A DNA stretch of 64,000 bases, from sequence record LR745208.1. One strand, given 5' to 3'. Shown piece after piece: positions 1 to 64,000 of this stretch (within the stretch, counting starts at the first letter, position 1; every line of letters begins with the position of its first letter). The notes under the pieces are model-generated. The model had not been told where the DNA came from. It searched no databases and saw nothing but the letters and a program-made list of their open reading frames with translations. A program made the translations under genes and the position numbers.

Positions 1-271
1 GGCGACGATCTTTGCCCCTGGAGCTCTGTTTCTCTGTACAGGAAACGCAGAGTGAGGGTATGGGGGCTCCATTTTCTGATAGCTTGGCTCCACACTTAGT
101 GCACACCCCATCGGCCCTACATGCCTCGTATCGAAGAACATTTCTCTGTGCGGTACACTTTAAGCAATAGGGGTTACGACCGTTTTTTCTGGCCTTATCT
201 ACACTGAAGTCAACAAGGGGACCTTCATGGCCACACTGCCCACATCTTTTGGTTCCCAGAGGTACACTCAT
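1..271 (-). CDS. Partial Cys-rich Zn-finger protein (N-terminus resembles phage HNH/EndoVII-type endonucleases); runs off window start
   Basis: Manual translation from ATG at 271 (ATGA overlap with upstream stop): MSVPLGTKRCGQCGH...PYCLKC...VCTKCG...LCVSC; four CxxC pairs, no stop before base 1, so absent from the ORF track. Confidence 0.6.
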   Translation of the reverse strand, partial: MSVPLGTKRCGQCGHEGPLVDFSVDKARKNGRNPYCLKCTAQRNVLRYEACRADGVCTKCGAKLSENGAPIPSLCVSCTEKQSSRGKDRR

Positions 272-1482
272 CGAATAACCTTAGGGTTGTTACCCAGCAT
301 CTCATCTACCCAAAGAGGTGTAACATGGCACTTACCCCTCTTAGCATCTAGCACGTAGAAGGTTTGCTGTGGGGGTTCGAACTTGGCCGAGATCCATCTG
401 GCGAAAGGATTGTATCCAATCAACGACCCATTGACCATCACCCGACCAAGATCAGTCTGACAATGGAAATGGCCAATGTGGTGCAGATGTGCGTATCGTA
501 CATCATCCCATGCTGGAATTTTCTTCAACAGGGGGATAGAAATGCCCCCCACATTTCCACCATAGGAGATCTGGTCCCCATGTGTGAAGTGCAGTGTGAA
601 GTCGTATGCCTCCACAAACTGGTCCATAGACTTGGATGTGTCGAATGTAACCCTTGGGTCCTTGGCAAAATGCCGCTCCAAAATCTTCCCCATCATGTAC
701 TCAAGGCTGTTCTCAGGTCCCGTGGTAATCATCTGCCTCTTCGTGAGGCGAGAATGATTACCACGGCTCACCGGGATGCTGATAGATCGGAGGTCCAACT
801 TGTCCAGCAAAGTCTGGATGCCACCCGTTAGGTGAGGAAGCAGCCACACTACAGTCTCTACAGGAGACAATTCGTTGTTGGCTAAATTTTCTTCGTGGAT
901 ATACCCGGTCAACAGGTCTCCCAATATAGCCAGAACAACATCCCGAATCACAACCTTTTTGGATGCACGATGGTGAGTTACCAGATCGATAATCCCAGTA
1001 AAAAACCTATGAATCCTTTTTTCCGCAATCTCTAGGTTGTAGCTATTGCGATAGGACACTTTTACAGCCTCCACCACCTCTTCGACATGCCAGTCACTCG
1101 CGAGCACTACGGCAGTTTGCTCTCTGAGCCCGGATGTCTTCTCCATCCTAATGATCTTTGGGGTGATGGGGCGCCCGATCTTTTCCAAAAAGGCCGTCTT
1201 TTCCCTCTCCGCCCTCAACATTTCAACAAGAGTCTCACACTCCTTCTTGAGTCGTCGGGAGTCACGCTTCTCAACATGAGTCACCACTGGATCTATTGGG
1301 GTGCCCCCTTCAATCTTGGGCCTAACCCTCTCCCCCACACCCACTTCCCCTGGATACTTGGCTCGGGGTGGAGGCTTAGGACCTTTACCTGCCCGCCACT
1401 TCTCAAGGGCTTCTCGGCGTTCCCTGCGTTCTGTTGATTCCCGATGTACCTTACGTGTCAAATCGCGTGTTGGGTCGCTCAA
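268..1482 (-). CDS. Calcineurin-like metallophosphoesterase with N-terminal basic/coiled extension
   Basis: Motifs LASDWH, LGDLLTG, RGNHSR, THGD, IGHFH; TTG start preceded by AGGAG at 6 nt. Confidence 0.8.
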   Translation of the reverse strand: MSDPTRDLTRKVHRESTERRERREALEKWRAGKGPKPPPRAKYPGEVGVGERVRPKIEGGTPIDPVVTHVEKRDSRRLKKECETLVEMLRAEREKTAFLEKIGRPITPKIIRMEKTSGLREQTAVVLASDWHVEEVVEAVKVSYRNSYNLEIAEKRIHRFFTGIIDLVTHHRASKKVVIRDVVLAILGDLLTGYIHEENLANNELSPVETVVWLLPHLTGGIQTLLDKLDLRSISIPVSRGNHSRLTKRQMITTGPENSLEYMMGKILERHFAKDPRVTFDTSKSMDQFVEAYDFTLHFTHGDQISYGGNVGGISIPLLKKIPAWDDVRYAHLHHIGHFHCQTDLGRVMVNGSLIGYNPFARWISAKFEPPQQTFYVLDAKRGKCHVTPLWVDEMLGNNPKVIR

Positions 1483-1611
1483 GAAAAGCTCCTAGGTTGT
1501 CAGGGGAAGATGTGTTCTACACACCTTATCCACCGTACCAAGGGGTCTACAGAGTGACAGGCAACGTCCTGATGAATTCTGGGGTCCATTGATCTTGGTG
1601 GTGTGGCACGT

Positions 1612-1620
1612 ATTGTAGCA
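1612..1620 (-). promoter_or_regulatory. Possible extended -10 promoter element (TGcTACAAT) upstream of the phosphoesterase gene
   Basis: Minus strand reads TGCTACAAT in the 1483-1678 intergenic gap; no clear -35. Confidence 0.3.
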
Positions 1621-1661
1621 CGGTGCCTATTACCTATTACACCTTAGAGCGTAGAAACCGT

Positions 1662-1678
1662 GTTGCAATCCGTGCAAC
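1662..1678 (-). terminator. Short hairpin immediately after the stop of the 1156-aa gene
   Basis: GTTGCA-5 nt-TGCAAC inverted repeat abutting the TAG; weak U-tract. Confidence 0.3.
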
Positions 1679-4600
1679 CTACAGAATGTCAATTCCAATG
1701 AGTCCGCGACATGATGTGGTCACGCCGTCTTCCCCACCTTGCTCGAAGTTGAGGCCCTTACTGGTTGCGTTATCCTTGAGGATGACCTTCACCAAGAGAG
1801 GGCACATACCAGCCCCATTATCAAACAGGCCAAAGCCAAGGTTGAGAATCACATCACAGTAGACGGTCTGAGAACTCAACTCTGTACCGTCCGTATGCGC
1901 CTCATGGCATCCAGCCCCATCGAAGGCAGCATCCTGCTTTCCAGCGGGACCTGCCCCGTTCTCCTCTCCAACATCCATCCAGGTTGTAAGGCCCGGTACC
2001 TTAACCATAACCGCAATACCGGCCCCCCCGGGAGGAGTGCCAGTAAGGTCTGCATACTGTAACCCATGAATTCTGAGAGATGCCGTGGTAGTGGCGGGTG
2101 AAGTTACTGGCCCGGCATTGAGGGCCCGAACGAATACACGCTCTCCAGTCAGACCAGTGTAATTGGGTCCTACTGGTAGGTACCCGGTGTAATCCTTCTG
2201 TGGATAGATGAGAAGGCCACGGGAGGGGAAAGGGTTTTCCACCCCCTCACTGTAATTTGGATTACGCGCTGGTAGACCTGCAACCTGTGCTTCCTTGTCA
2301 TAAGGAGCAATGTTGGACAAAGGGGCCATGTGAAGGCTCTGGAAGTACCACCCAGGCCAATTTGGATCAGCCTGAACAGGCCTCACAAGAACATTGATGG
2401 CCCCAATTGTTCCAGGGGCTCCTGAGATTCCAGGACCCTGAAGAATCGCCTGGGGAGTACCTACACCACCAACCAAAGGGGCCCAGTCTTCTGGATACCT
2501 ATAGACCTCATCCAAGAACCTCTCTTGGGTGTCTTTAATTGGTCCCATAGCCGCCGTAGCACTACCAAAAACGGAGGCATTGCCATAGGGCACGATGGCC
2601 GTGAAAGACCCCTCCTGCATCGAGTGGAACAGGATTGGTTTTCCTGAAGCCTCCGTCAGGGTGAATCCTCGGTTGGATGCTGTATTGCCTCCAACATAAG
2701 GCATCGAGAATCCCGTGGCCCCATCGACGACAAGGGGACGCCGAATGAAAAACCTCACCTTGGCATCTTGAGTGAACGAGGGGGTGGTAGTATCCCCGAA
2801 AAAATTGAACCCCTCAGGCAGGGTTGCTACGTTGAAGGTGTAGGAGAGATGGCTAGCAGTAACGGGATTTGTGGCTCCAGCAAACAGATCTGCAAATCCA
2901 AACTCTACACGTTGTCGGCGAAACTCCCCAAGCCTTCCGGGAAACAGGGTAACGGCTGCCGAAGTACTGACAATGTTAGAGGCAACAGGAGATTCGGTTC
3001 CCTCATAGGCAAACGAGGACAGGGACAGAAATCCCAAATTCTGATTCAGCGCAAATCGCCTCTGGTCAGCTGCCAGCGGACCCGCTACCGGAACCTTATC
3101 ATGCGAGCGGTATCCATTATTCTTGAACGCCCCGGTGAAGTCCAAAGTCATCACCTGAATGGATGCCGCAGCCGTATCCGCTACCCGATCCAAAGGGGTG
3201 TAGTATTGCACGCCTGAGTAGTAGATAAGGTTGTTGGCCCCTATCCCCAGGGTATACGTGGTAGTGACAGGGGCCGGGACCGCAGTACCATCGTTGTCCT
3301 CCAATATCTCAGACCGATGTGCCCCATAGGGGGCTGCCACTGTTGCCGTAGCTGCGGGGTCAATCAGGTTATCTAGCTGGTCGAAAGGAGAGCTGTTCCC
3401 CGTCCAATCCACCAAATTGGTGGAGTATACCTGACTTGCAGAGGGCACCACACCATCTCTCACATAAGACTCAAAATAGGCTTCCTTTTTGAAGTGCACA
3501 AGGGCATAGTTGTCGTCTCGTCGATCCGCTACTGCCCCTACTGCAAGAGAAAATCGATGCCGATACCGAGCCAGTTGGTAGGACCAGAAGTCGGCAGTGA
3601 AGTTGGCATAGTTACCGGCCTGTGCCAAGGTACCGGCACCCCCCAGTGCTGGGAGGAGCTTGTCTGTAAATCTAGCCTTCTCAACTGTGGGTGTGTAGGG
3701 AAGATTCGAGACGGTGGAGTAGTCCTTGAGGTACGGGAGCCGGTAGGCAAAAAAGTTCCCGTTCGTACCACCCCCAATCCCAATACTAGATGGCAGGGAG
3801 GGAACCACCGTAGTGCCGATTGAATTAGCTGTGCCGCCAAACACGGGTAGTCCCCCATTCGTGACGGCGGGAGCAAATGTCACTGCGCTGGGATCCGTGA
3901 GTAAACGAACTTGACCGGCTGCAACAAGTGTGAACGGGTTTGTGCCTGCGGTTACGGACACCCCTGACTGGAGTTCATCCAACATATACTGACCGGCAGC
4001 TCTCCCGGGGAAGTTGTAAGGACTACTTACAACATCGGTCCCGCCCGTTGGGGCTACCAACACATAGGTGGCAGACGAGTCTGCAAAAGTGACAGAGTTG
4101 CCTATGGTTCCCGGACTGGCTAGGTGTAGCTCTACCACACCCGCAACGGGAATGGCGAAAAAGGTATTGGGGTAGTACAGGCTATTGATGGCCAACGAGA
4201 GATTAGTCGCAGTGGCGGCCACCCCACCTCCTACTTGGAACTCTAGGGGGTTTGTCGGGGCACCCGCGGTTGCGGTGAATATGGCAGAGGTAAGCCCCCC
4301 CGGAAGGCCAATTGTAATTGTGTAGGGTGCCGCCGGATTAGCGACATTTGTAAGGCTGCCAAATGCTCGTTGAGACCCCGATGCCTCCGAGAAGATACCC
4401 CCGGGCAATCCATCAGCCCCATCCTGCAGACCCTTTCCTAGTAGAATAGCCGCAATGCAACGAGCTTGGATATCAGCAATGTTAGCGGCTGGTGCCGCTG
4501 GAGTAGCTGGTTCTCCATAGGGCCACTTCACCAACGCCAGCACTCCCCTGTCTGCCGGGGAGCAAATCCCCGACACAACAGCCGAAGGATTAGCAATTGA

Positions 4601-5149
4601 CTTGAAAAGTCGCCATGTGGGGTACCCATCCGCAGCCCCCAGGCCCTGAGTCACGGTTACAAAAGCTGCGTGGGCTAGACCCACCCCCCCACCATCATAT
4701 CCGCCATCGGCCACATTGAACATGGGGTCTTTGGCGATGTCTACCCCGGTTCCGGTTTCGGATACTGGCGCCCGATAGTAATACGGGTACACAGCGGCAA
4801 CATCCGCTACGGGATTAAGGGTGGGAGCTAATGCCCCATCATTGAGCTTCAGGATTCCCCAATCTGGGGCCCCTGAGTTAGCGGACCCCAACCAAGCGAC
4901 GCCAGAACTTCCCACCCCACCCATTGCCGGTGGAATCAGGGCTGCCAGCTCATCCAGAGATGTTTCTACATCCTCCCCCAAAGTAAACCTGTCAAATGGA
5001 TCCAGCACGGAGATAGCCGAGGCGGGATGCGCCCCCGCAGGGCTCTCAATATGAGCTGTCAAATCCCCACTTACTGTTTGGTTAGTTCCAGAAGGAGGCG
5101 TGAATCCCCCTCCAGTAGCGATCGTCGATGGGTCTACAGTGCGGGGCAT
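1679..5149 (-). CDS. Large virion structural protein (tail/baseplate-associated), 1156 aa
   Basis: Long Gly/Ala/Thr/Pro-rich ORF in the baseplate cluster; shares an ATATNL-x-x-AIN module with neighbouring structural proteins. Confidence 0.65.
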   Translation of the reverse strand: MPRTVDPSTIATGGGFTPPSGTNQTVSGDLTAHIESPAGAHPASAISVLDPFDRFTLGEDVETSLDELAALIPPAMGGVGSSGVAWLGSANSGAPDWGILKLNDGALAPTLNPVADVAAVYPYYYRAPVSETGTGVDIAKDPMFNVADGGYDGGGVGLAHAAFVTVTQGLGAADGYPTWRLFKSIANPSAVVSGICSPADRGVLALVKWPYGEPATPAAPAANIADIQARCIAAILLGKGLQDGADGLPGGIFSEASGSQRAFGSLTNVANPAAPYTITIGLPGGLTSAIFTATAGAPTNPLEFQVGGGVAATATNLSLAINSLYYPNTFFAIPVAGVVELHLASPGTIGNSVTFADSSATYVLVAPTGGTDVVSSPYNFPGRAAGQYMLDELQSGVSVTAGTNPFTLVAAGQVRLLTDPSAVTFAPAVTNGGLPVFGGTANSIGTTVVPSLPSSIGIGGGTNGNFFAYRLPYLKDYSTVSNLPYTPTVEKARFTDKLLPALGGAGTLAQAGNYANFTADFWSYQLARYRHRFSLAVGAVADRRDDNYALVHFKKEAYFESYVRDGVVPSASQVYSTNLVDWTGNSSPFDQLDNLIDPAATATVAAPYGAHRSEILEDNDGTAVPAPVTTTYTLGIGANNLIYYSGVQYYTPLDRVADTAAASIQVMTLDFTGAFKNNGYRSHDKVPVAGPLAADQRRFALNQNLGFLSLSSFAYEGTESPVASNIVSTSAAVTLFPGRLGEFRRQRVEFGFADLFAGATNPVTASHLSYTFNVATLPEGFNFFGDTTTPSFTQDAKVRFFIRRPLVVDGATGFSMPYVGGNTASNRGFTLTEASGKPILFHSMQEGSFTAIVPYGNASVFGSATAAMGPIKDTQERFLDEVYRYPEDWAPLVGGVGTPQAILQGPGISGAPGTIGAINVLVRPVQADPNWPGWYFQSLHMAPLSNIAPYDKEAQVAGLPARNPNYSEGVENPFPSRGLLIYPQKDYTGYLPVGPNYTGLTGERVFVRALNAGPVTSPATTTASLRIHGLQYADLTGTPPGGAGIAVMVKVPGLTTWMDVGEENGAGPAGKQDAAFDGAGCHEAHTDGTELSSQTVYCDVILNLGFGLFDNGAGMCPLLVKVILKDNATSKGLNFEQGGEDGVTTSCRGLIGIDIL

Positions 5150-5154
5150 GGACT

Positions 5155-8100
5155 TTAGTTCCCAGTCGTGAGCAGGAGGTTCTTGGTGCGGTAGATTGAG
5201 GCAGCCGTTCGAATGGCTGGTAGATCCGTGAAGGCAATGTTGTTGTTCGCATCGAGGTCTGCGAACCTTGAGATCACCACCAACAGCAACTCCCCCTTCC
5301 GGAACAGAAGGTTTGAGGTGGTACTCCTCACAAGCATTGTCGTGAACACTTTGTGACGGACTGCACCTGACAGGGGTTGGGCCATCGCGGTGGGCTTGTA
5401 CCCCAGATAGTTGGCGTAATCATAGTAGGCCCGGAACTCGCCATCAGTCAGAGGGCCACGTCCAAGTGGAGCGGTGTTGCCAAGGGTGATCGTATTGGAC
5501 CCGTCCATCTGCACCAACGAATGGAGCGTCAGAAGACCTGTCTGAGCATTGAAGTCCGTGATGGCCACATCAGCGGTTGCCGAGAAGTACCACTCTTTGG
5601 GAAAGCCCGCCCCAATGTCTACAGTTGGGACCTGCTCCATGGGACTACCATATGGGAAAGAATCATCTGTGGATCCCTTGCCCACTTGCCCCGTCCACAC
5701 ATTGTCCAATACGGCTACCGGCTCCAAAGTGATTTCGGTTGGAAGTACCACAGGCCCGCCCAACTGAATCCCACAGGTCTGTGGGGCCACGGCTGTGTAG
5801 TACACGTCAAGCTGATACCCGAGGCCCGCACCCGCATTGGGAATTGGATCTTGGGGCACATAGGTCACCGCAATTAGTACTTGACCCGCTACCGCGGCGG
5901 CCAAGGTAAGCTCCCTGGAGGCACTTCCAATAGCCGGAGTGACGGGCGGTGCCCCATTTGCCAACAGACCTGTTGCTGTCTGAATACGACGAGGGGTATA
6001 CACCTTTGTGGTGTTTCGGGTAACAATAGAGTCAAGGAAGATCGTAGACTTCTGCTCCAACAGGACTTCCCGCTTGTCAGATCGAAACTTGGGGTTTGGC
6101 ACCCAAGTAACATCCATCTCTGGGGGACGTTGTGTGGAATCCTGCTCCACCACAGACCCCCCATCATACGGCAGATACCCGGACGACGCACTGGGAGTGA
6201 GCGTGGTGTCAGGAGTATGCAGAAGACCTGCTCCTGTTGGATAAGTGACCTCCAACTCGATAAACAACCTCCGAGTTGATCCCCCATCTAGGGCAGGGTC
6301 GTCAACCATAGGATGGTCCACCCCTATGCCGCCATCATTGATAACTGATGGATTCGAGTCCAAGGTCAAAGAGATGATGTCCGTGCCCACTCCTGTCACC
6401 AAGGCCAGCTGGGTGGCCTGATCAACCATTACCGTATCATGGCCATCATCGTGAAACACTGTCAGAACATCTGTAACACGGGTCCCCACAGGCCATGCGG
6501 CACTTACCTTGGGGGCACCACCTACTGGAATGGTCCAATCCTGGAGGGAAGATGCCTCAAGAAGGCTGAAATCAATGTCAATGACATCCCCCTCACACCA
6601 AGAGAGAACGCTGGCCCCAGCCTTAGTGACCGTGATTCCAGTTGGGTGCGCCCCGGTTGGAAGAACCTCAAACACGATCTGCTCAACCACGGATTGGGAA
6701 GCAAACCTTCTGGCCACATGGTCAAATTCCCGGATGAAGTCTCCAGCAAACCCGGGGGCCCCAGCCCGTCCCACTTCGTTGCAGTACATGGGGGTCGTAG
6801 ATTGACCTCCAGAGCCGTTACCTATTAGGCCCACGTCGGAGGCATCCACTTGCCACGTCAAATTGGTCTGATCCATCAGGGATTGTGACTGGAATTTGAG
6901 TTCTGAGGCAAAGTCATACCCGGGTGGGGTCACGTGTCTACGGAGGTCCAGGACATCCACTGCATCAATCAGGTCGTGGAATAGCCCATCTGGACGGTCA
7001 GACTTCCCAGCGGCAATCGCTACTGGTCCTGCCACGTCAATGTGGGTATTGGCAAATCCCACGTGAGTGAAATTAATCCCCCCATTAGCATTAGCCGCTG
7101 GGCTGAAGCCCCCTGTTGCCGTGGCGTCGTTTCGGCGGAACACAAAACACACCGGAATGGCATACACAAACCCATCCACGGAACCCAATGCCGTCGAAGC
7201 AGCGGAAGACCCATCCCCGGCGAGGTATAGGCCCGCATCCTCAAACCCATAGGCCGTAGCATCGGAGTTTGCCACTACTGTGGCGGCATCTGCCGGAACG
7301 AAGGGGTATGTGGCGACAGGGGCTCCTTGTGCCCCCTGGGCCAAGATATTCACATTGCTGAAGGCATCTGGCTGAGACTTTGGATTTACCCCGAGAGCCA
7401 AGTCAGAGTACACCCTGAGACGATATTGGATTTGAACCCTCTGTGTGGTCTCAACATTCAACACCGGGTCCACAAGGTCGTCAGTAAGATTGACACCAGA
7501 CGGGCTGCCAACATTTCCATGCCGGTAAATCGCGTTCTGATTGGGTTTGTTGGTCCTATCTGCACCATTCAATAGAGTAGCAGCGGAGACCACAATATTG
7601 ATTCCGCCAGTGCTCTCTGCGAGCAAAATCCCATTCCCCGCAACCCCCCCAAAGGTGGCCGTCACAATGACGGTGTTGGAGAGCAGAGACCGGGCAGCCA
7701 CGTAGGTTGGATAGAGGCCATTTGCGGGGTTGTTGATTGCCGCCACAAGATTGGTGGCCGTAGCATTCGCACTAGCACCAATAGCAAATCCTGTGGCACC
7801 GCCACCATCGGCCACAAACGTAACCGCTGGGCCTGCTACAGCAGTGGCATCAATGGTAGTGGTATCCCCAGGAGCAATCACCTGAGGGTCGACAATCTCA
7901 ATGGTACCTCGGGCTCGGGGGGAGGGGGCTACTTGGGCACGCCAAACCTCCAGGAACACAAAATCGGTGGTCTTAATGTCGGGGGCGATTCCAGAAGATG
8001 CCTGGGCCGCCGGGAGCGTGATGACATTGGCCCCCGGCGTGGTAGTTCCCGTGTATTCCACTGCCACGGGCATCCCAGCAACTATGGCGAGGAGCTTCCC

Positions 8101-8385
8101 CAACTCAAACTTGTTGGCATCAGCCGGGGCTGGAGCACCATAGAAACTGTAGTCACTGAAAGAGGATCCAATACCCTGACCCCGGAAAAACCCCGATGGC
8201 AGGGACCGGCTAGCCAGCAAAACCCGATTGTATCCGCCCACGTCCTGGGTAAGGTTCAGGTCGGCATCGAGAATTGGCCTTCCCGATTGAGCAAGCAGTG
8301 TGTCCCAGGAGGCTTCCCCGGCATCCAGGCTTCGGGAAACTGACGAGGGGACTACGGTGTTATAGAACTTGGGAAAAGTAGGCAT
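5155..8385 (-). CDS. Large virion structural/tail protein, 1076 aa
   Basis: Contains DFVFLEVWR and RPDGLFHDLIDAVDVLDLR motifs that recur in phage tail-associated proteins; operon context. Confidence 0.7.
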   Translation of the reverse strand: MPTFPKFYNTVVPSSVSRSLDAGEASWDTLLAQSGRPILDADLNLTQDVGGYNRVLLASRSLPSGFFRGQGIGSSFSDYSFYGAPAPADANKFELGKLLAIVAGMPVAVEYTGTTTPGANVITLPAAQASSGIAPDIKTTDFVFLEVWRAQVAPSPRARGTIEIVDPQVIAPGDTTTIDATAVAGPAVTFVADGGGATGFAIGASANATATNLVAAINNPANGLYPTYVAARSLLSNTVIVTATFGGVAGNGILLAESTGGINIVVSAATLLNGADRTNKPNQNAIYRHGNVGSPSGVNLTDDLVDPVLNVETTQRVQIQYRLRVYSDLALGVNPKSQPDAFSNVNILAQGAQGAPVATYPFVPADAATVVANSDATAYGFEDAGLYLAGDGSSAASTALGSVDGFVYAIPVCFVFRRNDATATGGFSPAANANGGINFTHVGFANTHIDVAGPVAIAAGKSDRPDGLFHDLIDAVDVLDLRRHVTPPGYDFASELKFQSQSLMDQTNLTWQVDASDVGLIGNGSGGQSTTPMYCNEVGRAGAPGFAGDFIREFDHVARRFASQSVVEQIVFEVLPTGAHPTGITVTKAGASVLSWCEGDVIDIDFSLLEASSLQDWTIPVGGAPKVSAAWPVGTRVTDVLTVFHDDGHDTVMVDQATQLALVTGVGTDIISLTLDSNPSVINDGGIGVDHPMVDDPALDGGSTRRLFIELEVTYPTGAGLLHTPDTTLTPSASSGYLPYDGGSVVEQDSTQRPPEMDVTWVPNPKFRSDKREVLLEQKSTIFLDSIVTRNTTKVYTPRRIQTATGLLANGAPPVTPAIGSASRELTLAAAVAGQVLIAVTYVPQDPIPNAGAGLGYQLDVYYTAVAPQTCGIQLGGPVVLPTEITLEPVAVLDNVWTGQVGKGSTDDSFPYGSPMEQVPTVDIGAGFPKEWYFSATADVAITDFNAQTGLLTLHSLVQMDGSNTITLGNTAPLGRGPLTDGEFRAYYDYANYLGYKPTAMAQPLSGAVRHKVFTTMLVRSTTSNLLFRKGELLLVVISRFADLDANNNIAFTDLPAIRTAASIYRTKNLLLTTGN

Positions 8386-8444
8386 GGGCAGCTATTGGAG
8401 GCAGGTGGATAGGACCATTAGTTTCGCTTCCCCTTACCATACCA

Positions 8445-9791
8445 CTAGAGCATCGAGGCAGCGAGGTCTGCCAAGGGGCTACGGACCCCCTCAGGCAAAA
8501 ATACGGCTCCAGCGATGTGGGAGGTTCTGGTCACTGTGGCAGCATGAACCAATCCGTTGCTAAGGGCATCCAGGAAGGGGTCATCAATCTGAGATGGGTC
8601 CCCACACAACACCACCTTTGTACCCGTAGCCGCCCTCGAAACGATAGTCCGGACTTCATGGGGCGATGTGTTCTGAACCTCGTCGAAGATCATGAATGCT
8701 TTGGGGATAGACCTGCCCCTAATTGAGTGCATGGGCTGGATCTCTACCTGCCCAGCATGGAGCAACTGCTCCCAGTTTTTCTCTTGGATCCCCTTCTTCT
8801 GGTTTTCCTTTTTGTCTGTGGTCAAGAGCTGGTCCAAGTTGTCGTAGAAGGACATCATCCAAGGGGCCATCTTTTCCTCCTCATTGCCTGGGAGGTAGCC
8901 AAGGTCTCGGCCCATTGGCACCACGGGCTTGGAGAGGATGATTTTGTCGTATGCCTTGTCTAACTGGTGTAGGGCCACCATAAGTGAAAGGAGGGTTTTC
9001 CCGCTGCCACTAGGTCCCATCAGCACGACCAATTGAACCTTGGGGTCCAAAAGAAGGTCCAAAGCCATTTGCTGCCCCTCGTTCTTAGCATCAAACTTCA
9101 TCTTGGGGACCCTGGTGGAGATTGGCTTGAGGGACGCCTTCCCCATTCGGAAGAGCTGGGATTCCCCATCAGGTGCCGTGAATTGTACAAATTCATTAGG
9201 GGCTACACCCGTCAGATCTACAACATCCTCTGTCCAAGGGGGCATCTCCGCCTTAGTGCCATAGAGGGTCTGGAGGTTGTCCAGGCTCGCGATGGGTAGG
9301 GTATGCTTCCCAGTTGGGATCTCTCCCGGATGCACTCGGTCTTCTCGGTAATCCTCAGTCTTGAGGCCCCTGGCATCCGCTAGGATCCTCAGGTTCACGT
9401 CCTTGGTGACCAGGACCACAGTCAGGTGCTTGAACCGTTCTTGCGCCTTCAGAGCGGAGCCAAGAATGAGCATGTCCATCTTCCGGGACAGGGATGTATT
9501 CTGAAGCTCCTCGAAGTGCTCGTCCTGACCTATGATGAAAAAGTGGCTGTTGGTTCTGGAGTCCAGAACCCCCCCTGGATCCTGAAGGCTCCCCTGCTCA
9601 ACAATCTCTGCAATGTGTCGGCTAGCAGTTCGAGCGGCTGAAGCCACATCGTGACGCTGGCTAATCTTCAAGTCATCCAACTCCATGACAACGAAAAGTG
9701 GAATTGCCACCGAGGACTTCCTGTAACTGTAGAGAGACTCGGGATCATGGACTAGGACAGAAGTGTCGAGCACAAACAGTTGATTTTCCAC
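8445..9791 (-). CDS. phoH: PIN-PhoH (PhoH2-like) protein: N-terminal PIN domain plus PhoH ATPase
   Basis: N-terminal FVLDTSVLVHDP (PIN), LVTKDVNLRI, Walker A GPSGSGKT, LGYLPG, RGRSI, Walker B IFDEVQN, GDPSQID. Confidence 0.92.
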   Translation of the reverse strand: MENQLFVLDTSVLVHDPESLYSYRKSSVAIPLFVVMELDDLKISQRHDVASAARTASRHIAEIVEQGSLQDPGGVLDSRTNSHFFIIGQDEHFEELQNTSLSRKMDMLILGSALKAQERFKHLTVVLVTKDVNLRILADARGLKTEDYREDRVHPGEIPTGKHTLPIASLDNLQTLYGTKAEMPPWTEDVVDLTGVAPNEFVQFTAPDGESQLFRMGKASLKPISTRVPKMKFDAKNEGQQMALDLLLDPKVQLVVLMGPSGSGKTLLSLMVALHQLDKAYDKIILSKPVVPMGRDLGYLPGNEEEKMAPWMMSFYDNLDQLLTTDKKENQKKGIQEKNWEQLLHAGQVEIQPMHSIRGRSIPKAFMIFDEVQNTSPHEVRTIVSRAATGTKVVLCGDPSQIDDPFLDALSNGLVHAATVTRTSHIAGAVFLPEGVRSPLADLAASML

Positions 9792-9869
9792 GTTTACCTG
9801 TGGGGTACGGGTGATTACACGTTGTCTAGAATTACCGAGTCTGATTCTGTTCCTCCATATGGCTGAAAT

Positions 9870-10517
9870 TCAGCAAGAAATTCGCCAGGTTATGGTCAAA
9901 ATGGATGTGTTCGGCTTCGAAATTAAATTGAAATTGCTTACGTTAACCAAAATGTCGCACACAGTCAAATCCAAACTGGGATCATAGGTAGGGAACACCG
10001 AAACCACAGGGTTCAACACTACTGGGTTCATCGAGATTGTGCGAACTAGGCCCATCTCATTGAGGGGTCCTACTGCCTCTCCTTCCCCAAAAGACGTAGT
10101 GAAATCCACTACATTGGTGGGGACTGCGGAGACTGCACCTGCTGCGGTGCGGAACACGGTGCTTGTGAAGGGCTTGCGGGCAATCTCGGCATTCAGGTGG
10201 CGTTGCCTGTTATCTGGGGCGTCTGGATTGAGGATGGGTCCTGTGGCGCCCGTCCCAACTGCCAGCATGGTCAAACCACGGATAGCAGGTGGAGTAGGAG
10301 TAGCCCCCGAAGCCAGCAGCATGGCAATAAGCACGCCACCGTCAAGAGTCACCAAGTTTTCCTTCTCAATATGCTCCAAAACCTTCCCAGTGCGGGAATC
10401 CGTGAGCTCAAGGATGTACTTGCCCTTCATAGTAGGGATAGGGTCGGTGTGGCTAAAGCCAAAACCCATCTTGACTGCTTCCCGGGCCTTCTTGATTCGA
10501 TCAAAGTATCGTGCCAT
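9870..10517 (-). CDS. Phage tail/baseplate-associated protein, 215 aa
   Basis: KENLVT...MLAVGTG...LNAEIARK...FGEGEAVGPLNEMGL pattern typical of tail-fibre-proximal/baseplate proteins; context. Confidence 0.6.
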   Translation of the reverse strand: MARYFDRIKKAREAVKMGFGFSHTDPIPTMKGKYILELTDSRTGKVLEHIEKENLVTLDGGVLIAMLLASGATPTPPAIRGLTMLAVGTGATGPILNPDAPDNRQRHLNAEIARKPFTSTVFRTAAGAVSAVPTNVVDFTTSFGEGEAVGPLNEMGLVRTISMNPVVLNPVVSVFPTYDPSLDLTVCDILVNVSNFNLISKPNTSILTITWRISC

Positions 10518-10540
10518 GACTACTGGTTCCTATAAGGCCG

Positions 10541-13500
10541 TTACAGCGCGGCCACGAGAGCAGGGGGGTCGCTATCCGTGAGAATTGCCCCAGGGGCCGC
10601 CCCGTACCGAAGAATCCAAGTGACTTCCCGGTAGATGGCTCCTGTATCCACACCTGGAACTGTACCCGTGGCAGGGGCAGTTGGGTACAACATTGCCGGT
10701 CCCACCCCTGTTGCAGCCGGGTTGGGGTCTCCCGAAAATGGAGCCGTGTAGATAGCAGGTCCGATTAACCCCAATTCCCCATCTGCCCCACCAGCTACCC
10801 CACCTGAGGCAAATAGCACAAACCTGGAGGTTCCTGGGCCCCTGCCCCGGTCCACCTGACCTACCCCCACGAAGTTCTCTGAGAATGTGGTGCCAGAAAA
10901 GCCCACACCACTCATCTTGGACCCATCACAGAAGGAAGAAATCCTACTCCGGTCCCCCCCATCATCCAATTGGAAAAAGGACATCCTCTCATAGAGGTAA
11001 TCAGGGTCGTTTTCGTACTTCCTGACGAGATATTGGTCCCGAAGGAAGTAATTGGGGTCCGCTGGCACCGCGGGTGGGAATGCTGGGGTAAGTCCCCCAT
11101 CTCCAGATACCGTACTGACAGTATCCGTATCCAGGACTGCGATCCCTGTCTGAGACATAGGTACAGGGGGTGTGCCCTCATTCAGGAGAGTTTGTGACTC
11201 CCTTAGAGGCTGACTTTGGAGGTAGGTGGTAGTGACGGGCCTCCCGGCTGCAAACACCACATTCACGGGATAGTTGGAGGAGGGCAGGGTAATCCCCAAC
11301 AAGGAGACCTCTTGGCTATCCCGATTGAACCTCCAGAGGTTGGTTGGAAGGGTGACATTGTCCACCCTGACCGCAAACACACGATCCGCATAAATATGAC
11401 AAGGTCGTAGAGAGATACGGGCATCCGTAGTTGAGGCAACCACCACCTCTTCTGGGCTCATATCCTTGAGCCTGTCCCCACTGCTGATGACATTCCATCG
11501 ATTGAGGACCATGGACTGAGGGGCCCTGTAGTCCACCGAGATGTTGGTGAAAACCCGGTACCGTACGTCATCCCAAGTCGACAGGACAGAGGATGCCGGG
11601 TTTAGGGCACCAAACACCACGCTGCCAAATTTCTCATCCGAAGTCACCCTTGGCAGCTGCATGTAATCCAACGTCACCCATCCGGCACTGGGATCCATCG
11701 ATTGGGTGGCGAAGTCTCCTGTATACCCTGGCGGGGGGGCCAAATCAGGACGAACGAAGGAAGCCCCAAACGTGGGGTCCATAAACACTCGGACCCAGCA
11801 CTCAGACCGCCAATCCATCTCGGTAATGACCGAGAGAGGATCCGAGTTGGCTACTGTTAACCCGTCTGTGCGTGGGATCTTCCAGTTGTTGATGTCATGT
11901 TTGTCACCGCCTAGGTAGAGACCAAACGACCGGTGCAGGTTCAAGACCCCAAACTCTGTGATTCCAAAACAAAGGCCCCGCAGGGATGCCTCAAACTGAG
12001 ATGTCACAGCTGGATAGGCCCTGATCTCCACATCCCCGAGTAGTGTGGAGGGTCCTGGGAAAGCCCCAGGGGCCAGAATCACAGCCACTACATTGTCCAC
12101 ATAGAGGGTAATGGCCCCTGTCTCAAATTCTAGCCGGTAGGTTCTCTGGGCACCATCGGACCAAGGTACGGCGACCGTCGCAATTGCCGCTGTCGTTGGG
12201 TCACCCCGTAGCACAATTGTATCCGTGGCTACGAAGTCCAAACAAACCTGTACACCCACTCCTTGAGCCAACAGACTCAACCCTATCCTTCCAGCGGCCC
12301 CACCCACGAAACTGGTGATGGCCATTCGGAACTCAAGGAACCTGCCCACCCCAAAAGCATAATAGGGGGTAAGGGTATTGAACATGGACCATGTATCCGC
12401 CACACTCGTCAGGAGATACTCAGGACCGTTCGGGAAGGTACTTGGCTCTGTAATCCCGGTCCCAACTACTGCATCCCAGGTCTGAAGGTAGTATGGGACT
12501 GACCCCACCAGAGACAGGGTATCGGACCTGTAAATGGACTTACCAAACCCCCCATTGTCCTGATAAAGAATGGAAGACAACTCGGCTTGACGATGTGTAT
12601 CTTGGAGGGTCAGCGTAGCCCCTCCAATTCCATAGGTGTCCCTTGCCACGCTAACCTTGGCATCCAAAGCGGACACTCTACGTCCCGTAAGGAAAGGGTC
12701 TGTGTACCCATATCCATAGGATGTACCCAACCCCTCAATTGCTGGGGTACTAGTGATGCGAAGGGCACCGGCATCCAACGCGGAATCTCCAAACGGTGTG
12801 GTCAGGTACCACTCAGCGTCCTCCGGATCCTGGGTCATTGTGGTATCGATCACCGTCCCACGTGAGAAGGCGTAGGCCCCATCCGGTGTCGCCTGATACC
12901 GGATGAACTGCCACTCAGTAGCATTCGTGGCTACCCGGTCCAGGGACCCCCATACAGCCCGGCCATACCCCTCAGGCAATACATCTGGACCCAAGTAAGC
13001 AGGGGAGGCGAGGGTAACAGCCCCTATGGAAAGGGATGCCCCTGAAGTGCCACCAAAGACCACCTGTGCAGTCTGACTCCTAGTGTTAGCATAGAGCCGC
13101 CAAGTACAAGGGCCCTCATCCCACTTGGTCTCAAAATAGATCGTGACGTCCCTGTTTCCGAAAAGCTCGGGATCTGCTGGGAAGACGGGGGTTACGCCAA
13201 TGGCGGTGACACCGGTTGTGGACTGGAAAATGTCCACAACCGTATAGACCCCGGTTTGTGTCCCCGTCAATATTTGAAACTTGTCCCCGGCTGCCAAAAG
13301 GGTGGGCACGGAGCCTGTGGGAATGGTGACCACTTGAGCAACTGGAGGCACACCTGTACGGGCTAGAATGGTACCCTCTGCCTGTGGTCCGATGACCCAG
13401 GAGTTCTGGCTTGACAACTCTCCAGGTCGAGCCAGGAGACCAATATGTCTAAGGGATGTTCCCGTTACTGGATTGGTGACAACGAGGGCCCCTGCGAAAA

Positions 13501-15832
13501 AGAGCCTCCGATTGTTATGGAACCCGAAACCAACCCCCGTGAATACCCCATCCAACGTGTACTGGGTGACCTGCAACCTTGCCCCAATGGAAACTGAGGT
13601 AGAGATCGGGAGAGGGAAATCCTGCTTCCAGTAGGACACAGAGGAGGGGTCATTGTCCGTAAGGGTGAAGATGCCGTTGGGGGCGGATCCCTGAGGATTG
13701 CCAACTGAAACCCATGGGCTACTTGGGTCATTCATCCCCCCATCAAAACTGAAACTTTGGGGCCCTACATCGGCCACCGCATAGGGGACATTCACCCTGC
13801 CCGGAGATTGGTTCAGCAGCAACGTTGTGGGGCTGTTCAGGGCAGCCGTATAGCCCTTCTCGAAGGCTAGGTAACGATGGGCAACCTGTAGGGCGGGATT
13901 CCTTCTTGGATACCGCCCCAGTGCAACAGCCATCGGGAAACGGGTAGTATCCGCACCCCCTCCAGGAAGACCAACACCCGAAGACGTGGTGTGGCGTCCG
14001 CCTTTCAGGTCCCACTTGTTGAGGGTCAATCCCATCGTGTTAAGCCGAAGTCCCTGAACCGGGGCTGGGAACCAGCTGTAGCTCACGGTTACGGTATGTG
14101 CCCCAGGAGCAAATCCAGCAATTGGGGCAGCTAGGGTGATCAGACCCGTGAAGGGGTTGATTGCACTAACGGTTACGGGGGCCGCATCATAGAGCACGGT
14201 CACATCGTATTTGGAGGCAGGAGTGCCATCCCCCCACCCCTTCACCAACGGTCCCCTGGCCACCTGGAGTGTACTGAAGGGGCCTCCCGGGGAGTAGAAC
14301 TGGGACTCCGCATCCTCATTGGTAACCACAATTGGTCGACGGATACCAAGGCGGTCTACCTCCACCGTATAAGCCACACCACCCCCGGCACTTGTAAACC
14401 TTGGGGCCACCCGAAGAATGGAGGGTGCGGGACGAACGGATGTTGAGGGACCTAGAGCATCCCCAACTGGACCCCCATCCAAGCCCAGCACCGTTTCTAG
14501 GAGGTACGAACCAGCATTGGGTCCTGTAGCAAACGTCAGAACCTCTCCCGGCACAGCCAGTGAGAAATCCTGTAGGGCATCGACAAAAGCCCCCTCCTCC
14601 ACAGTGGCGTTCCCTGACAACCCAGTGGGAGACGTTGTGTAAGCCCTGGCCACCACATCATCCCCATAGGGAAATGTGAGAACCGCTTTTACCTCATATC
14701 GATGCTCCCGAGGAAGATGGGTGCTAGGAGCTGGGGCGGGCACCACAGGTACCAGAAGGGTGGCCCCAACTCGAACTGACCGGAAACTCAATGTGGGGTC
14801 ATTGAACATGTACCGGTCAGCCAGCACAATCCCACCAGATCCCGAAAGCTCCTTCGTACCTGTACAGTCCCTACGGACGTCCTCATACCGATAATCACTG
14901 AGGTCCACCCTCCCCAATGTATCAGTGAAGGCTTGGTCAAGGGTCTCCCGGAACAGGTTACGGTACTCATACAAGGTATGGGCGGGGTCTAGTGCCTGTA
15001 GGATTAGAGCCACATTACTTTGCAGGACCAGTGGTAGGTCCGCAAAATCAGACAAAAGATCATGAACGTGTGGATCCTGTCCCACCCCATTAGCCGACTC
15101 CACCAGGAACCCGGATATTGGATGGGTGTGAGAGGGGCCAGTACCCGCATCATACACGGCATCAACCGTGGTACCTGTACCAGATACGTTGACGGTCACC
15201 GTGTGATAATGCAAGGCCACCGCAATAGCTGAGGTGGACGCGGTTTTCCGATACTTCGATATGTCTACCTCGAAAGTGAACTGGTCTGCAAGGGTCCAGG
15301 CTACTCCTGGGACCCCTACAAACTTCCCCTTCTCAATGATGGAAACATTGGCATCGGTCAAGGCTTCCACACCAGAAACAAGGGTGGATACTTTGCTGCC
15401 TTGTAGGAGCAGGGCAACCATCCTCTTGAGGAACTCCCGGTAGGTAATATCCCCGCCTATCTCAGGGATTCCAGTGACGCTTGCATCTGGAAATACCAGG
15501 GTTGCGAGGAACTGGAATAGGACCTCGCTGCGGGTGAAATCAAAGTCCGTGTCCTCGTATGCATCTGTCAGTAGAACCTGGATCTTGGCCAACTCCTCAG
15601 CCGCCGATTGGAATTGTTGGACATAGTAAGGGCCCTTTGATTGGGCCACATAGTTCGAGGGCAGCGAGTTGAGAAACACCGTAACGATTTGGTCCGCAAG
15701 CGCACGTACACGGTCAGCATCAACCTGCCCAGTTACCCCAAATGGGGCTGGGTTCTGTGCACTCGGGCCATAGACGGAGGCAGGGAGGCGGCTGGTTAGC
15801 CCTGAGGTGTTTGGGGATTTGGGTAGGGTCAT
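10541..15832 (-). CDS. Very large baseplate/tail protein, 1763 aa
   Basis: Long ORF directly downstream of the baseplate J-like gene; HxH motifs near the N-terminus; beta-rich composition. Confidence 0.65.
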   Translation of the reverse strand: MTLPKSPNTSGLTSRLPASVYGPSAQNPAPFGVTGQVDADRVRALADQIVTVFLNSLPSNYVAQSKGPYYVQQFQSAAEELAKIQVLLTDAYEDTDFDFTRSEVLFQFLATLVFPDASVTGIPEIGGDITYREFLKRMVALLLQGSKVSTLVSGVEALTDANVSIIEKGKFVGVPGVAWTLADQFTFEVDISKYRKTASTSAIAVALHYHTVTVNVSGTGTTVDAVYDAGTGPSHTHPISGFLVESANGVGQDPHVHDLLSDFADLPLVLQSNVALILQALDPAHTLYEYRNLFRETLDQAFTDTLGRVDLSDYRYEDVRRDCTGTKELSGSGGIVLADRYMFNDPTLSFRSVRVGATLLVPVVPAPAPSTHLPREHRYEVKAVLTFPYGDDVVARAYTTSPTGLSGNATVEEGAFVDALQDFSLAVPGEVLTFATGPNAGSYLLETVLGLDGGPVGDALGPSTSVRPAPSILRVAPRFTSAGGGVAYTVEVDRLGIRRPIVVTNEDAESQFYSPGGPFSTLQVARGPLVKGWGDGTPASKYDVTVLYDAAPVTVSAINPFTGLITLAAPIAGFAPGAHTVTVSYSWFPAPVQGLRLNTMGLTLNKWDLKGGRHTTSSGVGLPGGGADTTRFPMAVALGRYPRRNPALQVAHRYLAFEKGYTAALNSPTTLLLNQSPGRVNVPYAVADVGPQSFSFDGGMNDPSSPWVSVGNPQGSAPNGIFTLTDNDPSSVSYWKQDFPLPISTSVSIGARLQVTQYTLDGVFTGVGFGFHNNRRLFFAGALVVTNPVTGTSLRHIGLLARPGELSSQNSWVIGPQAEGTILARTGVPPVAQVVTIPTGSVPTLLAAGDKFQILTGTQTGVYTVVDIFQSTTGVTAIGVTPVFPADPELFGNRDVTIYFETKWDEGPCTWRLYANTRSQTAQVVFGGTSGASLSIGAVTLASPAYLGPDVLPEGYGRAVWGSLDRVATNATEWQFIRYQATPDGAYAFSRGTVIDTTMTQDPEDAEWYLTTPFGDSALDAGALRITSTPAIEGLGTSYGYGYTDPFLTGRRVSALDAKVSVARDTYGIGGATLTLQDTHRQAELSSILYQDNGGFGKSIYRSDTLSLVGSVPYYLQTWDAVVGTGITEPSTFPNGPEYLLTSVADTWSMFNTLTPYYAFGVGRFLEFRMAITSFVGGAAGRIGLSLLAQGVGVQVCLDFVATDTIVLRGDPTTAAIATVAVPWSDGAQRTYRLEFETGAITLYVDNVVAVILAPGAFPGPSTLLGDVEIRAYPAVTSQFEASLRGLCFGITEFGVLNLHRSFGLYLGGDKHDINNWKIPRTDGLTVANSDPLSVITEMDWRSECWVRVFMDPTFGASFVRPDLAPPPGYTGDFATQSMDPSAGWVTLDYMQLPRVTSDEKFGSVVFGALNPASSVLSTWDDVRYRVFTNISVDYRAPQSMVLNRWNVISSGDRLKDMSPEEVVVASTTDARISLRPCHIYADRVFAVRVDNVTLPTNLWRFNRDSQEVSLLGITLPSSNYPVNVVFAAGRPVTTTYLQSQPLRESQTLLNEGTPPVPMSQTGIAVLDTDTVSTVSGDGGLTPAFPPAVPADPNYFLRDQYLVRKYENDPDYLYERMSFFQLDDGGDRSRISSFCDGSKMSGVGFSGTTFSENFVGVGQVDRGRGPGTSRFVLFASGGVAGGADGELGLIGPAIYTAPFSGDPNPAATGVGPAMLYPTAPATGTVPGVDTGAIYREVTWILRYGAAPGAILTDSDPPALVAAL

Positions 15833-15835
15833 GGC

Positions 15836-18800
15836 CTAGCGATCTTCCGTGTATGTGAATCGGACACTGCCCAAAACCAGATATTCCATCTGATTCACTG
15901 CGATATCCTGTTCCCCCTCACTGTACCGCACCATGTACGTGGTCCAGTACTTGTGGTTGGATGGGGCATCCCCAATTGGCAATGAAACCAGCACATGATT
16001 TTTGACTAGATCCTGGCTGTACCCCGGAACCAGGAGCCCCCCACTTCCTATGATGTATGCCCTCCCATTACCCTGAGCTAGATTCTGTGGGGCACTCGTT
16101 TGAAGGTCCAACGCCACGTCATCCTGGTACACCCCACGGAACTCATTTGTTGGTCCCCCCCCGTTGTCAGTAGGGGCTGTGAGCTGTTGAATGATGAGCC
16201 ATGTAGCATACTGTGAATTAGACCAGGAATCAACCCTGAAGGCGTCCCCCAGAGCCAAGGTATCCAGGTCATCCCGGACCACCTGACTATTGACCGCACG
16301 GGCCATCTTGGTCAAAGGAACCACTACATAGGATACATAGTCGCTCCGGTCGATAGCCGTGATGACATCCGACCTGCGAAGAGCTTGGACCGACCCGGAC
16401 ACAAGGTACTGAAGGTTGTTACGGATGGACTGGTCAGCGAGGTTCCGGATGTCTCCCTGTTGGGTGCCAGTGCCCTTCTTCAATACCACAGATGCCGTGA
16501 TGTCAACGGGCACCTGTACGGATTCCTTGGCCAACACCAGGGCCGTTGCATGACTCCCATCATCCAAAGCTTGCTGCAAAGCGGATGTCACCAAGTTGGT
16601 CTGATAAGAGACCACGAAATTCTCGGCGTACTGGTAGGTAATCAGTACAGTCCCCCCGTCAGGGATGGTGCTGGTTTGGGTCCGTCGAATCCCCACAGGG
16701 TTCGTGGCGTCCCCCTCAACGATTGTGTAATCGGGAGTGCCCCCTGGGTCGTAAGGCCCCGCATAGGTGACCGTGCTGGTGCTGTTTGTGACCACTAGGC
16801 TCAGGGAGTCTGCCCCCAGACGGAACAGGGACTCCACGTAGAAGCCACTCACCAAATGAAGCTCGTTAGTTTCGGTGAAGAGTGCCCCAGATGGAGACAC
16901 CACATTGGGATCCGTGGACTCGTTGATCTGAAGGTAGTCTCCTGCTTGGGTGGACTTCCCCAGGCCCAATGGTGCCTTAGGGTGTACAAGAGAGTAGAGT
17001 TGGGTATCCAGCAACCCCGTAACCTCCCCCTCCACAGAGAGAACAGCACTCACTGGCTGGCGAGAGAGCGTGTAGGTAGTCCCGGTCCGGTAGCGGTAGT
17101 CCCCCAACACAATGTCTGTGAGCCCCAATGCGGGCTGAACAATCCCTGAGGCGGTGGACAGTTGGATGGTGTTGTAGTTGAGAATTACCACCCCGGTCAG
17201 GTCAAAAAACTCCCCTGTAGTGATGTTTCGGATACCCAACCCGAGAGAGAGGTAGTCAAGCATCTGTGCCAGTGGGTTGGAAACCGTCAGATCCACATCG
17301 ATAGCCCTGAGGACGTAGTCACTAGGGGTTCCAATGACCACAAACTGAATGTCCCTCTTCTGGGAATAGGTGAAGGCAAACACATCCGAGATGGTCGCAT
17401 TGCGGACACCACGTTCCCACACATCCACCAACCCCCCCATATGCCTCTTGAGGGTCGTGTCATAATCCCGCTGCATAAAAGGGCTACCTGCCCTCACCAC
17501 CTGTGATTGCAGCACTCCAGGAACACTTGCTGCTATCTTCCCATACCCCTGAGCAGTCCCAGTGTCCACAGAGGCCAAGGCAGCCCTTGCCCTCGATGCC
17601 AAATGAGAATTGGTTTCTACGTCGGTCCCTCCGAAGGTAGGAGCATCATTCGTCACGGACAACCCATACACGGCACTCGATGTGATCTGCCGTGCCCCAA
17701 GGTTCGTCACAGACCCTACGGTCACTGCCTGAAGGGGAACCGTGACCGAGTATTGCCGGGTGGCGGGATTGTAGAAGGAAGCCAAGCTACTCACGGGAAT
17801 GGAAGAGGATCGAGTAGTCCTGTACTGAATACCACCACCCACCACGATTGTCCCGAGAGGGATTGGGAGGCTCTGCGTCGGGGTCAAAGAGGTGTAGAAG
17901 CGGCCCTCACCAATGGCCCCCTTACCACCTTCCCTGGTAACCCCAAAATTGGCAGCAAGCTTCTCAAAAGACCCATCGATGATGGCCTGCACATCATTGA
18001 CATTTGAGAAGAACAGGGCCGAGGCCAGAGCTGTCTTGTAGGCCGAGGAGGCAGGGGACACGGATGCCCCCGTGCCATTGGGGTCGTCAATTGCCAACAG
18101 GGTGTCAAAAGAGGATGCCCGGTACACGTAGTCCAGCAGGAATCGGACCCGCTCAACCTCTGTGGAGAATGGGTCCAGGAATGTGTCCCGTACCACTGCC
18201 CCAGGTTGCACTGCAATGTCTGGGTTCTGGCGGTAGATTGAGAAGATCGCTTCCTCCAGGGTCTGTTGCCTGGAGATGGCAGCCAGCGTGGTCGTCTGGA
18301 TCCTAATGACCGCAGGTGCCCCCACTACCTCCGTAGAGAAGAAGGATTCAAACTCCGTCTGTGTCGTGGTATCGAAGTAAACTGCGGTTACCACATAGAA
18401 GAGGGATTCCGTAGAGGGGGTTGAGGCAAACACCCCCGAGAAAATGGTGGGGGGGGTAGACTGTGCATTGTTGTTTCGCCCATGGGCGAAGGAGTAGTAG
18501 GTCACCGTCTCCAAAGAGGACAGGGTCACCTGGGTCTGGATCTCCGTAACCGTCTGTGCAATCTCTACCCTGGAGTCCACGTCCGCCGACAACACCGTCT
18601 CCGCAAGGTTCTCTTGGTCAACCCGGGCTCTAACATACAGGGGGTTGGATGCCTGTGCAGGATTCTTGGAGGTGAGGGTAAAAAGCTCCGTGGCATTCTC
18701 CACAGGCTCCCCCGTAACGACCTTGTTGACATTGAGGCGGGTGTACCCACTTGCTCCTCCCCCCGCAGTCGTGGAGGCATAGAAGTTGTAGCCAGTAACT

Positions 18801-19213
18801 CGTGTGTCGGTGAGCCCCTGGACGGTGATTGTTACCTCATTGTCCATTCGCTCAATTGTGATACCACTGGGTGGCTCGAATATCTCTACCTGGGATGGGG
18901 AGATGAGCCTGATAGTAGCGGTGACCGCAGGGGTTCTGGTACCCCCCAGGTAAACCCCACGCACCTGAATGATGTTATCCCCAGACAAAAGGTCCAGCCC
19001 ATTTGGGAAGGATGATGGGTTGGGGATCGTGAAGCTAGTACCGGTAAAGGCCACAAGTGAGGGGTCACTCGTGAAGGGCTGCCCAAAGATGGACACCTCA
19101 ACGTCAATGATATCGGTGGATAGAGTCCCACTTAGGAAGCTGGTAGTCTGTGCAGTCGAAAAGACCAGTTGGTCCCTGAGTACACCGTCGGGCCCGAGAA
19201 GTTGTAGTGTCAT
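15836..19213 (-). CDS. Baseplate wedge protein (baseplate J/gp6-like), 1125 aa
   Basis: PGAVVRD-type motif, FEKLAANFGVTR, IPLGTIV, GGTDVETNSHL-x-x-RAR pattern of baseplate J-like proteins; follows the gp25-like gene. Confidence 0.75.
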   Translation of the reverse strand: MTLQLLGPDGVLRDQLVFSTAQTTSFLSGTLSTDIIDVEVSIFGQPFTSDPSLVAFTGTSFTIPNPSSFPNGLDLLSGDNIIQVRGVYLGGTRTPAVTATIRLISPSQVEIFEPPSGITIERMDNEVTITVQGLTDTRVTGYNFYASTTAGGGASGYTRLNVNKVVTGEPVENATELFTLTSKNPAQASNPLYVRARVDQENLAETVLSADVDSRVEIAQTVTEIQTQVTLSSLETVTYYSFAHGRNNNAQSTPPTIFSGVFASTPSTESLFYVVTAVYFDTTTQTEFESFFSTEVVGAPAVIRIQTTTLAAISRQQTLEEAIFSIYRQNPDIAVQPGAVVRDTFLDPFSTEVERVRFLLDYVYRASSFDTLLAIDDPNGTGASVSPASSAYKTALASALFFSNVNDVQAIIDGSFEKLAANFGVTREGGKGAIGEGRFYTSLTPTQSLPIPLGTIVVGGGIQYRTTRSSSIPVSSLASFYNPATRQYSVTVPLQAVTVGSVTNLGARQITSSAVYGLSVTNDAPTFGGTDVETNSHLASRARAALASVDTGTAQGYGKIAASVPGVLQSQVVRAGSPFMQRDYDTTLKRHMGGLVDVWERGVRNATISDVFAFTYSQKRDIQFVVIGTPSDYVLRAIDVDLTVSNPLAQMLDYLSLGLGIRNITTGEFFDLTGVVILNYNTIQLSTASGIVQPALGLTDIVLGDYRYRTGTTYTLSRQPVSAVLSVEGEVTGLLDTQLYSLVHPKAPLGLGKSTQAGDYLQINESTDPNVVSPSGALFTETNELHLVSGFYVESLFRLGADSLSLVVTNSTSTVTYAGPYDPGGTPDYTIVEGDATNPVGIRRTQTSTIPDGGTVLITYQYAENFVVSYQTNLVTSALQQALDDGSHATALVLAKESVQVPVDITASVVLKKGTGTQQGDIRNLADQSIRNNLQYLVSGSVQALRRSDVITAIDRSDYVSYVVVPLTKMARAVNSQVVRDDLDTLALGDAFRVDSWSNSQYATWLIIQQLTAPTDNGGGPTNEFRGVYQDDVALDLQTSAPQNLAQGNGRAYIIGSGGLLVPGYSQDLVKNHVLVSLPIGDAPSNHKYWTTYMVRYSEGEQDIAVNQMEYLVLGSVRFTYTEDR

Positions 19214-19217
19214 AGCC

Positions 19218-20336
19218 TTAGAAGTTCCCTAGAGACAGATTGTTGGTCCCAGGCAATGCGAACATACCCGGTGCAGTGTAAACGATTGAAATGACCACCG
19301 GGTCACTGGAGAAGTTGCGGACATTGACCTCCACCAGGAACACCGTTGGGTCTTCTGAGGACGGGGTCACAACCACCCCGTCCACTGAGAAGAGCCTCTC
19401 CTTGGCCGTAATCCGCTGGAATTTGGCCTGAGCATTCTGGAGGTTCTGGAACCTAGTCAGAGCGTTCATGACCGACTGCCGAATCCCCGAAGCCGTTCCC
19501 CCAATTGCTTTACTACCAATCAGGTCGGCCAGATTGGACCCATACCAGGGGTAGTAGATATTGGACCCGAGTTCCGTCAGGATGACCTTGAGACAAGACT
19601 GGTACAGGAGGTTCTCGTCAGTAACGGTAATGGCCTCCCCTTGGGTATCAAACCGGTAATCGTTTTCCACCTCAGTGCCACGGCACCGGAGACACTGGTC
19701 AGGCGGGACCGTGTAGGTCACCGAGTAGTAGTAGTTCTGTCTAACTGGAGCATCGAACCGAATGAAATACCCCCGGGGGTCCGCCTCTGCGATGTCCTGT
19801 GCGGACCCCAGGCCCGCCGAACGGGCATACACCTTCCATGAGGGGACCACCACCTTCCCCTTGTCCCCGCTTTGCTGGTCAAACCCCAGAGGCTCCAAGG
19901 CAGTCCCCGTCACCTGCATGCGGGAGGACAATCCCATGGTCTTCTGGTCCGTTAGCGTGAAACACCCGTTCCCCACGGAGGCCCCCACCTGAACGTCACT
20001 CCCCTGTGCGGCAGTGAACAGGCTAGTGAGACGCTCATTGGACAGGTACCCAGTAGGGAGGGACACCGTGAATGTCCTGGTGGTTGTGGTGACTGTGATG
20101 GAGTTGGTAGCTGTGGTCACCCGGTAAGGCTCTCGGCGGTAACTCCTCAGGGTCGCCGAGGTTACCACCCCCGTGAAGGCAGGTACCTCGTAGGTATCAT
20201 TCACCACCAACTTGAGAAGCGAAGTCCCATTGATGGGCTTGATCGTGTAAAGGGACCGGCGATCTGGGTCAAGAGTGACCCTTTCCTCACCTAGAATATG
20301 ACTACACGGAAAAGCAAGTTGGATATCTCGGCTCAC
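19218..20336 (-). CDS. Baseplate protein with C-terminal GPW/gp25-like domain
   Basis: C-terminal LLYQSCLKVILTELGSNIYYPWYGSNLADLIG...FLVEVNV, typical of the gp25 family. Confidence 0.75.
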   Translation of the reverse strand: MSRDIQLAFPCSHILGEERVTLDPDRRSLYTIKPINGTSLLKLVVNDTYEVPAFTGVVTSATLRSYRREPYRVTTATNSITVTTTTRTFTVSLPTGYLSNERLTSLFTAAQGSDVQVGASVGNGCFTLTDQKTMGLSSRMQVTGTALEPLGFDQQSGDKGKVVVPSWKVYARSAGLGSAQDIAEADPRGYFIRFDAPVRQNYYYSVTYTVPPDQCLRCRGTEVENDYRFDTQGEAITVTDENLLYQSCLKVILTELGSNIYYPWYGSNLADLIGSKAIGGTASGIRQSVMNALTRFQNLQNAQAKFQRITAKERLFSVDGVVVTPSSEDPTVFLVEVNVRNFSSDPVVISIVYTAPGMFALPGTNNLSLGNF

Positions 20337-20515
20337 AGAGGCACCCTCTTCAGGTCTATAGACTCGCCGGGAACGTAGCTGACCACGTAAGCAGGGTCAC
20401 AGGGCCACACACCCGCTAGGCCGCAAGCGGCCCTGCGAATGTCCCGCTTGGTTGCCCCTTCAGGCACATCCACCGTCCCTCGGGGGCTGCCCTCTACCTG
20501 AACCTCAATTTGCAC
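20333..20515 (-). CDS. 60-aa protein resembling the leucyl-tRNA synthetase C-terminal (tRNA-binding) domain
   Basis: Perfect SD TAAGGAGGT 8 nt before GTG; stop overlaps the next start (GTGA); VQVxGxxRxxxxVPxxAT...VxYVPG matches the LeuRS CTD pattern. Confidence 0.65.
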   Translation of the reverse strand: MQIEVQVEGSPRGTVDVPEGATKRDIRRAACGLAGVWPCDPAYVVSYVPGESIDLKRVPL

Positions 20516-20635
20516 CTGGGGAGACCTCCTTACAGTCTACCAACGGGGCGACGATACAAGGGATAGGGCCGGAGGAATGGCTAAGGCAGCCATATTCGTG
20601 GGCCGGAGTAGGTCCAACCACTCGAAAGATATGGA

Positions 20636-21526
20636 CTAACCGAGGGCACACCAATCCTCTTCTCCATTCGGAGCATCGTCCAAAAGGACCGGGAAGCTGG
20701 GGTTGGGGCCCGTGACCCTTGGACGAGACATGTCGAAATCCCCATTGGATAGGCGGGGGTAGAACACCTCGTCAATCATCGAAACTATTGTTGCGACATT
20801 ATGGCTCAAAGCGTGCTGGTCAGGCACCCAAATCAGCCCCGGAACCGACCCCCCCACCGCTTGGGGTAGAGTCTCTTCCATTTCTTGCTTGAGCTGTTCC
20901 CTAAGGTCCATAAGTTTGAGAATTCTCGCTTCTCCGTCATTTCTCAGGGTTTTTATTTCCTTGGACACCCAAACCCTGGTGGCGTTGATGGTCCTAGACA
21001 TCTCCGCTGCCTCTGCGGCATAGCTGGTTGTGTTCCCAAATCGCCTTGGCGGGTACCGGAGCAAATTAAGCCATCCTCCAGTATAAGTCCCACCTGCCGA
21101 AGGGTCTGCCGTCTGTGAGGAAGCAATGCCCCCATAGGGCTGTGTCTCGACTACCTGTGTGGGGGAGGTTTCCCCATTCTCAGGGTCCCCCGGTGGGGCA
21201 TCAGGGGCATCGACGATTTGGACTGAGTCGGGCTGCAAAAATAGAGAAATGTCGAACAAGTTCCCACCCATAGCCACATATGCCTGACACAGTTTCTCCA
21301 AACTGGTATTCGGCGACACATCGATACCAATTCGACGTTCACTCATTGGTGAGGTTGGATTGTTGGGGTCACGTCGGGCGTACAAAACCCTTACCAGACC
21401 GATCCTATGTAACTCTGCGGAAATAGTGGTGATCCGAGCCAGGACATCGCGTCTTTGGTTCAAAATAAATGCCCGAAAATCCCGGTAGGCACCCTGACGA
21501 AAATAGCCACCTACTGAAAAGCTCAT
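20636..21526 (-). CDS. Hypothetical protein, 296 aa (possibly virion-associated)
   Basis: Clean ORF co-oriented with the structural operon; ATGA overlap with the GIY-YIG gene. Confidence 0.6.
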   Translation of the reverse strand: MSFSVGGYFRQGAYRDFRAFILNQRRDVLARITTISAELHRIGLVRVLYARRDPNNPTSPMSERRIGIDVSPNTSLEKLCQAYVAMGGNLFDISLFLQPDSVQIVDAPDAPPGDPENGETSPTQVVETQPYGGIASSQTADPSAGGTYTGGWLNLLRYPPRRFGNTTSYAAEAAEMSRTINATRVWVSKEIKTLRNDGEARILKLMDLREQLKQEMEETLPQAVGGSVPGLIWVPDQHALSHNVATIVSMIDEVFYPRLSNGDFDMSRPRVTGPNPSFPVLLDDAPNGEEDWCALG

Positions 21527-22461
21527 TGGCCCCCCTCCTCTTTCTGGGTCCTTAGAGCCGCCCGTGCCTCCCTAGCCTTCCTTCGACCTTCCTTCATTTT
21601 TGCCCTGGCTTCCGGACCACGCTTCTTACCCAAGTGGGATTGCCGAACCTTTTCAATGTGCTCAGGGGTATGCACGCTACCTGAATGGGTCTGTCGAAGT
21701 ATTTCTATATGCTCCGGGGTCAGTTTTTTTCCTTGCTGCGCTGTACTAGCGGCTTCTCGCATTTCAGGAGTCCAAACTCTTTCTCGATTCGAGCGTCTTG
21801 TTCCCTCTAGTTCCTGAGGGGTCTTTTGACGATTATGGTGGGCAATAGCGGCTGCGGCATGTGCCTGAGGGGAGGGGTTGACCCCCTTCTTAGCAGCACT
21901 CATCTTCGCCCGTGTCTCAAGGGATCTCACAGACCCTAGATTCGCAGTGCTAATCTTTGCTTTCTCCTCCTCCGTCATTGCCCGTCCCGTACCTATAACT
22001 CCAGCCTTCAGGATGTTTGCAATGTGCTCGGGGGTAAGTCTTTTTCCAGTGTGAGAGGCACTCATTTTTGCCTTACTTTCTGGAGCATGCTTACCTCTGG
22101 ACCCGCCTTCAGTCAGATTATAGCCCCGAGGTGCTCGACACTCCAGGGTCTTAATTAGGTTGATTTCCAAATCATTCAAAGCGTCCTGGTTTTGCGCCTG
22201 AGCCACAGTCTCAATTGCAAAATTCCCCACGCCATACTTCCGAATTGCTTTGCTCAACAGGTGCCCACGTCCTGCCAGAGCCTCACTCTGATGGTCGTAC
22301 CACCTGTTTGCTACCCCCATGGTTGTCTGCCCAACATAGATTTTCCCATTCACTATACAAGTCACCTTGTAGATCTCCCCATAAGGTTTTGCATTCCCGG
22401 CAGCATCCTCCCTAAGCCCCAGAAGCCCCTCAACGCCCCCTTCCTCCTTGGCCCCACTCAT
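21523..22461 (-). CDS. Free-standing GIY-YIG homing endonuclease with NUMOD3-type repeats
   Basis: GEIYKVTCIVNGKIYVGQT; repeated H-x-PE-x-x-x-K-MS-x-x-x-x-G units in the C-terminal half. Confidence 0.9.
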   Translation of the reverse strand: MSGAKEEGGVEGLLGLREDAAGNAKPYGEIYKVTCIVNGKIYVGQTTMGVANRWYDHQSEALAGRGHLLSKAIRKYGVGNFAIETVAQAQNQDALNDLEINLIKTLECRAPRGYNLTEGGSRGKHAPESKAKMSASHTGKRLTPEHIANILKAGVIGTGRAMTEEEKAKISTANLGSVRSLETRAKMSAAKKGVNPSPQAHAAAAIAHHNRQKTPQELEGTRRSNRERVWTPEMREAASTAQQGKKLTPEHIEILRQTHSGSVHTPEHIEKVRQSHLGKKRGPEARAKMKEGRRKAREARAALRTQKEEGGQ

Positions 22462-22649
22462 CGCCCGGCCCCCACTGAAGGGGCTGTGATAGGCGTCACA
22501 GCGATTAAGGCATCCGCCTCCATACGATCTACAATCAGGTTACGGATAACCTGAGCGACAGAGCAATGGCGTCGAACTGCCTCTTGCTCTATCCATTCTT
22601 GAAGTGCGGGACCCAAATAGGTCCTGGTGGCGTGTTTCTCAGTGGTCAA
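22458..22649 (-). CDS. Ribbon-helix-helix (CopG-like) small DNA-binding protein
   Basis: TRTYLGPALQEWIEQEAVRRHCSVAQVIRNLI fits the RHH pattern; start refined to TTG 22649 by SD GAGGAG (track start 22724). Confidence 0.6.
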   Translation of the reverse strand: MTTEKHATRTYLGPALQEWIEQEAVRRHCSVAQVIRNLIVDRMEADALIAVTPITAPSVGAGR

Positions 22650-22744
22650 AAGTCGGTCTCCTCTATACCTAAGGGAGCCATATAGTGAGACCACCGAGGA
22701 AATTCGTTTGCTCCCGCCTCCCAAATAGGCGTAAGGTACCCATC

Positions 22745-23335
22745 ATGGCCGACGACCCACCCCAACCCCCCAACCCCACTTTCACACATGTGGTCAGTGA
22801 CCTACATCTCGCACATGTGAGGATCATCATCTATGAGCCCATGCGTCAGGCTTGGGGGGTGGACTCGGATGCCATGACCGAGACTATGATCCAGGCTTGG
22901 TCTAATATAGTGAAGCCAGAGGATCATGTCTTGAACCTTGGAGACTTCATGCTTGGCCCAAAGGTCAAGTGGCCCGAATATCGGCTACGCTTGAACGGGC
23001 AGGTCACGATTGTGAAGGGCAACCATGACCCCATCAAACAGGAACATTGGGACCTGATGGCCCCCCTCAACATCCACGAGACCCTCACCTTCATGGATCC
23101 TGTTCTCGGGGTGGTGGTCTGTAGGCATGACCCCCACAAGTTCACCCCGGAGGACATCGCCAAGGCGGACCTGTTACTCCATGGGCATCTCCACTCGAAC
23201 CAGCACCACCTGCCAGCCAGAGAAGAGATCCGGGCCAAGTGTGTCTGTGTGAGCATCGAGCAACTCCCCACAGCACCTGCCCCGATGCCCTGGGGGCAGT
23301 TCCAGGAGTGGGCAAGACAGAAGCTTGGACGATGA
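22745..23335 (+). CDS. Calcineurin-like metallophosphoesterase
   Basis: VSDLH, NLGDF, KGNHD, HGHLH motifs; ATG 22745 after TAAGG (track start 22685). Confidence 0.88.
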   Translation: MADDPPQPPNPTFTHVVSDLHLAHVRIIIYEPMRQAWGVDSDAMTETMIQAWSNIVKPEDHVLNLGDFMLGPKVKWPEYRLRLNGQVTIVKGNHDPIKQEHWDLMAPLNIHETLTFMDPVLGVVVCRHDPHKFTPEDIAKADLLLHGHLHSNQHHLPAREEIRAKCVCVSIEQLPTAPAPMPWGQFQEWARQKLGR

Positions 23336-23391
23336 CTAGGTTATCGTCCACCTAAGAGCTCCCCTACCCCTCGAACAAGTATCAGTCCTGC

Positions 23392-23706
23392 ATGCCCTCC
23401 AACACGCCTAATAACTTCAATGACGCTTTTCTTGAGTCTCGCCACGTAATTTCGTGGGGTCGTTTTCAGATGCACACAAGTGGGTCTCTGTACGAAAATG
23501 GGGACACCTGGGTCGCAGACCTCAAAGGGCATCTGCTCGTAGAGGCTGCCCAACTCCTCACTGGTGCCCGCGGGTTCAAGGAACTCAGCGGGAGGAAAGA
23601 GGATTCCATCAAACTGGTCCACAAGGACCTGTTCCTCAAGGCGGAGATTGAAGGATTCAAGGCCGGTTCAGACTACCGGACCCGCGTGAAGATCAGTCCT
23701 AAGTAG
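23392..23706 (+). CDS. Hypothetical protein, 104 aa
   Basis: Fits the plus-strand cluster; protein-like composition; preferred over the overlapping minus ORF. Confidence 0.5.
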   Translation: MPSNTPNNFNDAFLESRHVISWGRFQMHTSGSLYENGDTWVADLKGHLLVEAAQLLTGARGFKELSGRKEDSIKLVHKDLFLKAEIEGFKAGSDYRTRVKISPK

Positions 23707-23768
23707 ATCCGCTTTCCTCATTATAGGTATCGCCCATTACCACCTGTAAAGTACAGTCGGTAAGAGAA

Positions 23769-24551
23769 GTGGTTATGAGGAAATCCAAAGTAGTAGTGGG
23801 GACAATTTGGGGTAAGTGGACAGTTATCGAGGAGCTACCACGAGTTGACACACCATCAGGCCGTCAGAGGCCCAAAGTAAAAGTCCGTTGTGCATGTGGT
23901 AAGGAATCCGAGCTTCAAAGTACTGGCCTCACTAGTGGGACCAGCACGGGATGTAGAAATTGTGCGAAAAGAGCCGCGACCGTTGGCGACAGGTTCGACA
24001 AACTAGTGGTCCAGGGATATGAAAAGGTTAGAGGAAAATCCATGATTGCTTGCCTATGTGATTGTGGGAACCGAGTTATGATTCGCATAGGACAATTACG
24101 GACCAACCAAACCAATCACTGTGGTTGTGCACATATTGGGTCATGGGCAGGTGTCGGGGAGCTGTCCAAAACCGTGTTTAACCACATTCGCCACAATGCC
24201 AAAGTCAGAAATCTAGAGTTTAGGATCACCTGTGAGGAAGCATGGGCTCTGTATGAAACCCAGGGACGGATATGTGCCCTAAGTGGTCTTCCGCTAGCTT
24301 TTGACTTCGGATCTGGTAGAAACACTGCATCCCTAGATAGAAAAAACCCCTCCAAAGGATACACCCTGGACAACGTCCAATGGGTACATAGGGAGGTAAA
24401 CCTAACAAAATGGGACTTCACGGATGATGAATATATCACGATGTGTCGCCTCGTAACGGATCACCAAGCAGGACTCGTGGCTCAAAAGCGTAACAGCTCC
24501 CATGAGCTCCAAGAAGTCCCCGCAACCCACATCCCTCCCCTGGCTACGTGA
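23769..24551 (+). CDS. His-Me finger (HNH-like) endonuclease with repeated CxCG DNA-binding modules
   Basis: RCACG, CLCDCG, HCGC; CALSGLP...ASLDRKNPSKGYTLDNVQWVHREVN. Confidence 0.8.
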   Translation: MVMRKSKVVVGTIWGKWTVIEELPRVDTPSGRQRPKVKVRCACGKESELQSTGLTSGTSTGCRNCAKRAATVGDRFDKLVVQGYEKVRGKSMIACLCDCGNRVMIRIGQLRTNQTNHCGCAHIGSWAGVGELSKTVFNHIRHNAKVRNLEFRITCEEAWALYETQGRICALSGLPLAFDFGSGRNTASLDRKNPSKGYTLDNVQWVHREVNLTKWDFTDDEYITMCRLVTDHQAGLVAQKRNSSHELQEVPATHIPPLAT

Positions 24552-25674
24552 ACGAACAATTCTCCTGACAGTGGCTGGCTCCCGATCCTACGGCACACAT
24601 AACCCTGAAACCTCGGACTTGGATGTCAAAGGTATCTGTATTCCTCCCAAAGAGTACCTCTATGGGTTCCTCAAGCACTTTGAGCAGGCAGACAAGCCCG
24701 GCCATATGCTCCCGTTCATGAATCTCCTGTCCCCAGAACTCACGGGTGTTGTCCAGCGAACTAAGATGGAGGGGTCCATATATAGCCTCCAGAAATTCAT
24801 GGCTCTGGCCGCAGACAACAACCCAAATGTTTTGGAGTGCCTCTTTGTTGAAGAAGCAGATGTCCTGTTGTGCACCCCAGCGGGTCAGAAACTCCGAGAC
24901 AACCGTAACCTGTTCCTAAGTCAAGCAGCCAAGCACAGGTTCTCCGGATATGCATTGCGGCAATTGGCCCGGATAAAATCCCATCGGCACTGGTTGCTAA
25001 ACCCTATGACGGAGCAACCAACCCGAGCGCAATTCGGCCTCAAGCCACAGATGGAGGTTGACAAAAACCAACTCCTCGCTGTACAGGCAGAGGTGTCCAA
25101 GCAATTGGACCGCTGGCACGAAGGGAATATTGAGGACCTTGAGGAGTCCACCAAAATCCGAGTTCGGGAGGGGTTCTCCCAGCTCCTCGCCGAACTGAAG
25201 ATAGCCTCGGATACCCGGTACACGTCCGCAGCCCGCTCTTTGGGGTTCGAGGAGAACTTCATTCATTACCTCCAAAAGGAACGAGAGTTCTCCACTGCAA
25301 CACAGCATTGGAACCAGTACCTGACCTGGAAGTCCGAACGGAATGAGGAACGTGCCAAACTGGAGGCCAAGTATGGGTTTGATACCAAATTTGGGTCTCA
25401 ACTCGTTCGGCTATTGAGGATGTGTCGGGAAATCCTTACGGAGGGAGTCGTGAGGGTAAAGCGTCCGGATGCTGCCGAGATCCTCGCTGTCCGCAATGGG
25501 GCGTGGAGTTATGAAAAGTTGCTTGCCTTCGCGGAACAGCAAAATGCGGAGTTGGAAACACTGTTAGCCACGTCCCCACTTCCCCGGAGTTCCGACCGAA
25601 AGGCCCTTGATGAACTCTGTCAAGAACTCGTGGAGGCCAGCTTTTCAGGACCCACTAATGGGGTTATTGACTAG
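24502..25674 (+). CDS. Predicted nucleotidyltransferase (Pol-beta superfamily, RlaP/Nuc-transf-like)
   Basis: VAGSRSYGTHNPETSDLDVKG (GS...DxD), KFMALAADNNPNVLE, FSGYA, LVRLLRM. Confidence 0.88.
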   Translation: MSSKKSPQPTSLPWLRERTILLTVAGSRSYGTHNPETSDLDVKGICIPPKEYLYGFLKHFEQADKPGHMLPFMNLLSPELTGVVQRTKMEGSIYSLQKFMALAADNNPNVLECLFVEEADVLLCTPAGQKLRDNRNLFLSQAAKHRFSGYALRQLARIKSHRHWLLNPMTEQPTRAQFGLKPQMEVDKNQLLAVQAEVSKQLDRWHEGNIEDLEESTKIRVREGFSQLLAELKIASDTRYTSAARSLGFEENFIHYLQKEREFSTATQHWNQYLTWKSERNEERAKLEAKYGFDTKFGSQLVRLLRMCREILTEGVVRVKRPDAAEILAVRNGAWSYEKLLAFAEQQNAELETLLATSPLPRSSDRKALDELCQELVEASFSGPTNGVID

Positions 25675-25702
25675 CCCTTTGTAGGACACAGGAGAAAAAG
25701 AT

Positions 25703-26443
25703 ATGGCCCAGAGCACACCCACTGAAATTGGTGACCAATTCACCTCTCTGGAAGTCATTGGACTCCTACCCCCCCATTTTGAACCCTCTGGACACAAGAG
25801 ACAGAAGGTACGTGTCCGGTGTGCCTGCGGACAAGAATTCGATATCTTGGCATATAGCCTGACCCGGGGTAATACAACCCAGTGTAGGCAATGTAGCTAT
25901 CTTGACATGCAGAAATGGAAAATTGGGGAAAGGTATGATAAGTTGGTGATTCAGGAATTCATGTACCTGGATGGTAGTCACCGTATGGCCATATGCCAAT
26001 GTGATTGTGGTAATAAGATCACCCTACGTGCCTCGTCCTTGACCAAAAACATGACAAACAATTGCGGGTGTGCCCATACTGGGTCATGGACAGGTACTGG
26101 AGAACTGGCTACCATGGTATTCAACCGCATCCGACAGAGCGCCCAAATCAGGGGTATAGGATTTAGCATCACATGTGAAGAAGTGTGGGCACTCTACGAA
26201 AACCAGGGAAGAAAATGTGCACTGAGCGGGCTCCCCATAGGATTCAGCCCGAGGGCTCATGGAAACCATACGGCATCCCTGGATCGTAAAGACTCGTCCA
26301 AGGGGTATGAAGAAGGCAACCTTCAATGGGTCCACAAGAATGTGAACCAAATGAAAATGGACCTCCCCAATGAGGAATATATCACCCTTTGTAAAACTGT
26401 GTCCGAGCACCAGGAACTCGTTGCTGGGAGCTTCAAGCCATGA
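25703..26443 (+). CDS. His-Me finger (HNH-like) endonuclease, paralogue of 23769..24551
   Basis: RCACG, CQCDCG, NCGC; CALSGLP...ASLDRKDSSKGYEEGNLQWVHKNVN. Confidence 0.8.
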   Translation: MAQSTPTEIGDQFTSLEVIGLLPPHFEPSGHKRQKVRVRCACGQEFDILAYSLTRGNTTQCRQCSYLDMQKWKIGERYDKLVIQEFMYLDGSHRMAICQCDCGNKITLRASSLTKNMTNNCGCAHTGSWTGTGELATMVFNRIRQSAQIRGIGFSITCEEVWALYENQGRKCALSGLPIGFSPRAHGNHTASLDRKDSSKGYEEGNLQWVHKNVNQMKMDLPNEEYITLCKTVSEHQELVAGSFKP

Positions 26444-26670
26444 CCAAGGTAGAGCAGATCGACAAGGATTGGGTACGTCAGCGAGTCTTCGATATCACGA
26501 AGGTATCGAATGACTCCGAGCGCGCCCATGTCGCCGAGGACATCCTCTACCGGGACATCCTCAGAGCCATTGCTGAGGGGCGATGCGCAGACCCCACCAT
26601 GTGTGCCACGGAAGCCCTCAAGGCCTGCCTGATTGAGTTCAGGCGGGCCTATGGGGGATCTTCCTACTAG
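26440..26670 (+). CDS. Small hypothetical protein, 76 aa
   Basis: ATGA overlap with the upstream gene; helical composition. Confidence 0.6.
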   Translation: MTKVEQIDKDWVRQRVFDITKVSNDSERAHVAEDILYRDILRAIAEGRCADPTMCATEALKACLIEFRRAYGGSSY

Positions 26671-26677
26671 CTAGGCC

Positions 26678-27658
26678 CTAGCTAACCGAGGCTGCCCCAA
26701 AGAAGGGGTCAATCCAATTCTTGCCTAGGACATTAGCGATCTCACGACCGAGCATCTCTGGGGACTTTGACATCCAACCGGATGGTAGGCCAAAATCCTT
26801 CTGCATCCTCTTCCCATTCGGAAGGTTCATGTTCAGGTGGACGTTGCCCTTCTGAAGGTCAAACTGGTCTATCTCAAGCACAACCAGGATGAAGCCCATC
26901 TTGCCTGAATCATCCCCCTGCCAAGCAATATCCCCCTCGAATGCCGCACTGTTGCGCATGGTGGTGGAGGGCTCCCGGAAGGTAATGGAGTCCTTGAACT
27001 CCTTGTCCAGGGCATCCCTGACTTCCTTGGCAATCGCCACCATCCCCATCTCGATGTGGCTCTCAATGGACCCCTTGGCCCCAGCAGACTTCTCGAATGC
27101 CGCCCTAAGTCCCACTATTGGTCCCTGCCAACTTTTCAAACGCGGAACCCCAAGCCCCTCTGGACCAAGCTTCTTCCAAGCGGTGAACACCAGAGTCTCA
27201 GTCTCTTTTGGCAACTCTGACTTAGGACTGTATCCGTGTTTGCTTGCGTTCCCCAAGGTATTTAGCTTAGCTCTCCAATGCTTACCCCACTTCTTCTGAG
27301 CCACCTTCAAGGCACCGATCTCGGCATCCGTAAGAAGGTCGGACTCCCAAATCTCATCGTCAGTCAAAACCTCAGATGCCAGCTTGATTTTCTTTAGTCC
27401 TGAGGGACCAATCTTGTTTCTGATGGACTGCAATTGAGCCGTGATGTCCCCCTCGAAGCCCGGATACTTGCTGGACGGCCACTGATCCATCAGCCAGCCC
27501 TTCCAATTACGTCCCTTGGCCTTTGCAACTGCCTTCAGGGCGTCCATCTCGGCATCGTTGAGGGAAGGCTCCGCCGCTTCCTTGATCAGGGGGAGCAACT
27601 GTGCCCGGAACTGGGGGTTCTCATGGGCAATACGGATGAGCTTGGAGCGAAGCGTCAT
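26678..27658 (-). CDS. Modular protein (about 326 aa) with leader MTLRSKLIRIAHENPQFRAQLLPL and two tandem homologous domains; possible capsid-internal protein
   Basis: Start refined to ATG 27658, which removes the overlap with the upstream gene (TAAGGA upstream); internal duplication L-x-DAE-x-x-ALK...G-x-x-W; K-x-A linkers. Confidence 0.65.
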   Translation of the reverse strand: MTLRSKLIRIAHENPQFRAQLLPLIKEAAEPSLNDAEMDALKAVAKAKGRNWKGWLMDQWPSSKYPGFEGDITAQLQSIRNKIGPSGLKKIKLASEVLTDDEIWESDLLTDAEIGALKVAQKKWGKHWRAKLNTLGNASKHGYSPKSELPKETETLVFTAWKKLGPEGLGVPRLKSWQGPIVGLRAAFEKSAGAKGSIESHIEMGMVAIAKEVRDALDKEFKDSITFREPSTTMRNSAAFEGDIAWQGDDSGKMGFILVVLEIDQFDLQKGNVHLNMNLPNGKRMQKDFGLPSGWMSKSPEMLGREIANVLGKNWIDPFFGAASVS

Positions 27659-27707
27659 TGGAGTAGGTTCCTTAGTGGTGGGAGGGGATAGGGAGGCTAA
27701 CGTATTT

Positions 27708-28265
27708 TCAGTAGGAAAGGAATGTCCGGGTCTTCCCATAGGGGCCCTTCTCGGTCCCAATATTGGCTCCCTTGGTCTTCCGGAGGAAATCCCAGGCTGC
27801 CTGGGCCTCTTTGGACTGGAGTCCAGAGGCATAGAGTTTCATGCCCTTCTGGGACAGGTAATGAGCCCCATAGTCGTAGAGGGCGGTCGCCACCCCCCGG
27901 CGTTGGTACTCATCACCTACCCGAATGAAGTCCACTATAGGCTTATCGACCATGAATGCCTTGAAAGCCTTGAATCCCCTGCCATATTTCTCCACAAGAG
28001 GGGCCTCAAGATCCTTCCTCAGAGATTTCAACTCCGTGACGGACAGGTCATCGATCTTGGGGTCCTCAGGGCCCGTCAGGCCAACACCACCAGCCCCGGG
28101 GTAACGATCATGGTAGTCCAATAGAGCCCTGACACGGGTCCTCAAGTCGCTCAAGTCTTTGTATTTACTGTATTTGGTGAAGGCACCAATCCCATTGATC
28201 TCCCCGAGATATTCCAGGATGCTGGGATAGTACCTCTTGAACCTCTCGACTGGGATGTAACTCAT
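27708..28265 (-). CDS. GNAT acetyltransferase domain; C-terminal part of the gene split by the 127-bp duplication
   Basis: VDFIRVGDEYQRRGVATALY (GNAT motif A); its first 14 aa are identical to residues near the end of the 560-aa ORF. Confidence 0.75.
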   Translation of the reverse strand: MSYIPVERFKRYYPSILEYLGEINGIGAFTKYSKYKDLSDLRTRVRALLDYHDRYPGAGGVGLTGPEDPKIDDLSVTELKSLRKDLEAPLVEKYGRGFKAFKAFMVDKPIVDFIRVGDEYQRRGVATALYDYGAHYLSQKGMKLYASGLQSKEAQAAWDFLRKTKGANIGTEKGPYGKTRTFLSY

Positions 28266-28480
28266 ATTGAGGTATCCGACGGGCTTGCCTCCCAGGAATG
28301 CCTCAACCTTATCTACCTGCCATCCACGGTTGTTATCCCCCTCATTGTCTGGGATAGTACCTCTTGAACCTCTCGACTGGGATGTAACTCATATTGAGGT
28401 ATCCGACGGGCTTGCCTCCCAGGAATGCCTCAACCTTATCTACCTGCCATCCACGGTTGTTATCCCCCTCATTGTCTGGG
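28222..28480. repeat. Exact 127-bp tandem duplication (2 x 127 + 5 bp CTGGG)
   Basis: CTGGGATAGTACCTC...CTCATTGT starts at 28222 and 28349; CTGGG recurs at 28476. Confidence 0.97.
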
Positions 28481-30024
28481 GTGACCTTGAACTCGATTGG
28501 TTCGTGGTCTTTGGTCTCGTAACCAGCTGCCTGAAGGAACCTGTCTGCCACTGAGGAGGACCGTTCCTGGTCATCTACGGGCCCATAGGTGGCCACGCTT
28601 TCCTTGAAGGCATCCTTGATTAGACGTTCCGTCTTGGACCCCCCGTCCGGCTCCTGGGTGAACTCTGTCACGAACTCCCCAAGGCACCGCCCCAAGTATG
28701 GAGCATCCCGCTTGCCAGCGGATAGCAGGTCGTAGGCGGCTTTACGGAACTTGGCATAATCGGACCGCCATGCCTTGGCGATGACCGACAGGTGACCCAC
28801 AAGGTCCTTACGGGATACTTTGATGGGGGATGCCAGCTTGAGCTTCTTGCCAATGCCCCCCAGGAACGCCTTGAACCTGTCGATCTGGTCCCGAGTCATA
28901 TCCTCCCCCATCACAAAGTGGGCAAACACCTCTGCGAAGTCCTCAGCACTCGCTTTGGCCCCATAGCTGGAGACCGCCGCCACTTCCCCATAGTAGCGGT
29001 CGAAGTTGGCCCTGTCCACTGCGTTGAGCCACCGGTAATAGAGACGATGCCCTGTTTCATGAATCATCAATTCAGTGATTCCATTACCTGGATCCGAGTA
29101 GATGTAGATGGTGTCTTTGTTGGGCAGGTAATGGCCCCCCACGCCCAGTTCGGTCCCATACTGGTTCTGCCCCCCGCACTCCTTACAAGTGACAAAGACG
29201 GCCCCATACCAGAGGAACCCCAGTCCCCTACGTTCCAGGAGTGCTTTGGCCTTGATAAGGTGTGGGATGTAGTTCTTCAGGTCTCTAGGGGACCGAATGT
29301 CCTTCCCCGGGTCTGCCCCTACGGGACTGAACTTCCCCTCGAAAACTAGCTTCATGCCCCCGATATTGTGCTCCAGCAAGAGCTCGTCGGTCTCAAATGG
29401 CATCCCCGCTGCCCACTTGGTAAGCCAAGCGGTGATGAACCGGAGCAACCTGCCTGATAGGATGGCATCCACCTTCTCAGCCGCATTGTTGGCCTGCTCG
29501 GTCAACCCATCGACTAGGTACCGTTCTGCCTTCAAGTGGTCTTCCCCTCCGGGCTTGTTAGCATAGAATTCCCTGATATCTGGTCGGTGCTCATGCTCCC
29601 TGGTACCGGGAGTGGTGGCATCAACCATGAACCTGACACCATCAATGGCATCGGTAAGGACTTCTCTGGCCTTGCCCAGTTCCTCCGTCACCTTGTCCCG
29701 AAGTTGGTCAATGACCGACTTGAGACCCCCATCGGCATGCTGAAGCAACCCGTGTGAGTAAAACAGGTGCCCGTAGAACTTCTCAAGCTCTACGTCCCTG
29801 AGGCGCTTTAGGTGGTCCAGGACATCATGGGGGGCATGCGGGTCAAAGGTCCTTGGGGCGAAGGTCTTTTTGACCCACAGGCGAATTCCCTTGACCCAAT
29901 TGGGATCCAGTTCCCCAGCTGTTCGTGCTTCACGAAAGGCCATCTTCGCCACTTGAGTGCCAAGAAATCGATCTACAAGGGTCTTGGAGGTGGGCATCCT
30001 GTCTACAGGGGAGGCATAGGCCAA
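28342..30024 (-). CDS. Zincin metallopeptidase-domain protein; N-terminal part of a zincin-GNAT fusion frameshifted by the duplication
   Basis: MIHETGH (HExxH) plus SSYGAKASAEDFAEVF; removing one 127-bp copy joins it in frame to 27708..28265. Confidence 0.75.
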   Translation of the reverse strand: MAYASPVDRMPTSKTLVDRFLGTQVAKMAFREARTAGELDPNWVKGIRLWVKKTFAPRTFDPHAPHDVLDHLKRLRDVELEKFYGHLFYSHGLLQHADGGLKSVIDQLRDKVTEELGKAREVLTDAIDGVRFMVDATTPGTREHEHRPDIREFYANKPGGEDHLKAERYLVDGLTEQANNAAEKVDAILSGRLLRFITAWLTKWAAGMPFETDELLLEHNIGGMKLVFEGKFSPVGADPGKDIRSPRDLKNYIPHLIKAKALLERRGLGFLWYGAVFVTCKECGGQNQYGTELGVGGHYLPNKDTIYIYSDPGNGITELMIHETGHRLYYRWLNAVDRANFDRYYGEVAAVSSYGAKASAEDFAEVFAHFVMGEDMTRDQIDRFKAFLGGIGKKLKLASPIKVSRKDLVGHLSVIAKAWRSDYAKFRKAAYDLLSAGKRDAPYLGRCLGEFVTEFTQEPDGGSKTERLIKDAFKESVATYGPVDDQERSSSVADRFLQAAGYETKDHEPIEFKVTPDNEGDNNRGWQVDKVEAFLGGKPVGYLNMSYIPVERFKRYYPRQ

Positions 30025-30034
30025 CTAAGGCCAC

Positions 30035-30601
30035 TCAATTCTTGGTCTTGTCGTCACGTTCCTGACGGACACTGGCCTCACCTTTACGGACCGAAACCAG
30101 CAATTTCTTTTGGCTTTCTGTCAATTTCATGTTCCCTGCAAAGGTCAAGGCACCAGTATCCTTATCGAAGCCCCGTGATGTCAACCCATATACCCCGGGC
30201 ATCTGGGTCTTGATGAGATTGGGATCGATGGCTCGAATCCCAATATGCCACACCATCTGAATAGATGTCCCCTGCCCAACCAGAAGGGGCTGATTTCCAT
30301 ACTCCGCCGACTGACGCTCCCTATAGAGGGTGATACCCGAGGAAATTGTACGAAGTTCCAGGTCAAAATAGGAGACGGGGATTGGGGTGGCTGGCCGATC
30401 GAAGTCCAGCTTCAGCGGAATGACCAGCTGAAGGTCTCCCAGGGTCACAGGTGGATTGGGGACATGGCCCCATCCGTGGACGATCACCTGAAGGTCCTTG
30501 GCCTCAATGAGCCGGGAGACAAACTCCTGCTCGATTTCGGACATGGGGGTATACATGCCACTGGGATTCTTGCCCCCGAAGGGGTTTCTGTCATCGCTCA
30601 T
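30035..30601 (-). CDS. Hypothetical protein, 188 aa
   Basis: Clean ORF in a tightly packed minus-strand cluster. Confidence 0.65.
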   Translation of the reverse strand: MSDDRNPFGGKNPSGMYTPMSEIEQEFVSRLIEAKDLQVIVHGWGHVPNPPVTLGDLQLVIPLKLDFDRPATPIPVSYFDLELRTISSGITLYRERQSAEYGNQPLLVGQGTSIQMVWHIGIRAIDPNLIKTQMPGVYGLTSRGFDKDTGALTFAGNMKLTESQKKLLVSVRKGEASVRQERDDKTKN

Positions 30602-30813
30602 TTGCTAGGTACCTTAGGGGAGGAGGGCATCGAATCATAGAGGCTCAAGGCGTATTGGCGCACTACCTCTTTGGGAAGGCCGACGAAACTCTTGAAAACG
30701 AACCAGTTAAGCAGGGCCAACTGGCGGACACTGCGCCCCTGCTTGTCATATGGATAGCTTGCTGCATACCGCTCAAGGTCCCTTCGATCATATGGGTTTC
30801 CGCCAGACATCAC
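30598..30813 (-). CDS. Small hypothetical protein, 71 aa
   Basis: 4-nt overlap with the downstream gene. Confidence 0.5.
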   Translation of the reverse strand: MMSGGNPYDRRDLERYAASYPYDKQGRSVRQLALLNWFVFKSFVGLPKEVVRQYALSLYDSMPSSPKVPSK

Positions 30814-30837
30814 ATCACCGTTACACTTTTAGGCCAC

Positions 30838-31248
30838 CTACATAACAGTGACGTAACAGGCCCTAGGAGCTTCCTTACTCCCTACAGGGGCAGGCACAGC
30901 ATAGAAATCCACGGTGGCCCCTCTCATCGGAATGCTCTTGGAAACCACCTCAGATTTGTGCAGGTAGAAGGTCTTACCCCCCTTGGTACGGATGAACCCA
31001 TATCCCTTAACGGGATCGTAATTGGTCACCAGCCCTGTGAACTTAGCGGGAACTGTCAGACGGGTCACCGAGAGGGCCTTATTAGAGTCCGGCTCCTTCT
31101 CGAAAGACACTGGCTCCCCTGTAATGGGAGGAGCCCCCTCTTGGCTATCGAAAGCCGAGAAGTGGAAGAAGACATCCTCCCCCCCATCCCCGGGGACCAC
31201 AAACCCGTAATTCTTCTCGGCCAGATATCGTCTAATGGACCCTATCAC
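30838..31248 (-). CDS. Tandem cold-shock domain protein (two CSDs)
   Basis: KNYGFV...EDVFFHFSAF and KGYGFI...TFYLHKSEV (RNP1/RNP2 twice); GTG 31248 with SD GGAGG at 5 nt (track start 31260). Confidence 0.9.
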   Translation of the reverse strand: MIGSIRRYLAEKNYGFVVPGDGGEDVFFHFSAFDSQEGAPPITGEPVSFEKEPDSNKALSVTRLTVPAKFTGLVTNYDPVKGYGFIRTKGGKTFYLHKSEVVSKSIPMRGATVDFYAVPAPVGSKEAPRACYVTVM

Positions 31249-32423
31249 CATACCCTCCAAACATTATAGCTCCGAAACACCAGATCTTCCGGTTTGGCAT
31301 TCCGATAAACCCGGACCCCTGTTTTTAGTGTCTGTAGGGTGATTAGACCTTTGTTACTAACCCCTCCAACGTAAGTCAGGCCATATTTGGGATGGGACAC
31401 CAAAGAACCCCGCTTAAACCCAGAACTCCTCGTCCCCCCATAAGGTTTCCTGATTCCCCCGACGGCAGGAACCATCACATGCAACTGCCTACGATGGAAC
31501 CTAATAGGAGAGATACACAACATATTGGTGTTCTCAGGGAGGGTATGCCCACCAACTAGCCAATTGGCTAGGACCCAGCTATCCACACAATGAGCTGCAA
31601 ATACCTCAGACAACTTGGCTTTGCTCTTCTTCAATCCAACGGCATCTCGAAGAGCCTTGGTTTCCCATCCCTGCTTGAGATGCACCTTCCCAAATTGCTC
31701 AAGTTCCTTGTAGAACCACGTCTTTCCAATCTCCAAAGGGGAGAAACTCTTGTTCCACTTCCGGACCCCTTTGACGGTTCGTGCCTTGATGTCCTCCACA
31801 ACCAGATCAGTAATGGGGAACATCTTGGCCAATTGAGCCACAATTCTTATCTTCCACTGCCATCTAGCTTTGGTGCTTGGAGCTAAGCTCCCACGTTGCT
31901 TCCGATTCATCCTGGATGCTCGATAGGGGGTCTTCCTGGATCGCCGGGTTCTCCTCATCATCCGTCGGGTTTCCACTGCATCCTTGACATGCTGGACGGC
32001 ATCGGCTTGAATATTGAGGAAGGTGTGGGCCTTTGACTTAACTGTGAACCCTTCCTTCTTGGACCCAGGATCAATCCCTACTGCTATTGGTTGTTTCTCC
32101 TGGGCGGAGGGCTCCCGATTGAGGCGGACACAGAAGATCCCCCGCTTGAAGAACGGGGTGGCTTCCTTGTTCTTGATCCAACGTCGAGCCCTACTTGGGG
32201 TTGTTGGCATCAAGGGTTTTTGATTGCTATCTACGACTGGAACTACCTGATAAGGCCCTCTTTCGAGGGTGTGTACACCACTTCGACGCTGATCTACCGA
32301 GGGAAGCAAGGCTAGTGGGGCACCCTGCATGTCGCTCGCCCTGCCACGGGCAGTAGATTCAGCCGATGGCACGGCGCCATCCTGTCTAGTCAACCGTTTT
32401 CTCCTGTTGGTCTGCGTTAGCAT
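31245..32423 (-). CDS. isrB: IsrB (IS200/IS605 OMEGA RNA-guided nickase; PLMP + split RuvC + bridge helix, no HNH)
   Basis: KPLMPT, RuvC-I VGIDPG, bridge helix RRMMRRTRRSR, RuvC-II VVEDIK, RuvC-III HCVDSW; no room for an HNH domain; conserved core starts near codon 60 (32246); true start uncertain. Confidence 0.88.
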   Translation of the reverse strand: MLTQTNRRKRLTRQDGAVPSAESTARGRASDMQGAPLALLPSVDQRRSGVHTLERGPYQVVPVVDSNQKPLMPTTPSRARRWIKNKEATPFFKRGIFCVRLNREPSAQEKQPIAVGIDPGSKKEGFTVKSKAHTFLNIQADAVQHVKDAVETRRMMRRTRRSRKTPYRASRMNRKQRGSLAPSTKARWQWKIRIVAQLAKMFPITDLVVEDIKARTVKGVRKWNKSFSPLEIGKTWFYKELEQFGKVHLKQGWETKALRDAVGLKKSKAKLSEVFAAHCVDSWVLANWLVGGHTLPENTNMLCISPIRFHRRQLHVMVPAVGGIRKPYGGTRSSGFKRGSLVSHPKYGLTYVGGVSNKGLITLQTLKTGVRVYRNAKPEDLVFRSYNVWRVW

Positions 32424-32473
32424 CGCTTTCCTTTAGGCCCCATCACCCTCTGTTAAGGGAGAAGGGTAGTTAC
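32256..32473 (-). ncRNA. Putative omega-RNA scaffold of IsrB
   Basis: 5' GTAACTACCC..CCCT-TAACAG-AGGG..GGGGC; GTTGACTAG (32386-32394); hairpin GATGGC/GCCATC; GCAGGG-TGCCCCACTAG-CCTTGC; CCACT/AGTGG complement; terminal CCCTC-GAAA-GAGGG. Confidence 0.75.
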
Positions 32474-32884
32474 TGGGGCTGTATTGCCAACTGCACCAGC
32501 GGCACCTTGTAGGAGCACCTTGAGCATCGTTTGACCGATTGCCACCAAAGCGTCTACAATCTGTTGAAGAATCACGTGAACCTGATCCTTCGTATCTGCC
32601 TCATGCTGCTGGAGGACTGCCAATAGGTCACTGGCCTCCCTGAGAGTAAGCTTGCTCTCAAACAGGGAGATGTCGATCTTTCCCTTAATGAGATCAGCAA
32701 TCAGGCCCTTCAGGTAGCCAATCGCCTCATGGCCCTCACGAGATGCGAAGTTGATTGTGATGTCCACCAGGGACTTCTCCCAATCCTTCTTAGCATTGTC
32801 CCTAACCGCCTGAAGCTGAGCCAGTGCCACTGGAAGGGCCTGAGTCTCCAGGAGGTTGAGGATGGTGTCTTGAATGGATGGCAT
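32453..32884 (-). CDS. Hypothetical helical protein, 143 aa; last six codons overlap the omega-RNA 5' end
   Basis: Clean ORF; terminal VTTLLP* is encoded by GTAACTACCCTTCTCCCTTAA. Confidence 0.65.
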   Translation of the reverse strand: MPSIQDTILNLLETQALPVALAQLQAVRDNAKKDWEKSLVDITINFASREGHEAIGYLKGLIADLIKGKIDISLFESKLTLREASDLLAVLQQHEADTKDQVHVILQQIVDALVAIGQTMLKVLLQGAAGAVGNTAPVTTLLP

Positions 32885-32887
32885 GGC

Positions 32888-33259
32888 TTAGTTGCCCCCG
32901 GGGTCGGCTGGCAGGTCACATGTCTGAGCTGGGATAGCTGGTGCCGCCCCGGGGTTCGTGTTCGTCAGCGAACCATTGTAACGCATCATAGCGTTGTGCC
33001 ATGGCCAGCGAGCGGCGTACATCAGCCACCACTCCACTCGATCATTACAGACCGTGCTGGGGCTAGCCGAAGAGCCAGCTGCCGTGGTCCAATGGCCATC
33101 AGCACACGTGCATTCAGTGGCGATTGCGTGGCGAACCTCAGGTGCACTCAGGTGCACCACCCGGTTGGCAAAAGCAATTTCTGCCTGATACACCGAGCTA
33201 TTGCGCAGGGTGACACAAGATGAGAGGACGAGGGTGAGAACGATTGCGAGATTTTTCAC
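32888..33259 (-). CDS. Putative lipoprotein, Cys-rich
   Basis: MKNLAIVLTLVLSS-C: charged N-terminus, hydrophobic core and lipobox LSSC. Confidence 0.65.
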   Translation of the reverse strand: MKNLAIVLTLVLSSCVTLRNSSVYQAEIAFANRVVHLSAPEVRHAIATECTCADGHWTTAAGSSASPSTVCNDRVEWWLMYAARWPWHNAMMRYNGSLTNTNPGAAPAIPAQTCDLPADPGGN

Positions 33260-33274
33260 TTTGAGTTGATTCCT

Positions 33275-33583
33275 TTAGCGTTTACGGTTTGGGTCTCTGA
33301 AGCCCCGAGAGTTCAGGGTATGCATGAATTGGTCTTCTACAGCTTGATCATTGAAGGGGAACGGTAGAAGCGTAGCCGGATTGGCATCCGTCAAGGCATT
33401 CAACCGGACCTGTTCATCCGCCGTCATACTGGGGAGCATGGCGAGGAAATCCTCCTTAGCCCGCTGGTTGCGAATCAATAAATCCACAATCAGGTAGTCG
33501 GGGAGGACAGCTGGATTGGTTGCATCCCCCGGTATCCCCGCCAAGTTGTTCCTGCCCTGACTATCAAGCCACCAGTTACCCAT
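33275..33583 (-). CDS. Hypothetical protein, about 102 aa
   Basis: Start refined to ATG 33583 (MGNWW) to avoid overlap with the divergent gene. Confidence 0.5.
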   Translation of the reverse strand: MGNWWLDSQGRNNLAGIPGDATNPAVLPDYLIVDLLIRNQRAKEDFLAMLPSMTADEQVRLNALTDANPATLLPFPFNDQAVEDQFMHTLNSRGFRDPNRKR

Positions 33584-33663
33584 GGCAAACAATACCACGG
33601 CTATGTTGGTATGGTGGTGTAGGCCACGAAAAAAATCCTCAACCCCACAGAAGGCAAGTCCCA

Positions 33664-33948
33664 ATGAGTGATCTTGAGAAGAATCCAGCACTAGAGCAGG
33701 AGCAAGAGGAGGATGTAGTCCTTGAGGAAGGGGACTTTGCTGTCGTCTTCAAAAGTGACGGAGACATCAAGATTATGGTGACAGAGGGGGAAACTGAAGA
33801 GAAGGATCAAGACCAACTAGAGAAGGCCGTGGGTCTGGCCGAATACATCCGGTTCGTCCTGGACAGTGAAGAGTGCCTGGAACTGTTCAAGCAGCACAAT
33901 AAGGAATATGAGGCTGCTCCCGGGTCAGGCAGCAACGTCCTCAATTAG
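33664..33948 (+). CDS. Small acidic hypothetical protein, 94 aa
   Basis: MSDLEKNPALEQEQEEDVVLEEGDFAVVF; start refined from track 33520. Confidence 0.6.
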   Translation: MSDLEKNPALEQEQEEDVVLEEGDFAVVFKSDGDIKIMVTEGETEEKDQDQLEKAVGLAEYIRFVLDSEECLELFKQHNKEYEAAPGSGSNVLN

Positions 33949-35492
33949 AACAGGTCGAGGATGGACCCGCCAATCAGTTCCTCCGCATCGGGTCCCTTGG
34001 GAGCCTTGGGTGGTTTGACGGCTGGCTTGTTGTAGTTCTCAATACGTTCCTTAGCGATCCCGAAGTACTCCTCCTCCTTCTCAATCCCAATGAATTGGAA
34101 GCCTGCTTGTAGTGCCGCCACACCCGTGGTGCCACTGCCCAGAAAAGGGTCCAAGACAGTTCCCCCCGGCTGTGTGACCAAAGAAGTAAGCCAAATCATT
34201 AGGCTTTTTGGTTTTACGGTGGGGTGATTGTTCCCCTCCCCACGGTCACTCCTGGATGCCTTGGCCACATACCGGAACACCGCAAAATCCTCAGGCTCCC
34301 AGGATGTCACAGGGAAGAACCGGCTGGCCCCCCCGGAGTCTCCTTCGCTGGGGGCCTCATCCCGTAGCTCAAACTTCCCAAAGGCATTCTTCGTCTTGGG
34401 TTCATTACGATGCCCGGACTTAGATCCACTGGTCAAAGTGCCACTCTGCCTATCCATCTCTGCAACCGGGCATCCCTCCACGCAGTCCCACTTCTCTATC
34501 TCTTCGGTCCCATCTGGTCCTATGTAATTGAAACGGGCCCTAGTCCTCTCCCCAGCCACCTCATGGAAGCCAGAATGGTTCCCCGCAATGACCCCAGGAT
34601 CCTTATGGGGTGCCACCCCACCACCGCCATCTCTCACCTTCCTTGTACCCACGCATTGACAATCAGCGGAGTGAGTCATTACCCAATTGGTTGGCCATCT
34701 CCCATTGGGCAAATTGGCGTCATATGTCTGGTTCCTATCCAACCTCTTATCCAGCCCATAGATGCCATTCACCCCACTGCTATCCCTATGCAGGGCCACG
34801 GTTCCCGTGGCCCTTGGCTGACCAGCAATCCTACAGGCATCAATGTTCAGTGCCCCCGTTCCTGTCTTGAGGACCTGAGCGGCTATGGTGAGTTCTCTTA
34901 GGGGCTTGCGAGCCATGACTATTGGTTCATGTCCAGGCTTGAGGCTGCTATTCCATCCATCCCATTGCTTGGCCTCGGGAGTAGAGGGCTCATCCCTCTT
35001 CTCTGAGGGACCTTCATCCTCAGCCCCGACATATCCCCTATGGCCATTCAAAGTTGAGGGACGAGTATCAGCCTCCCCAGGTCGAGTTTCGTTCACTTCC
35101 CGAAGAGCAATACTATCCGACCGCCCCTGTTGAAGGTAGCCGTCAATGGCCTTGCTGACATCAATTCCCTTCGGCCATCCTGACCCAAAAGTCCAATGAA
35201 TTGAGTCCCTTATGGAAAATCCAGCGCCCTCTATGGCACAGGTCATACGGTGATAAGTTCTAGTGGCACCGAAGGCCAACAAATAACCCCCAGGCTTCAG
35301 GACCCGCAACACCTCGGCCCAGAACTTAGGGTCAGCTGCAATGTTGCCCTTGTCAGTGTCCCATTTTGACCCCATGAACGAAATGAGATACGGAGGGTCA
35401 GTCACAACAGAGTCCACGGAGTCATCCGGAAGGGTCTTGAGGACTTCCAGGCAATCCCCCAACTCAAGCCTGCATCGTTCATTCACGTTCAT
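33945..35492 (-). CDS. Orphan DNA N6-adenine/N4-cytosine methyltransferase (beta-class motif order) with large insertion
   Basis: LGDCLEVL, VTDPPY, HPTVKP, VLDPFLGSGTTG; start refined to ATG 35492. Confidence 0.92.
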   Translation of the reverse strand: MNVNERCRLELGDCLEVLKTLPDDSVDSVVTDPPYLISFMGSKWDTDKGNIAADPKFWAEVLRVLKPGGYLLAFGATRTYHRMTCAIEGAGFSIRDSIHWTFGSGWPKGIDVSKAIDGYLQQGRSDSIALREVNETRPGEADTRPSTLNGHRGYVGAEDEGPSEKRDEPSTPEAKQWDGWNSSLKPGHEPIVMARKPLRELTIAAQVLKTGTGALNIDACRIAGQPRATGTVALHRDSSGVNGIYGLDKRLDRNQTYDANLPNGRWPTNWVMTHSADCQCVGTRKVRDGGGGVAPHKDPGVIAGNHSGFHEVAGERTRARFNYIGPDGTEEIEKWDCVEGCPVAEMDRQSGTLTSGSKSGHRNEPKTKNAFGKFELRDEAPSEGDSGGASRFFPVTSWEPEDFAVFRYVAKASRSDRGEGNNHPTVKPKSLMIWLTSLVTQPGGTVLDPFLGSGTTGVAALQAGFQFIGIEKEEEYFGIAKERIENYNKPAVKPPKAPKGPDAEELIGGSILDLF

Positions 35493-35493
35493 G

Positions 35494-36156
35494 TCACTGA
35501 CCCATCTTGATTTTGGCTCCCACAGGAACCTTGTTTTCCACCACAACAGGTGCCCATGGGTCTACCGCCACAAGGGCACCCCTGGCCGCCCCTACAGGAG
35601 ACGGGGGTGGTGAACCATCCAGCATTACACCTTCATCAGGGAAGGCGGTATTGGCCACCCTTGTCTCCGCCGACAAGGGCTTGACTACAGGCTTGAGGAC
35701 CCGCTCCGGCTCTGGGGCTGCTGGGGGCAAACGTTCCTTGACAGGCTTTGCTGGTTTAGCTGGCTTCCCCCTGGCCTCATTGAGCTTCGAAACAGCATCC
35801 TCCACCACCTGTGAGGTATTGGTGCTCTGATCTGGGCTTGCCAGATGGACCCCAGGAGCATCCCATGAGTCAGACCCGGGAGACCTGATTGACAAGGCCT
35901 CTGCGGCGACTTCAAGGAAGTGCATGGCCCGAAAGGGATCAAACTGATGATCCTCAGGGCTGGCAAACTGGGGATTGATGATTAGACGGTCTTTTTGCGT
36001 AGAAATTCTCTCTTGGAAATTTGAGCCTTGCCAGCCCGCATTGACACAAGTGGGGTTCCGACACCGCTTGCAGAATGTCTGCTTGAAGTCATTTGGGGGG
36101 ACGTGCTGGTCGTTACATTCGGACAGCAGGTCCAGTTTACGCTTTGGATCTGGCAT
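35494..36156 (-). CDS. Hypothetical protein with N-terminal Cys cluster and Pro-rich tail
   Basis: C...FCKRCRNPTC; TGATG coupling at 36156. Confidence 0.6.
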   Translation of the reverse strand: MPDPKRKLDLLSECNDQHVPPNDFKQTFCKRCRNPTCVNAGWQGSNFQERISTQKDRLIINPQFASPEDHQFDPFRAMHFLEVAAEALSIRSPGSDSWDAPGVHLASPDQSTNTSQVVEDAVSKLNEARGKPAKPAKPVKERLPPAAPEPERVLKPVVKPLSAETRVANTAFPDEGVMLDGSPPPSPVGAARGALVAVDPWAPVVVENKVPVGAKIKMGQ

Positions 36157-36383
36157 CAGGACCACCAACCACGAGTATCAGCTATACACCACACGGCCTT
36201 GGCGATCCCTAAACGAATAGTGCCCCCATCAAACCATTGGTCAAGAAGCCATCGATTGGCACGTCGTTTCCAGGACTCCTCATGGGCAGGATGGGCACAA
36301 GGTCCAGTGCTGTGAGGCATACGAGTGCACCTGCCACCAATACCATCTAGTGGCTTCTGTCCACACCTATTCATTGAGGGCAT
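36156..36383 (-). CDS. Small Cys/His-containing hypothetical protein
   Basis: Couples to both neighbours; RCGQ...RCTRMPHSTGPCAH. Confidence 0.45.
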   Translation of the reverse strand: MPSMNRCGQKPLDGIGGRCTRMPHSTGPCAHPAHEESWKRRANRWLLDQWFDGGTIRLGIAKAVWCIADTRGWWS

Positions 36384-36693
36384 CCTCCCTTGGGGTCAAC
36401 CGCTTGACCAATTCCGTCCGAAGCTCTGTAATCCGAGCCTCTATCTGTTCAATCTGAGCCTCCAGGGGCACATCAGTTGTGGACTCCCCCCCATTGTCCT
36501 TGGCAAATCGGGCATGATGCAACTCCACCATTGCAGTGGCTAGGTCCCACGGGATCTCCGGAATGGCCCCCGCATTAGAGAGTTCCTCCATGGCGATACA
36601 CACCCGCAAAGTGTCGTCGGCAGTTCCGGCAACCACTTCGGCCACACTATGGACATTCCGCTCCAACTCATCCAATCGCTCTTCGATGGTCAT
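36367..36693 (-). CDS. Hypothetical protein, 108 aa, coiled-coil ends
   Basis: 4-nt overlap with the polymerase stop; heptad-like segments. Confidence 0.6.
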   Translation of the reverse strand: MTIEERLDELERNVHSVAEVVAGTADDTLRVCIAMEELSNAGAIPEIPWDLATAMVELHHARFAKDNGGESTTDVPLEAQIEQIEARITELRTELVKRLTPREDALNE

Positions 36694-39600
36694 TCTAGCT
36701 CCACGTTAGGTATTGTACCGCCCCACACGGTAGACAGTACCCCTGTAATGTCCCCCCCCTCTGGATCCAGCACCCTGAGTCTGGCTGGTGCATTGGGGGA
36801 CCCGCCCGCCATGATCCTGGCCAAAGGCTCCAACTCACTCAACCCAAGGGACTTGAGCTGATAGATCCTGACTGGACCATCCTTGGGGGGCGAGGAAGGT
36901 GGCTTGGACTGGGGTGTGGTTGTCTTCGGGGATGACGATGCCCTTTCCAAAGTGGTCCCCTGAGCCTCAGGAGGAGATACCACCTTCTTATCCTTCGGGA
37001 CCAACCCCTTGAAACAGCCCTCTAGTTCAGGGGGGCAGACCCCATCCCTACGCATCTCTTTGAGGTTCCAATGCACGGTCCAATCCATCCCCATCTCTAC
37101 ATCGGATGTCAATGGGACGGGCCACTTGAGGTTCAGGATAGCCTTGTTGCGACACATAATAGGCACAAACGTGTCAAGGGCCTCTTCTAGGATGTCCTTA
37201 TCAATCTCGAATACAAGCTCGTCATGCATCGTGAGAAGCATGTGGACCTTCTCAAGCCAGTCTCGCTTCTTGCACTCCTTATAGATGAGCCCCATTGCCA
37301 GTTTGGTGATGTCAGCACTTGTGTTATGAGTAATCACCCCATCACACACGAAAGCATGGTCATCATCAAACACTTCGATGTCATACATGGTGACTAGGCC
37401 CATGTCATTGGACTTCTTGGTGACTCGTTCATAGTTATACCCCAGGGCAAATTGCATCCCTGTTGGAACCTCCACCTCAGGAACCATATCCAGGTACTTC
37501 AGGCACTGTGGTTTACTCCCGGACCCCGCCACTAGCCTCAGAACTGCGGACTTTTTATCGGAAGCCAAAGGGCCATAGGCCACAGTGGATGCCTTCACTA
37601 CCCCACCAATCCAACTAGTCAAATCAGGAGGCATGAAGTATTTGTTGGACGACTGTGGGCACAATACCATGTCCATGGCCCGTTCTGTTTTGAAGTCTAT
37701 GTTGTATCCCACCTGCTCTCTAAATGCCCATCTATCCAGAACAGTTGTGCGCAAAGATCTGGGGGTATAATTTGCCCGTATTCCTAGGGTACCCAATAGA
37801 TCCTGTGTGTCCTTGAGCAAGCCCTGGTTTGTGCTCCTTACCGAAAATCCAATAGAGCTGTCCAAGGACCCCCTTGTGTCCTCGCTCACTGTCCCATCTG
37901 CGCTGAAGTATCCCCGTAGAAATGCTGCCCGGTTCTCCTTTGACTCAGACCACACAGCACGGGGGAACCGCTTGGTGTAGGTATTTTGGTCTAATACCCC
38001 CAAAACATCCCTACAGAAGGTGCGGAATTCCTTATTGTGGACCTTTATCTCCCACATGGGAAGGTAGGGAGCACCCTTTTTTGTGGTTCCTTCTTTAGTC
38101 ACCTTCTTACGGGCAATAGCGCCTGCATTCAAAAATTGATTGAGTCGCACTACCCATGAGTTTGCATATACTTGAGATGAGAACTCCGGGTAATCTCGGT
38201 TCTCCCCCACATGTACGATCAGATTCTCTTTACCAATCGACCCATCTCCGTAAACCATCCCCAGAAACTCCCACAAGTCTGGGTGATTTCCATCAATTAA
38301 GAAAGACTTGGAGTTGTGGGCCGTCATGCCCTTGTTGAACAGGTGACCCTCTTGCGGTCGGGCCTCCGACCTATATTGATACTTAGGGACACCCCACTCT
38401 ATTGGCATTGCCCCTGTAGCTACCCAATCCCCTATCTGGAGGTCTTCCTGGGGTACCCACTTAAATCCCTGGGATGCCCATACCCTAAACAGATGCTCAG
38501 GGCTGGTCTGGGTTATCTTCCCACTTTCAAAAGTTGTAGTCCTGAGGAGTTTTTCCCCCGAGAACAACACTCTTCCAGGTGCCCATGCCTTTCCTGTCCA
38601 GACATCAAACCCATTGAACTCTCCTGCGGACTGCCTATCCCACAATTCCTGGAGGGTGAGCAGACCAAGGGACGTTGGAATTCTGCTCTCGGGATGGAGG
38701 CAGCCTTGAACGGGGCTGTTCACTGAGTTTCGCTCAGCCTTGGACTTGATCCCACCCATAGCATGATCAATGTCTGGCATCGGAAGACGCCGACCAAATG
38801 CAGTGGTTACAAATTTGTGTTTTCTGGCAAACTTGTGCTTCTCTACCCACCATCCGGCAAGCACCTTGTAGGTTTTGTCAAACTCGTTCTTGATGCGCCA
38901 GCCCTCGTTCTTGTCGCACCCCACCGCATTGACTACAGCATTCCCACCACCCCCGTAACAGAGGGCAAAATTGCAGCTATTATGCGTTATGATCCCATTG
39001 GCCCAATAGAGATGAGAACTAGTACCCAGATGAAAATCCACACAGAGCCCTTTAGTTGCCGGAATAACCCTGATGATCTGATTTGTAACCTTCAACCTCC
39101 CTATGGGAATCTTCCGCAATCGAGCAATCTTTCCCGGGTGCTTCATATACTGCTTAAGAAAATACGAGTGTGACGTTGGAAGGTGGACTCGATAATACCA
39201 CCGCCGATATGTTTTGTTCCAGGAAGGCTCTACCACGACATGCTTACCGCAGGCTTGCAGCACTGCCGCTATCTGACCGGCAAAGATGGCGTCCTTGGTG
39301 GTAATAGATGCCGCCCCGTCCACGGCCACAGTACCATCTGTATCCATCAGACCACCAAGGAAGCGGTATATAGCCTTAGGCCCTGATTTTAGCACCCAAG
39401 GTGGAATACGGAGTGTCCGGTTTGCTTTACCCTTTCCAACCCCCTGGCACTCAAACACCAAACCAAGGTGTTCTAAAAATCTAGCCAAAATGGCACTACC
39501 CAGATAGACACCTTCGGGTCGTCTAACCGGTTTAAGCCCCAAATCATTGCAGGTACCCACAAGAATGTCCTGCCACAGCCGGTAAGGTACCCCCAGCCGG

Positions 39601-41945
39601 TCTACCTTATCAATATGACCATGAACAATCATGCTACTTGCGGTGCGAGTAGCCCCGTCTCCTGATATCAGCCCAGCGAAATATGCCATTGCGTAGTTTG
39701 GGGTATATATGCAAGGCGGGACACACTCGTTCAGTTTAATCTGAATGGGTTCGAATGGAAGGTCAGAAATCAGGGGCATACTTGTAGGCACTGCTAAATA
39801 GTCCCCCCTCCCCAACCCCTCATGCAGCGTCTTCACACTCCCATCGGCCAACTTGATGCCATGGTTATCGGAACATGTCAAGATACCATGAGTTGTGACC
39901 ACATGATATAAGGGCTTGACATCCCCGTAGTAATTCTCCATTATTGGGGCCCAAGTTTCCCCTGCCCAAACTGACCCGGATGAAGACACAAAGGTGTCTG
40001 GTGCTCCCACACCCACCACCCCTCCAATAGTATGAACCCCCTCCGGACGAACCACTAAAGTATCTGGGTGCACACATTTGGAATCTCCCCTCAGCTTCTT
40101 CCAGTCAGCCCGGTTAATAGCGTCCGCTCCGAATATTGCCAATCCAGTAAGGGTGTGGAGGTCCCCTATCTTGTCACTACCACAGGTGGGACAATATGGA
40201 GGTGGGGCTTCAGGGGTACATGTCCCGTCTCCTCCCGCAAACATATGGTCACATCCAGAACAGTGGAAGAACTCTCGGAGCCACTTGGGTTCATAGGACA
40301 AGTTACTTACTATCCGCAGCTCGACTCCAGAATAGTCGATCGCGCACAAAATCTTCCCGGGCCTTGCAATAATGCACTCTCGAATGCGGGCCAAACACTC
40401 GGGCCGCTTCGGGTCATAGGTGGCTGGTGTGCCATGGAAGGGGAATCTCGTCCCACCATCAAGTGCCCGTTTATCTTTGTCTTTGGTGGCTGAAACACAG
40501 AATCTGCCAGTGTCAATCTTGTGCGCATTGAAGTGAGCCCTCAAACTACCATCAGGAGCACAATCCTCAATGATTGGGAGCAAATAGGTCGACAAGGCCT
40601 TGGAGATTTCCCGGAACCTTTTGATCTTGGTGGCAAAAGGAAACTTGTCCCCAGCTTCCTCAAGCACACGTTCCAGTTCATCCTGATTGGTAGCCACCTG
40701 ACCGGACTTCTCCGTAGCAGTCAATCCAGGAACCTTGCACTCACGTAGGAGACTGCCCAGTTGCTCCGGTGAGAGCACATCATACACAAATGGGAAGTCA
40801 ACCTCTTCCATGGCTCCCTTGTTGACCATTGACAGGACCCTCTTCGTGAGGGTCTGTACTTTGACCTTTTTGCCCTCCTTGACCACGGGATCCAACTCAT
40901 GCTTGTCCGACTCTGACCGAGCCTGAATGACCAACTCCATATAGGAGGGGCTCACCACATCTGGATCAAACTTGAGGGATGCGAGGGTCATTCTCCAAGA
41001 AGTGAGATCCGATTCCTTGGCCTCAATGGTGCCCATCATGAGCTTGTAGTACCCGGGCCTAATATCCCGGCCAACAATCTCCGATGCCGACCCATACACC
41101 TCCTGGAGAGATGAGACCCATTCCCGCTGGCCAATTCTAATCAACTCCCGGGCCTTCTCCTGGTCCATTAGAACCCTGGGGCGCTCCATCCACCGGGTAG
41201 CTGCCACACAGAGCCTCTCCACGTCGTAGATGAACTTCTGACCTTTGACCCCATCGTCCGGCGTCAATACCTGTGGGGCCAGCTTTTCATACAGGAGCCA
41301 TGTACAGATTGCATCCGATGCAGCATACCAGATCATCGGCTCCCACGAGGGGTCCAACTCTGAGAAGTCCAAATTCTTGGTGCCCTCTGGGAAAAGCTCC
41401 TCAAGCTCCAACATCTCCATACCCAGCTCGGTTTGAGCTAGGTGCTTCAATCCCTTCTTCTTAGCCCGTGTATCCCTCAAGTATGCCAGGATGAGCGTGT
41501 CCTCCCACTTACCAGCCTCATCCCACTCGCCAATAGGCTCCCCACCATTGAACTGAAGGAACTCCTGGTCGAACTTACCATTATGGAAAATAGCCCTGGC
41601 GGGACTTGCAACTAGACGAGACAACTCCCGGCGGAACGCGGACCAGGGAATATTGTGCTCGACCCCCTTCTTGTGCCGAAGGGGGATGTAGTAGCCGGTC
41701 TTACCGTCAGGAGAAAGACAGCACCCAACGATCTTGGAATTGGTCTCCCCATCGAAAACCCTTGTGTCAAGCCCAGTTGTCTCCAGGTCCAGTGAGTAGA
41801 GGCCAGATGCCATACAGGCATCAATGACCCCTGGTAGGGCATCAGCAGTCACTCGGACCAACTGGAACTTACCACTGGTCATCCATGGCTTTGGGGTGAT
41901 CTTGAGGGTATTGGCATCCTCCAGAAACGAGAAAACGTCAGACAT
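36690..41945 (-). CDS. polA: Family A DNA polymerase with 3'-5' exonuclease, two inteins
   Basis: ExoI SLDLETTG, ExoII HNGKFD, ExoIII YAASD; motif A IDYSGVELR, motif B RGDSK|SCNFALCYG, motif C MHDEL; start refined to ATG 41945. Confidence 0.95.
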   Translation of the reverse strand: MSDVFSFLEDANTLKITPKPWMTSGKFQLVRVTADALPGVIDACMASGLYSLDLETTGLDTRVFDGETNSKIVGCCLSPDGKTGYYIPLRHKKGVEHNIPWSAFRRELSRLVASPARAIFHNGKFDQEFLQFNGGEPIGEWDEAGKWEDTLILAYLRDTRAKKKGLKHLAQTELGMEMLELEELFPEGTKNLDFSELDPSWEPMIWYAASDAICTWLLYEKLAPQVLTPDDGVKGQKFIYDVERLCVAATRWMERPRVLMDQEKARELIRIGQREWVSSLQEVYGSASEIVGRDIRPGYYKLMMGTIEAKESDLTSWRMTLASLKFDPDVVSPSYMELVIQARSESDKHELDPVVKEGKKVKVQTLTKRVLSMVNKGAMEEVDFPFVYDVLSPEQLGSLLRECKVPGLTATEKSGQVATNQDELERVLEEAGDKFPFATKIKRFREISKALSTYLLPIIEDCAPDGSLRAHFNAHKIDTGRFCVSATKDKDKRALDGGTRFPFHGTPATYDPKRPECLARIRECIIARPGKILCAIDYSGVELRIVSNLSYEPKWLREFFHCSGCDHMFAGGDGTCTPEAPPPYCPTCGSDKIGDLHTLTGLAIFGADAINRADWKKLRGDSKCVHPDTLVVRPEGVHTIGGVVGVGAPDTFVSSSGSVWAGETWAPIMENYYGDVKPLYHVVTTHGILTCSDNHGIKLADGSVKTLHEGLGRGDYLAVPTSMPLISDLPFEPIQIKLNECVPPCIYTPNYAMAYFAGLISGDGATRTASSMIVHGHIDKVDRLGVPYRLWQDILVGTCNDLGLKPVRRPEGVYLGSAILARFLEHLGLVFECQGVGKGKANRTLRIPPWVLKSGPKAIYRFLGGLMDTDGTVAVDGAASITTKDAIFAGQIAAVLQACGKHVVVEPSWNKTYRRWYYRVHLPTSHSYFLKQYMKHPGKIARLRKIPIGRLKVTNQIIRVIPATKGLCVDFHLGTSSHLYWANGIITHNSCNFALCYGGGGNAVVNAVGCDKNEGWRIKNEFDKTYKVLAGWWVEKHKFARKHKFVTTAFGRRLPMPDIDHAMGGIKSKAERNSVNSPVQGCLHPESRIPTSLGLLTLQELWDRQSAGEFNGFDVWTGKAWAPGRVLFSGEKLLRTTTFESGKITQTSPEHLFRVWASQGFKWVPQEDLQIGDWVATGAMPIEWGVPKYQYRSEARPQEGHLFNKGMTAHNSKSFLIDGNHPDLWEFLGMVYGDGSIGKENLIVHVGENRDYPEFSSQVYANSWVVRLNQFLNAGAIARKKVTKEGTTKKGAPYLPMWEIKVHNKEFRTFCRDVLGVLDQNTYTKRFPRAVWSESKENRAAFLRGYFSADGTVSEDTRGSLDSSIGFSVRSTNQGLLKDTQDLLGTLGIRANYTPRSLRTTVLDRWAFREQVGYNIDFKTERAMDMVLCPQSSNKYFMPPDLTSWIGGVVKASTVAYGPLASDKKSAVLRLVAGSGSKPQCLKYLDMVPEVEVPTGMQFALGYNYERVTKKSNDMGLVTMYDIEVFDDDHAFVCDGVITHNTSADITKLAMGLIYKECKKRDWLEKVHMLLTMHDELVFEIDKDILEEALDTFVPIMCRNKAILNLKWPVPLTSDVEMGMDWTVHWNLKEMRRDGVCPPELEGCFKGLVPKDKKVVSPPEAQGTTLERASSSPKTTTPQSKPPSSPPKDGPVRIYQLKSLGLSELEPLARIMAGGSPNAPARLRVLDPEGGDITGVLSTVWGGTIPNVELE
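37323..38702 (-). mobile_element. Intein 2 in PolA (460 aa, LAGLIDADG) at QG|TSAD
   Basis: G|CLHPES ... VITHN|T; FLGMVYGDG and LRGYFSADG blocks. Confidence 0.93.
38979..40076 (-). mobile_element. Intein 1 in PolA (366 aa, LAGLIDADG) inside motif B
   Basis: K|CVHPDT ... IITHN|S; FAGLISGDG and LGGLMDTDG blocks. Confidence 0.93.
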
Positions 41946-42111
41946 GTGTGGATTCTTGCTCCTCAATGCGAAGTACGAAATTCATACTGAGACGGGCATT
42001 CTCTACCTCCAAAGCATTCTCCAGGTGCCTTCGGATTGTCTCAATATAGCCATCGTCTGGGGCATCCCCCCGATATCTTGCCACCACGGTGAAAGCGACT
42101 TTTTGTGACAT
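41938..42111 (-). CDS. Small hypothetical protein, 57 aa (not in ORF track)
   Basis: Manual translation MSQKVAFTVVARYRG...EQESTHV*; SD GAGGAGAGG upstream; stop overlaps the PolA start. Confidence 0.6.
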   Translation of the reverse strand: MSQKVAFTVVARYRGDAPDDGYIETIRRHLENALEVENARLSMNFVLRIEEQESTHV

Positions 42112-42131
42112 TAAGCCAACCTCTCCTCTGC

Positions 42132-42560
42132 TTACTCTTCCGGGACCGTAATGATGACCACAATCCCATCACGCCAGAGCATTACTAGGTTGTTGATGAG
42201 GCTCCTATTCTCAGGGAACACTTCAGCCTCCCAGCAGTCCGGTGTGGTGGGACTGGGGACACATTTGGAAGGCACATAGGAGATACAGGACTTCCTGTTC
42301 ATGCACAAGGTATCCGCCATTGGCAACCTCTTCACAAGGGCCTTAGGTGGAGGCCCCAGTATCCGCATCAAGGGGGTGACATAACCTCTCAGGGCTTGAT
42401 CCAGGATGCCATCAGGGACCAACGGAAACAGTGGCTCCCAATCAGTGCCCACTAGAAACCGAAACTGCCCCCACCGGTCATCCCCGTAAGGAATAACCCG
42501 GGCTATAGTTGGCTCCCCCCAAGCTAGATCTGGCAGCTTGGTGGTAACGATTCCTGTCAT
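42132..42560 (-). CDS. Hypothetical protein, 142 aa, C-terminal Cys cluster
   Basis: 4-nt overlap with the primase Zn-domain gene. Confidence 0.6.
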   Translation of the reverse strand: MTGIVTTKLPDLAWGEPTIARVIPYGDDRWGQFRFLVGTDWEPLFPLVPDGILDQALRGYVTPLMRILGPPPKALVKRLPMADTLCMNRKSCISYVPSKCVPSPTTPDCWEAEVFPENRSLINNLVMLWRDGIVVIITVPEE

Positions 42561-43180
42561 TGCGTGTTCCCCGATTCCTCAACCAGCCTCTTGACCAACT
42601 TGCTCATTGCACCATGTACCTCATTGGGGTTGGTGGTAGCCATTACAGTCAAATAGTCAAACTGCTCCCACAATCGAAGCACCAGTGATAGTGGTTTAGC
42701 CCTCTCCATCGTCATGGCATCCAGCAATCTCTTAGCACGAGAGGACTCAATCTCCAGGGTATCTCGTGGGGGTTCCCTGAGGATTGACTCAAGCAGGCTC
42801 TCAGGGGTCTCCTCCTTCTCTTCCCCCTCCCAGGACATCGGGGGTAGCTGGTATTGTTTTTCCAGGAGGTCCATGGCCTCCATGAAGCCAACACCCTCCT
42901 TCTCTCTCACCAACTGAATGGCATCCCGACTCATCCCACAAGCCCAGCAGTAGAACTGGTTGGTATCTGGATAACACCGAGCCGATGGCTTACTGTCGGT
43001 CCCATCACCGTGAAGATCACATGAGAACTGTTGCTCCCTGTCCGTCCCCTCTTCGACAGCATAGCCGTACTTGGCCAGAACCCGATCAATGGGGATGTCA
43101 GTCTTAATCCGCCCAACCCGCTTTTCTGTACGGTTCACCGCACCACTTGGCGAGCCTGAACTCAATAGAGCACCACGCAT
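42557..43180 (-). CDS. DNA primase zinc-binding (CHC2-type) domain protein without TOPRIM
   Basis: FSCDLHGD...PSARCY...FYCWACG...DAIQLVREKEGVGFMEA. Confidence 0.82.
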   Translation of the reverse strand: MRGALLSSGSPSGAVNRTEKRVGRIKTDIPIDRVLAKYGYAVEEGTDREQQFSCDLHGDGTDSKPSARCYPDTNQFYCWACGMSRDAIQLVREKEGVGFMEAMDLLEKQYQLPPMSWEGEEKEETPESLLESILREPPRDTLEIESSRAKRLLDAMTMERAKPLSLVLRLWEQFDYLTVMATTNPNEVHGAMSKLVKRLVEESGNTQ

Positions 43181-43377
43181 GGGAACACGGGGGTATCCGG
43201 GTCCCCACAGGATTCAGTTTGCGCCTCTTCCTCTGTAGCATAAGGCCATCCCCCCACACTAAACTGCCGTTCACAGGTCGTCACTTCCGTGTAGTAGCCA
43301 TCGTTGTAGAACATCACGATGGAGTCTGGATTGTACTTGCTCAACTGAGCAATCAGGTCTTTGAGTGTCATTATCAT
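43162..43377 (-). CDS. Small hypothetical protein, about 71 aa
   Basis: MIMTLKDLIAQLSKYNPD; SD GAGGA 7 nt upstream (track start 43458). Confidence 0.55.
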   Translation of the reverse strand: MIMTLKDLIAQLSKYNPDSIVMFYNDGYYTEVTTCERQFSVGGWPYATEEEAQTESCGDPDTPVFPCVVLY

Positions 43378-43387
43378 TGGGCCATCC

Positions 43388-44194
43388 TCAGGCAAACATA
43401 TCCAGCACAGAAGGCTCCTGCTGTGGAACCACTGCAACCATTTCCAAAATGGAAACACCTGCTTCTGTCATCCTGGCTTTCCGAGCCTCATGAGCATCGG
43501 CGAAGGTATCCGGATCGTCCAGGTGGGGCTCCCGCATGGGCATAATGACAGCTGTTACCACCCCCTTATAGAGCAGAGCCACAGGTTGGAAAATCTCCGG
43601 GGCACACATGATTGTATCCCACTCCACCAGGGTAACAGCCAGGGCCAGCTTACGAGCATCAACGTAATGCAAAACGTCTTGGGCATCCACGATGAGGGCC
43701 ACCCCAGCCACTGTGGCCCCCAGGAACTCCGCTGGCTTGGCCATTTCTGGTATTACCAACACGTCAGATGCGTCCAGAAACACCACCCTATCTGGCTCCG
43801 GCTCCTGTAGCTCCCTCAGAAGAGCTTCTGCCCCAGGACGGACATGGCGAATATCAAATCCCATATGGCGGTCACACAGGTAGGAAGAGTTGGCCTCTGT
43901 GGCTCGATATCCCCATGCCTTAACGGTTCCCACCTGAAGAGGTTTTAGTATGGGTTTGGCAAAGATGGGATACCCCTCGTTATTGAACCCAGTCCACCGT
44001 GCCAGCAGGTCGGCCGCAATGTCCTTGGCCCACTTGAGACCATCGACCTTGTCAGCGTAGGGCTCCCACCCATGGTTGTGCTCGTAAACCACCTTGTAAC
44101 CATCTGGTTCCTTGGCAACCAGCAAGACCTTCTCTGGGGATCCCTCCAGGGATAGGCGGTATTGCGTCTTAGCCGTATTGACGATCTCAATCAT
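43388..44194 (-). CDS. Hypothetical protein, about 268 aa
   Basis: Start refined to ATG 44194; contains AVIMPMR near the C-terminus. Confidence 0.6.
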   Translation of the reverse strand: MIEIVNTAKTQYRLSLEGSPEKVLLVAKEPDGYKVVYEHNHGWEPYADKVDGLKWAKDIAADLLARWTGFNNEGYPIFAKPILKPLQVGTVKAWGYRATEANSSYLCDRHMGFDIRHVRPGAEALLRELQEPEPDRVVFLDASDVLVIPEMAKPAEFLGATVAGVALIVDAQDVLHYVDARKLALAVTLVEWDTIMCAPEIFQPVALLYKGVVTAVIMPMREPHLDDPDTFADAHEARKARMTEAGVSILEMVAVVPQQEPSVLDMFA

Positions 44195-45818
44195 TGGTGG
44201 CCCCAAACATCCCCAATATGGAATCCTCTTCGGGAGCCTCTTCCACAGGTGGCTTTACACCAGCAATGCGCAGTCGAGCCGTGTTGGCAGACTCTTCCTC
44301 TAACTCAATTCCCGTGAACTCAAATCCCTCATGGACACATGCCATTCCAGTTGTTCCCGACCCACAGAAGGGGTCCAGAACCTTGCCCCCTGGTTGGGTG
44401 ACCAGTTTGACCAAAAATCTCATTAAGTTCAAGGGCTTGACGGTGACATGTTTGTTAGCGGCCCCCTCAGGCATCCCCGCATTGCGCTCCCCCTTGGATG
44501 TCTTGGCCACATACCGGAAGGCATGCTCGATCTCCCCGGGCTCCCATGTGAAGTTGGGGAAGAACCGAGAGGCCCCTCCCGAGTCCCCATAAACCTCACC
44601 CCCACCACCCACTCCCTTGAACATCCCAGGTTTCTTCACCTCACTTGGATTTGCCCTACCCCCTGTCCCAAACGAGTAGGCAGCCCGACCTGTCCCAAAC
44701 GAGTAGGCAGCCCGACCAAGCTGTGCCTGATTGCTCTGCCTATCCATCTCTGCGATGGGGCACCCTTCAGCACACTCAAAAGCGGGAACCTCATCCTTGC
44801 CATCTTCGGTTGCAAAAACCGCCCCGGTGCCCTTCTCGTAGGTACAGCCCCCCTCTTCTACCCCCCACTTCACAGTCCTTCTACCCGCGGTGAGTTGCTT
44901 GGCCTTGACCGTGTTAGTACCGACCTGCTTACAGGATGGGAGATGACAGAGCAGGGTGTTTGGAGGCCACCTGCCAGCAGGATTGCCTGGAGACACCATG
45001 AGTGGGGGCTTCCACCCATCGTCATTCATCCTCCCCAAGGCATGCTGGCCATGGTTACCAGTCAGGTCATCTGGAGTGCCCACCCTACAAGCATCCACAT
45101 TGATGGCCCCGGTACCGGTCGCCAGCACCTGTGCGGCCACTGTGGACTCCCTAAGTGGCCTGCGGAATACTAGAATCACTTCATGTGAGGGCTTTAGTGC
45201 CGTCCCCCAACCGTCCCATTTTTTGGCGGCATCGGTAGCGGGTGCTGTTTCAGTACGGGTATCCTCAACCTCTCTGTGCAGGTCCCCTGGGGACATAGCC
45301 CGAGGATGGGTATTGGCCCTTGCAGCATACTGAGAGAGGCCAACCACTTCTCTCTCGGCCCCGGCCTGCTTGTCAATGGCCTTGCTGACATTGAGGCTTT
45401 TTGGAAATCCCGACCCAAAAGTCCAATGCAATGCAGGAACCCCAATAGGTACTACTACTGACCCATGCACAGCGATTGTGTCCCTGCTCTCAAATCCCGC
45501 AAACCTGATTGCAATGCTGAGTAGGTCCCACGTTCGTGAGGACGACATGGCAAGTAGGTGCCCCCCAGGCTTCAGAACCCGGAACACCTCACGCCAATAC
45601 TCCGGTCCAGGCACTGAGGCATCCCAGTCTTTGGACATGAAGCCAGCCCTCCCATGCTTGTAGGGCTTGCCTGCTATCCAACAAGCCATCACTTCCGCAA
45701 TGTCCGGCTCGACTGACAACCCATACGGGGGATCAGTCACGATGGCGTCGAAGGACTCCGCCTCCAGGGTGGGGAGAACCTGTAAGGAGTCTCCCCGAAT
45801 CACAATGTGGTTGGTCAT
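44187..45818 (-). CDS. Second orphan DNA N6/N4 methyltransferase, paralogue of 33945..35492
   Basis: RGDSLQVL, VTDPPY, HVTVKP, VLDPFCGSGTTG; shared HWTFGSGxPK and CxEGCP insert. Confidence 0.92.
   Translation of the reverse strand: MTNHIVIRGDSLQVLPTLEAESFDAIVTDPPYGLSVEPDIAEVMACWIAGKPYKHGRAGFMSKDWDASVPGPEYWREVFRVLKPGGHLLAMSSSRTWDLLSIAIRFAGFESRDTIAVHGSVVVPIGVPALHWTFGSGFPKSLNVSKAIDKQAGAEREVVGLSQYAARANTHPRAMSPGDLHREVEDTRTETAPATDAAKKWDGWGTALKPSHEVILVFRRPLRESTVAAQVLATGTGAINVDACRVGTPDDLTGNHGQHALGRMNDDGWKPPLMVSPGNPAGRWPPNTLLCHLPSCKQVGTNTVKAKQLTAGRRTVKWGVEEGGCTYEKGTGAVFATEDGKDEVPAFECAEGCPIAEMDRQSNQAQLGRAAYSFGTGRAAYSFGTGGRANPSEVKKPGMFKGVGGGGEVYGDSGGASRFFPNFTWEPGEIEHAFRYVAKTSKGERNAGMPEGAANKHVTVKPLNLMRFLVKLVTQPGGKVLDPFCGSGTTGMACVHEGFEFTGIELEEESANTARLRIAGVKPPVEEAPEEDSILGMFGATND
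44662..44717. repeat. Exact 27-bp in-frame tandem duplication (GRAAYSFGT x2)
   Basis: CCTGTCCCAAACGAGTAGGCAGCCCGA at 44662 and 44689. Confidence 0.95.
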
Positions 45819-48667
45819 GTAAACAGGTCTCCAACGTCGTCTAGTGCATTCTGTGACCTGTCATTGTCCCTCTTCGGGACCATCATGGGTACCTCGTGGG
45901 TGGTCAGGATCCTTCTACATGACCACTCCACCTGTGCGAAGAAGTTCTTGAAAGGTGCTTGGTCACGGCTCTTGAGACACTGGAACAGAACACGGTTCTG
46001 ATTTCGTAGAGTCTCGTCCAAATAGGTGGCCGTCACGATGTCAGAACTCCTCTCCGCCTCGTTGCAATAACTGAGGAAAGTGAGGTTATACGGCCCTATT
46101 GTATAGGTATTATCCGATTTCTCTACAGCCTTCTCTGCTGCCTTGAACCCCTCACGGGAAATCTGAAACAGGTTGACCACAGCCATTCCTGCCCCCCGAT
46201 TGAAGTTCATGGCCAGTCTCTTGAGGTCCCGCAAAATCTCGTTGAGTCTCTCGGTCGTGGACGGAACCCATTTACGTGGAGCCAGCAAACCTGCGTGGTC
46301 AACGATCAGTAAACTGAAGGGAGACTTGGAGTAAATGACTTCTGCCCTAGATCGTAGATCCGCCACATTAAAGTCGCTCTTGTCCGGGTCTGACACCTCA
46401 ATGTGTATTTTGCCATAGAGCCCGGAATTGAAGTCCGGGATCACGTAGTCCAGCAAGAAGGTCTTTTCTTCCGGTGTGAGTTGACCATCTCGGACCCTGC
46501 CATAGTCCAGGCTCACGGAAGGACCCGGGTCCTTCTGGATACCAAGTTGGATCCTGGCTTCCCTGAACTTGCCATGCATAGAGTGTATCGCGTAGAGGAT
46601 TCGGCGGCACTGGATGTAGGGCATTTCCAGAGAGAAAATTAGGGAGTCATGTTTTAGGTAGACTGCTTGGTTGTATGCCCAGTTCATGGCAAAGCTACTG
46701 TTGTGGGTGATGAACCCATTTGCCACGAAATTGGCATGCCCAGGAACCGACATATCATAGGTCATTTCCATCCCATCCAATGTGGAATATCTAACCCTCT
46801 CCCAACTCACATTCCCCTCCATCATACGAGTGAGTTGCTCATCCCCTACAACCTCAGCGAACTTCCTCACATAATTCCTGGAGACCCAGGCCCCTTTCTT
46901 TGCCCTCCTGACGGATCGCCAAAACCCTGTTGGGGTCTTGAATCTTGTGAGATCGGGAATGTCAGCAAGAAAAGACGCTGGGATCCTATCCCCATCATAT
47001 TTGATAAGAGCAGTTTGGTTCCACTTCTCTGCTTTTCTCCTAGTGGGCTCTTTGCCCTTTGGGGAAATCTTGGACAAGAACAGCCCCATACCTTGTCGCG
47101 ATGTAACTAGAAGGGACCAGAAGTCATAGGGCTCCCCATTACAGGTTACTGAAACCTTACTCACGGTAGAGGGAACCCCAACCCGCTGTAGGAGAGCCTG
47201 AAGATCTACCACCAATTGATAGCTTGTGCTGCCATATGAGAAGACGGATTTCCCCTTCCTTTTTCCCCTTGACTTCTCCATTCCGATTCGGCCATCCGTC
47301 GCCCACAGGGCGGACAATAGGACCCACACCTGATCATCGGATATAGCCCACAAATCACCCGGGATGTGTTTGTCCCGAGCCCCTGCTCCCCACAGCCCCA
47401 GATTCTCTAGAAGCAATCGAACAGGGGACGGAGTGTACCCCTTACGGTCAGGAGATCTGGATACCCGGATCACATCCGTGTGCTTCCTGCCATCCGACTT
47501 ACAGACCCTCTTATCCACCGTCCTAAAAACAGGGGGGTCCTGAAGCTGTTTCCTACGAGTTCCTTTTGCTTCCTTAATCCCCATCTCCTTCAAGCACCTG
47601 ACACTGCTATTCGTAAGCGTGAGATCCTCGATAATACCCCCATCCCCTATCAAGTATCCAAGAACTGCAACCTCCTCATCGGTGAAAGGACTTTTCACTC
47701 TGGCCCCAACCCTAAGGTCTCTGGGCACGGCTACCCAATCTCCAGAGGAAAGATCCTCCGCATTTACCCACCCAGTTGGAGTTCGGAAGGGGTGATTTCC
47801 AGATACACGAATGCTTCGGCCAGTCTCGCTCTCAATCTTCAGGATTGGCCTGACCCCACTTTCTGCCACATGAGAAACTTGTGCTGTAGTCATTTTCCAT
47901 TTGGTTTCATCTAGGGTATGAACTGTGGGCAGGTCCCCCGTGTCAAAGATTTCTTTGACCGTACGAAGTTTTCCGGTTGTCACATCGAAAAGCCTTGTCC
48001 CCCCCGTAACGCACTTGAGCCCTCCCGTCCAAGCGGCATGCGTCCACAGCTCAAACTTCTTAGCCCCGCTGAGAGTAGTATCTATCTGCTCGATCCCCGT
48101 ATGCTGCCCAAATCCTGCTAGAGGGTCGTTCTCAATTCGATCATACTCTCGTTTGAAGTCCTCCCCATCCAAAGTGATCTCCCCAGAGAGACGCTGCCCA
48201 GTTGCGGGCATCACAATATCATGGGACTTGGTGATCAAAAACCGGATGGCATCAATGGGCCCGCGAATGAGTTTCTTCTGTTTGCCCTCTTTGATCTCCA
48301 TCCCCGTCGAGACAATCTGCCCTGCCTCCCGGAGTAATTCCTGGACAAGACGTGTCCTTCGTTCCTCTGCCCTCTCTTCCACCCTATGGAGGAAGTCCCC
48401 CTTGTACAGGGGCTTGAGGGTGAGGAGGATCTCAATCCGGTCTACGGGCTCCGGCTGATGTAGCTGCTCAAAATGGGCACGTAGAGTCCGAACGTCAGGC
48501 ACATGATTGTGAGTTCGGGCAAAGTTCTGAATGACCTCCCAAATGGTGTTGTCCTCAGGGACATCAAACCCCAGCGAGGCATCCCCCAGGGCGAGGTAGT
48601 TGCGAAAGGCAAGTTCCTGGTCATCCGAGGTAGACCCAATGAATGATGATCGTAGGAGAATCTTCAC
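45815..48667 (-). CDS. dnaB: DnaB-like replicative helicase with intein
   Basis: HTGIEQID, Walker A AWTGGLK|S, FSLEM, LLIVDH, LKRLA, FQISREG, EAERSSDIV. Confidence 0.88.
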   Translation of the reverse strand: MKILLRSSFIGSTSDDQELAFRNYLALGDASLGFDVPEDNTIWEVIQNFARTHNHVPDVRTLRAHFEQLHQPEPVDRIEILLTLKPLYKGDFLHRVEERAEERRTRLVQELLREAGQIVSTGMEIKEGKQKKLIRGPIDAIRFLITKSHDIVMPATGQRLSGEITLDGEDFKREYDRIENDPLAGFGQHTGIEQIDTTLSGAKKFELWTHAAWTGGLKCVTGGTRLFDVTTGKLRTVKEIFDTGDLPTVHTLDETKWKMTTAQVSHVAESGVRPILKIESETGRSIRVSGNHPFRTPTGWVNAEDLSSGDWVAVPRDLRVGARVKSPFTDEEVAVLGYLIGDGGIIEDLTLTNSSVRCLKEMGIKEAKGTRRKQLQDPPVFRTVDKRVCKSDGRKHTDVIRVSRSPDRKGYTPSPVRLLLENLGLWGAGARDKHIPGDLWAISDDQVWVLLSALWATDGRIGMEKSRGKRKGKSVFSYGSTSYQLVVDLQALLQRVGVPSTVSKVSVTCNGEPYDFWSLLVTSRQGMGLFLSKISPKGKEPTRRKAEKWNQTALIKYDGDRIPASFLADIPDLTRFKTPTGFWRSVRRAKKGAWVSRNYVRKFAEVVGDEQLTRMMEGNVSWERVRYSTLDGMEMTYDMSVPGHANFVANGFITHNSSFAMNWAYNQAVYLKHDSLIFSLEMPYIQCRRILYAIHSMHGKFREARIQLGIQKDPGPSVSLDYGRVRDGQLTPEEKTFLLDYVIPDFNSGLYGKIHIEVSDPDKSDFNVADLRSRAEVIYSKSPFSLLIVDHAGLLAPRKWVPSTTERLNEILRDLKRLAMNFNRGAGMAVVNLFQISREGFKAAEKAVEKSDNTYTIGPYNLTFLSYCNEAERSSDIVTATYLDETLRNQNRVLFQCLKSRDQAPFKNFFAQVEWSCRRILTTHEVPMMVPKRDNDRSQNALDDVGDLFT
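46700..48013 (-). mobile_element. Intein in the DnaB Walker A (438 aa, LAGLIDADG)
   Basis: K|CVTGGT ... FITHN|S; LGYLIGDG and LSALWATDG blocks. Confidence 0.92.
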
Positions 48668-49557
48668 CGGTCACCACCCCTATTCTTTTTCTTGTCAGCC
48701 TTCTTCTTGTCCTCCCAAGGATCCTTAGGGGGTCTCCCCACCACTCTGGTTGTACCTGTAGATTGAGTCATGATGCCCGTGGATAGACTGAGCACAACAG
48801 GAGGGGTGGGTGCGGAGGGCTCTCCCTCATCAGGGGCATCTTCTTTAGGAGCAAATCCCATCTCCACAAGGCCGATGGTTCCTGGGTCAGCCTCCTTCAC
48901 GGAGGATGGCCGTCTCTCGTCCAAGGCTACATTTTCCCACCCAGCCATGAAGGTCAGGGCGGCATCTGAGAAGGCTATATGGTTGACATCGAACCTGTGA
49001 TCAGGCTGGTCCACCACCCAAGTTGGCTTTTGAACGTGCCTACGATGCTGAAGAGCCTCCAGGAACACCTCCCACATTGCCCTGTTGCGGGCCGACTTAA
49101 CACCCAATTGGATAACTAACAATTGGGGTGGATCCACAAGGTCCACAAGGGTCGCCTTTTCGGTGGATGCACTCATGGCATCCGGGTCGAAGATCTCTTG
49201 ACCTGAGACGGCCACATTGGCCAGCCATGCCGTTATGAGATCAGAGTCAGATACCACCTTGAACCCCCATCTATACTGGCGCATGACATGAATGCCAACC
49301 AGCCTCAAATGAGACCTGAGGGTGGCTGCTGATGCCGTGATGAAAACATCCTGATCCCACAAATCCAGAAGGGGGGACTCAGTGATCTTGGCGGCCTGCA
49401 CGATTCCCTTCCAGGCCTTTTCCAACCGGTCACTGATGTCCTTAGCCAACAAGCAGGAGCAAGCCCGGGTCATCGGGATCCCCATATGCGTCTTCTCGTC
49501 ATCCACGAAGCCCGTTCCAAAGCACTTCTGGCAAACCTTGGGTTTTTCGTCACTCAT
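48664..49557 (-). CDS. DnaC-like (degenerate AAA+) protein with N-terminal Zn finger
   Basis: CQKCFGTG...RACSC then PQLLVIQLG; directly upstream of DnaB; no canonical Walker A. Confidence 0.55.
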   Translation of the reverse strand: MSDEKPKVCQKCFGTGFVDDEKTHMGIPMTRACSCLLAKDISDRLEKAWKGIVQAAKITESPLLDLWDQDVFITASAATLRSHLRLVGIHVMRQYRWGFKVVSDSDLITAWLANVAVSGQEIFDPDAMSASTEKATLVDLVDPPQLLVIQLGVKSARNRAMWEVFLEALQHRRHVQKPTWVVDQPDHRFDVNHIAFSDAALTFMAGWENVALDERRPSSVKEADPGTIGLVEMGFAPKEDAPDEGEPSAPTPPVVLSLSTGIMTQSTGTTRVVGRPPKDPWEDKKKADKKKNRGGDR

Positions 49558-52547
49558 GCCGCTTTCCTAGATCTGGCATCCTGAACCAGTGAGTCAAACA
49601 GGTCGCTCAGGTCATTGGACACGTCCACAGTTACTCCCGTGTCCTCCCCCTTGATGCGTTTTCCCAGCACACTTTCGATGAGTTCCATCTTCTTGGCCAG
49701 GACCTTCAAAACCCTTTCATCGATGGTCCCAGTTGCCATCAGGTGTATTGCGTAGCACCGGTCGTGGATGCTTCCGATACGGATCATGCGTCCAATAATC
49801 TGGAGGTAGTCCCCACCCGACCAGGGAGTATCGAAAAACACGAGCGCGGAGGCAGCCTGTAGGTTGATGGCCTCAGCTGCGGCGGTCGTGATACACACTA
49901 CCCTGACATCCGAGTTTGGGTTCTGGAAAGCGTCCTGGGCGGTTTTTCTCTCCTTCTCGTCCTCCTCTCCTGTAATCCTGACGGCCTTGATGCCAGCCTT
50001 TTTCAAGGTGGGCATGAGGATGTCCACCATCTTGCGGAAACGGGAGAAGACGATGACCCGCTGCCCCTCAAGCTCCCCCCCGTCCCCCAATAACTCCATC
50101 AGGGCGTCAAGCTTCTCACTTTCCCCCTCACACCCAATCAGCTCGGGGTGGTTAACAATCTGTTGGCAGTAGGTCACCGCGGTAAGTTTGGTGACTTCCT
50201 TTTCCTCAGACTTGTTGTCCCGTATGATCTCCAAGAGACCAGCCAGGGCATCATCGTACTTGGACCGCTGGAGGGGAGTCATCCCGACCTTGACGTATTT
50301 GGTGATCAGCGGTGGCAGCTCACTCGCCACCTCGAACTTCGCCCTTCCCAGATAGTACGGGTCAATGGTTTCCTTGAATGCTTGGATATCTTTGGCCCGG
50401 TACCCAACGATGATGGGCACCTTACGACGGGTCCCTGGCAACTGCTGCAATCGAGTGACACAGAAGTTGTCCAGGAAGTGGCTCTTGTTGCCAAACAAAC
50501 CAGGGACCAGCACCTTGTAGATGCCCCACCCCTCAATGAGGTTGTTTTTGATTGGTGTGGCAGTAAGTGCCCAAGTTCTGTCCGCTCTGGAAGAGAGATG
50601 TTCACACACTTGGTGGACCTGGGTAGCGGAGTTTTTGTATGCACTGGCCTCGTCGGTCACAAACACGTACCCAGTACGGTCTTGAAGGTCCGTGAAATCC
50701 TGTACCGCAGTCCGGTACCCCATGACCAATACGGAAGGCCCGGTTGCTGCCCAGAAGGCATCTCGAATCTTCTTGCGTTGGGCGGGGACCCCCCTACACG
50801 GGAAGGTCGTAATCCCCGTAGCAAACTTCTGGAACTCTCCAGACCACTGCTCAATTGAGGACTTGGTGGTAAGGATCACCACCTTGAGGTCTGGGGTCTT
50901 CTCCCAAAGGTAACAAAGGGTCCCGATAACCTCCAAAGTGTTGTGGTTGATGAAGCCATCTGCCACAAATGAGTGCTGTGGGTCCCCAACTTCAATATCC
51001 GCCACATCAGCAAGCTCATCTCGTATGGACTCAATGGGGTCGTAGAAAAAATGGTTGTGGCAGATTGACTGTACCTCCTGGAAGGCATCCGTATTCTCTA
51101 TCTGTACCTGACGGGCAACCCCCATCAAATGATGGAGGAAAAAGTATGTGGGGTTACTACCATGGTTCCTGATGTTGTTCAGAGTTTTCTCGAAGTATAA
51201 CCCAAACTGTTTGATCCCACTCCCGGTTCTACTCTCATTAGATCCTTTGCGAGTCGACCTAGATAGAATCTCTGCACGCAGGGAGTCCACCATTGTCTTA
51301 GCATGGGGGATAACATCCAGATTGGCGTTCGATTTCTTGTTAAAGAGTCTAGCAAGGGCTTCCTGTTTCCTAGGAGTTAGAAAACCAATGGTGTCATGGA
51401 AAGCTCGCGCGTCATCTCCACAAATAGTCAATCTCCAATAGGTGTTGTGCTCGTATCCTTTGACGGCCTTGATGTTACGGGAGCCCATAATACCAAACCT
51501 AAGCAGCAGAACCTGAATATCCTTTAGAAGCCATTCTGAAGCACTACTGATCTCCAGAATGTCTCCATCCACGGACGCCTCACCATCGAAAAAGGCCCGG
51601 AGGAAGCTGATTACAGATTCCCTGGTACCTTGGAAAATAGGCCAAGGTACCCTCTTTGTGGCCGAAAGCCCCATCTCAACGCCTAAACCCAGGAGGTACT
51701 CCCGGATATGCACACTGCTAATGGTAACCACTGTATCTCTACTTTTGTCTCCTGCGTCCCCCTCCCACCCCAAGAGTCCTTTTCCAAGTTGCCGGATATG
51801 GTCATGCACTTCTTGATTGATGGACCTGTACTGTGTTATGTTGGTTGCCCACCTACTAGCATGCCCCTCTGCCACCACATAAGCCAGAAAAGCTGCCAAT
51901 CCTGGGGAAAGATGATCTGGTGTTGTGTAAATCTTCGCGTGAGGAGCTATATCTGCCAAAACCGGAATGGGGAGCCCGGGCTCCCTCGTTGGAAAAGCCA
52001 CTAAGGACCTGTCAAGACACAGGAAGTCTCCCAATTGTGAATCACCCATTTTGGTGAACCCCTCTACCCCTGACCCATCCCTGGACCACAATGGGTGCAC
52101 TAGGGACCCAACCGTCTCATAGCCCCTCCTGGTAACCACCCGACGCACTGGCTTGGGCCCACCATAATAGAATCTCTGGATGGGTGCCCAGTTCCAACCC
52201 GTCCACACTTGAGTGGGCACATCAAGTTCATAGAAGGTATCTGGCTCCAAATGGGTTCCTTTTGGGGCCAGATCCCCCAATCTAAGCATCCCGCGATCTG
52301 TCAGAACCAAACTATCAAGGGGCTTGCATTTGCCCAAACCCGTGTCGTCCGCAAGAAGGAACCGTTTCATGGCTAGGAGGTGCATGATCCCCTGGATCTG
52401 GTAGTACCTCAGTCTCAGGGGTCTCTCCACCCCGTCAAATCCAGTGAAGGTGGCCTTCATGTACTTGGACTGGCGAGCCTCCAAGTCTGTACGGGTGCGA
52501 ATTTGCTTGAGTTTTTCGTAGGCGGGATTCAGAGGTGGGTCGGCCAT
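49554..52547 (-). CDS. SNF2-family (SF2) helicase with intein
   Basis: LADDTGLGK|T, VTDEAS, LTATPIKN, IVFSRF, EAINLQ, QIIGRMIRIG. Confidence 0.92.
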   Translation of the reverse strand: MADPPLNPAYEKLKQIRTRTDLEARQSKYMKATFTGFDGVERPLRLRYYQIQGIMHLLAMKRFLLADDTGLGKCKPLDSLVLTDRGMLRLGDLAPKGTHLEPDTFYELDVPTQVWTGWNWAPIQRFYYGGPKPVRRVVTRRGYETVGSLVHPLWSRDGSGVEGFTKMGDSQLGDFLCLDRSLVAFPTREPGLPIPVLADIAPHAKIYTTPDHLSPGLAAFLAYVVAEGHASRWATNITQYRSINQEVHDHIRQLGKGLLGWEGDAGDKSRDTVVTISSVHIREYLLGLGVEMGLSATKRVPWPIFQGTRESVISFLRAFFDGEASVDGDILEISSASEWLLKDIQVLLLRFGIMGSRNIKAVKGYEHNTYWRLTICGDDARAFHDTIGFLTPRKQEALARLFNKKSNANLDVIPHAKTMVDSLRAEILSRSTRKGSNESRTGSGIKQFGLYFEKTLNNIRNHGSNPTYFFLHHLMGVARQVQIENTDAFQEVQSICHNHFFYDPIESIRDELADVADIEVGDPQHSFVADGFINHNTLEVIGTLCYLWEKTPDLKVVILTTKSSIEQWSGEFQKFATGITTFPCRGVPAQRKKIRDAFWAATGPSVLVMGYRTAVQDFTDLQDRTGYVFVTDEASAYKNSATQVHQVCEHLSSRADRTWALTATPIKNNLIEGWGIYKVLVPGLFGNKSHFLDNFCVTRLQQLPGTRRKVPIIVGYRAKDIQAFKETIDPYYLGRAKFEVASELPPLITKYVKVGMTPLQRSKYDDALAGLLEIIRDNKSEEKEVTKLTAVTYCQQIVNHPELIGCEGESEKLDALMELLGDGGELEGQRVIVFSRFRKMVDILMPTLKKAGIKAVRITGEEDEKERKTAQDAFQNPNSDVRVVCITTAAAEAINLQAASALVFFDTPWSGGDYLQIIGRMIRIGSIHDRCYAIHLMATGTIDERVLKVLAKKMELIESVLGKRIKGEDTGVTVDVSNDLSDLFDSLVQDARSRKAA
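50940..52328 (-). mobile_element. Intein in the SNF2 Walker A (463 aa, LAGLIDADG)
   Basis: K|CKPLDS ... FINHN|T; FLAYVVAEG and FLRAFFDGE blocks. Confidence 0.92.
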
Positions 52548-52640
52548 GCGTACACCTTACACCACTGTGGACGATTTGCCGGTAAGCAATATCCGGCTGA
52601 TAGGTCGGTATGGTGGTAAGCTATACACAGGAGCCCACAA

Positions 52641-55600
52641 GTGGATATTGACGCCAAAGATTTCGTAGACTATGCCACCTTCTACGTCGCCCTGTCGTCT
52701 GTGGACGAACTCATTGCAACCCTCACCACGGCTGGTGAGGAAAAACCTACAGAATACAGTGGGTTAGACCTGCTCGTGCTACAGAACCAAAGGCTAGATG
52801 CTGACCGGTTCATCCGGATGATTGCCCCCAGCCTGGACTCGGCCATCGACATTTTGGTCCGAGACATGGCTGAGAAGGCCAATCTCCGCATCAAAATCCG
52901 CATTGACATGGCCCTCAAGGGCAGTCCGGTCTCGGGTTACGCCAAACGTAGGGATCTCCTCCTCTTTTTCTTGGGTCGGATGAAGGCCCACAACAACAAG
53001 CTCCGGGAGGACTTGGAGGCGGTGGGCACCAAGGCCACGGCTCTGGTCCGGGCGGCATCCCTGTCATCCCCCCTTTCTCGGCTGTTTGAGGTGGCGTCAA
53101 TCCAATCTGCCTCCGGTAGGAACAACAAGCTCAAGCAATGGGCCATCAAGGCATCAGGACTCTGTGGCAATGCCGTGAGCGAGGAGGAAGTCCTCGCCAA
53201 CGAGCTGCAAGAAGTGAAGAGCCTTGTGGATGAGATCCAGGCTGCGGACCGCAAACTCGTTACCCGCGACCCTGGGGACTCGGAAGCCGCAGAAATTGCA
53301 GAGGTGAAGGCCGACCTCAAGTCAACCCTCAAGGAAGCCATTGAGCAGTCCTCCGACCCTAATGCTGTAAAACTAGCCGTGGCCACCCAGATCAATGACA
53401 GTGCCAAGACCCCGTACCTGACCAAAGTTGGGGCTGCAATCAAGGGGGGATTGAGCCCTGCCCAAGAGGAGCAGGTAATGGCCCGTGGGAAGCTGATTAT
53501 TGCCAGCGGGGCGGGATCGGGAAAAACCCGCGTCCTGGCCTCCAAGGTAGTCTACCACATGCAGGAGTTGGGGCAGGGTCCTGGCAGCGTGATGGCCGTG
53601 TCCTTCTCGATCAAATCCTCCGCAGAGCTGAAGAAGCGTGTCTTTGACTATGCTGAAAAAGCTGGCTTGAACCTCCCCAAGAGTGGCGACTATCCTGGCT
53701 TCGGAACTACACATGCCATTGCCAGAATGGTCCTCAATAGCAGTGGTCGATACCGGATCAGTGCAGGGGACCGGGGTGGAGACAAGTCTGAAAGTGCCAT
53801 CAAAGGTGGGGAACTCAACAAACTCATCAAGGTGGCTATCGAACAGGTGAAGATGTCGGCCCGTTCGACTCCCAGCATCCCCAAAGATGCCATGACCTTC
53901 TTTCCCAACCTGGGGAACATCGCCACCCCATCCATCAACAATGAATCGAACGTAAAAGCACCCATTGATGTGCCTGTCCAGGAACCATCTCCAATCGAGG
54001 TCTACCTGGAAGATGCCAATGGGTATGCCAGCCTGATTGACACGGCCCTACAGGCTCTTAGGAGCTCTCAACAGGGTGTTCTCAAGGTGGAGGGAAAATC
54101 TCTGAGCACCAGATTTGGCCCAAAAACCCTGATCACCATTCGTGGTCCGGGCGTCAAACAGTTCTACAATGAGCTGTCCCGAATGCGGACACCTGACGGG
54201 AACCAAACCAAATATGAGAAAGCCAACCCACAGTACAGAACCCCAGACCAATTCCAAATCTGGGCAGGCCCCAATGCCAACATTGAGGCCACCCGTGCCT
54301 TCATTGACAAGTACCTGGGCCTAGGAACGATCCAGAATTCCATTGATGCCCTCCTAAGTCTCAAGGGCAAGGACCCCAAGGACATCACGGATAGTGAGCG
54401 GGGTATCCTCCAGACCATTGTGACCCAGCCAGTTGTGGCCAGCAAACTCAAATCCACCAACATGGCTGTCAAGACGGCTGCGGATGAGAATGGGAATGAG
54501 CCCGCATTTGAGGACTCTGGGGAAATGGATGCATATGAGGCTCAAGGCATCCAGAAGATGAAGCAAAACACTACAGACCCATACTACTACTGGCTCAACA
54601 ATCCAGCGGGGCAGTGGTTCAACATTGGAGCTTCAGCCAGCGACTTCGAGAAAGAGGATGATAAGGGCACCAAGAAGAAGGTCCCCCTCTCTGTGTTCGC
54701 TAGGTTTATTGGAATCAACAAAAACACCCTGGTGGCCCCCGGACAGACCTTCGTGGATGCTGAGAAACCCCAGGATGGTGCGAGTGCTGAGGATGATGAG
54801 AGGGAGGAGCAAGAGGGGGGGGTTTCCTCCCGTATTCTAGCCGCAGTATATGGGGCCTATGAGTGGCTGAAGACCAACTCAACCCCCACCAAGGGACGTC
54901 TGGACTACGATGACCAGCTCATTCAGGCAGCGCGCGTCCTGAGTGAGAACCCACAGCTCCTCAAGAGACTGCAAACGCAGTACAAGACGGTTTTGATCGA
55001 TGAAGCCCAGGATCTCAACAAATGTGTCCACGGAGACACGGTAGTCACTACACGAAGTGGCACTAAAATGGTCAAGGATCTGACCATTGGAGAGGATGTC
55101 CTTTCCCTTGAGGCAGGAAGGATAGAATTTCATCGCATACTGGCGAAAGCCGATAGCTCCTGGACCCGGGGTTACAGGATAACCACGGCAACTGGCCGCA
55201 CCCTCACCATGTCCCCTGATCACCAAATATACGCCACTGATATTGAGCGGGTACCTGAAGGGCAAATGGCCCTGTACATGATGTACCGGAAGGACATGGG
55301 ATTCAGGCTAGGAACCTCAACTAGGCCCACCCATCGGACCAAAGGCGGGTCTAACAGTAGGGCTGCTGCCGAGCATGCGGATGCCATGTGGATCTTGGAA
55401 ATGGGGACCCCAGAGGACATTCTCTACAAAGAACAGGCATATTCCCTCAAGTATGGTGTCCCCACATACATTTATGAGGGATACAACCATGGGTGTGATC
55501 AGCCCAGAATTGACAAGCTCTTCCAGGAATTTGGGAAGAATGGGTTATCTCTGCTCCAAAAGTATGACCTGGACCCTCGTTTCCCCCATTGGACCAACTC

Positions 55601-57866
55601 CACCAATACCAGGGGGAAAGTAAGCCGTAGAATTGTAACTTTGCAAGCCCATAGGGGCAAGCTGCCTCGGGGCAGCTTTGTAAGCATCGAGTGGACAGGG
55701 GAAGCTCCTCCTGATTGTGGAGCCATTTACAATGTGAAGAACGGAAGGAAGCTGATCAACAGGTATTTCCGAGATTACCAGGAAGCCAGAGATTTTGCGG
55801 TGGTCCTGGCAGCCAAGTTTAACGGCACAATGACCGAGACTTTGTACCTCAACAAGGAAAAGTTGACACTCATAACGGCTTCATCACTATATCCAGGGAT
55901 GATGGTACCTGTTCAAAACGGAAGTCTTGCATCGTGGGGTATAAAGGATATGCTACATATTACGGCATATCGGGAGATGGCTGCCCAATTGGGGTTGGAC
56001 ATCTCGGACCTGAAGCAATCCAAATCTGCAATGCATGAAAGGATCCGGGAAACGCAGGAAGAGAGATGCCTCTCTAACCCTCTCCCGCCCATCAAGGGAT
56101 CCCCTGTATCCCTGGACGGAATTGTAACTGTTGAACCTATAGAGGGGGGTACATATTTTGACATCACAGTAGACAAGGCAGGTAACTTCTTTGGAAATGG
56201 CATTCTGTCCCACAACTGCCAGCACATCATGTTCGGGATGATTGCGGGATATATTGACCCCTCCAACCTCAAGCCAAGAACTGATGGAAAAACATCTGCG
56301 GATACATTTGCCTATATAGGCGACGATAAACAGGCTATATTCGAGTTTCGTGGCGCATTACCAGATGAATTCATCCGCAAATCCGACCTTGTACCAGGGG
56401 GTGAGGGTTTCAAGACCCTTCTCATGGAGAAGAACTATCGCTCTGGTAGCAAAATCGTCGATGCTGCCAACAAGCTGATATCCTTCAACTCCAAGCAGAT
56501 CCCAATGACATGTACCACGGACCCCTCCCGTGGAGAGGGGTCCATTCAGCGAAGGCAAGTTGGCTTCGCTGATGAAGGCCCAGGCATGATGGTGGAACTC
56601 ATCCAAGCTGCCTATGAGGAAGCCAAGGCCAATGGTGAGAACTTGGATGGCTTCTACAAGAAGTATGGGCTAGCAGCCAGGACCAACAGTGAGCTGATTG
56701 GTTACCAGATGGCCATGATTGGTGCTGGTATCCCCTTCCGATCGAAGCGAAACCCACTAGATGGTCCAGCCACCGGCCCCATTGTGGCTTTGTTCAAGCT
56801 GTTCCTTCCAGGGACATCAGTAAAAGACCGGAACGACAGTTTCGTCCGTGGCATGTCGGCCCCCTACTTTGGAATGAGCCCTCATACAGTAAAGAAGAAG
56901 CTCTCCGACCTTGGGGCTGGAGACTTCTACAGGTTCTGTGAGGAGGGTGGGTACAAGAAACTCTACTCCGGATCAGACTACAGAGACCGATTTGTGGCCT
57001 ACCTGGATTACCTCAAGGAAATCAAAAAGCTCTCAGAGAGCGGGGGTAGTGCAGCTCTCCTGAACTTCATCCTGGACTTCCGTGGCCCAGACGGCCAGAA
57101 CTTCGGGGAACAGCTGGCCATTGAAATCAAGAATAGCCCAGAGCAGATGGATGAGGCACAGTTGCTAGCTGATGAGGCTGAGTTGGACGAAGTCACGGAT
57201 AGCATCCTGATCCAACAGGCTTTGAAGCCAGTATCACCCCTATTCGGTGTGGCTGCCCGTTATCCACAGGCTAATGACTTCGTGGAATACGTGAACTCCC
57301 TGTCCATCAAAAACGACAGGAACAACAAAACCGATGATGAGGACGCTGAGGGGACCAAGAACCTCATCACGGTCGATACGGTGCATGGTTGGAAGGGTCT
57401 GGAATGTGACCACCTGTTCCTGCCAATGTCCCAAGGACAGTTCCCCCACAAGAGGTCCATGGGAAGTGACAAACTTCTTGAGTCGGAACGTCGTCTGGCC
57501 TATGTGGCCTTCACGCGGGGTAGAGATTCCGTTACCATCATCGAGCCCACCATGCGCCAGAAAGGGGACAAGGTTGTACCTATAGAGCCCAGTCAGTTTG
57601 TCGGGGAAGCCTGCATTCAGTCCCAAGGGGTCCCTGCCACCTCTCAGGAAGTTGCTGGAGATGAAGACGTGGACGAAAGGGATGCCGAGGATGAGCCCAC
57701 ATCCAGGATGGCCAGGGTAAAGAAAGCTCTCCGTACTGGCCAGGACAGCATGTTCCTTATGCCTATCTTGGAAAAAACGGCTGATGATGATCTCATTGCC
57801 GAAGAGGAGCCCGAAGAGAAAACGGCTGACGATGACCTCATCGCAGCTTGGGAAGCGGGGATCTGA
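52641..57866 (+). CDS. uvrD: Giant UvrD/Rep (SF1) helicase with long N-terminal extension, insertions and an intein
   Basis: ASGAGSGKT, GTTHAIA, LIDEAQD, IGDDKQAIFEFRGA, KNYRS, TVHGWKGLE, ESERRLAYVAFTRG; SD AGGAG before GTG. Confidence 0.92.
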   Translation: MDIDAKDFVDYATFYVALSSVDELIATLTTAGEEKPTEYSGLDLLVLQNQRLDADRFIRMIAPSLDSAIDILVRDMAEKANLRIKIRIDMALKGSPVSGYAKRRDLLLFFLGRMKAHNNKLREDLEAVGTKATALVRAASLSSPLSRLFEVASIQSASGRNNKLKQWAIKASGLCGNAVSEEEVLANELQEVKSLVDEIQAADRKLVTRDPGDSEAAEIAEVKADLKSTLKEAIEQSSDPNAVKLAVATQINDSAKTPYLTKVGAAIKGGLSPAQEEQVMARGKLIIASGAGSGKTRVLASKVVYHMQELGQGPGSVMAVSFSIKSSAELKKRVFDYAEKAGLNLPKSGDYPGFGTTHAIARMVLNSSGRYRISAGDRGGDKSESAIKGGELNKLIKVAIEQVKMSARSTPSIPKDAMTFFPNLGNIATPSINNESNVKAPIDVPVQEPSPIEVYLEDANGYASLIDTALQALRSSQQGVLKVEGKSLSTRFGPKTLITIRGPGVKQFYNELSRMRTPDGNQTKYEKANPQYRTPDQFQIWAGPNANIEATRAFIDKYLGLGTIQNSIDALLSLKGKDPKDITDSERGILQTIVTQPVVASKLKSTNMAVKTAADENGNEPAFEDSGEMDAYEAQGIQKMKQNTTDPYYYWLNNPAGQWFNIGASASDFEKEDDKGTKKKVPLSVFARFIGINKNTLVAPGQTFVDAEKPQDGASAEDDEREEQEGGVSSRILAAVYGAYEWLKTNSTPTKGRLDYDDQLIQAARVLSENPQLLKRLQTQYKTVLIDEAQDLNKCVHGDTVVTTRSGTKMVKDLTIGEDVLSLEAGRIEFHRILAKADSSWTRGYRITTATGRTLTMSPDHQIYATDIERVPEGQMALYMMYRKDMGFRLGTSTRPTHRTKGGSNSRAAAEHADAMWILEMGTPEDILYKEQAYSLKYGVPTYIYEGYNHGCDQPRIDKLFQEFGKNGLSLLQKYDLDPRFPHWTNSTNTRGKVSRRIVTLQAHRGKLPRGSFVSIEWTGEAPPDCGAIYNVKNGRKLINRYFRDYQEARDFAVVLAAKFNGTMTETLYLNKEKLTLITASSLYPGMMVPVQNGSLASWGIKDMLHITAYREMAAQLGLDISDLKQSKSAMHERIRETQEERCLSNPLPPIKGSPVSLDGIVTVEPIEGGTYFDITVDKAGNFFGNGILSHNCQHIMFGMIAGYIDPSNLKPRTDGKTSADTFAYIGDDKQAIFEFRGALPDEFIRKSDLVPGGEGFKTLLMEKNYRSGSKIVDAANKLISFNSKQIPMTCTTDPSRGEGSIQRRQVGFADEGPGMMVELIQAAYEEAKANGENLDGFYKKYGLAARTNSELIGYQMAMIGAGIPFRSKRNPLDGPATGPIVALFKLFLPGTSVKDRNDSFVRGMSAPYFGMSPHTVKKKLSDLGAGDFYRFCEEGGYKKLYSGSDYRDRFVAYLDYLKEIKKLSESGGSAALLNFILDFRGPDGQNFGEQLAIEIKNSPEQMDEAQLLADEAELDEVTDSILIQQALKPVSPLFGVAARYPQANDFVEYVNSLSIKNDRNNKTDDEDAEGTKNLITVDTVHGWKGLECDHLFLPMSQGQFPHKRSMGSDKLLESERRLAYVAFTRGRDSVTIIEPTMRQKGDKVVPIEPSQFVGEACIQSQGVPATSQEVAGDEDVDERDAEDEPTSRMARVKKALRTGQDSMFLMPILEKTADDDLIAEEEPEEKTADDDLIAAWEAGI
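55023..56216 (+). mobile_element. Intein in UvrD just after motif II (398 aa) with non-LAGLIDADG internal domain
   Basis: DEAQDLNK|CVHGDT ... ILSHN|C; block B LTMSPDH; no LAGLIDADG blocks seen. Confidence 0.88.
57771..57845 (+). repeat. Diverged 30-bp repeat encoding EKTADDDLIA twice (45-nt period)
   Basis: Copies at 57771 and 57816 differ at 5 synonymous positions and have identical amino acids. Confidence 0.85.
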
Positions 57867-57869
57867 GCC

Positions 57870-58718
57870 ATGGAAACTCAACACATTGCAGCCAGCACAT
57901 ATGTCCAGATCACCCGTGAAGAGCTGGAAGAGTGGCTGAACAACATTGGTTACCGGGGGAAATGGGAACGAGATGGCAAAACGGCTGGCGTCTACCTGAT
58001 ATCCCTCAGTGACAGTGTGGCAATCAAGCTATCCTCAACGATTGGAAGCACGGATGACGCCATGGGTCGTGGGCAAGCCTCCATGCAGCTGGCACTGGTC
58101 AGCAAGATCACTGGCCGGGTGGTCAACAAGAAGGCCCAAGGCCAGTCCCACTTTGCACGTACCAAGGGTTGGATGACCAACTGGGAACGTGGTGTGGACA
58201 CCATGAAGCGGGCCTACATGCCCTCCTCCGACTTCTATGATGCCATTGCGGCAATTCCCGATAGGGACAAGTACAAGCAAGATGTACTAGCCAAGATCGA
58301 GCAAGTCCCTGGATGGGGGGCCAACAACTACTTCATCAACCTGCACCAGAAGGTCGAGAAGGATGGTGTGCTCATGCCTGCGGACTGGCGTGCCCTAGAG
58401 GGTGGCCTCAAGCGTCAGGCTCCCAAAGAGAATCCACAGGCTACTCCCCCAAGTGATCCCCAGCAGGAACCAATCACCAAGAGGGAGGAAGTCCAGCAAA
58501 CCATCAACTTCAATGAGCAGAAGGTGCAATCCCTTAGGGACTTGTATGTTGCTGCCAAACGGTCAGGCGACGAATGGACTCAGAACTTCGCGGTCTCCAT
58601 TGGACAACAGCTCAAATCGGGCAGGAACCTCTCAGCCCCACAGATCCTATTGGTCAAAAAGAAGCTCGATATCTTCCGGGTCCCCTCGAACGGGAAGCCT
58701 GCTTCAGACCTGTTCTAG
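57870..58718 (+). CDS. Hypothetical protein, 282 aa
   Basis: Clean ORF 3 nt after uvrD. Confidence 0.7.
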   Translation: METQHIAASTYVQITREELEEWLNNIGYRGKWERDGKTAGVYLISLSDSVAIKLSSTIGSTDDAMGRGQASMQLALVSKITGRVVNKKAQGQSHFARTKGWMTNWERGVDTMKRAYMPSSDFYDAIAAIPDRDKYKQDVLAKIEQVPGWGANNYFINLHQKVEKDGVLMPADWRALEGGLKRQAPKENPQATPPSDPQQEPITKREEVQQTINFNEQKVQSLRDLYVAAKRSGDEWTQNFAVSIGQQLKSGRNLSAPQILLVKKKLDIFRVPSNGKPASDLF

Positions 58719-58734
58719 TTGGTATGGTTAGACT

Positions 58735-58899
58735 ATGAAGTGGTTCAATGTCTTGCTGGCCCTTATAGGCACGCTTGCGTCCATAGCTTGCCTTGCCCTG
58801 CTGTTTGCGCAGGACTCCCCCAAGTGGGTGTTCTTTGTGCTCACTACCCTCTATGGTATCTCGCGCATCATTGATGCTTGGAATGAGATTACGGTCTGA
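58735..58899 (+). CDS. Small two-TM membrane protein, 54 aa (not in ORF track)
   Basis: Manual translation MKWFNVLLALIGTLASIACLALLFAQDSPKWVFFVLTTLYGISRIIDAWNEITV*. Confidence 0.55.
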   Translation: MKWFNVLLALIGTLASIACLALLFAQDSPKWVFFVLTTLYGISRIIDAWNEITV

Positions 58900-58910
58900 A
58901 GATAGCACAA

Positions 58911-58938
58911 TGCTCGGAATGGGAATCCATCCCGAGCA
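58911..58938. terminator. Hairpin between convergent genes
   Basis: TGCTCGG...ATGG-GAAT-CCAT...CCGAGCA inverted repeat between stops at 58899 and 58960. Confidence 0.45.
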
Positions 58939-58959
58939 CCTGCTTGATTTTCTACTTGG

Positions 58960-59451
58960 CTAGACCGTTGTGGGGACTTCAACGGGTGGTGTAGGGGCCA
59001 CCTCTGTTGTTGTGGTTGTTGTTACTGCAACCTCTGCGGCGACCACTGGAGCCACTGGAGCCTCAACGGAGGGGGCCACTACCACCACCGTTGCGGCAGG
59101 TGCCTCAACAACTGGTGTTGCAGCCGGGAGGGTTCCTGCCGCCACTACTACTGGCTTGATGCCTAGCATGTCCTTCAGGGCAAGTTCCCAGAAGGCTGTT
59201 GCCAGACCCCCAGAGAGCAGTCCAGTTTGTAGAACATCGGCTACAGGAGTCCCTCCCATGAGGCTGCTTCCAATCGAGAGAAGCATACCTAGTCCTAGGG
59301 CTACCCAAGGCACGTACTTGGCTCCGACTTTGTCTTTCAGGCCTGCCTTGTTGGCAAAGTGAACGAGAAACACAATCACAAACCCAGCCACAAGGGGCCA
59401 CTGTTTGTGTGTAAGCGCGGAGATGAAGGAATCCATGAGAGACGGGTCCAT
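58960..59451 (-). CDS. Holin-like membrane protein with Ala/Val/Thr/Pro-rich tail
   Basis: Two to three hydrophobic segments (WPLVAGFVIVFLV; VPWVALGLGMLLSIG; GLLSGGLATAFWEL). Confidence 0.55.
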   Translation of the reverse strand: MDPSLMDSFISALTHKQWPLVAGFVIVFLVHFANKAGLKDKVGAKYVPWVALGLGMLLSIGSSLMGGTPVADVLQTGLLSGGLATAFWELALKDMLGIKPVVVAAGTLPAATPVVEAPAATVVVVAPSVEAPVAPVVAAEVAVTTTTTTEVAPTPPVEVPTTV

Positions 59452-59466
59452 TGTACGTGCCTACTT

Positions 59467-62400
59467 TCAGACGGTGAAGGGGGCTGGTTGGGTGGTTGGG
59501 TCAGGAGCTGTGCGAGTCCGGCCGCGATCCATTGGGCGTCCTGGCAACCGGTACCTGTCCGATGCTGCCAGCCCCTCGCCATAGCCTGTTGGAGAGATGA
59601 TGCCGGACAGCGCCACTCCGTTGGTTGCTGTACTTGGAGTGCCATAGATGGCCTGAGTGAGAATCAACATCTGAATCTCATCCCCCTCCGTCCTGGTGGA
59701 GGCAACCCCAAAGGCATCCTCATGGTAGTTCCTGACCAAGAGTGCCTTGCAGGACAACACTGCCCCCTTGAGGACAGGCTGAAGAGCGGGTTGGAATGTA
59801 TCACTGGCCCATGTCAAAGGCCCTCCAGGAGCGACGCCAGAGAGCATGAAGGCTGCCCCTCCCCCACGGAAGATCCGATAAGCATGGGAGCCACCTGGGG
59901 TCGCTAGCGTGTAGGGAGTGTACTGCAACACCCCACCATCGGACATGGCCAGAATGGCCCCGGGTTCTCCCAGGAACCGGGTGTATTCAAACCCACCACT
60001 GGTGAGGGGCACGTTAGCATACACCGATCGGACTCCTCCGAAGTATGACCTCAGAGACGTTGAGGTATCGTTCAGGATGTTCTCAGACAGGAAGTCCGAG
60101 TCGGAGACCAGGATTCCTAGTGGGAGACGCTCCGTCATACCCGTCAGGGATATCACCGAGTTTCCAAGGCCACCATTCACGGGTACGTCCACCCCGCCAC
60201 TGAAGAAGGATGATGTGTAAGCAGTTGGGCCAGTTGTCACGTCTGCCATTGCCAAAGTGAGAACTGGGGCTGCCGTTGGAGCGATACCCGTGCGAAGAGC
60301 AACTCGATAGGTGTTACCGAGGGAGCCCCTTACCTTTGCGGTGATAGTGACGGTAGCTCCAGAAACCTCTGCCCTCACATAGGGCGCCGTGTTGACAAGA
60401 TCCCCATTGATGGTGTTCGCCAGATTACTCGCCATGTCCTCATTAGAAGCAGGAGCTGGTCCCGAAAAGGGTGCCGTTATCTCAAGGAACGCAAGACCCA
60501 TTGTCAGGGCCACCTTAAGGTCCCCAGTATCAGCCTTCAGGTAATCTCGGATCGTGACCGAAACTGAGGCGAAACTGTCATTAGCCTCTTGTCCTTGTGT
60601 GAAAGCCATGGGCAACACACGCCATGCTGGGTCTGAACCAGAGGTTGGCAGCCTTCCCAACCTGCCTGCCACGGGATCTGTAAACCCACAATCAATGGAA
60701 GTACCAGACCACATGGAGCCACCAATTTTACCAGTACCCAATGTGGTATAGAAATCCATGGATGCCAGAACCTCTAGCGCCCTAGCATTGGGACGTGTTA
60801 CCGTCATGGCCCCTGAAACACTGTCGAACTGTTGGATCGTGGTCCCCAAAGACACTGCACTTGCCTGTGGGATCTGGCCATAGCGGGCCATGTAATCCGC
60901 TTCCTGGAGGGTACTGCCATCCCTGGTCATGTAGGGATCTCCCTGATAAACTGTACGATTGTACACCTCATACAGAGCATCCCCACGTGGGGAGGCCGCG
61001 GGGAGAATCATGTCCACGCCAATCAACTCATAGGTATCTGTGTCCACCACCACGATGCCGGTTCCAGTTGATCTCCTTGCAAGGACATAGTTGTTCTTGT
61101 TGATGAACCCCTCGGCGAACCCAAACACCACACACTCAACTACGTAGTTGAAGCTATCGAAGGTCTCGACACCTGTGTATGCTGGGGCAAGTGAGATGTC
61201 GATGGCTGAATCGGGGACGATGTAGGTATGCGAGTCTTGAAGGTTCGTGGTATCATTACCACCCCCCTGACGGATGAAGAGGGTCTGCTTAGATGCCCCA
61301 GTACGCAAGAGATTAACTGCGGACACCCCAGAGAGGCTCCCGAGCACACGAGTGAGCCGATCATTCTGGAACCCACCTATGTAGGTGGGGTCTAGGTTGT
61401 TGAGGAAGTCATTGTACTCATACACCCCATAGAGACGGGCGATCCCATGATAGGGAGGCAGCTCAATGCCATGCATTCCTACCCCAAGGTCAGAAGATAC
61501 GACCCCCGATAGGAACTGCTTCCGTGCCCCGTAGGCAGAATGTGGGGCCCCCCCTACAGTTCCCGACTGACCATACAGGATGGCCCCGTTGTTGGTCGAG
61601 AATAGAATCGACTGAACCAATGCTGAGCCTGGAGGTCCCGGGTTTGTCTTTCCGCCAATGATGTAGAATGTTGGGGAGCTGGCATTAGAGCCATCCGCGA
61701 ACAAATGATTGATACCTGGATAAATTGGGTCTGTTCCACCTGTGTATGTGTGGTAAGGGATGTCTTGACGACCAAACCTCGGTGCATACTCAGGAGGCAG
61801 TGCATACCCCAACGTCTTGTTGGGGGTGAAAAGAGCTAGGTTGTCCTTCAGGGGCCCACCGCCCGGATAGTCCAAAGCCCCAATGAGGGAAGGGACCGTT
61901 GTTACCGCATTGAGTCCCTTGAGGATCATGGGCTTCTTGATCAGGGGTCGGAAAATTACTGTCTTCGACCCAGGGTCAACGAAAACTTCTGCTTCTCGAT
62001 CTTGCTCTGTAAGACCAACAACGACACCCCCATAGGTGGTGGACCCAGAGGGTAGTGCGGGAGCTGACATGCCCTTGGAAGGCAAGCGGTTCCAGAGTTG
62101 GACCTGTGTTGCCCCATACACCCTATCCCCACTCGGGTACCCTGTCTCCGTGACAAACACAGGGTCTAGTGATCCAATGTCATTCCGCACGAAGGTGGCA
62201 GCGGAATTTTTGGCTGAAAATCGAACAATCTGATCTGGCACGCGGGTGCTGGCCCCACGATTAGGGGACCACATTACGTTAGTCGTAATGACAGCCCTGC
62301 TATCTATAGGCACCAATTTCCCCGTTGTTGCCGGGGCATCCGCAGTAGCAATAGGATTTGTGGGTGGGAAAACTGTCCCTCCAGACCATCGCATATCCGT

Positions 62401-64000
62401 GAGAACCACCGCTACGCCAGAAGGTGGATTTGTACTCCCGTTGTCATCCTCGGCATTGATCTCCTGTGAACGGAACTCAATGGTGACTATATTGCCTGTG
62501 TTGTCAAAAGCTATCCAATCCGCAGACAAGGGGCGTACGATCAGACTGTCTGCATTAGCCGCCGCTGCGTGATCTGTATAGGGGGAACCGCCATCCGCGG
62601 CTGCTGTTCCAGCCCCAATAACCTGGAAGGCCCCATTGTTATCTTGGGAATCCTTGTCCCCATACACTACGATGTATAGACCGGATGAGCTTCCAGTGAT
62701 ATCCTTACCATCATTGGTAAGGATATCCCGCAATGTGCGAACACTTCTTCCAAGAGGCAGAAGGTTCACGACGGTGTTGAAGTCTAGCCCCGTTGCCCGA
62801 ATGGTGCCTATTGCGGCCGTAACAGAAACGAAATTGGCAGCATTGGCCACAACGGTCGCGGCCACCGCTGCATTAAGAATCCCACCGAGAACAATGAAGG
62901 GGGACTCAAAATTCGTAGCAGCCAAAGGATACATTGGGCCTGGATGCTCGAAGGCATCCTCCCCAAAACCTCCTGGAGAGGTAACCATTGCCGCCCGATA
63001 GCCATTTTGACTTTCTGTGGGAAGTGCTCCACCTACACCATTACCTGACACACCCCCAACGAAGCGTAGCTTCCATGGGTACTGAGTTCCGACGAGGGAG
63101 TCTGTGTTCTGAAGATATACTTCAGCGGGAGACAAGAAACGAACGGACTCCTGTCCCCCCACCAAACCTGCATGAGCACCATCATTTCCTGTGGCCCCAC
63201 CAATGTCCATGAAGATAACAGACCCATTGGTCCAACCTTGTACTACCCCGACCCCCAAATTGAGGAACCCATGGGGTTGGAAATCTGCCCCCACAGCCCA
63301 CTTGGAAGAAACAGTTGCATCAAATGTTGTTGCCGTGATGTGGTTGGCGTCCAGAGTCACTCCAGGGTCGAGGATATTCGTGATGTCACCCTGTATTGCT
63401 GCACTGTCTGACCACACCGTACGAATGCCATCCGGCCCATCTACCACGTCCACTTGTGTGGGGGCCGGGAAGGGAACAGCACTGGGGGCCTGTAGGTAAG
63501 AAACCTCAGTGGTAACCGTGCCCACAGTATCCCCGCCAGTACCGGCCTTCTTCCACGAAGAGTGCAAGTTATTCTGGACCAGTGCCGCCACACCATTCTG
63601 AAGAAGACGGGTGTAGTCCCAGTCACCGAAGTTCACGGACCGGCGAAGGTCAATAATGTCTGTAATGTCAATCTGATCAGCATACAAACCGTCCGGATTG
63701 GTGTTGTACAGCCGAAGGGCCGAGCCAGCGGCATGATACTTAGCCATCGTCCCAGCACGTCCACGACCAGCAGCATCAATGAAAATGTCACTCGGATGCC
63801 CCCCCGGATCGGAGTTCACATTGATGGCGATGACCTCGGCATCAATTCCTTCACCAATGACGAGATACCTACGGGTTGTCCCAATGGGAAAAAGGTCGGC
63901 ATCACCCAATGCTGATGTGCTGTAGTTGGTGAGCGTAACCCACCCTGTCGTTGTATCCAACAAGGCAGCCGTCAAGGAAGCAAGGGCCAGAGTTCGGGCC
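59467..64000 (-). CDS. Very large virion/tail protein, more than 1500 aa, 5' end beyond the window
   Basis: Frame stays open upstream of track start 63975 to the window edge; NPDGLYADQI...DIIDLRR motif shared with the 1076-aa protein. Confidence 0.7.
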   Translation of the reverse strand, partial: ARTLALASLTAALLDTTTGWVTLTNYSTSALGDADLFPIGTTRRYLVIGEGIDAEVIAINVNSDPGGHPSDIFIDAAGRGRAGTMAKYHAAGSALRLYNTNPDGLYADQIDITDIIDLRRSVNFGDWDYTRLLQNGVAALVQNNLHSSWKKAGTGGDTVGTVTTEVSYLQAPSAVPFPAPTQVDVVDGPDGIRTVWSDSAAIQGDITNILDPGVTLDANHITATTFDATVSSKWAVGADFQPHGFLNLGVGVVQGWTNGSVIFMDIGGATGNDGAHAGLVGGQESVRFLSPAEVYLQNTDSLVGTQYPWKLRFVGGVSGNGVGGALPTESQNGYRAAMVTSPGGFGEDAFEHPGPMYPLAATNFESPFIVLGGILNAAVAATVVANAANFVSVTAAIGTIRATGLDFNTVVNLLPLGRSVRTLRDILTNDGKDITGSSSGLYIVVYGDKDSQDNNGAFQVIGAGTAAADGGSPYTDHAAAANADSLIVRPLSADWIAFDNTGNIVTIEFRSQEINAEDDNGSTNPPSGVAVVLTDMRWSGGTVFPPTNPIATADAPATTGKLVPIDSRAVITTNVMWSPNRGASTRVPDQIVRFSAKNSAATFVRNDIGSLDPVFVTETGYPSGDRVYGATQVQLWNRLPSKGMSAPALPSGSTTYGGVVVGLTEQDREAEVFVDPGSKTVIFRPLIKKPMILKGLNAVTTVPSLIGALDYPGGGPLKDNLALFTPNKTLGYALPPEYAPRFGRQDIPYHTYTGGTDPIYPGINHLFADGSNASSPTFYIIGGKTNPGPPGSALVQSILFSTNNGAILYGQSGTVGGAPHSAYGARKQFLSGVVSSDLGVGMHGIELPPYHGIARLYGVYEYNDFLNNLDPTYIGGFQNDRLTRVLGSLSGVSAVNLLRTGASKQTLFIRQGGGNDTTNLQDSHTYIVPDSAIDISLAPAYTGVETFDSFNYVVECVVFGFAEGFINKNNYVLARRSTGTGIVVVDTDTYELIGVDMILPAASPRGDALYEVYNRTVYQGDPYMTRDGSTLQEADYMARYGQIPQASAVSLGTTIQQFDSVSGAMTVTRPNARALEVLASMDFYTTLGTGKIGGSMWSGTSIDCGFTDPVAGRLGRLPTSGSDPAWRVLPMAFTQGQEANDSFASVSVTIRDYLKADTGDLKVALTMGLAFLEITAPFSGPAPASNEDMASNLANTINGDLVNTAPYVRAEVSGATVTITAKVRGSLGNTYRVALRTGIAPTAAPVLTLAMADVTTGPTAYTSSFFSGGVDVPVNGGLGNSVISLTGMTERLPLGILVSDSDFLSENILNDTSTSLRSYFGGVRSVYANVPLTSGGFEYTRFLGEPGAILAMSDGGVLQYTPYTLATPGGSHAYRIFRGGGAAFMLSGVAPGGPLTWASDTFQPALQPVLKGAVLSCKALLVRNYHEDAFGVASTRTEGDEIQMLILTQAIYGTPSTATNGVALSGIISPTGYGEGLAASDRYRLPGRPMDRGRTRTAPDPTTQPAPFTV

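Follow-up and report, generated by a model that had tools for sequence, protein, structure and literature searches.

A 60-residue phage protein resembling the C-terminal domain of LeuRS, encoded ahead of baseplate wedge genes

The genome LR745208.1 is that of an uncultured phage and is 485 kb long; the stretch of 64,000 nucleotides of it that we analysed is called the window here. An ORF of 60 codons lies on the minus strand (20333..20515), with a GTG start at 20513-20515 and a TGA stop at 20333-20335, and its product, MQIEVQVEGSPRGTVDVPEGATKRDIRRAACGLAGVWPCDPAYVVSYVPGESIDLKRVPL, ends in ...KRVPL. A Shine-Dalgarno sequence, TAAGGAGGT (20524..20532, minus strand), stands 8 nt before the GTG and is identical in the homologous contig L001. 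The start is fixed at this GTG because an in-frame TAG is found eight codons upstream and a TAG immediately precedes the GTG in L001. At its other end, the TGA of the ORF overlaps the GTG start of the following gene as GTGA (20333-20336), through which the two genes may be translationally coupled. An earlier note on this DNA had proposed a real gene at this place, with a strong Shine-Dalgarno sequence and a GTGA overlap with the next gene; the place and both signals were recovered, and the strand was found to be minus. It is clear from the Shine-Dalgarno sequence, the GTG start, the overlap and the purifying selection on codons 31-60 described below that the ORF is a real gene, and judging by the signals, the start, the overlap and the codon selection it looks to be translated. 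Its two halves differ in character. Codons 2-30 (20426..20512, minus strand), which correspond to strands 1-2 and the first half of the helix of the modelled protein, are the only part with significant similarity to LeuRS and evolve fast; codons 31-60 (20336..20425, minus strand) encode a conserved novel loop, C31-GLAGVWP-C39-DPAY, followed by YVPGESIDLKRVPL.

The gene that follows encodes a protein of 372 aa (19218..20336, minus strand), the C-terminal part of which is a gp25-like sheath initiator/baseplate wedge protein (PF10934, E 6e-6; phrog_43, 975), and a Baseplate_J (gp6-like) wedge protein of 1125 aa belongs to the same operon (15836..19213, minus strand; PF04865, 2.3e-18; phrog_6, 2.2e-24). 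Lying on the same strand as the baseplate genes, the ORF is the first cistron of this wedge operon and, as read from the sequence alone, would be co-expressed with it. Upstream of the ORF there is a non-coding spacer of 120 nt (20516..20635, minus strand), then a gene for a 296-aa protein with no assigned function (20636..21526, minus strand) and a GIY-YIG/NUMOD3 homing endonuclease gene (21523..22461, minus strand), one of several mobile endonuclease genes around the baseplate module.

In eight relatives (L099, L102-L104 and L106-L109) the orthologues of the 296-aa and gp25-like genes directly adjoin, 28-52 nt apart, and thus the 296-aa gene marks the upstream edge of an insertion. The inserted block of about 300 nt, consisting of the 120-nt spacer and the 183-nt ORF, is present in the window phage and L001 only; the ORF is missing anywhere within ±4 kb in 17 related phages that retain the flanking genes, and in three other relatives the same junction is occupied by homing endonucleases. 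In GC content the ORF, at 62.3%, exceeds the 99th percentile for the window, and its GC3 (66%) is typical of the operon. The block was inserted between the 296-aa gene and the gp25-like gene in one sub-lineage, and the ORF became the first cistron translationally coupled to the wedge genes. On this comparison of genomes the ORF is a lineage-specific accessory gene, not a core structural one, confined to one sub-lineage of a huge-phage family.

The spacer arrived together with the ORF. It is identical to that of L001 at 118 of 120 positions, with one 1-nt indel, and contains GCCCTATCCC (20560-20569), which is like a motif found upstream of gp25-like genes in relatives. We rejected the idea that the spacer acts as a non-coding RNA or a regulatory element: Rfam gave no match, the fold z-score of -0.27 is not significant, neither a sigma-70 promoter nor a terminator consensus was found in the spacer and the ORF, nor a terminator between the ORF and the gp25-like gene, and its conservation is part of a larger low-divergence block of about 330 nt. 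The 296-aa gene, the spacer and the ORF share one frame interrupted by two TAGs, and a read-through fusion was ruled out, since L001 loses the frame through its 1-nt indel and each of the three stop codons serves to end long ORFs in this phage. The spacer is without similarity to the LeuRS region that precedes the C-terminal domain (CTD), so it is not part of a longer captured piece of leuS; the ORF showed no similarity to a homing endonuclease, of which it could have been a remnant, and no paralogue was found elsewhere in the phage. The LeuRS CTD aids splicing of the yeast bI4 intron and endonuclease genes lie nearby; a role as splicing cofactor of a group I intron was discarded, as no intron was detected within the window.

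The likeness to the CTD of bacterial LeuRS had been proposed in the earlier note without database searches, and it was upheld by profile, profile-profile and fold searches; the letters of E. coli LeuRS quoted there were also correct, the enzyme ending in ...RKVIYVPGKLLNLVVG. With an HMM built from 84 bacterial LeuRS CTDs, the 60-residue product scored 21.2 bits (E 1.5e-8 for one comparison), while none of 200,000 shuffled versions of it exceeded 12.2 bits. It was the sole match among the 1,237 six-frame segments of the 64-kb window (E 7.8e-6), and a further 8,518 segments from the remaining phage genome, about 9,750 in all, gave no other match to the profile. Alignment with hhalign against the LeuRS CTD gave a probability of 94.5-94.8% (P 5-8e-8). 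When corrected for all ORFs and all families that a reader could have considered, the significance of the match is good, not overwhelming. The product matched no Pfam family at E<=1 or even at E<=10, so the match is specific to the LeuRS CTD and not one to a generic beta-grasp, and searches of PHROGs and NCBIfam also gave no match. In single-sequence comparisons, BLASTP of the window copy against E. coli LeuRS gave nothing, the sister copy P0002 reached only E 0.057, and phmmer against the PDB sequences returned no LeuRS, just noise (e.g. DotG, a protease inhibitor). Apart from its own homologue, the bacterial LeuRS CTD is the only detectable relative of the protein.

The ends of the ORF coincide with those of the domain, from the first CTD strand to the end of the enzyme; the domain is likewise of about 60 residues and of strand-strand-helix-strand-strand order (E. 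coli residues ~800-860; PDB 4AQ7/4ARC; T. thermophilus 2BYT). The two have in common a V, Q, G, R, V, A-[ST]-K...A pattern over strands 1-2 and the helix and a YVPG before the last strand. The similarity falls almost wholly within residues 2-33; the C-terminal half resembles LeuRS just at YVPG, in register (2.0 bits, p about 0.03). The hairpin of LeuRS reads Q-V-N-G-K-x-R, with Q, G and K in 84 of the 84 CTDs, N in 94% and R in 96%; the window copy has Q-V-E-G-S-P-R and P0002 has L-L-D-G-K-P-M, so that G alone is common to both copies, N and K are lost in the window copy, and Q and R in the sister copy. The LeuRS invariants retained are complementary, Q, G, R in the window copy against G, K in P0002, as expected from a QVNGKxR ancestor. 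From the C-terminal LeuRS block, K-x-I-x-V-P-G-K-L-V-N-I-V (K 99%, N 98%, V 100%), only Y-V-P-G is retained and the K, the N and the terminal V are replaced; across the pair of copies the invariants Q, N, K, R, K and N are therefore not preserved. V5, Q6 and R12 of the window copy are the equivalents of V914, Q915 and R921 of Mtb LeuRS, three of the five positions at which a change to Asp abolishes aminoacylation (PMC3561953). Residues used by LeuRS at the tRNA elbow include Q805 and R811 (PMC3561953); the window copy has their equivalents, but P0002 has L and M in these places. The second helix of the CTD, with a critical Leu (Mtb L949), is replaced in the phage protein by the conserved C31...C39 loop, and the net charge of the two copies, -1 and +1, is near neutral at the low edge of the range of the 84 LeuRS CTDs, which are basic (mean +2.5).

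The AF2 model of the window copy, made from the single sequence, had a pLDDT of 81, with strands at residues 2-7 and 13-16, a helix at 23-34 and strands at 43-48 and 52-57. The product is thus predicted to be a beta-grasp of about 60 residues that superposes on the LeuRS CTD. The best Foldseek matches in the PDB were the LeuRS of N. gonorrhoeae, E. coli and Agrobacterium (30-34% identity over 56-60 columns, E 5e-3, TMq 0.58-0.70), with ubiquitin the next-best fold close behind, so the fold search that had been suggested against LeuRS structures placed LeuRS at the top and did not end in a generic ubiquitin-like fold. A search of BFVD brought up ubiquitins only, at 10-22% identity. The model of P0002 reached a pLDDT of only 52, too low for a fold search; the AF2 confidence for the window copy therefore seems to come from its LeuRS-like letters, so that the fold adds no evidence independent of the sequence. 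Membership of the ubiquitin, ThiS-MoaD or TGS families was rejected, as no Pfam family matched at E<=10, the terminus is ...KRVPL and not GG, and the ubiquitin fold matches showed only 13-18% identity.

The only homologue, P0002, is 75% identical and scores 6.7 bits against the HMM of 84 CTDs. In codons 2-30 the two copies differ at 14 of 29 residues (dN 0.40, dS 0.47, omega 0.85, from two sequences), and dN is about five times that of the neighbouring genes, with the buried residues kept. Within strands 1-2 all seven alternate outward-facing positions differ, and the surface equivalent to the tRNA platform, the most conserved part of the LeuRS CTD, is the fastest-evolving part of the phage protein; the tRNA elbow itself is invariant. 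In codons 31-60 a single residue of 30 differs, with four synonymous changes and one non-synonymous change (omega 0.08), similar to the flanking genes (omega 0.06-0.10). One non-synonymous change in five indicates purifying selection on this half (binomial p about 0.02).

Searches for stand-alone homologues in phages, also suggested earlier, returned the protein's own cluster only. Beyond the copies in the window genome itself and L001, no family member came up in a word-index search of proteins, a scan of metagenomes or two viral scans; L112 and L113 were dismissed as chance matches of 14-17 residues. With phmmer against 1.84e9 representatives, we obtained the same cluster and six extra matches to FG-GAP, Ig and other repeat proteins and a spurious repeat ORF, which are composition or repeat artefacts. 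Neither this search nor BFVD gave a comparable stand-alone LeuRS CTD gene, phage or cellular. A search with the CTD profile gave 7,690 small matches, rejected as C-terminal leuS fragments; the three on long contigs that we inspected are broken 3' ends behind a frameshifted leuS. The earlier note had known of no described phage system of this kind, and our literature search for a free-standing LeuRS CTD in phages found none either.

Several known systems come close. In LeuRS the domain is tethered to the synthetase body, whereas the phage ORF is separate, has its own Shine-Dalgarno sequence and belongs to a phage without LeuRS. AlaX and YbaK are editing enzymes. With Trbp111/CsaA/Arc1p (OB fold, MetRS C-terminus), AlaX and YbaK/ProX the ORF shares the principle that an accessory domain by which a synthetase handles tRNA has a homologue encoded as a gene of its own, and by its sequence it may be counted as an independent gene of this type; these proteins have other folds and sites, are not derived from LeuRS and are not known from a phage baseplate operon. 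The OB-fold dimer Trbp111 holds tRNA by its 3' CA end and not by the elbow (PMC11286949). The isolated 67-aa Cterm of human mitochondrial LeuRS binds in trans, with a KD of 0.6 uM for tRNA-Leu and 2.5 uM for tRNA-Ile, and the human or yeast mitochondrial Cterm, separated from the enzyme, can serve as a tRNA chaperone (PMC3927953). The phage protein is proposed to act in the same way, although the Cterm is an engineered fragment with positive patches and the phage protein is a natural gene known only as a sequence. Like phage morons, the ORF occurs in one sub-lineage only, inserted between late genes that are conserved and adjacent in the eight relatives, but it differs from them in that no promoter or terminator consensus of its own was detected and that it is coupled to a downstream structural gene. 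A contractile-tail baseplate structural family was rejected, as 17 relatives have the flanking genes but lack the ORF, and neither PHROGs nor Pfam gave a match.

The phage encodes 36 tRNAs, including all five tRNA-Leu, which are canonical type-II; no LeuRS was found in LR745208.1. The elbows of its tRNA-Leu are canonical, which excludes unusual elbows that a dedicated binder could single out. The cluster of tRNA-Leu genes is 67 kb away from the ORF, which belongs to a late structural operon.

Our tentative preference is for a captured LeuRS CTD that acts as a small tRNA- or RNA-binding protein in trans. The domain would have been captured from the 3' end of leuS, or would share ancestry with it, and may still be a small nucleic-acid-binding module. 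Its beta-sheet face could dock on the outer corner (G19:C56) of L-shaped tRNAs, like the isolated mitochondrial domain, late in infection by a phage that brings 36 tRNAs but no LeuRS; the effect might be to stabilise or shield tRNAs or to compete with the CTD of the host LeuRS, and the sequence cannot tell which. By analogy, the 36 tRNAs without a LeuRS and the known binding in trans of the isolated CTD favour tRNA binding. After capture, constraints on strands 1-2 would have relaxed and the new conserved loop C31...C39 appeared, and these two changes make a changed ligand a serious possibility; the role as a separate protein probably differs from that within the enzyme.

It is possible, if on balance doubtful, that the protein is instead an accessory of the baseplate or of tail assembly, with the beta-grasp serving as adaptor, decoration or chaperone for the co-translated gp25-like and wedge proteins and its LeuRS ancestry mere history. 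Its place as first cistron of the wedge operon with the GTGA overlap, its near-neutral charge and the purifying selection on the non-LeuRS half with its new Cys/Trp/Pro loop agree with this, and beta-grasp sheets often bind proteins, ubiquitin being the next-best fold match. However, the same module is built in 17 related phages that lack the ORF, the product is unlike any known baseplate family in Pfam and PHROGs, and it is too recent and too narrowly distributed for a core part.

A moron for host takeover or anti-defence is rather unlikely. Here the fast-evolving face of strands 1-2 would bind a fast-evolving host protein, for instance as a mimic of the LeuRS CTD that engages a factor sensing or attacking tRNA or LeuRS, and its diversity would reflect an arms race. 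The insertion of the ORF in one lineage only, at a junction where other relatives carry homing endonucleases, the raised dN of codons 2-30 with buried residues kept, and the high GC content are consistent with it. The omega of 0.85, from two sequences only, is not above 1 and relaxed constraint fits equally well, while the typical GC3 and the lack of a promoter or terminator consensus in the spacer and ORF speak against it.

Chance or convergence among beta-grasps, or a decaying ORF remnant without a function of its own, we consider equally improbable. The signal is carried by 30-odd residues only, in an N-terminal half that evolves almost neutrally and in an ORF picked by a reader out of the whole window; BLASTP and phmmer fail, the Foldseek E is only 5e-3 with ubiquitin close, and P0002, at 6.7 bits, is poorly modelled. 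Against this stand the P of about 1.5e-8, the single match in about 9,750 segments, the hhalign probability of about 95%, the coinciding boundaries of ORF and domain, YVPG in register, the lack of matches to any other family, the C-terminal half under purifying selection and the strong, conserved Shine-Dalgarno sequence.

The boldest reading, a freed elbow-binding domain that acts on tRNAs late, protecting or chaperoning phage or host tRNAs against tRNA-targeting defences or throttling host leucylation, with the hypervariable face as the mark of an arms race, is quite improbable. Were it true, the protein would be the first stand-alone LeuRS CTD from nature and would found a new class of tRNA-directed phage factors. 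The earlier note had gone from a stand-alone phage gene with a LeuRS CTD-like product to a tRNA-elbow binder acting as shield, decoy or bias on translation; the former stands, while the latter appears weakened by L and M in P0002, the variable face of strands 1-2, the low charge and the baseplate operon. A micromolar-range binder of a universal tRNA feature must also be very abundant to shield the tRNA pool.

How phages control the tRNA pool of their hosts is under active study, with work on tRNA arrays, repair of cleaved tRNAs and evasion of anticodon nucleases, and to our knowledge all the players are tRNAs or enzymes. The reach of the finding is limited, because the ORF is an ORFan from two metagenomic phage lineages without a cultured host. 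A natural free-standing binder of the tRNA body derived from a synthetase domain would be a new kind of tool, and also the natural counterpart of the isolated mitochondrial LeuRS Cterm studied as a tRNA chaperone. If the protein is a baseplate accessory instead, a domain of the translation machinery would have been exapted into a virion module.

The window matches LR745208.1 with 100% identity. This is an unannotated 485,034-bp "uncultured phage" record, whose genome also occurs in IMG/VR, there as a contig of 485,040 bp; window positions 15500-23000 correspond to record positions 263500-271000, and the window contains no N. The 60-aa ORF occupies 20333..20515 of the minus strand; it starts with GTG, comprises 60 codons and stops at TGA. 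The Shine–Dalgarno sequence and the overlap with the next gene, both claimed in the earlier note, were borne out: TAAGGAGGT (20524-20532, minus strand) is 8 nt 5' of the GTG, and the TGA shares GTGA with the GTG start of the 372-aa gene. In all data searched there was one other variant only, P0002 (75% identical), encoded with the same neighbours on L001, a 5.8-kb groundwater contig. A TAG immediately precedes the matching GTG in L001, which fixes the start.

Between the two copies, codons 31-60 differ by four synonymous and one non-synonymous change (omega 0.08; 0.06-0.10 for the flanking genes in the same comparison), where about 73% non-synonymous changes would be expected under neutrality (binomial p ~0.02). 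The single-sequence AF2 model of the product was confident (pLDDT 81), and protein-level similarity was confined to the ORF's reading frame. On the strength of this selection, the conserved strong SD, the start overlap, the model and the frame-specific similarity, we take the ORF to be translated. The genetic code is not globally reassigned: all three stops terminate long ORFs in the phage (TGA 154, TAG 123, TAA 69), so it is the standard one even though the genome has a tRNA with the anticodon TTA. This tRNA, which would decode UAA and perhaps UAG, and one with the four-base anticodon TTTA are found at record positions 7629-7705 (piece L118) and 142332-142406 (piece L120, 42332-42406).

The E. 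coli LeuRS letters from which a match to the LeuRS C-terminal domain (CTD) had been proposed were correct. The ORF had no match in Pfam, PHROGs or NCBIfam, even at E<=10, and LeuRS C-terminal fragments of the large protein set likewise had no Pfam domain across their CTD part. No LeuRS was matched by phmmer against PDB sequences; BLASTP against E. coli LeuRS gave no match for the window copy and an E of 0.057, at the correct position, for P0002. Since the standard libraries are blind to the CTD, a dedicated profile of 63 positions was made from 84 bacterial LeuRS C-termini (that of E. coli K-12, seven encoded by bacterial DNA in "phage" records, one from an IMG/VR contig and 75 from species of many phyla). 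It scored the ORF at 21.2 bits (E 1.5e-8, single comparison), and none of 200,000 ORF shuffles exceeded 12.2 bits. Six-frame translation of the window gave 1,237 segments, among which the ORF was the sole match (E 7.8e-6; runner-up 4 bits), and the 8,518 segments from the rest of the phage held no match (best 6.3 bits) and thus no second CTD-like ORF.

Profile-profile comparison by hhalign gave a probability of 94.5-94.8% (P 5-8e-8). When the PDB was searched with the AF2 model in Foldseek, the best-ranked structures were LeuRS from N. gonorrhoeae, E. coli and Agrobacterium, at 30-34% identity across 56-60 columns (E 5e-3, TMq 0.58-0.70), followed by ubiquitins at 13-18% identity. Secondary-structure order and domain boundaries agree, the ORF extending from the first CTD strand to the C-terminal end of LeuRS. 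The proposed match held for residues 2-33, to which significant similarity was limited, and in the fold search; it did not hold for the C-terminal half beyond YVPG (2.0 bits, p~0.03), and P0002 reached only 6.7 bits (E 5e-4). The AF2 model of P0002 was not confident (pLDDT 52), so the support from structure depends on the very letters that support the match in sequence. We consider it probable that the ORF is truly related to the LeuRS CTD.

The most conserved part of the LeuRS domain is the hairpin Q-V-N-G-K-x-R (Q, G and K in 84/84, N in 94%, R in 96%). The CTD sheet is a neutral platform facing the tRNA elbow, where Q (Tt Q822 / Mtb Q915) hydrogen-bonds G19, while R (Ec R811 / Mtb R921) touches the variable arm; Asp at V914, Q915, R921, L949 or L964 abolishes aminoacylation (Hu et al., PMC3561953). 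The effects of Q915A and R921A are mild, and L occupies the Q position in human mitochondrial LeuRS, as it does in P0002. The window copy retains V5, Q6 and R12 and has lost K; P0002 has L6 and M12 but retains K. The LeuRS invariants are thus distributed over the two copies in complementary subsets, consistent with a LeuRS-like ancestor.

Over codons 2-30, dN was 0.40 and dS 0.47 (omega 0.85), this dN being five times that of neighbouring genes. All alternate positions of strands 1-2 have changed (E4A, Q6L, E8D, S10K, R12M, T14D, D16V), and I3, V5, V15 and V17 have not; by strand periodicity the former would point outward and the latter inward. In the conserved half, a new loop (C31-GLAGVWP-C39-DPAY) replaces the second CTD helix, the carrier of the critical Leu. 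The hairpin losses, the changed face and the conserved loop argue that the ancestral tRNA-contact surface is no longer kept constant and that constraint has shifted to parts absent from LeuRS. Net charge is -1 in the window copy and +1 in P0002 (LeuRS CTDs: mean +2.5, range -1 to +5).

Directly after the ORF, the 372-aa gene (19218..20336, minus strand) encodes a gp25-like sheath-initiator or wedge domain (PF10934, E 6e-6; phrog_43, phrog_975), followed by a 1125-aa Baseplate_J protein (PF04865, 2.3e-18; phrog_6, 2.2e-24). Upstream are a 296-aa protein of unknown function (20636..21526, minus strand) and a GIY-YIG/NUMOD3 homing endonuclease. Dispersed in the surroundings are further genes for endonucleases, a phosphoesterase, a PhoH-like protein and a methyltransferase. 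Mobile and auxiliary genes have heavily invaded the structural module. Sites among the baseplate genes holding the PhoH-like ATPase, two HNH-type endonucleases and the DNA methyltransferase are 8445-9791 (-), 23769-24551 (+), 31245-32423 (-) and 33945-35546 (-).

A gp25-like orthologue was found at 20 IMG/VR loci, three of them copies of the same genome and 17 relatives (49-62% identity). In eight relatives the 296-aa orthologue (end LLDDAPxGEEDWxxxG) is followed by the gp25-like gene after 28-52 nt, with nothing between. Three others carry a NUMOD3/GIY-YIG-type homing endonuclease gene at this junction (L094 3310-3957, L095 3087-3734, L098 3337-3954), as against window 20336-20636 in the lineage of the 60-aa ORF. 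No reading frame similar to the 60-aa ORF was found within ±4 kb in the relatives. Since the flanking genes adjoin there and no similar ORF is nearby, the 120-nt spacer and the ORF form a ~300-nt insertion specific to the window phage and L001; the junction, which also draws mobile endonucleases, is a recurrent insertion hotspot in the baseplate module.

The spacer showed neither similarity to the LeuRS part preceding the CTD nor an unusual fold, and it matched no Rfam family and no consensus for a promoter or terminator; it is identical to L001 at 118/120 positions, within a larger low-divergence block. At 62.3%, the GC content of the ORF exceeds the window's 99th percentile, but its GC3 is typical. 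A motif, (T)TCCC(C/T)NCTATC(A/G)C, conserved 25-35 nt 5' of the gp25-like start in most relatives (L094-L110), is a candidate late promoter or regulatory site; its window counterpart, GCCCTATCCC (20560-20569, minus strand), lies in the spacer 5' of the ORF, and the rest of the window showed no enrichment of the motif. Two patches of the 296-aa gene (20867-20956 and 21227-21316, minus strand) are 58-63% identical to L001 in 60-nt windows and the remainder 80-98%, a mosaic divergence as in the N-terminal half of the ORF. The 296-aa gene, spacer and ORF share one frame (20333-21526, minus strand) with two TAG codons between; a read-through fusion is unlikely, because a 1-nt indel breaks the frame in L001.

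Outside the window LR745208.1 encodes 36 tRNAs, mostly at record 141-201 kb; the window, scanned separately, has none. All five tRNA-Leu isoacceptors (CAG, GAG, TAG, CAA, TAA) form a tight cluster at record 200518-201008 (piece L122, 518-1008) and are canonical, with GG D-loops, TTC T-loops and long variable arms. No LeuRS was found in LR745208.1; among "uncultured phage" records, E. coli LeuRS matched LR756501/3 and LR745206 only. In these huge phages the tblastn matches of the LeuRS-like genes to E. coli LeuRS (LR756501.1 191967-193505; LR745206.1 404834-405886) end short of the CTD, at residue 766 or 673. A full-length leuS of bacterial type, flanked by bacterial genes (e.g. lptE), occurs in OQ572405.1, OR847287.1, OR846593.1, MG543995.1, MT835489.1 and CAKLQF020000020.1, labelled phage; given these neighbours, the records probably contain host DNA, and their leuS served solely as a source of LeuRS sequence.

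The LeuRS CTD is not known to have any activity other than tRNA-elbow docking. The isolated 67-residue human mt-LeuRS CTD binds tRNA-Leu(UUR) (KD 0.6 uM) and tRNA-Ile (KD 2.5 uM) and rescues tRNA defects, for which chaperone action was proposed (PMC3927953). On these two grounds the single most likely mechanism, tentative because of the relaxed platform constraint and the structural-operon position, is that the product would be a free tRNA/RNA-binding module of late infection; the phage invests heavily in tRNAs. A protein-binding accessory of the baseplate is a somewhat weaker possibility, favoured by the coupling to the gp25-like gene and the new conserved loop, but such a protein is missing from every relative. 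A moron serving anti-defence or takeover through a fast-evolving interface is unlikely. The roles suggested in the earlier note, an anticodon-nuclease shield, a LeuRS decoy or a translation bias, are conceivable but face a stoichiometry problem, since every tRNA has this elbow, as well as the lack of conservation of the tRNA platform. That the LeuRS resemblance arose by chance, or that the ORF is a decaying remnant, is likewise improbable.

The ORF shares the fold and part of the sequence of the LeuRS CTD but differs in the invariant hairpin, the C-terminal block, the enzyme tether and the charge. In concept, the ORF is akin to stand-alone proteins related to domains appended to synthetases (Trbp111/CsaA, AlaX, YbaK); Trbp111 is an OB-fold protein that grips the tRNA 3' CA end, not the elbow (PMC11286949). 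Besides the ORF, no natural stand-alone LeuRS CTD was found in the 5.8e9-protein set, BFVD or the literature. The search for stand-alone homologues returned only P0002; small CTD-only proteins of the large set appear to be contig-edge or frameshift leuS fragments, as were 3/3 long-contig cases inspected. BFVD held nothing similar to the product, and the literature searches found no description of such a domain. The observation is solid, but the ORF is an ORFan of two uncultured lineages and its function putative.

Follow-up and report, generated by a model that had tools for sequence, protein, structure and literature searches.

An IsrB gene and its cognate ωRNA at a single locus of a huge phage genome

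IsrB-ωRNA systems have already been characterised, including one from a viral metagenome and relatives from cyanobacteria (PMC9581776). A structure is available for the DtIsrB-ωRNA complex of Desulfovirgula thermocuniculi (PDB 8DMB; Hirano et al. 2022, PMC9581776), CwIsrB, DsIsrB and K2IsrB are active, and the viral-metagenome IsrB nicks DNA (PMC9581776). IsrB elements within phage genomes are also on record, as in the insertion in Microcystis phage Mic1, which took place at an ATGA and included 207 bp of sequence upstream and 59 bp downstream (PMC11237433), and transposon homing by OMEGA nucleases has been reviewed (PMC13565253).

We describe here a locus in LR745208.1, a 485-kb genome named 'uncultured phage', of which a stretch of 64,000 nt (the window) was analysed; all features given below lie on its minus strand. 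The locus carries an intact IsrB gene; the cognate ωRNA, likewise intact in its structure, is encoded on the same strand immediately upstream. An initial annotation had placed a phage-encoded IsrB-ωRNA locus at 31245-32473, and both its identity and its limits are upheld, the protein by HMM and structure comparison, the RNA by a covariance model and the phage by the record itself, with the open reading frame lying exactly at 31245..32423 and the conserved upstream RNA beginning exactly at 32473. The element, one transposon end of which has been lost, is an ordinary representative of a well-studied transposon family, and we think it probable that it is an IS200/IS605-superfamily IsrB element (ISC1 type) that came into a huge phage and is now fixed there, one-ended and with a putative guide derived from its flank. 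Huge phages are thereby confirmed as carriers of complete OMEGA (IsrB-ωRNA) systems, and the locus is an example with well-defined limits, for which a guide and a TAM variant (an Arg at the Gln326 position, and the flank ATGG) can be predicted and a natural null allele exists. As a compact editing tool, for which it had also been put forward, it is unremarkable, with about 390 aa and similarity to IsrBs already characterised, and the family-wide by-products of the analysis are possibly more useful than the locus itself.

The IsrB protein

The isrB open reading frame (31245..32423) encodes 392 aa, with the conserved IsrB core starting at aa 60 (32246). It matches Pfam RRXRR over aa 61-213 (E=5.3e-40), has more than 5,600 homologues, and finds its best solved-structure relative in DtIsrB (8DMB), with E=3.8e-41 by sequence and 1.9e-50 by profile. 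The top Foldseek match is likewise 8dmb_P (E=6.5e-24, TM 0.60), and the fold matches IsrB, IscB and RuvC structures. Structures of IscB align to aa 60-179 only, the N-terminal third. Both profile and structure comparison thus group the protein with IsrB rather than IscB.

The architecture proposed in the initial annotation, with a PLMP motif, an intact RuvC set, an Arg-rich bridge helix and no HNH domain, is found in full. The PLMP motif (aa 70-73, 32205..32216) aligns to the PLMP strand of DtIsrB, and across 26 aligned family members M72 and P73 never vary and P70 is nearly invariant. The split RuvC domain (31581..32072) aligns to that of DtIsrB continuously and without insertion, and its four catalytic residues, D118 of GIDPGS (32072-32070), E210 of VVED (31796-31794), and H278 (31592-31590) and D281 (31583-31581) of HCVD, are invariant in the same 26 members. 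The bridge helix spans aa 145-166 (31991-31926), with helix predicted over aa 145-164 and the Arg-rich stretch RRMMRRTRRSRK lying inside it at aa 153-164. No HNH domain is found in the protein at E<=1, and E210 and H278 are 67 aa apart, with a short linker at the position where IscB has its HNH; lacking this domain, the protein is predicted to be a nickase and not a double-strand cutter. The sequence departs from its relatives at one of 91 positions that are invariant in 25 of them, other members doing so at 0-4. Its closest relatives (70-73% identity) are encoded on uncultured viral contigs and in MAGs of Parcubacteria and Armatimonadetes rather than in cyanobacteria.

The N-terminus is a peculiarity of a subclade. 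Residues 1-59 form an extension of about 59 codons encoded by the DNA of the ωRNA scaffold, with AF2 pLDDT below 50 over aa 1-57, and the canonical start codon, an ATG just before the core, is absent; alternative starts are M32 (32330) and the TTG of L39. In 108 of 139 relatives, translation begins immediately ahead of the core, and upstream of that start the frame is closed within six codons (median). A long open frame through the ωRNA is common to the entire subclade that lacks the canonical ATG, and for this one IsrB subclade we predict an N-terminal extension that is read out of its own guide-RNA scaffold.

The ωRNA scaffold

The Rfam models, including HEARO (RF02033), give no ωRNA match within 31000-33200 at E<=10, the sole match being a chance one to a snoRNA, and a family-specific covariance model, R1, was therefore built from 26 relatives with the window copy left out. 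R1 finds a full-length ωRNA at 32238..32473 (132.6 bits, E=2.3e-36), its only match on either strand of the 64 kb and far beyond chance expectation, so that the proposed recognition by ωRNA covariance models holds for the family model and fails for those of Rfam. Scores across the family run from 90 to 206 bits; the window copy lies in the lower third of the family and 10-60 bits below its closest relatives.

Together, the covariance model and family covariation define a scaffold of about 218 nt (32256..32473), onto which the helices were mapped. From its 5' end these are the 5' strand of S1 (32473-32469), the proximal hairpin SL1 (32467-32438), SL2 (32426-32414, with the loop GCUA at 32421-32418), the 3' strand of S1 (32394-32389), the 5' strand GAC of S2 (32386-32384, inside UAGAC at 32388-32384), a variable hairpin (32382-32365), the 5' strand of S3 (32363-32353), SL5 (32352-32338), SL4 (32331-32304, with CCACU at 32318-32314), the 3' strands of S3 (32297-32288) and S2 (32287-32285), the AGUGG strand that is the partner in the nexus pseudoknot (32282-32278), and SL7 with its GAAA loop (32269-32256). 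An alignment of 88 sequences backs S1–S4, SL1, SL2, SL4, SL5, SL7 and both pseudoknots by covariation. Over 60 pairs in 13 helices, 89.8% are paired in the 88 relatives as opposed to 70.5% in shuffles (none of 500 reaches 89.8%) and 35-44% when the partners are slid, and 50 of the 60 pairs show compensatory change.

Most of the pairings read from the single sequence in the initial annotation survive this comparison. The 5' GU(C)AAC paired with GUUGAC is S1, where columns 5/124 covary (CG 45, AU 30), the CCCU/AGGG hairpin is SL1, the terminal hairpin with the GAAA tetraloop is SL7, and CCACU/AGUGG is the nexus pseudoknot, with 99% of cells paired and compensatory change in four of its five pairs. 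The pairing of GACUAG with a CUAG loop has to be given up, as covariation puts the CU of CUAG in the nexus pseudoknot and assigns the GAC of UUGAC to S1 and the following GAC (of UAGAC) to S2.

Every helix is kept in the window copy. Relative to its nearest relative (about 72% identity) S3, SL2 and the nexus pseudoknot show compensatory double changes, and the stem of SL7 differs in sequence with its pairing retained. Three departures stand out: the 5' GUCA has lost its near-invariant C, which leaves a bulged G in S1 adjoining the guide; SL1 is enlarged and contains mismatches; and a G·U in the adaptor pseudoknot takes the place of the G-C found in 86 of the 88 relatives.

Guide, TAM and element ends

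Conserved sequence starts sharply at 32473, and 5' of the GTCA start the sequence is unique to the copy in each relative. The flanks differ in every family copy up to the conserved G-TCA start, as is expected of a guide, and in the window this flank is phage coding DNA. We propose that the 20 nt adjoining the scaffold (32474..32493), CAGTTGGCAATACAGCCCCA, are the guide, with the length carried over from DtIsrB (PMC9581776). They belong to the last codons of an upstream phage ORF of 143 aa (32453..32884), whose last six codons and TAA stop (32455-32453) lie inside SL1. There are no further matches to the guide in the window, nor any with up to four mismatches in the other 424 kb of the phage, and with the scaffold (GTAA...) coming next after the guide sequence in its own genome, the phage would not be a target of its IsrB.

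At the other end, the truncated element is directly followed by ATGG (31248..31251), a putative TAM that also provides the start, at ATG (31251) or GTG (31248) depending on the gene caller, of the downstream phage gene (30838..31251), which encodes two cold-shock domains (Pfam CSD E=5.6e-16, in two stretches); the isrB stop overlaps this gene. The residues predicted to read the TAM, R371 and R374 (31302..31313), correspond in a profile alignment to 8DMB to R323 and Q326 of DtIsrB, R374 taking the place of Q326. The Q326R mutant of DtIsrB accepts TTGG and ATGG TAMs (PMC9581776), and this Arg together with the abutting ATGG leads us to predict a TAM of NTGG, or a relaxed NTGR. The same relationship is seen across the family, where the TAM-reading residue tracks the fourth base of the flank: loci with Q have ATGA (76:6) and those with R or K have ATGG (10:1), with a Fisher p=1e-8 that is uncorrected for relatedness. 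As a separate observation, IsrB elements of the family tend to insert exactly at ATG start codons.

The similarity to relatives ends after TGGAGG (31254), with only GT between this point and ATGG. At this junction (31252..31254) the relatives carry about 55-60 nt more, composed of a distal subterminal hairpin, CTCCCCnnnnTGAAGnnnnGGGGTTTCC, and a further 12-21 nt. In a downstream comparison with the relatives, all of which keep it, this hairpin is absent from the window copy, and no second, partial R1 match that would mark a distal end is found in the 64-kb window. A pair of subterminal hairpins, one at either end, is thus not what the window element has, the proximal one (SL1) being present but altered; with the distal hairpin lost, a TnpA transposase could probably no longer move it. 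Signs of mobility hold for the family, which is represented by 499 matching stretches in GTDB contigs sampled at one genome per species and by several copies in each of various cyanobacterial genomes, and in which the flanks are unrelated, but not for the LR745208.1 phage, where there is one copy only and no second ωRNA or IsrB elsewhere, the other 424 kb included. No CRISPR-like array or direct repeat is found near the locus, and the two short inverted matches shared by the ωRNA and the CSD gene come close to what chance would give.

If guide and ATGG were joined directly, the 143-aa ORF would be fused in frame to the CSD ORF. We considered whether the element had split a single gene composed of the two and did not adopt this, since the 143-aa ORF has remote relatives of about 120 aa that exist as standalone proteins and stop close to query residue 128. 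An empty-site allele was sought in several ways: IMG/VR scans with the upstream ORF and with a 560-aa neighbour returned the same phage only, a scan of IMG/VR with 15-mers of the guide gave chance matches, with the full guide occurring only in the same phage, and the flanking genes, looked up by exact protein, had the insertion in every case. No empty-site allele having been found in the collections searched, the homing target is hypothetical.

Fate of the element and comparison with known systems

There are several models to consider for what the element does in its phage, and the initial annotation had suggested RNA-guided homing or phage competition as possible roles. It is a single copy that all contigs found contain, and searching for the flanking genes by exact protein recovers an intact isrB in eight other contigs from several samples. 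In one natural contig (n=1) isrB has a deletion of 82 bp that shifts the frame and takes away the TAM-interacting domain, showing that the gene is dispensable.

This deletion is among the reasons for asking whether the element is a decaying relic, a stranded IsrB element that forms no active ribonucleoprotein and is drifting toward loss. The loss of the distal transposon end, the deleted C of S1 and the distorted SL1, the missing canonical ATG and a covariance-model score in the lower third of the family all point the same way, although we regard decay as unlikely. The ORF is complete, with all of its catalytic and nearly all of its invariant residues, and its single deviation in 91 is in the range of other members; all RNA helices have been kept, by compensatory double substitutions, since the split from the relative of about 72% identity; and the gene is intact in the eight other contigs. 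We also note that SL1 is dispensable for nicking in DtIsrB (PMC9581776), and that the long open frame through the ωRNA belongs to a whole subclade lacking the canonical ATG.

Conservation of an immobile element, intact in most contigs, raises the converse idea of a domesticated phage tool, in which the phage retains a transposition-dead IsrB-ωRNA as a fixed nickase for RNA-guided homing or exclusion. The guide corresponds to phage DNA, the predicted TAM fits the flank, and other homing elements abound in the window (two helicases carry LAGLIDADG inteins, and there is a GIY-YIG/NUMOD3 endonuclease), so that co-infection and homing seem to matter for this phage. Were this the case, the nickase would hit the uninterrupted allele, with its guide match and the ATGG at the CSD start, in co-infecting relatives, and the element and its neighbouring genes would be preferentially inherited, as an RNA-guided counterpart of the T-even Seg and Mob endonucleases. 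We give this somewhat less credence still than decay. Guide and flank are identical in all mobile copies too, which makes this no sign of domestication, no relative with an uninterrupted allele was found, IsrB only nicks, a natural null allele exists, and the 485-kb genome contains no extra ωRNAs with other guides.

A third proposal, that the protein is a double-strand nuclease, IscB or Cas9-like, or that the upstream conservation is merely protein-coding without an RNA, draws on a called ORF that spans most of the conserved upstream region, on homologues that align over it at the protein level and on the lack of an Rfam match, but it retains almost no probability and is already refuted by the covariation, the covariance-model match and the open-frame analysis, as there is no HNH, IscB structures stop at aa 179, and the 108 of 139 relatives that start just before the core nevertheless conserve the upstream sequence with base-pair covariation.

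For the reading that we favor, an IsrB element now fixed in the phage, a mode of action can be outlined. Scanning for promoters and terminators yielded nothing above chance level. Because no terminator intervenes and all neighbouring genes are on the same strand, the ωRNA may be made by read-through from the upstream phage gene. Its 5' 20 nt would serve as guide, and scaffold-bound IsrB would nick DNA carrying the guide sequence followed by a TAM, on its non-target strand. The only natural target would be the uninterrupted allele of the same phage locus, for example in a co-infecting relative, where a nick could favor copying of the element by recombination.

DtIsrB has the same domain order as the window protein (PLMP, RuvC I, bridge helix, RuvC II, short linker, RuvC III and TI domain) at about 29% identity in structural alignment, and the Arg with which DtIsrB reads the TAM G aligns to R371. 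The ωRNAs share a core of S1-S4, SL1, SL2, SL4, SL5 and SL7, an adaptor pseudoknot (the SL2 loop with the SL5 loop) and a nexus pseudoknot (the SL4 loop with the strand before SL7). The window scaffold is the shorter, at about 218 nt compared with 262 nt, with SL6 and SL8 not found in it, the Arg in place of Gln326 predicts NTGG or NTGR as opposed to NTGA, and, unlike DtIsrB, the window gene has a 59-aa N-terminal extension within the ωRNA and no start codon placed after SL7.

The family that we searched is dominated by multi-copy cyanobacterial elements (Nostoc, Microcoleus and Scytonema), which share the ωRNA plan of the window copy and have the flank NTG(A). Within phage genomes, RRXRR/IsrB genes occur as the Mic1 insertion, as gp171 of Ma-LMM01 and as gp73 of Bacillus phage AgentSmith. 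AgentSmith has a 108-bit ωRNA match just upstream of gp73, as in the window, but retains the distal-end hairpin, seen as a second partial model match after the gene, and the Mic1 insert came with its 59 bp of downstream sequence and has the flank ATGA, whereas the window copy has lost its distal end and has the flank ATGG.

IscB (e.g. OgeuIscB, PDB 7XHT/7UTN) shares with the window IsrB the PLMP domain, RuvC I, the bridge helix and an ωRNA encoded upstream with its guide at the 5' end, and differs in the HNH inserted in its RuvC. The HEARO RNA model (RF02033) does not match the window ωRNA, even at the lenient threshold noted above. The free-standing Seg and Mob homing endonuclease genes of T-even phages are likewise selfish nuclease genes that lie between phage genes and for which the only plausible target is an allele without them. 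Other homing elements are found nearby in the window, and there is a predicted difference in how the DNA would be addressed: the target would be chosen by an RNA guide and a TAM rather than by the protein, and the product would be a nick rather than a break.

The IsrB protein and its genomic setting

We have analysed here an isrB gene on an uncultured phage genome. The window is identical to positions 248001-312000 of LR745208.1, a 485,034 bp unannotated record named 'uncultured phage', and contains no N. The isrB open reading frame (31245..32423, minus strand; 392 aa) was identified by ORF calling together with Pfam and PDB matches, and nearly all of the genes around the locus are on the same strand. 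Its product matches the Pfam RRXRR family (PF14239; E=5.3e-40) with no HNH family found in the Pfam search at E<=1, and the best match among all PDB sequences is the IsrB of Desulfovirgula thermocuniculi (DtIsrB; 8DMB, E=3.8e-41) across aa 60-364, whereas IscB chains align to aa 60-179 only. With a family profile the 8DMB match improves to E=1.9e-50 and reaches into the C-terminal domain. The AlphaFold model has a mean pLDDT of 70, with the core mostly at 80-95, and a fold search with it returns 8dmb_P at the top (E=6.5e-24, TM 0.60) and IscB structures next. In an alignment with 25 relatives, the RuvC residues D118 (GIDPGS), E210 (VVED), and H278 and D281 (HCVD) are invariant, as are M72 and P73 of the PLMP motif (P70 nearly so) and most positions of the Arg-rich helix; at the 91 positions invariant in the other 25 members the window protein deviates once (S362T), and other members deviate zero to four times at such positions. 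The initial annotation, which described a PLMP motif, an intact RuvC D/E/H/D set, an Arg-rich helix, and absence of HNH, was correct on every point, and the protein is an IsrB rather than an IscB.

Homologues number more than 5,600 in a large protein database, and 499 matching stretches turn up when one genome per species is scanned, most of them in filamentous cyanobacteria, with several copies per genome being common. The nearest relatives, 70-73% identical across the IsrB core, are from uncultured viral contigs and Parcubacteria and Armatimonadetes MAGs, and none of their flanks resembles the window, in keeping with a mobile element. The long minus-strand gene block that includes isrB also codes for a PIN-PhoH fusion protein (8445-9791) and two N6/N4 DNA methyltransferases (33945-35546 and 44187-45818), and three selfish elements lie near isrB on the minus strand: a free-standing GIY-YIG/NUMOD3 endonuclease (21523-22461), a DnaB-like helicase with an intein that contains a LAGLIDADG endonuclease (45815-48667), and an SNF2 helicase interrupted by a LAGLIDADG insert (49554-52547). 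We also note a perfect 127-bp tandem duplication (28222-28480; 2.0 copies, 100% identical) where two ORFs meet, which may be genuine or an artefact of assembly.

Structure of the ωRNA

Upstream of isrB, every copy in the family has copy-specific DNA until a sharp boundary, from which the sequence is conserved starting at G-TCA(C/A)nnACC. RNAalifold on 51 copies predicts 32 pairs, and compensatory changes are seen at 28. The full structure, written on an alignment of 88 sequences that excludes the window, consists of S1, SL1, SL2, S2, S3, SL5, S4, SL4, and SL7, with pseudoknots joining the SL2 and SL5 loops, and the SL4 loop with the strand preceding SL7. Standard pairs fill 89.8% of 5,147 cells, compared with 70.5% in shuffles (none of 500 reaching the observed value) and 35–44% with slid partners, and two-sided changes occur at 50 of the 60 pairs. 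The DtIsrB ωRNA has the same core, including S1-4, SL1/2/4/5/7, and the adaptor and nexus pseudoknots (PMC9581776).

A covariance model of 26 relatives, with the window left out (216 positions, 50 pairs), has exactly one match in the 64-kb window, at 32238..32473 on the minus strand (132.6 bits, E=2.3e-36). No Rfam model matches this RNA, and it is the family-built model that bears out the proposed ωRNA, at full length. Relatives outside the model score 90–206 bits (median near 150), and the nearest relatives 143–196 bits. Weak second matches located away from any isrB are seen at two family loci (L133 2427-2627, 34 bits; L014 8281-8450, 30 bits), perhaps degenerate or stand-alone copies of the ωRNA.

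Every family helix is retained in the window ωRNA. Relative to the nearest relative there are compensatory double changes in S3 and SL2 (two pairs each), the nexus pseudoknot is CCACU/AGUGG rather than CCUCU/AGAGG with pairing preserved, and the SL7 stem differs in sequence with pairing kept, which argues that the structure has been under selection in the window's lineage. Four of the five pairings proposed initially correspond to S1, SL1, the nexus pseudoknot, and SL7, and the fifth, GACUAG with CUAG, is unsupported by covariation. The window RNA also has departures of its own: the 5' GUCA has lost its near-invariant C, leaving a bulged G in S1 adjoining the guide; one pair of the adaptor pseudoknot is G·U, against G-C in 86 of 88 relatives; and SL1 is larger than usual with U·U mismatches. 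DtIsrB can nick without SL1, whose presumed role is in transposition (PMC9581776). The mRNA of a downstream cold-shock domain (CSD) gene is complementary at 31071-31085 to 14 of 15 bases at 32247-32261 (the SL7 3' side and following bases), which by a rough count is about chance level.

Element ends and overlapping reading frames

In the relatives, the last conserved codons (TGG AGG) are followed by an SL1-like hairpin, CTCCCCnnnnTGAAGnnnnGGGGTTTCC, with ATGA 12–21 nt past it. This end agrees with the published IsrB target-adjacent motif (TAM), NTGA (PMC9581776), and with the entry of a host IsrB element into cyanophage Mic1 at ATGA, with 207 bp upstream and 59 bp downstream (PMC11237433). Just downstream of isrB in family loci L004-L171, the ATG of the terminal ATGA begins an ORF of 60 aa or more at 56 of 81 loci, as against 25% for other ATGA sequences in the same loci, so that family elements appear to sit preferentially on the exact start codons of host genes. 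In the window, similarity to the relatives ends after TGGAGG (31254), and two bases further an ATGG (31251-31248) is the start of the gene with two cold-shock domains, which the isrB stop codon (31247-31245) overlaps. By this comparison the element lacks its distal transposon end and can probably no longer move.

The ATGG flank fits the Arg that the window protein has at a TAM-reading position. DtIsrB reads its TAM with R323 for G and Q326 for A, and a Q326R mutant accepts TTGG and ATGG too (PMC9581776); their counterparts in the window, by profile alignment, are R371 and R374 (codon 374, 31304-31302, minus strand). Across the fetched family loci, Q at this position accompanies ATGA in a ratio of 76:6, and R/K accompanies ATGG in a ratio of 10:1 (Fisher's p=1e-8, relatedness uncorrected). 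The residue thus tracks the fourth flank base, a natural counterpart of the Q326R experiment.

The 20 nt lying 5' of 32473, CAGTTGGCAATACAGCCCCA, are the predicted guide; this sequence is present once in the window and, with up to 4 mismatches allowed, has no further match elsewhere in the phage. A 143-aa upstream ORF (32453-32884, minus strand) ends in the guide and SL1, with its last six codons and stop inside SL1, and the stop in the SL1 loop. It has remote relatives only, standalone proteins of ~120 aa whose ends fall near residue 128 of the ORF, and the domain is repeated 7 and 22 times in two giant proteins. Were the guide joined to ATGG, this ORF would continue in frame into the CSD gene.

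Most relatives (108 of 139) have an ATG no more than 8 codons from the conserved core, and the frame upstream of it shuts (median 6 codons). A core-proximal ATG is missing from the window and its subclade; loci without a canonical ATG include the window (32246-32423) and its nearest relatives L004, L006, L007, L092, and L094. In this subclade the frame is open for 59–85 codons across the ωRNA, up to an ATG ~59–61 codons upstream, which in the window (32423) falls in the SL2 loop. Scaffold DNA therefore most likely doubles as coding sequence for an N-terminal extension, predicted by AlphaFold to be disordered, with several candidate start codons.

Proposed activity and relationship to known systems

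The phage has one isrB and one ωRNA, and the locus is not duplicated elsewhere in its DNA. An identical copy is present in three IMG/VR contigs and the insertion in all further metagenome contigs that could be checked; no uninterrupted allele was found among these or in IMG/VR scans with the flanking genes and guide, and the element is single-copy and fixed. A 2.1-kb contig from another sample (Ga0208375_1033428, L241; JGI 3300025121) is 100% identical apart from an 82-bp deletion at ~31411-31492, which shifts the frame after ...SPIRFHR and eliminates the TAM-interacting domain. As read from this contig, it carries a natural isrB null allele, and isrB is thus dispensable to the phage.

No terminator was found separating the upstream gene from the ωRNA, so the RNA would be transcribed by read-through. 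IsrB and ωRNA would form an active complex, nicking DNA that has a guide match and NTGG, and homing into an uninterrupted allele could follow. The main rival is that the window copy is an inactive relic, as the S1 deletion, the lost distal end, and the null allele would suggest, but the protein is intact and the RNA changes are compensated, and we consider it unlikely. A domesticated homing or exclusion role is without specific support and more doubtful still.

IsrB-ωRNA systems elsewhere are well characterised, with active orthologues from cyanobacteria and a viral metagenome (PMC9581776). Among cultured phages, Bacillus phage AgentSmith has an 'RRXRR' gene with a 108-bit ωRNA match upstream, and Ma-LMM01 has a weak ωRNA match upstream of its IsrB gene. 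The locus therefore belongs to a known kind, already familiar in phages, and adds one member to it; particular to it are the one-ended state, the pairing of R374 with ATGG, and the N-terminal extension encoded within the ωRNA.
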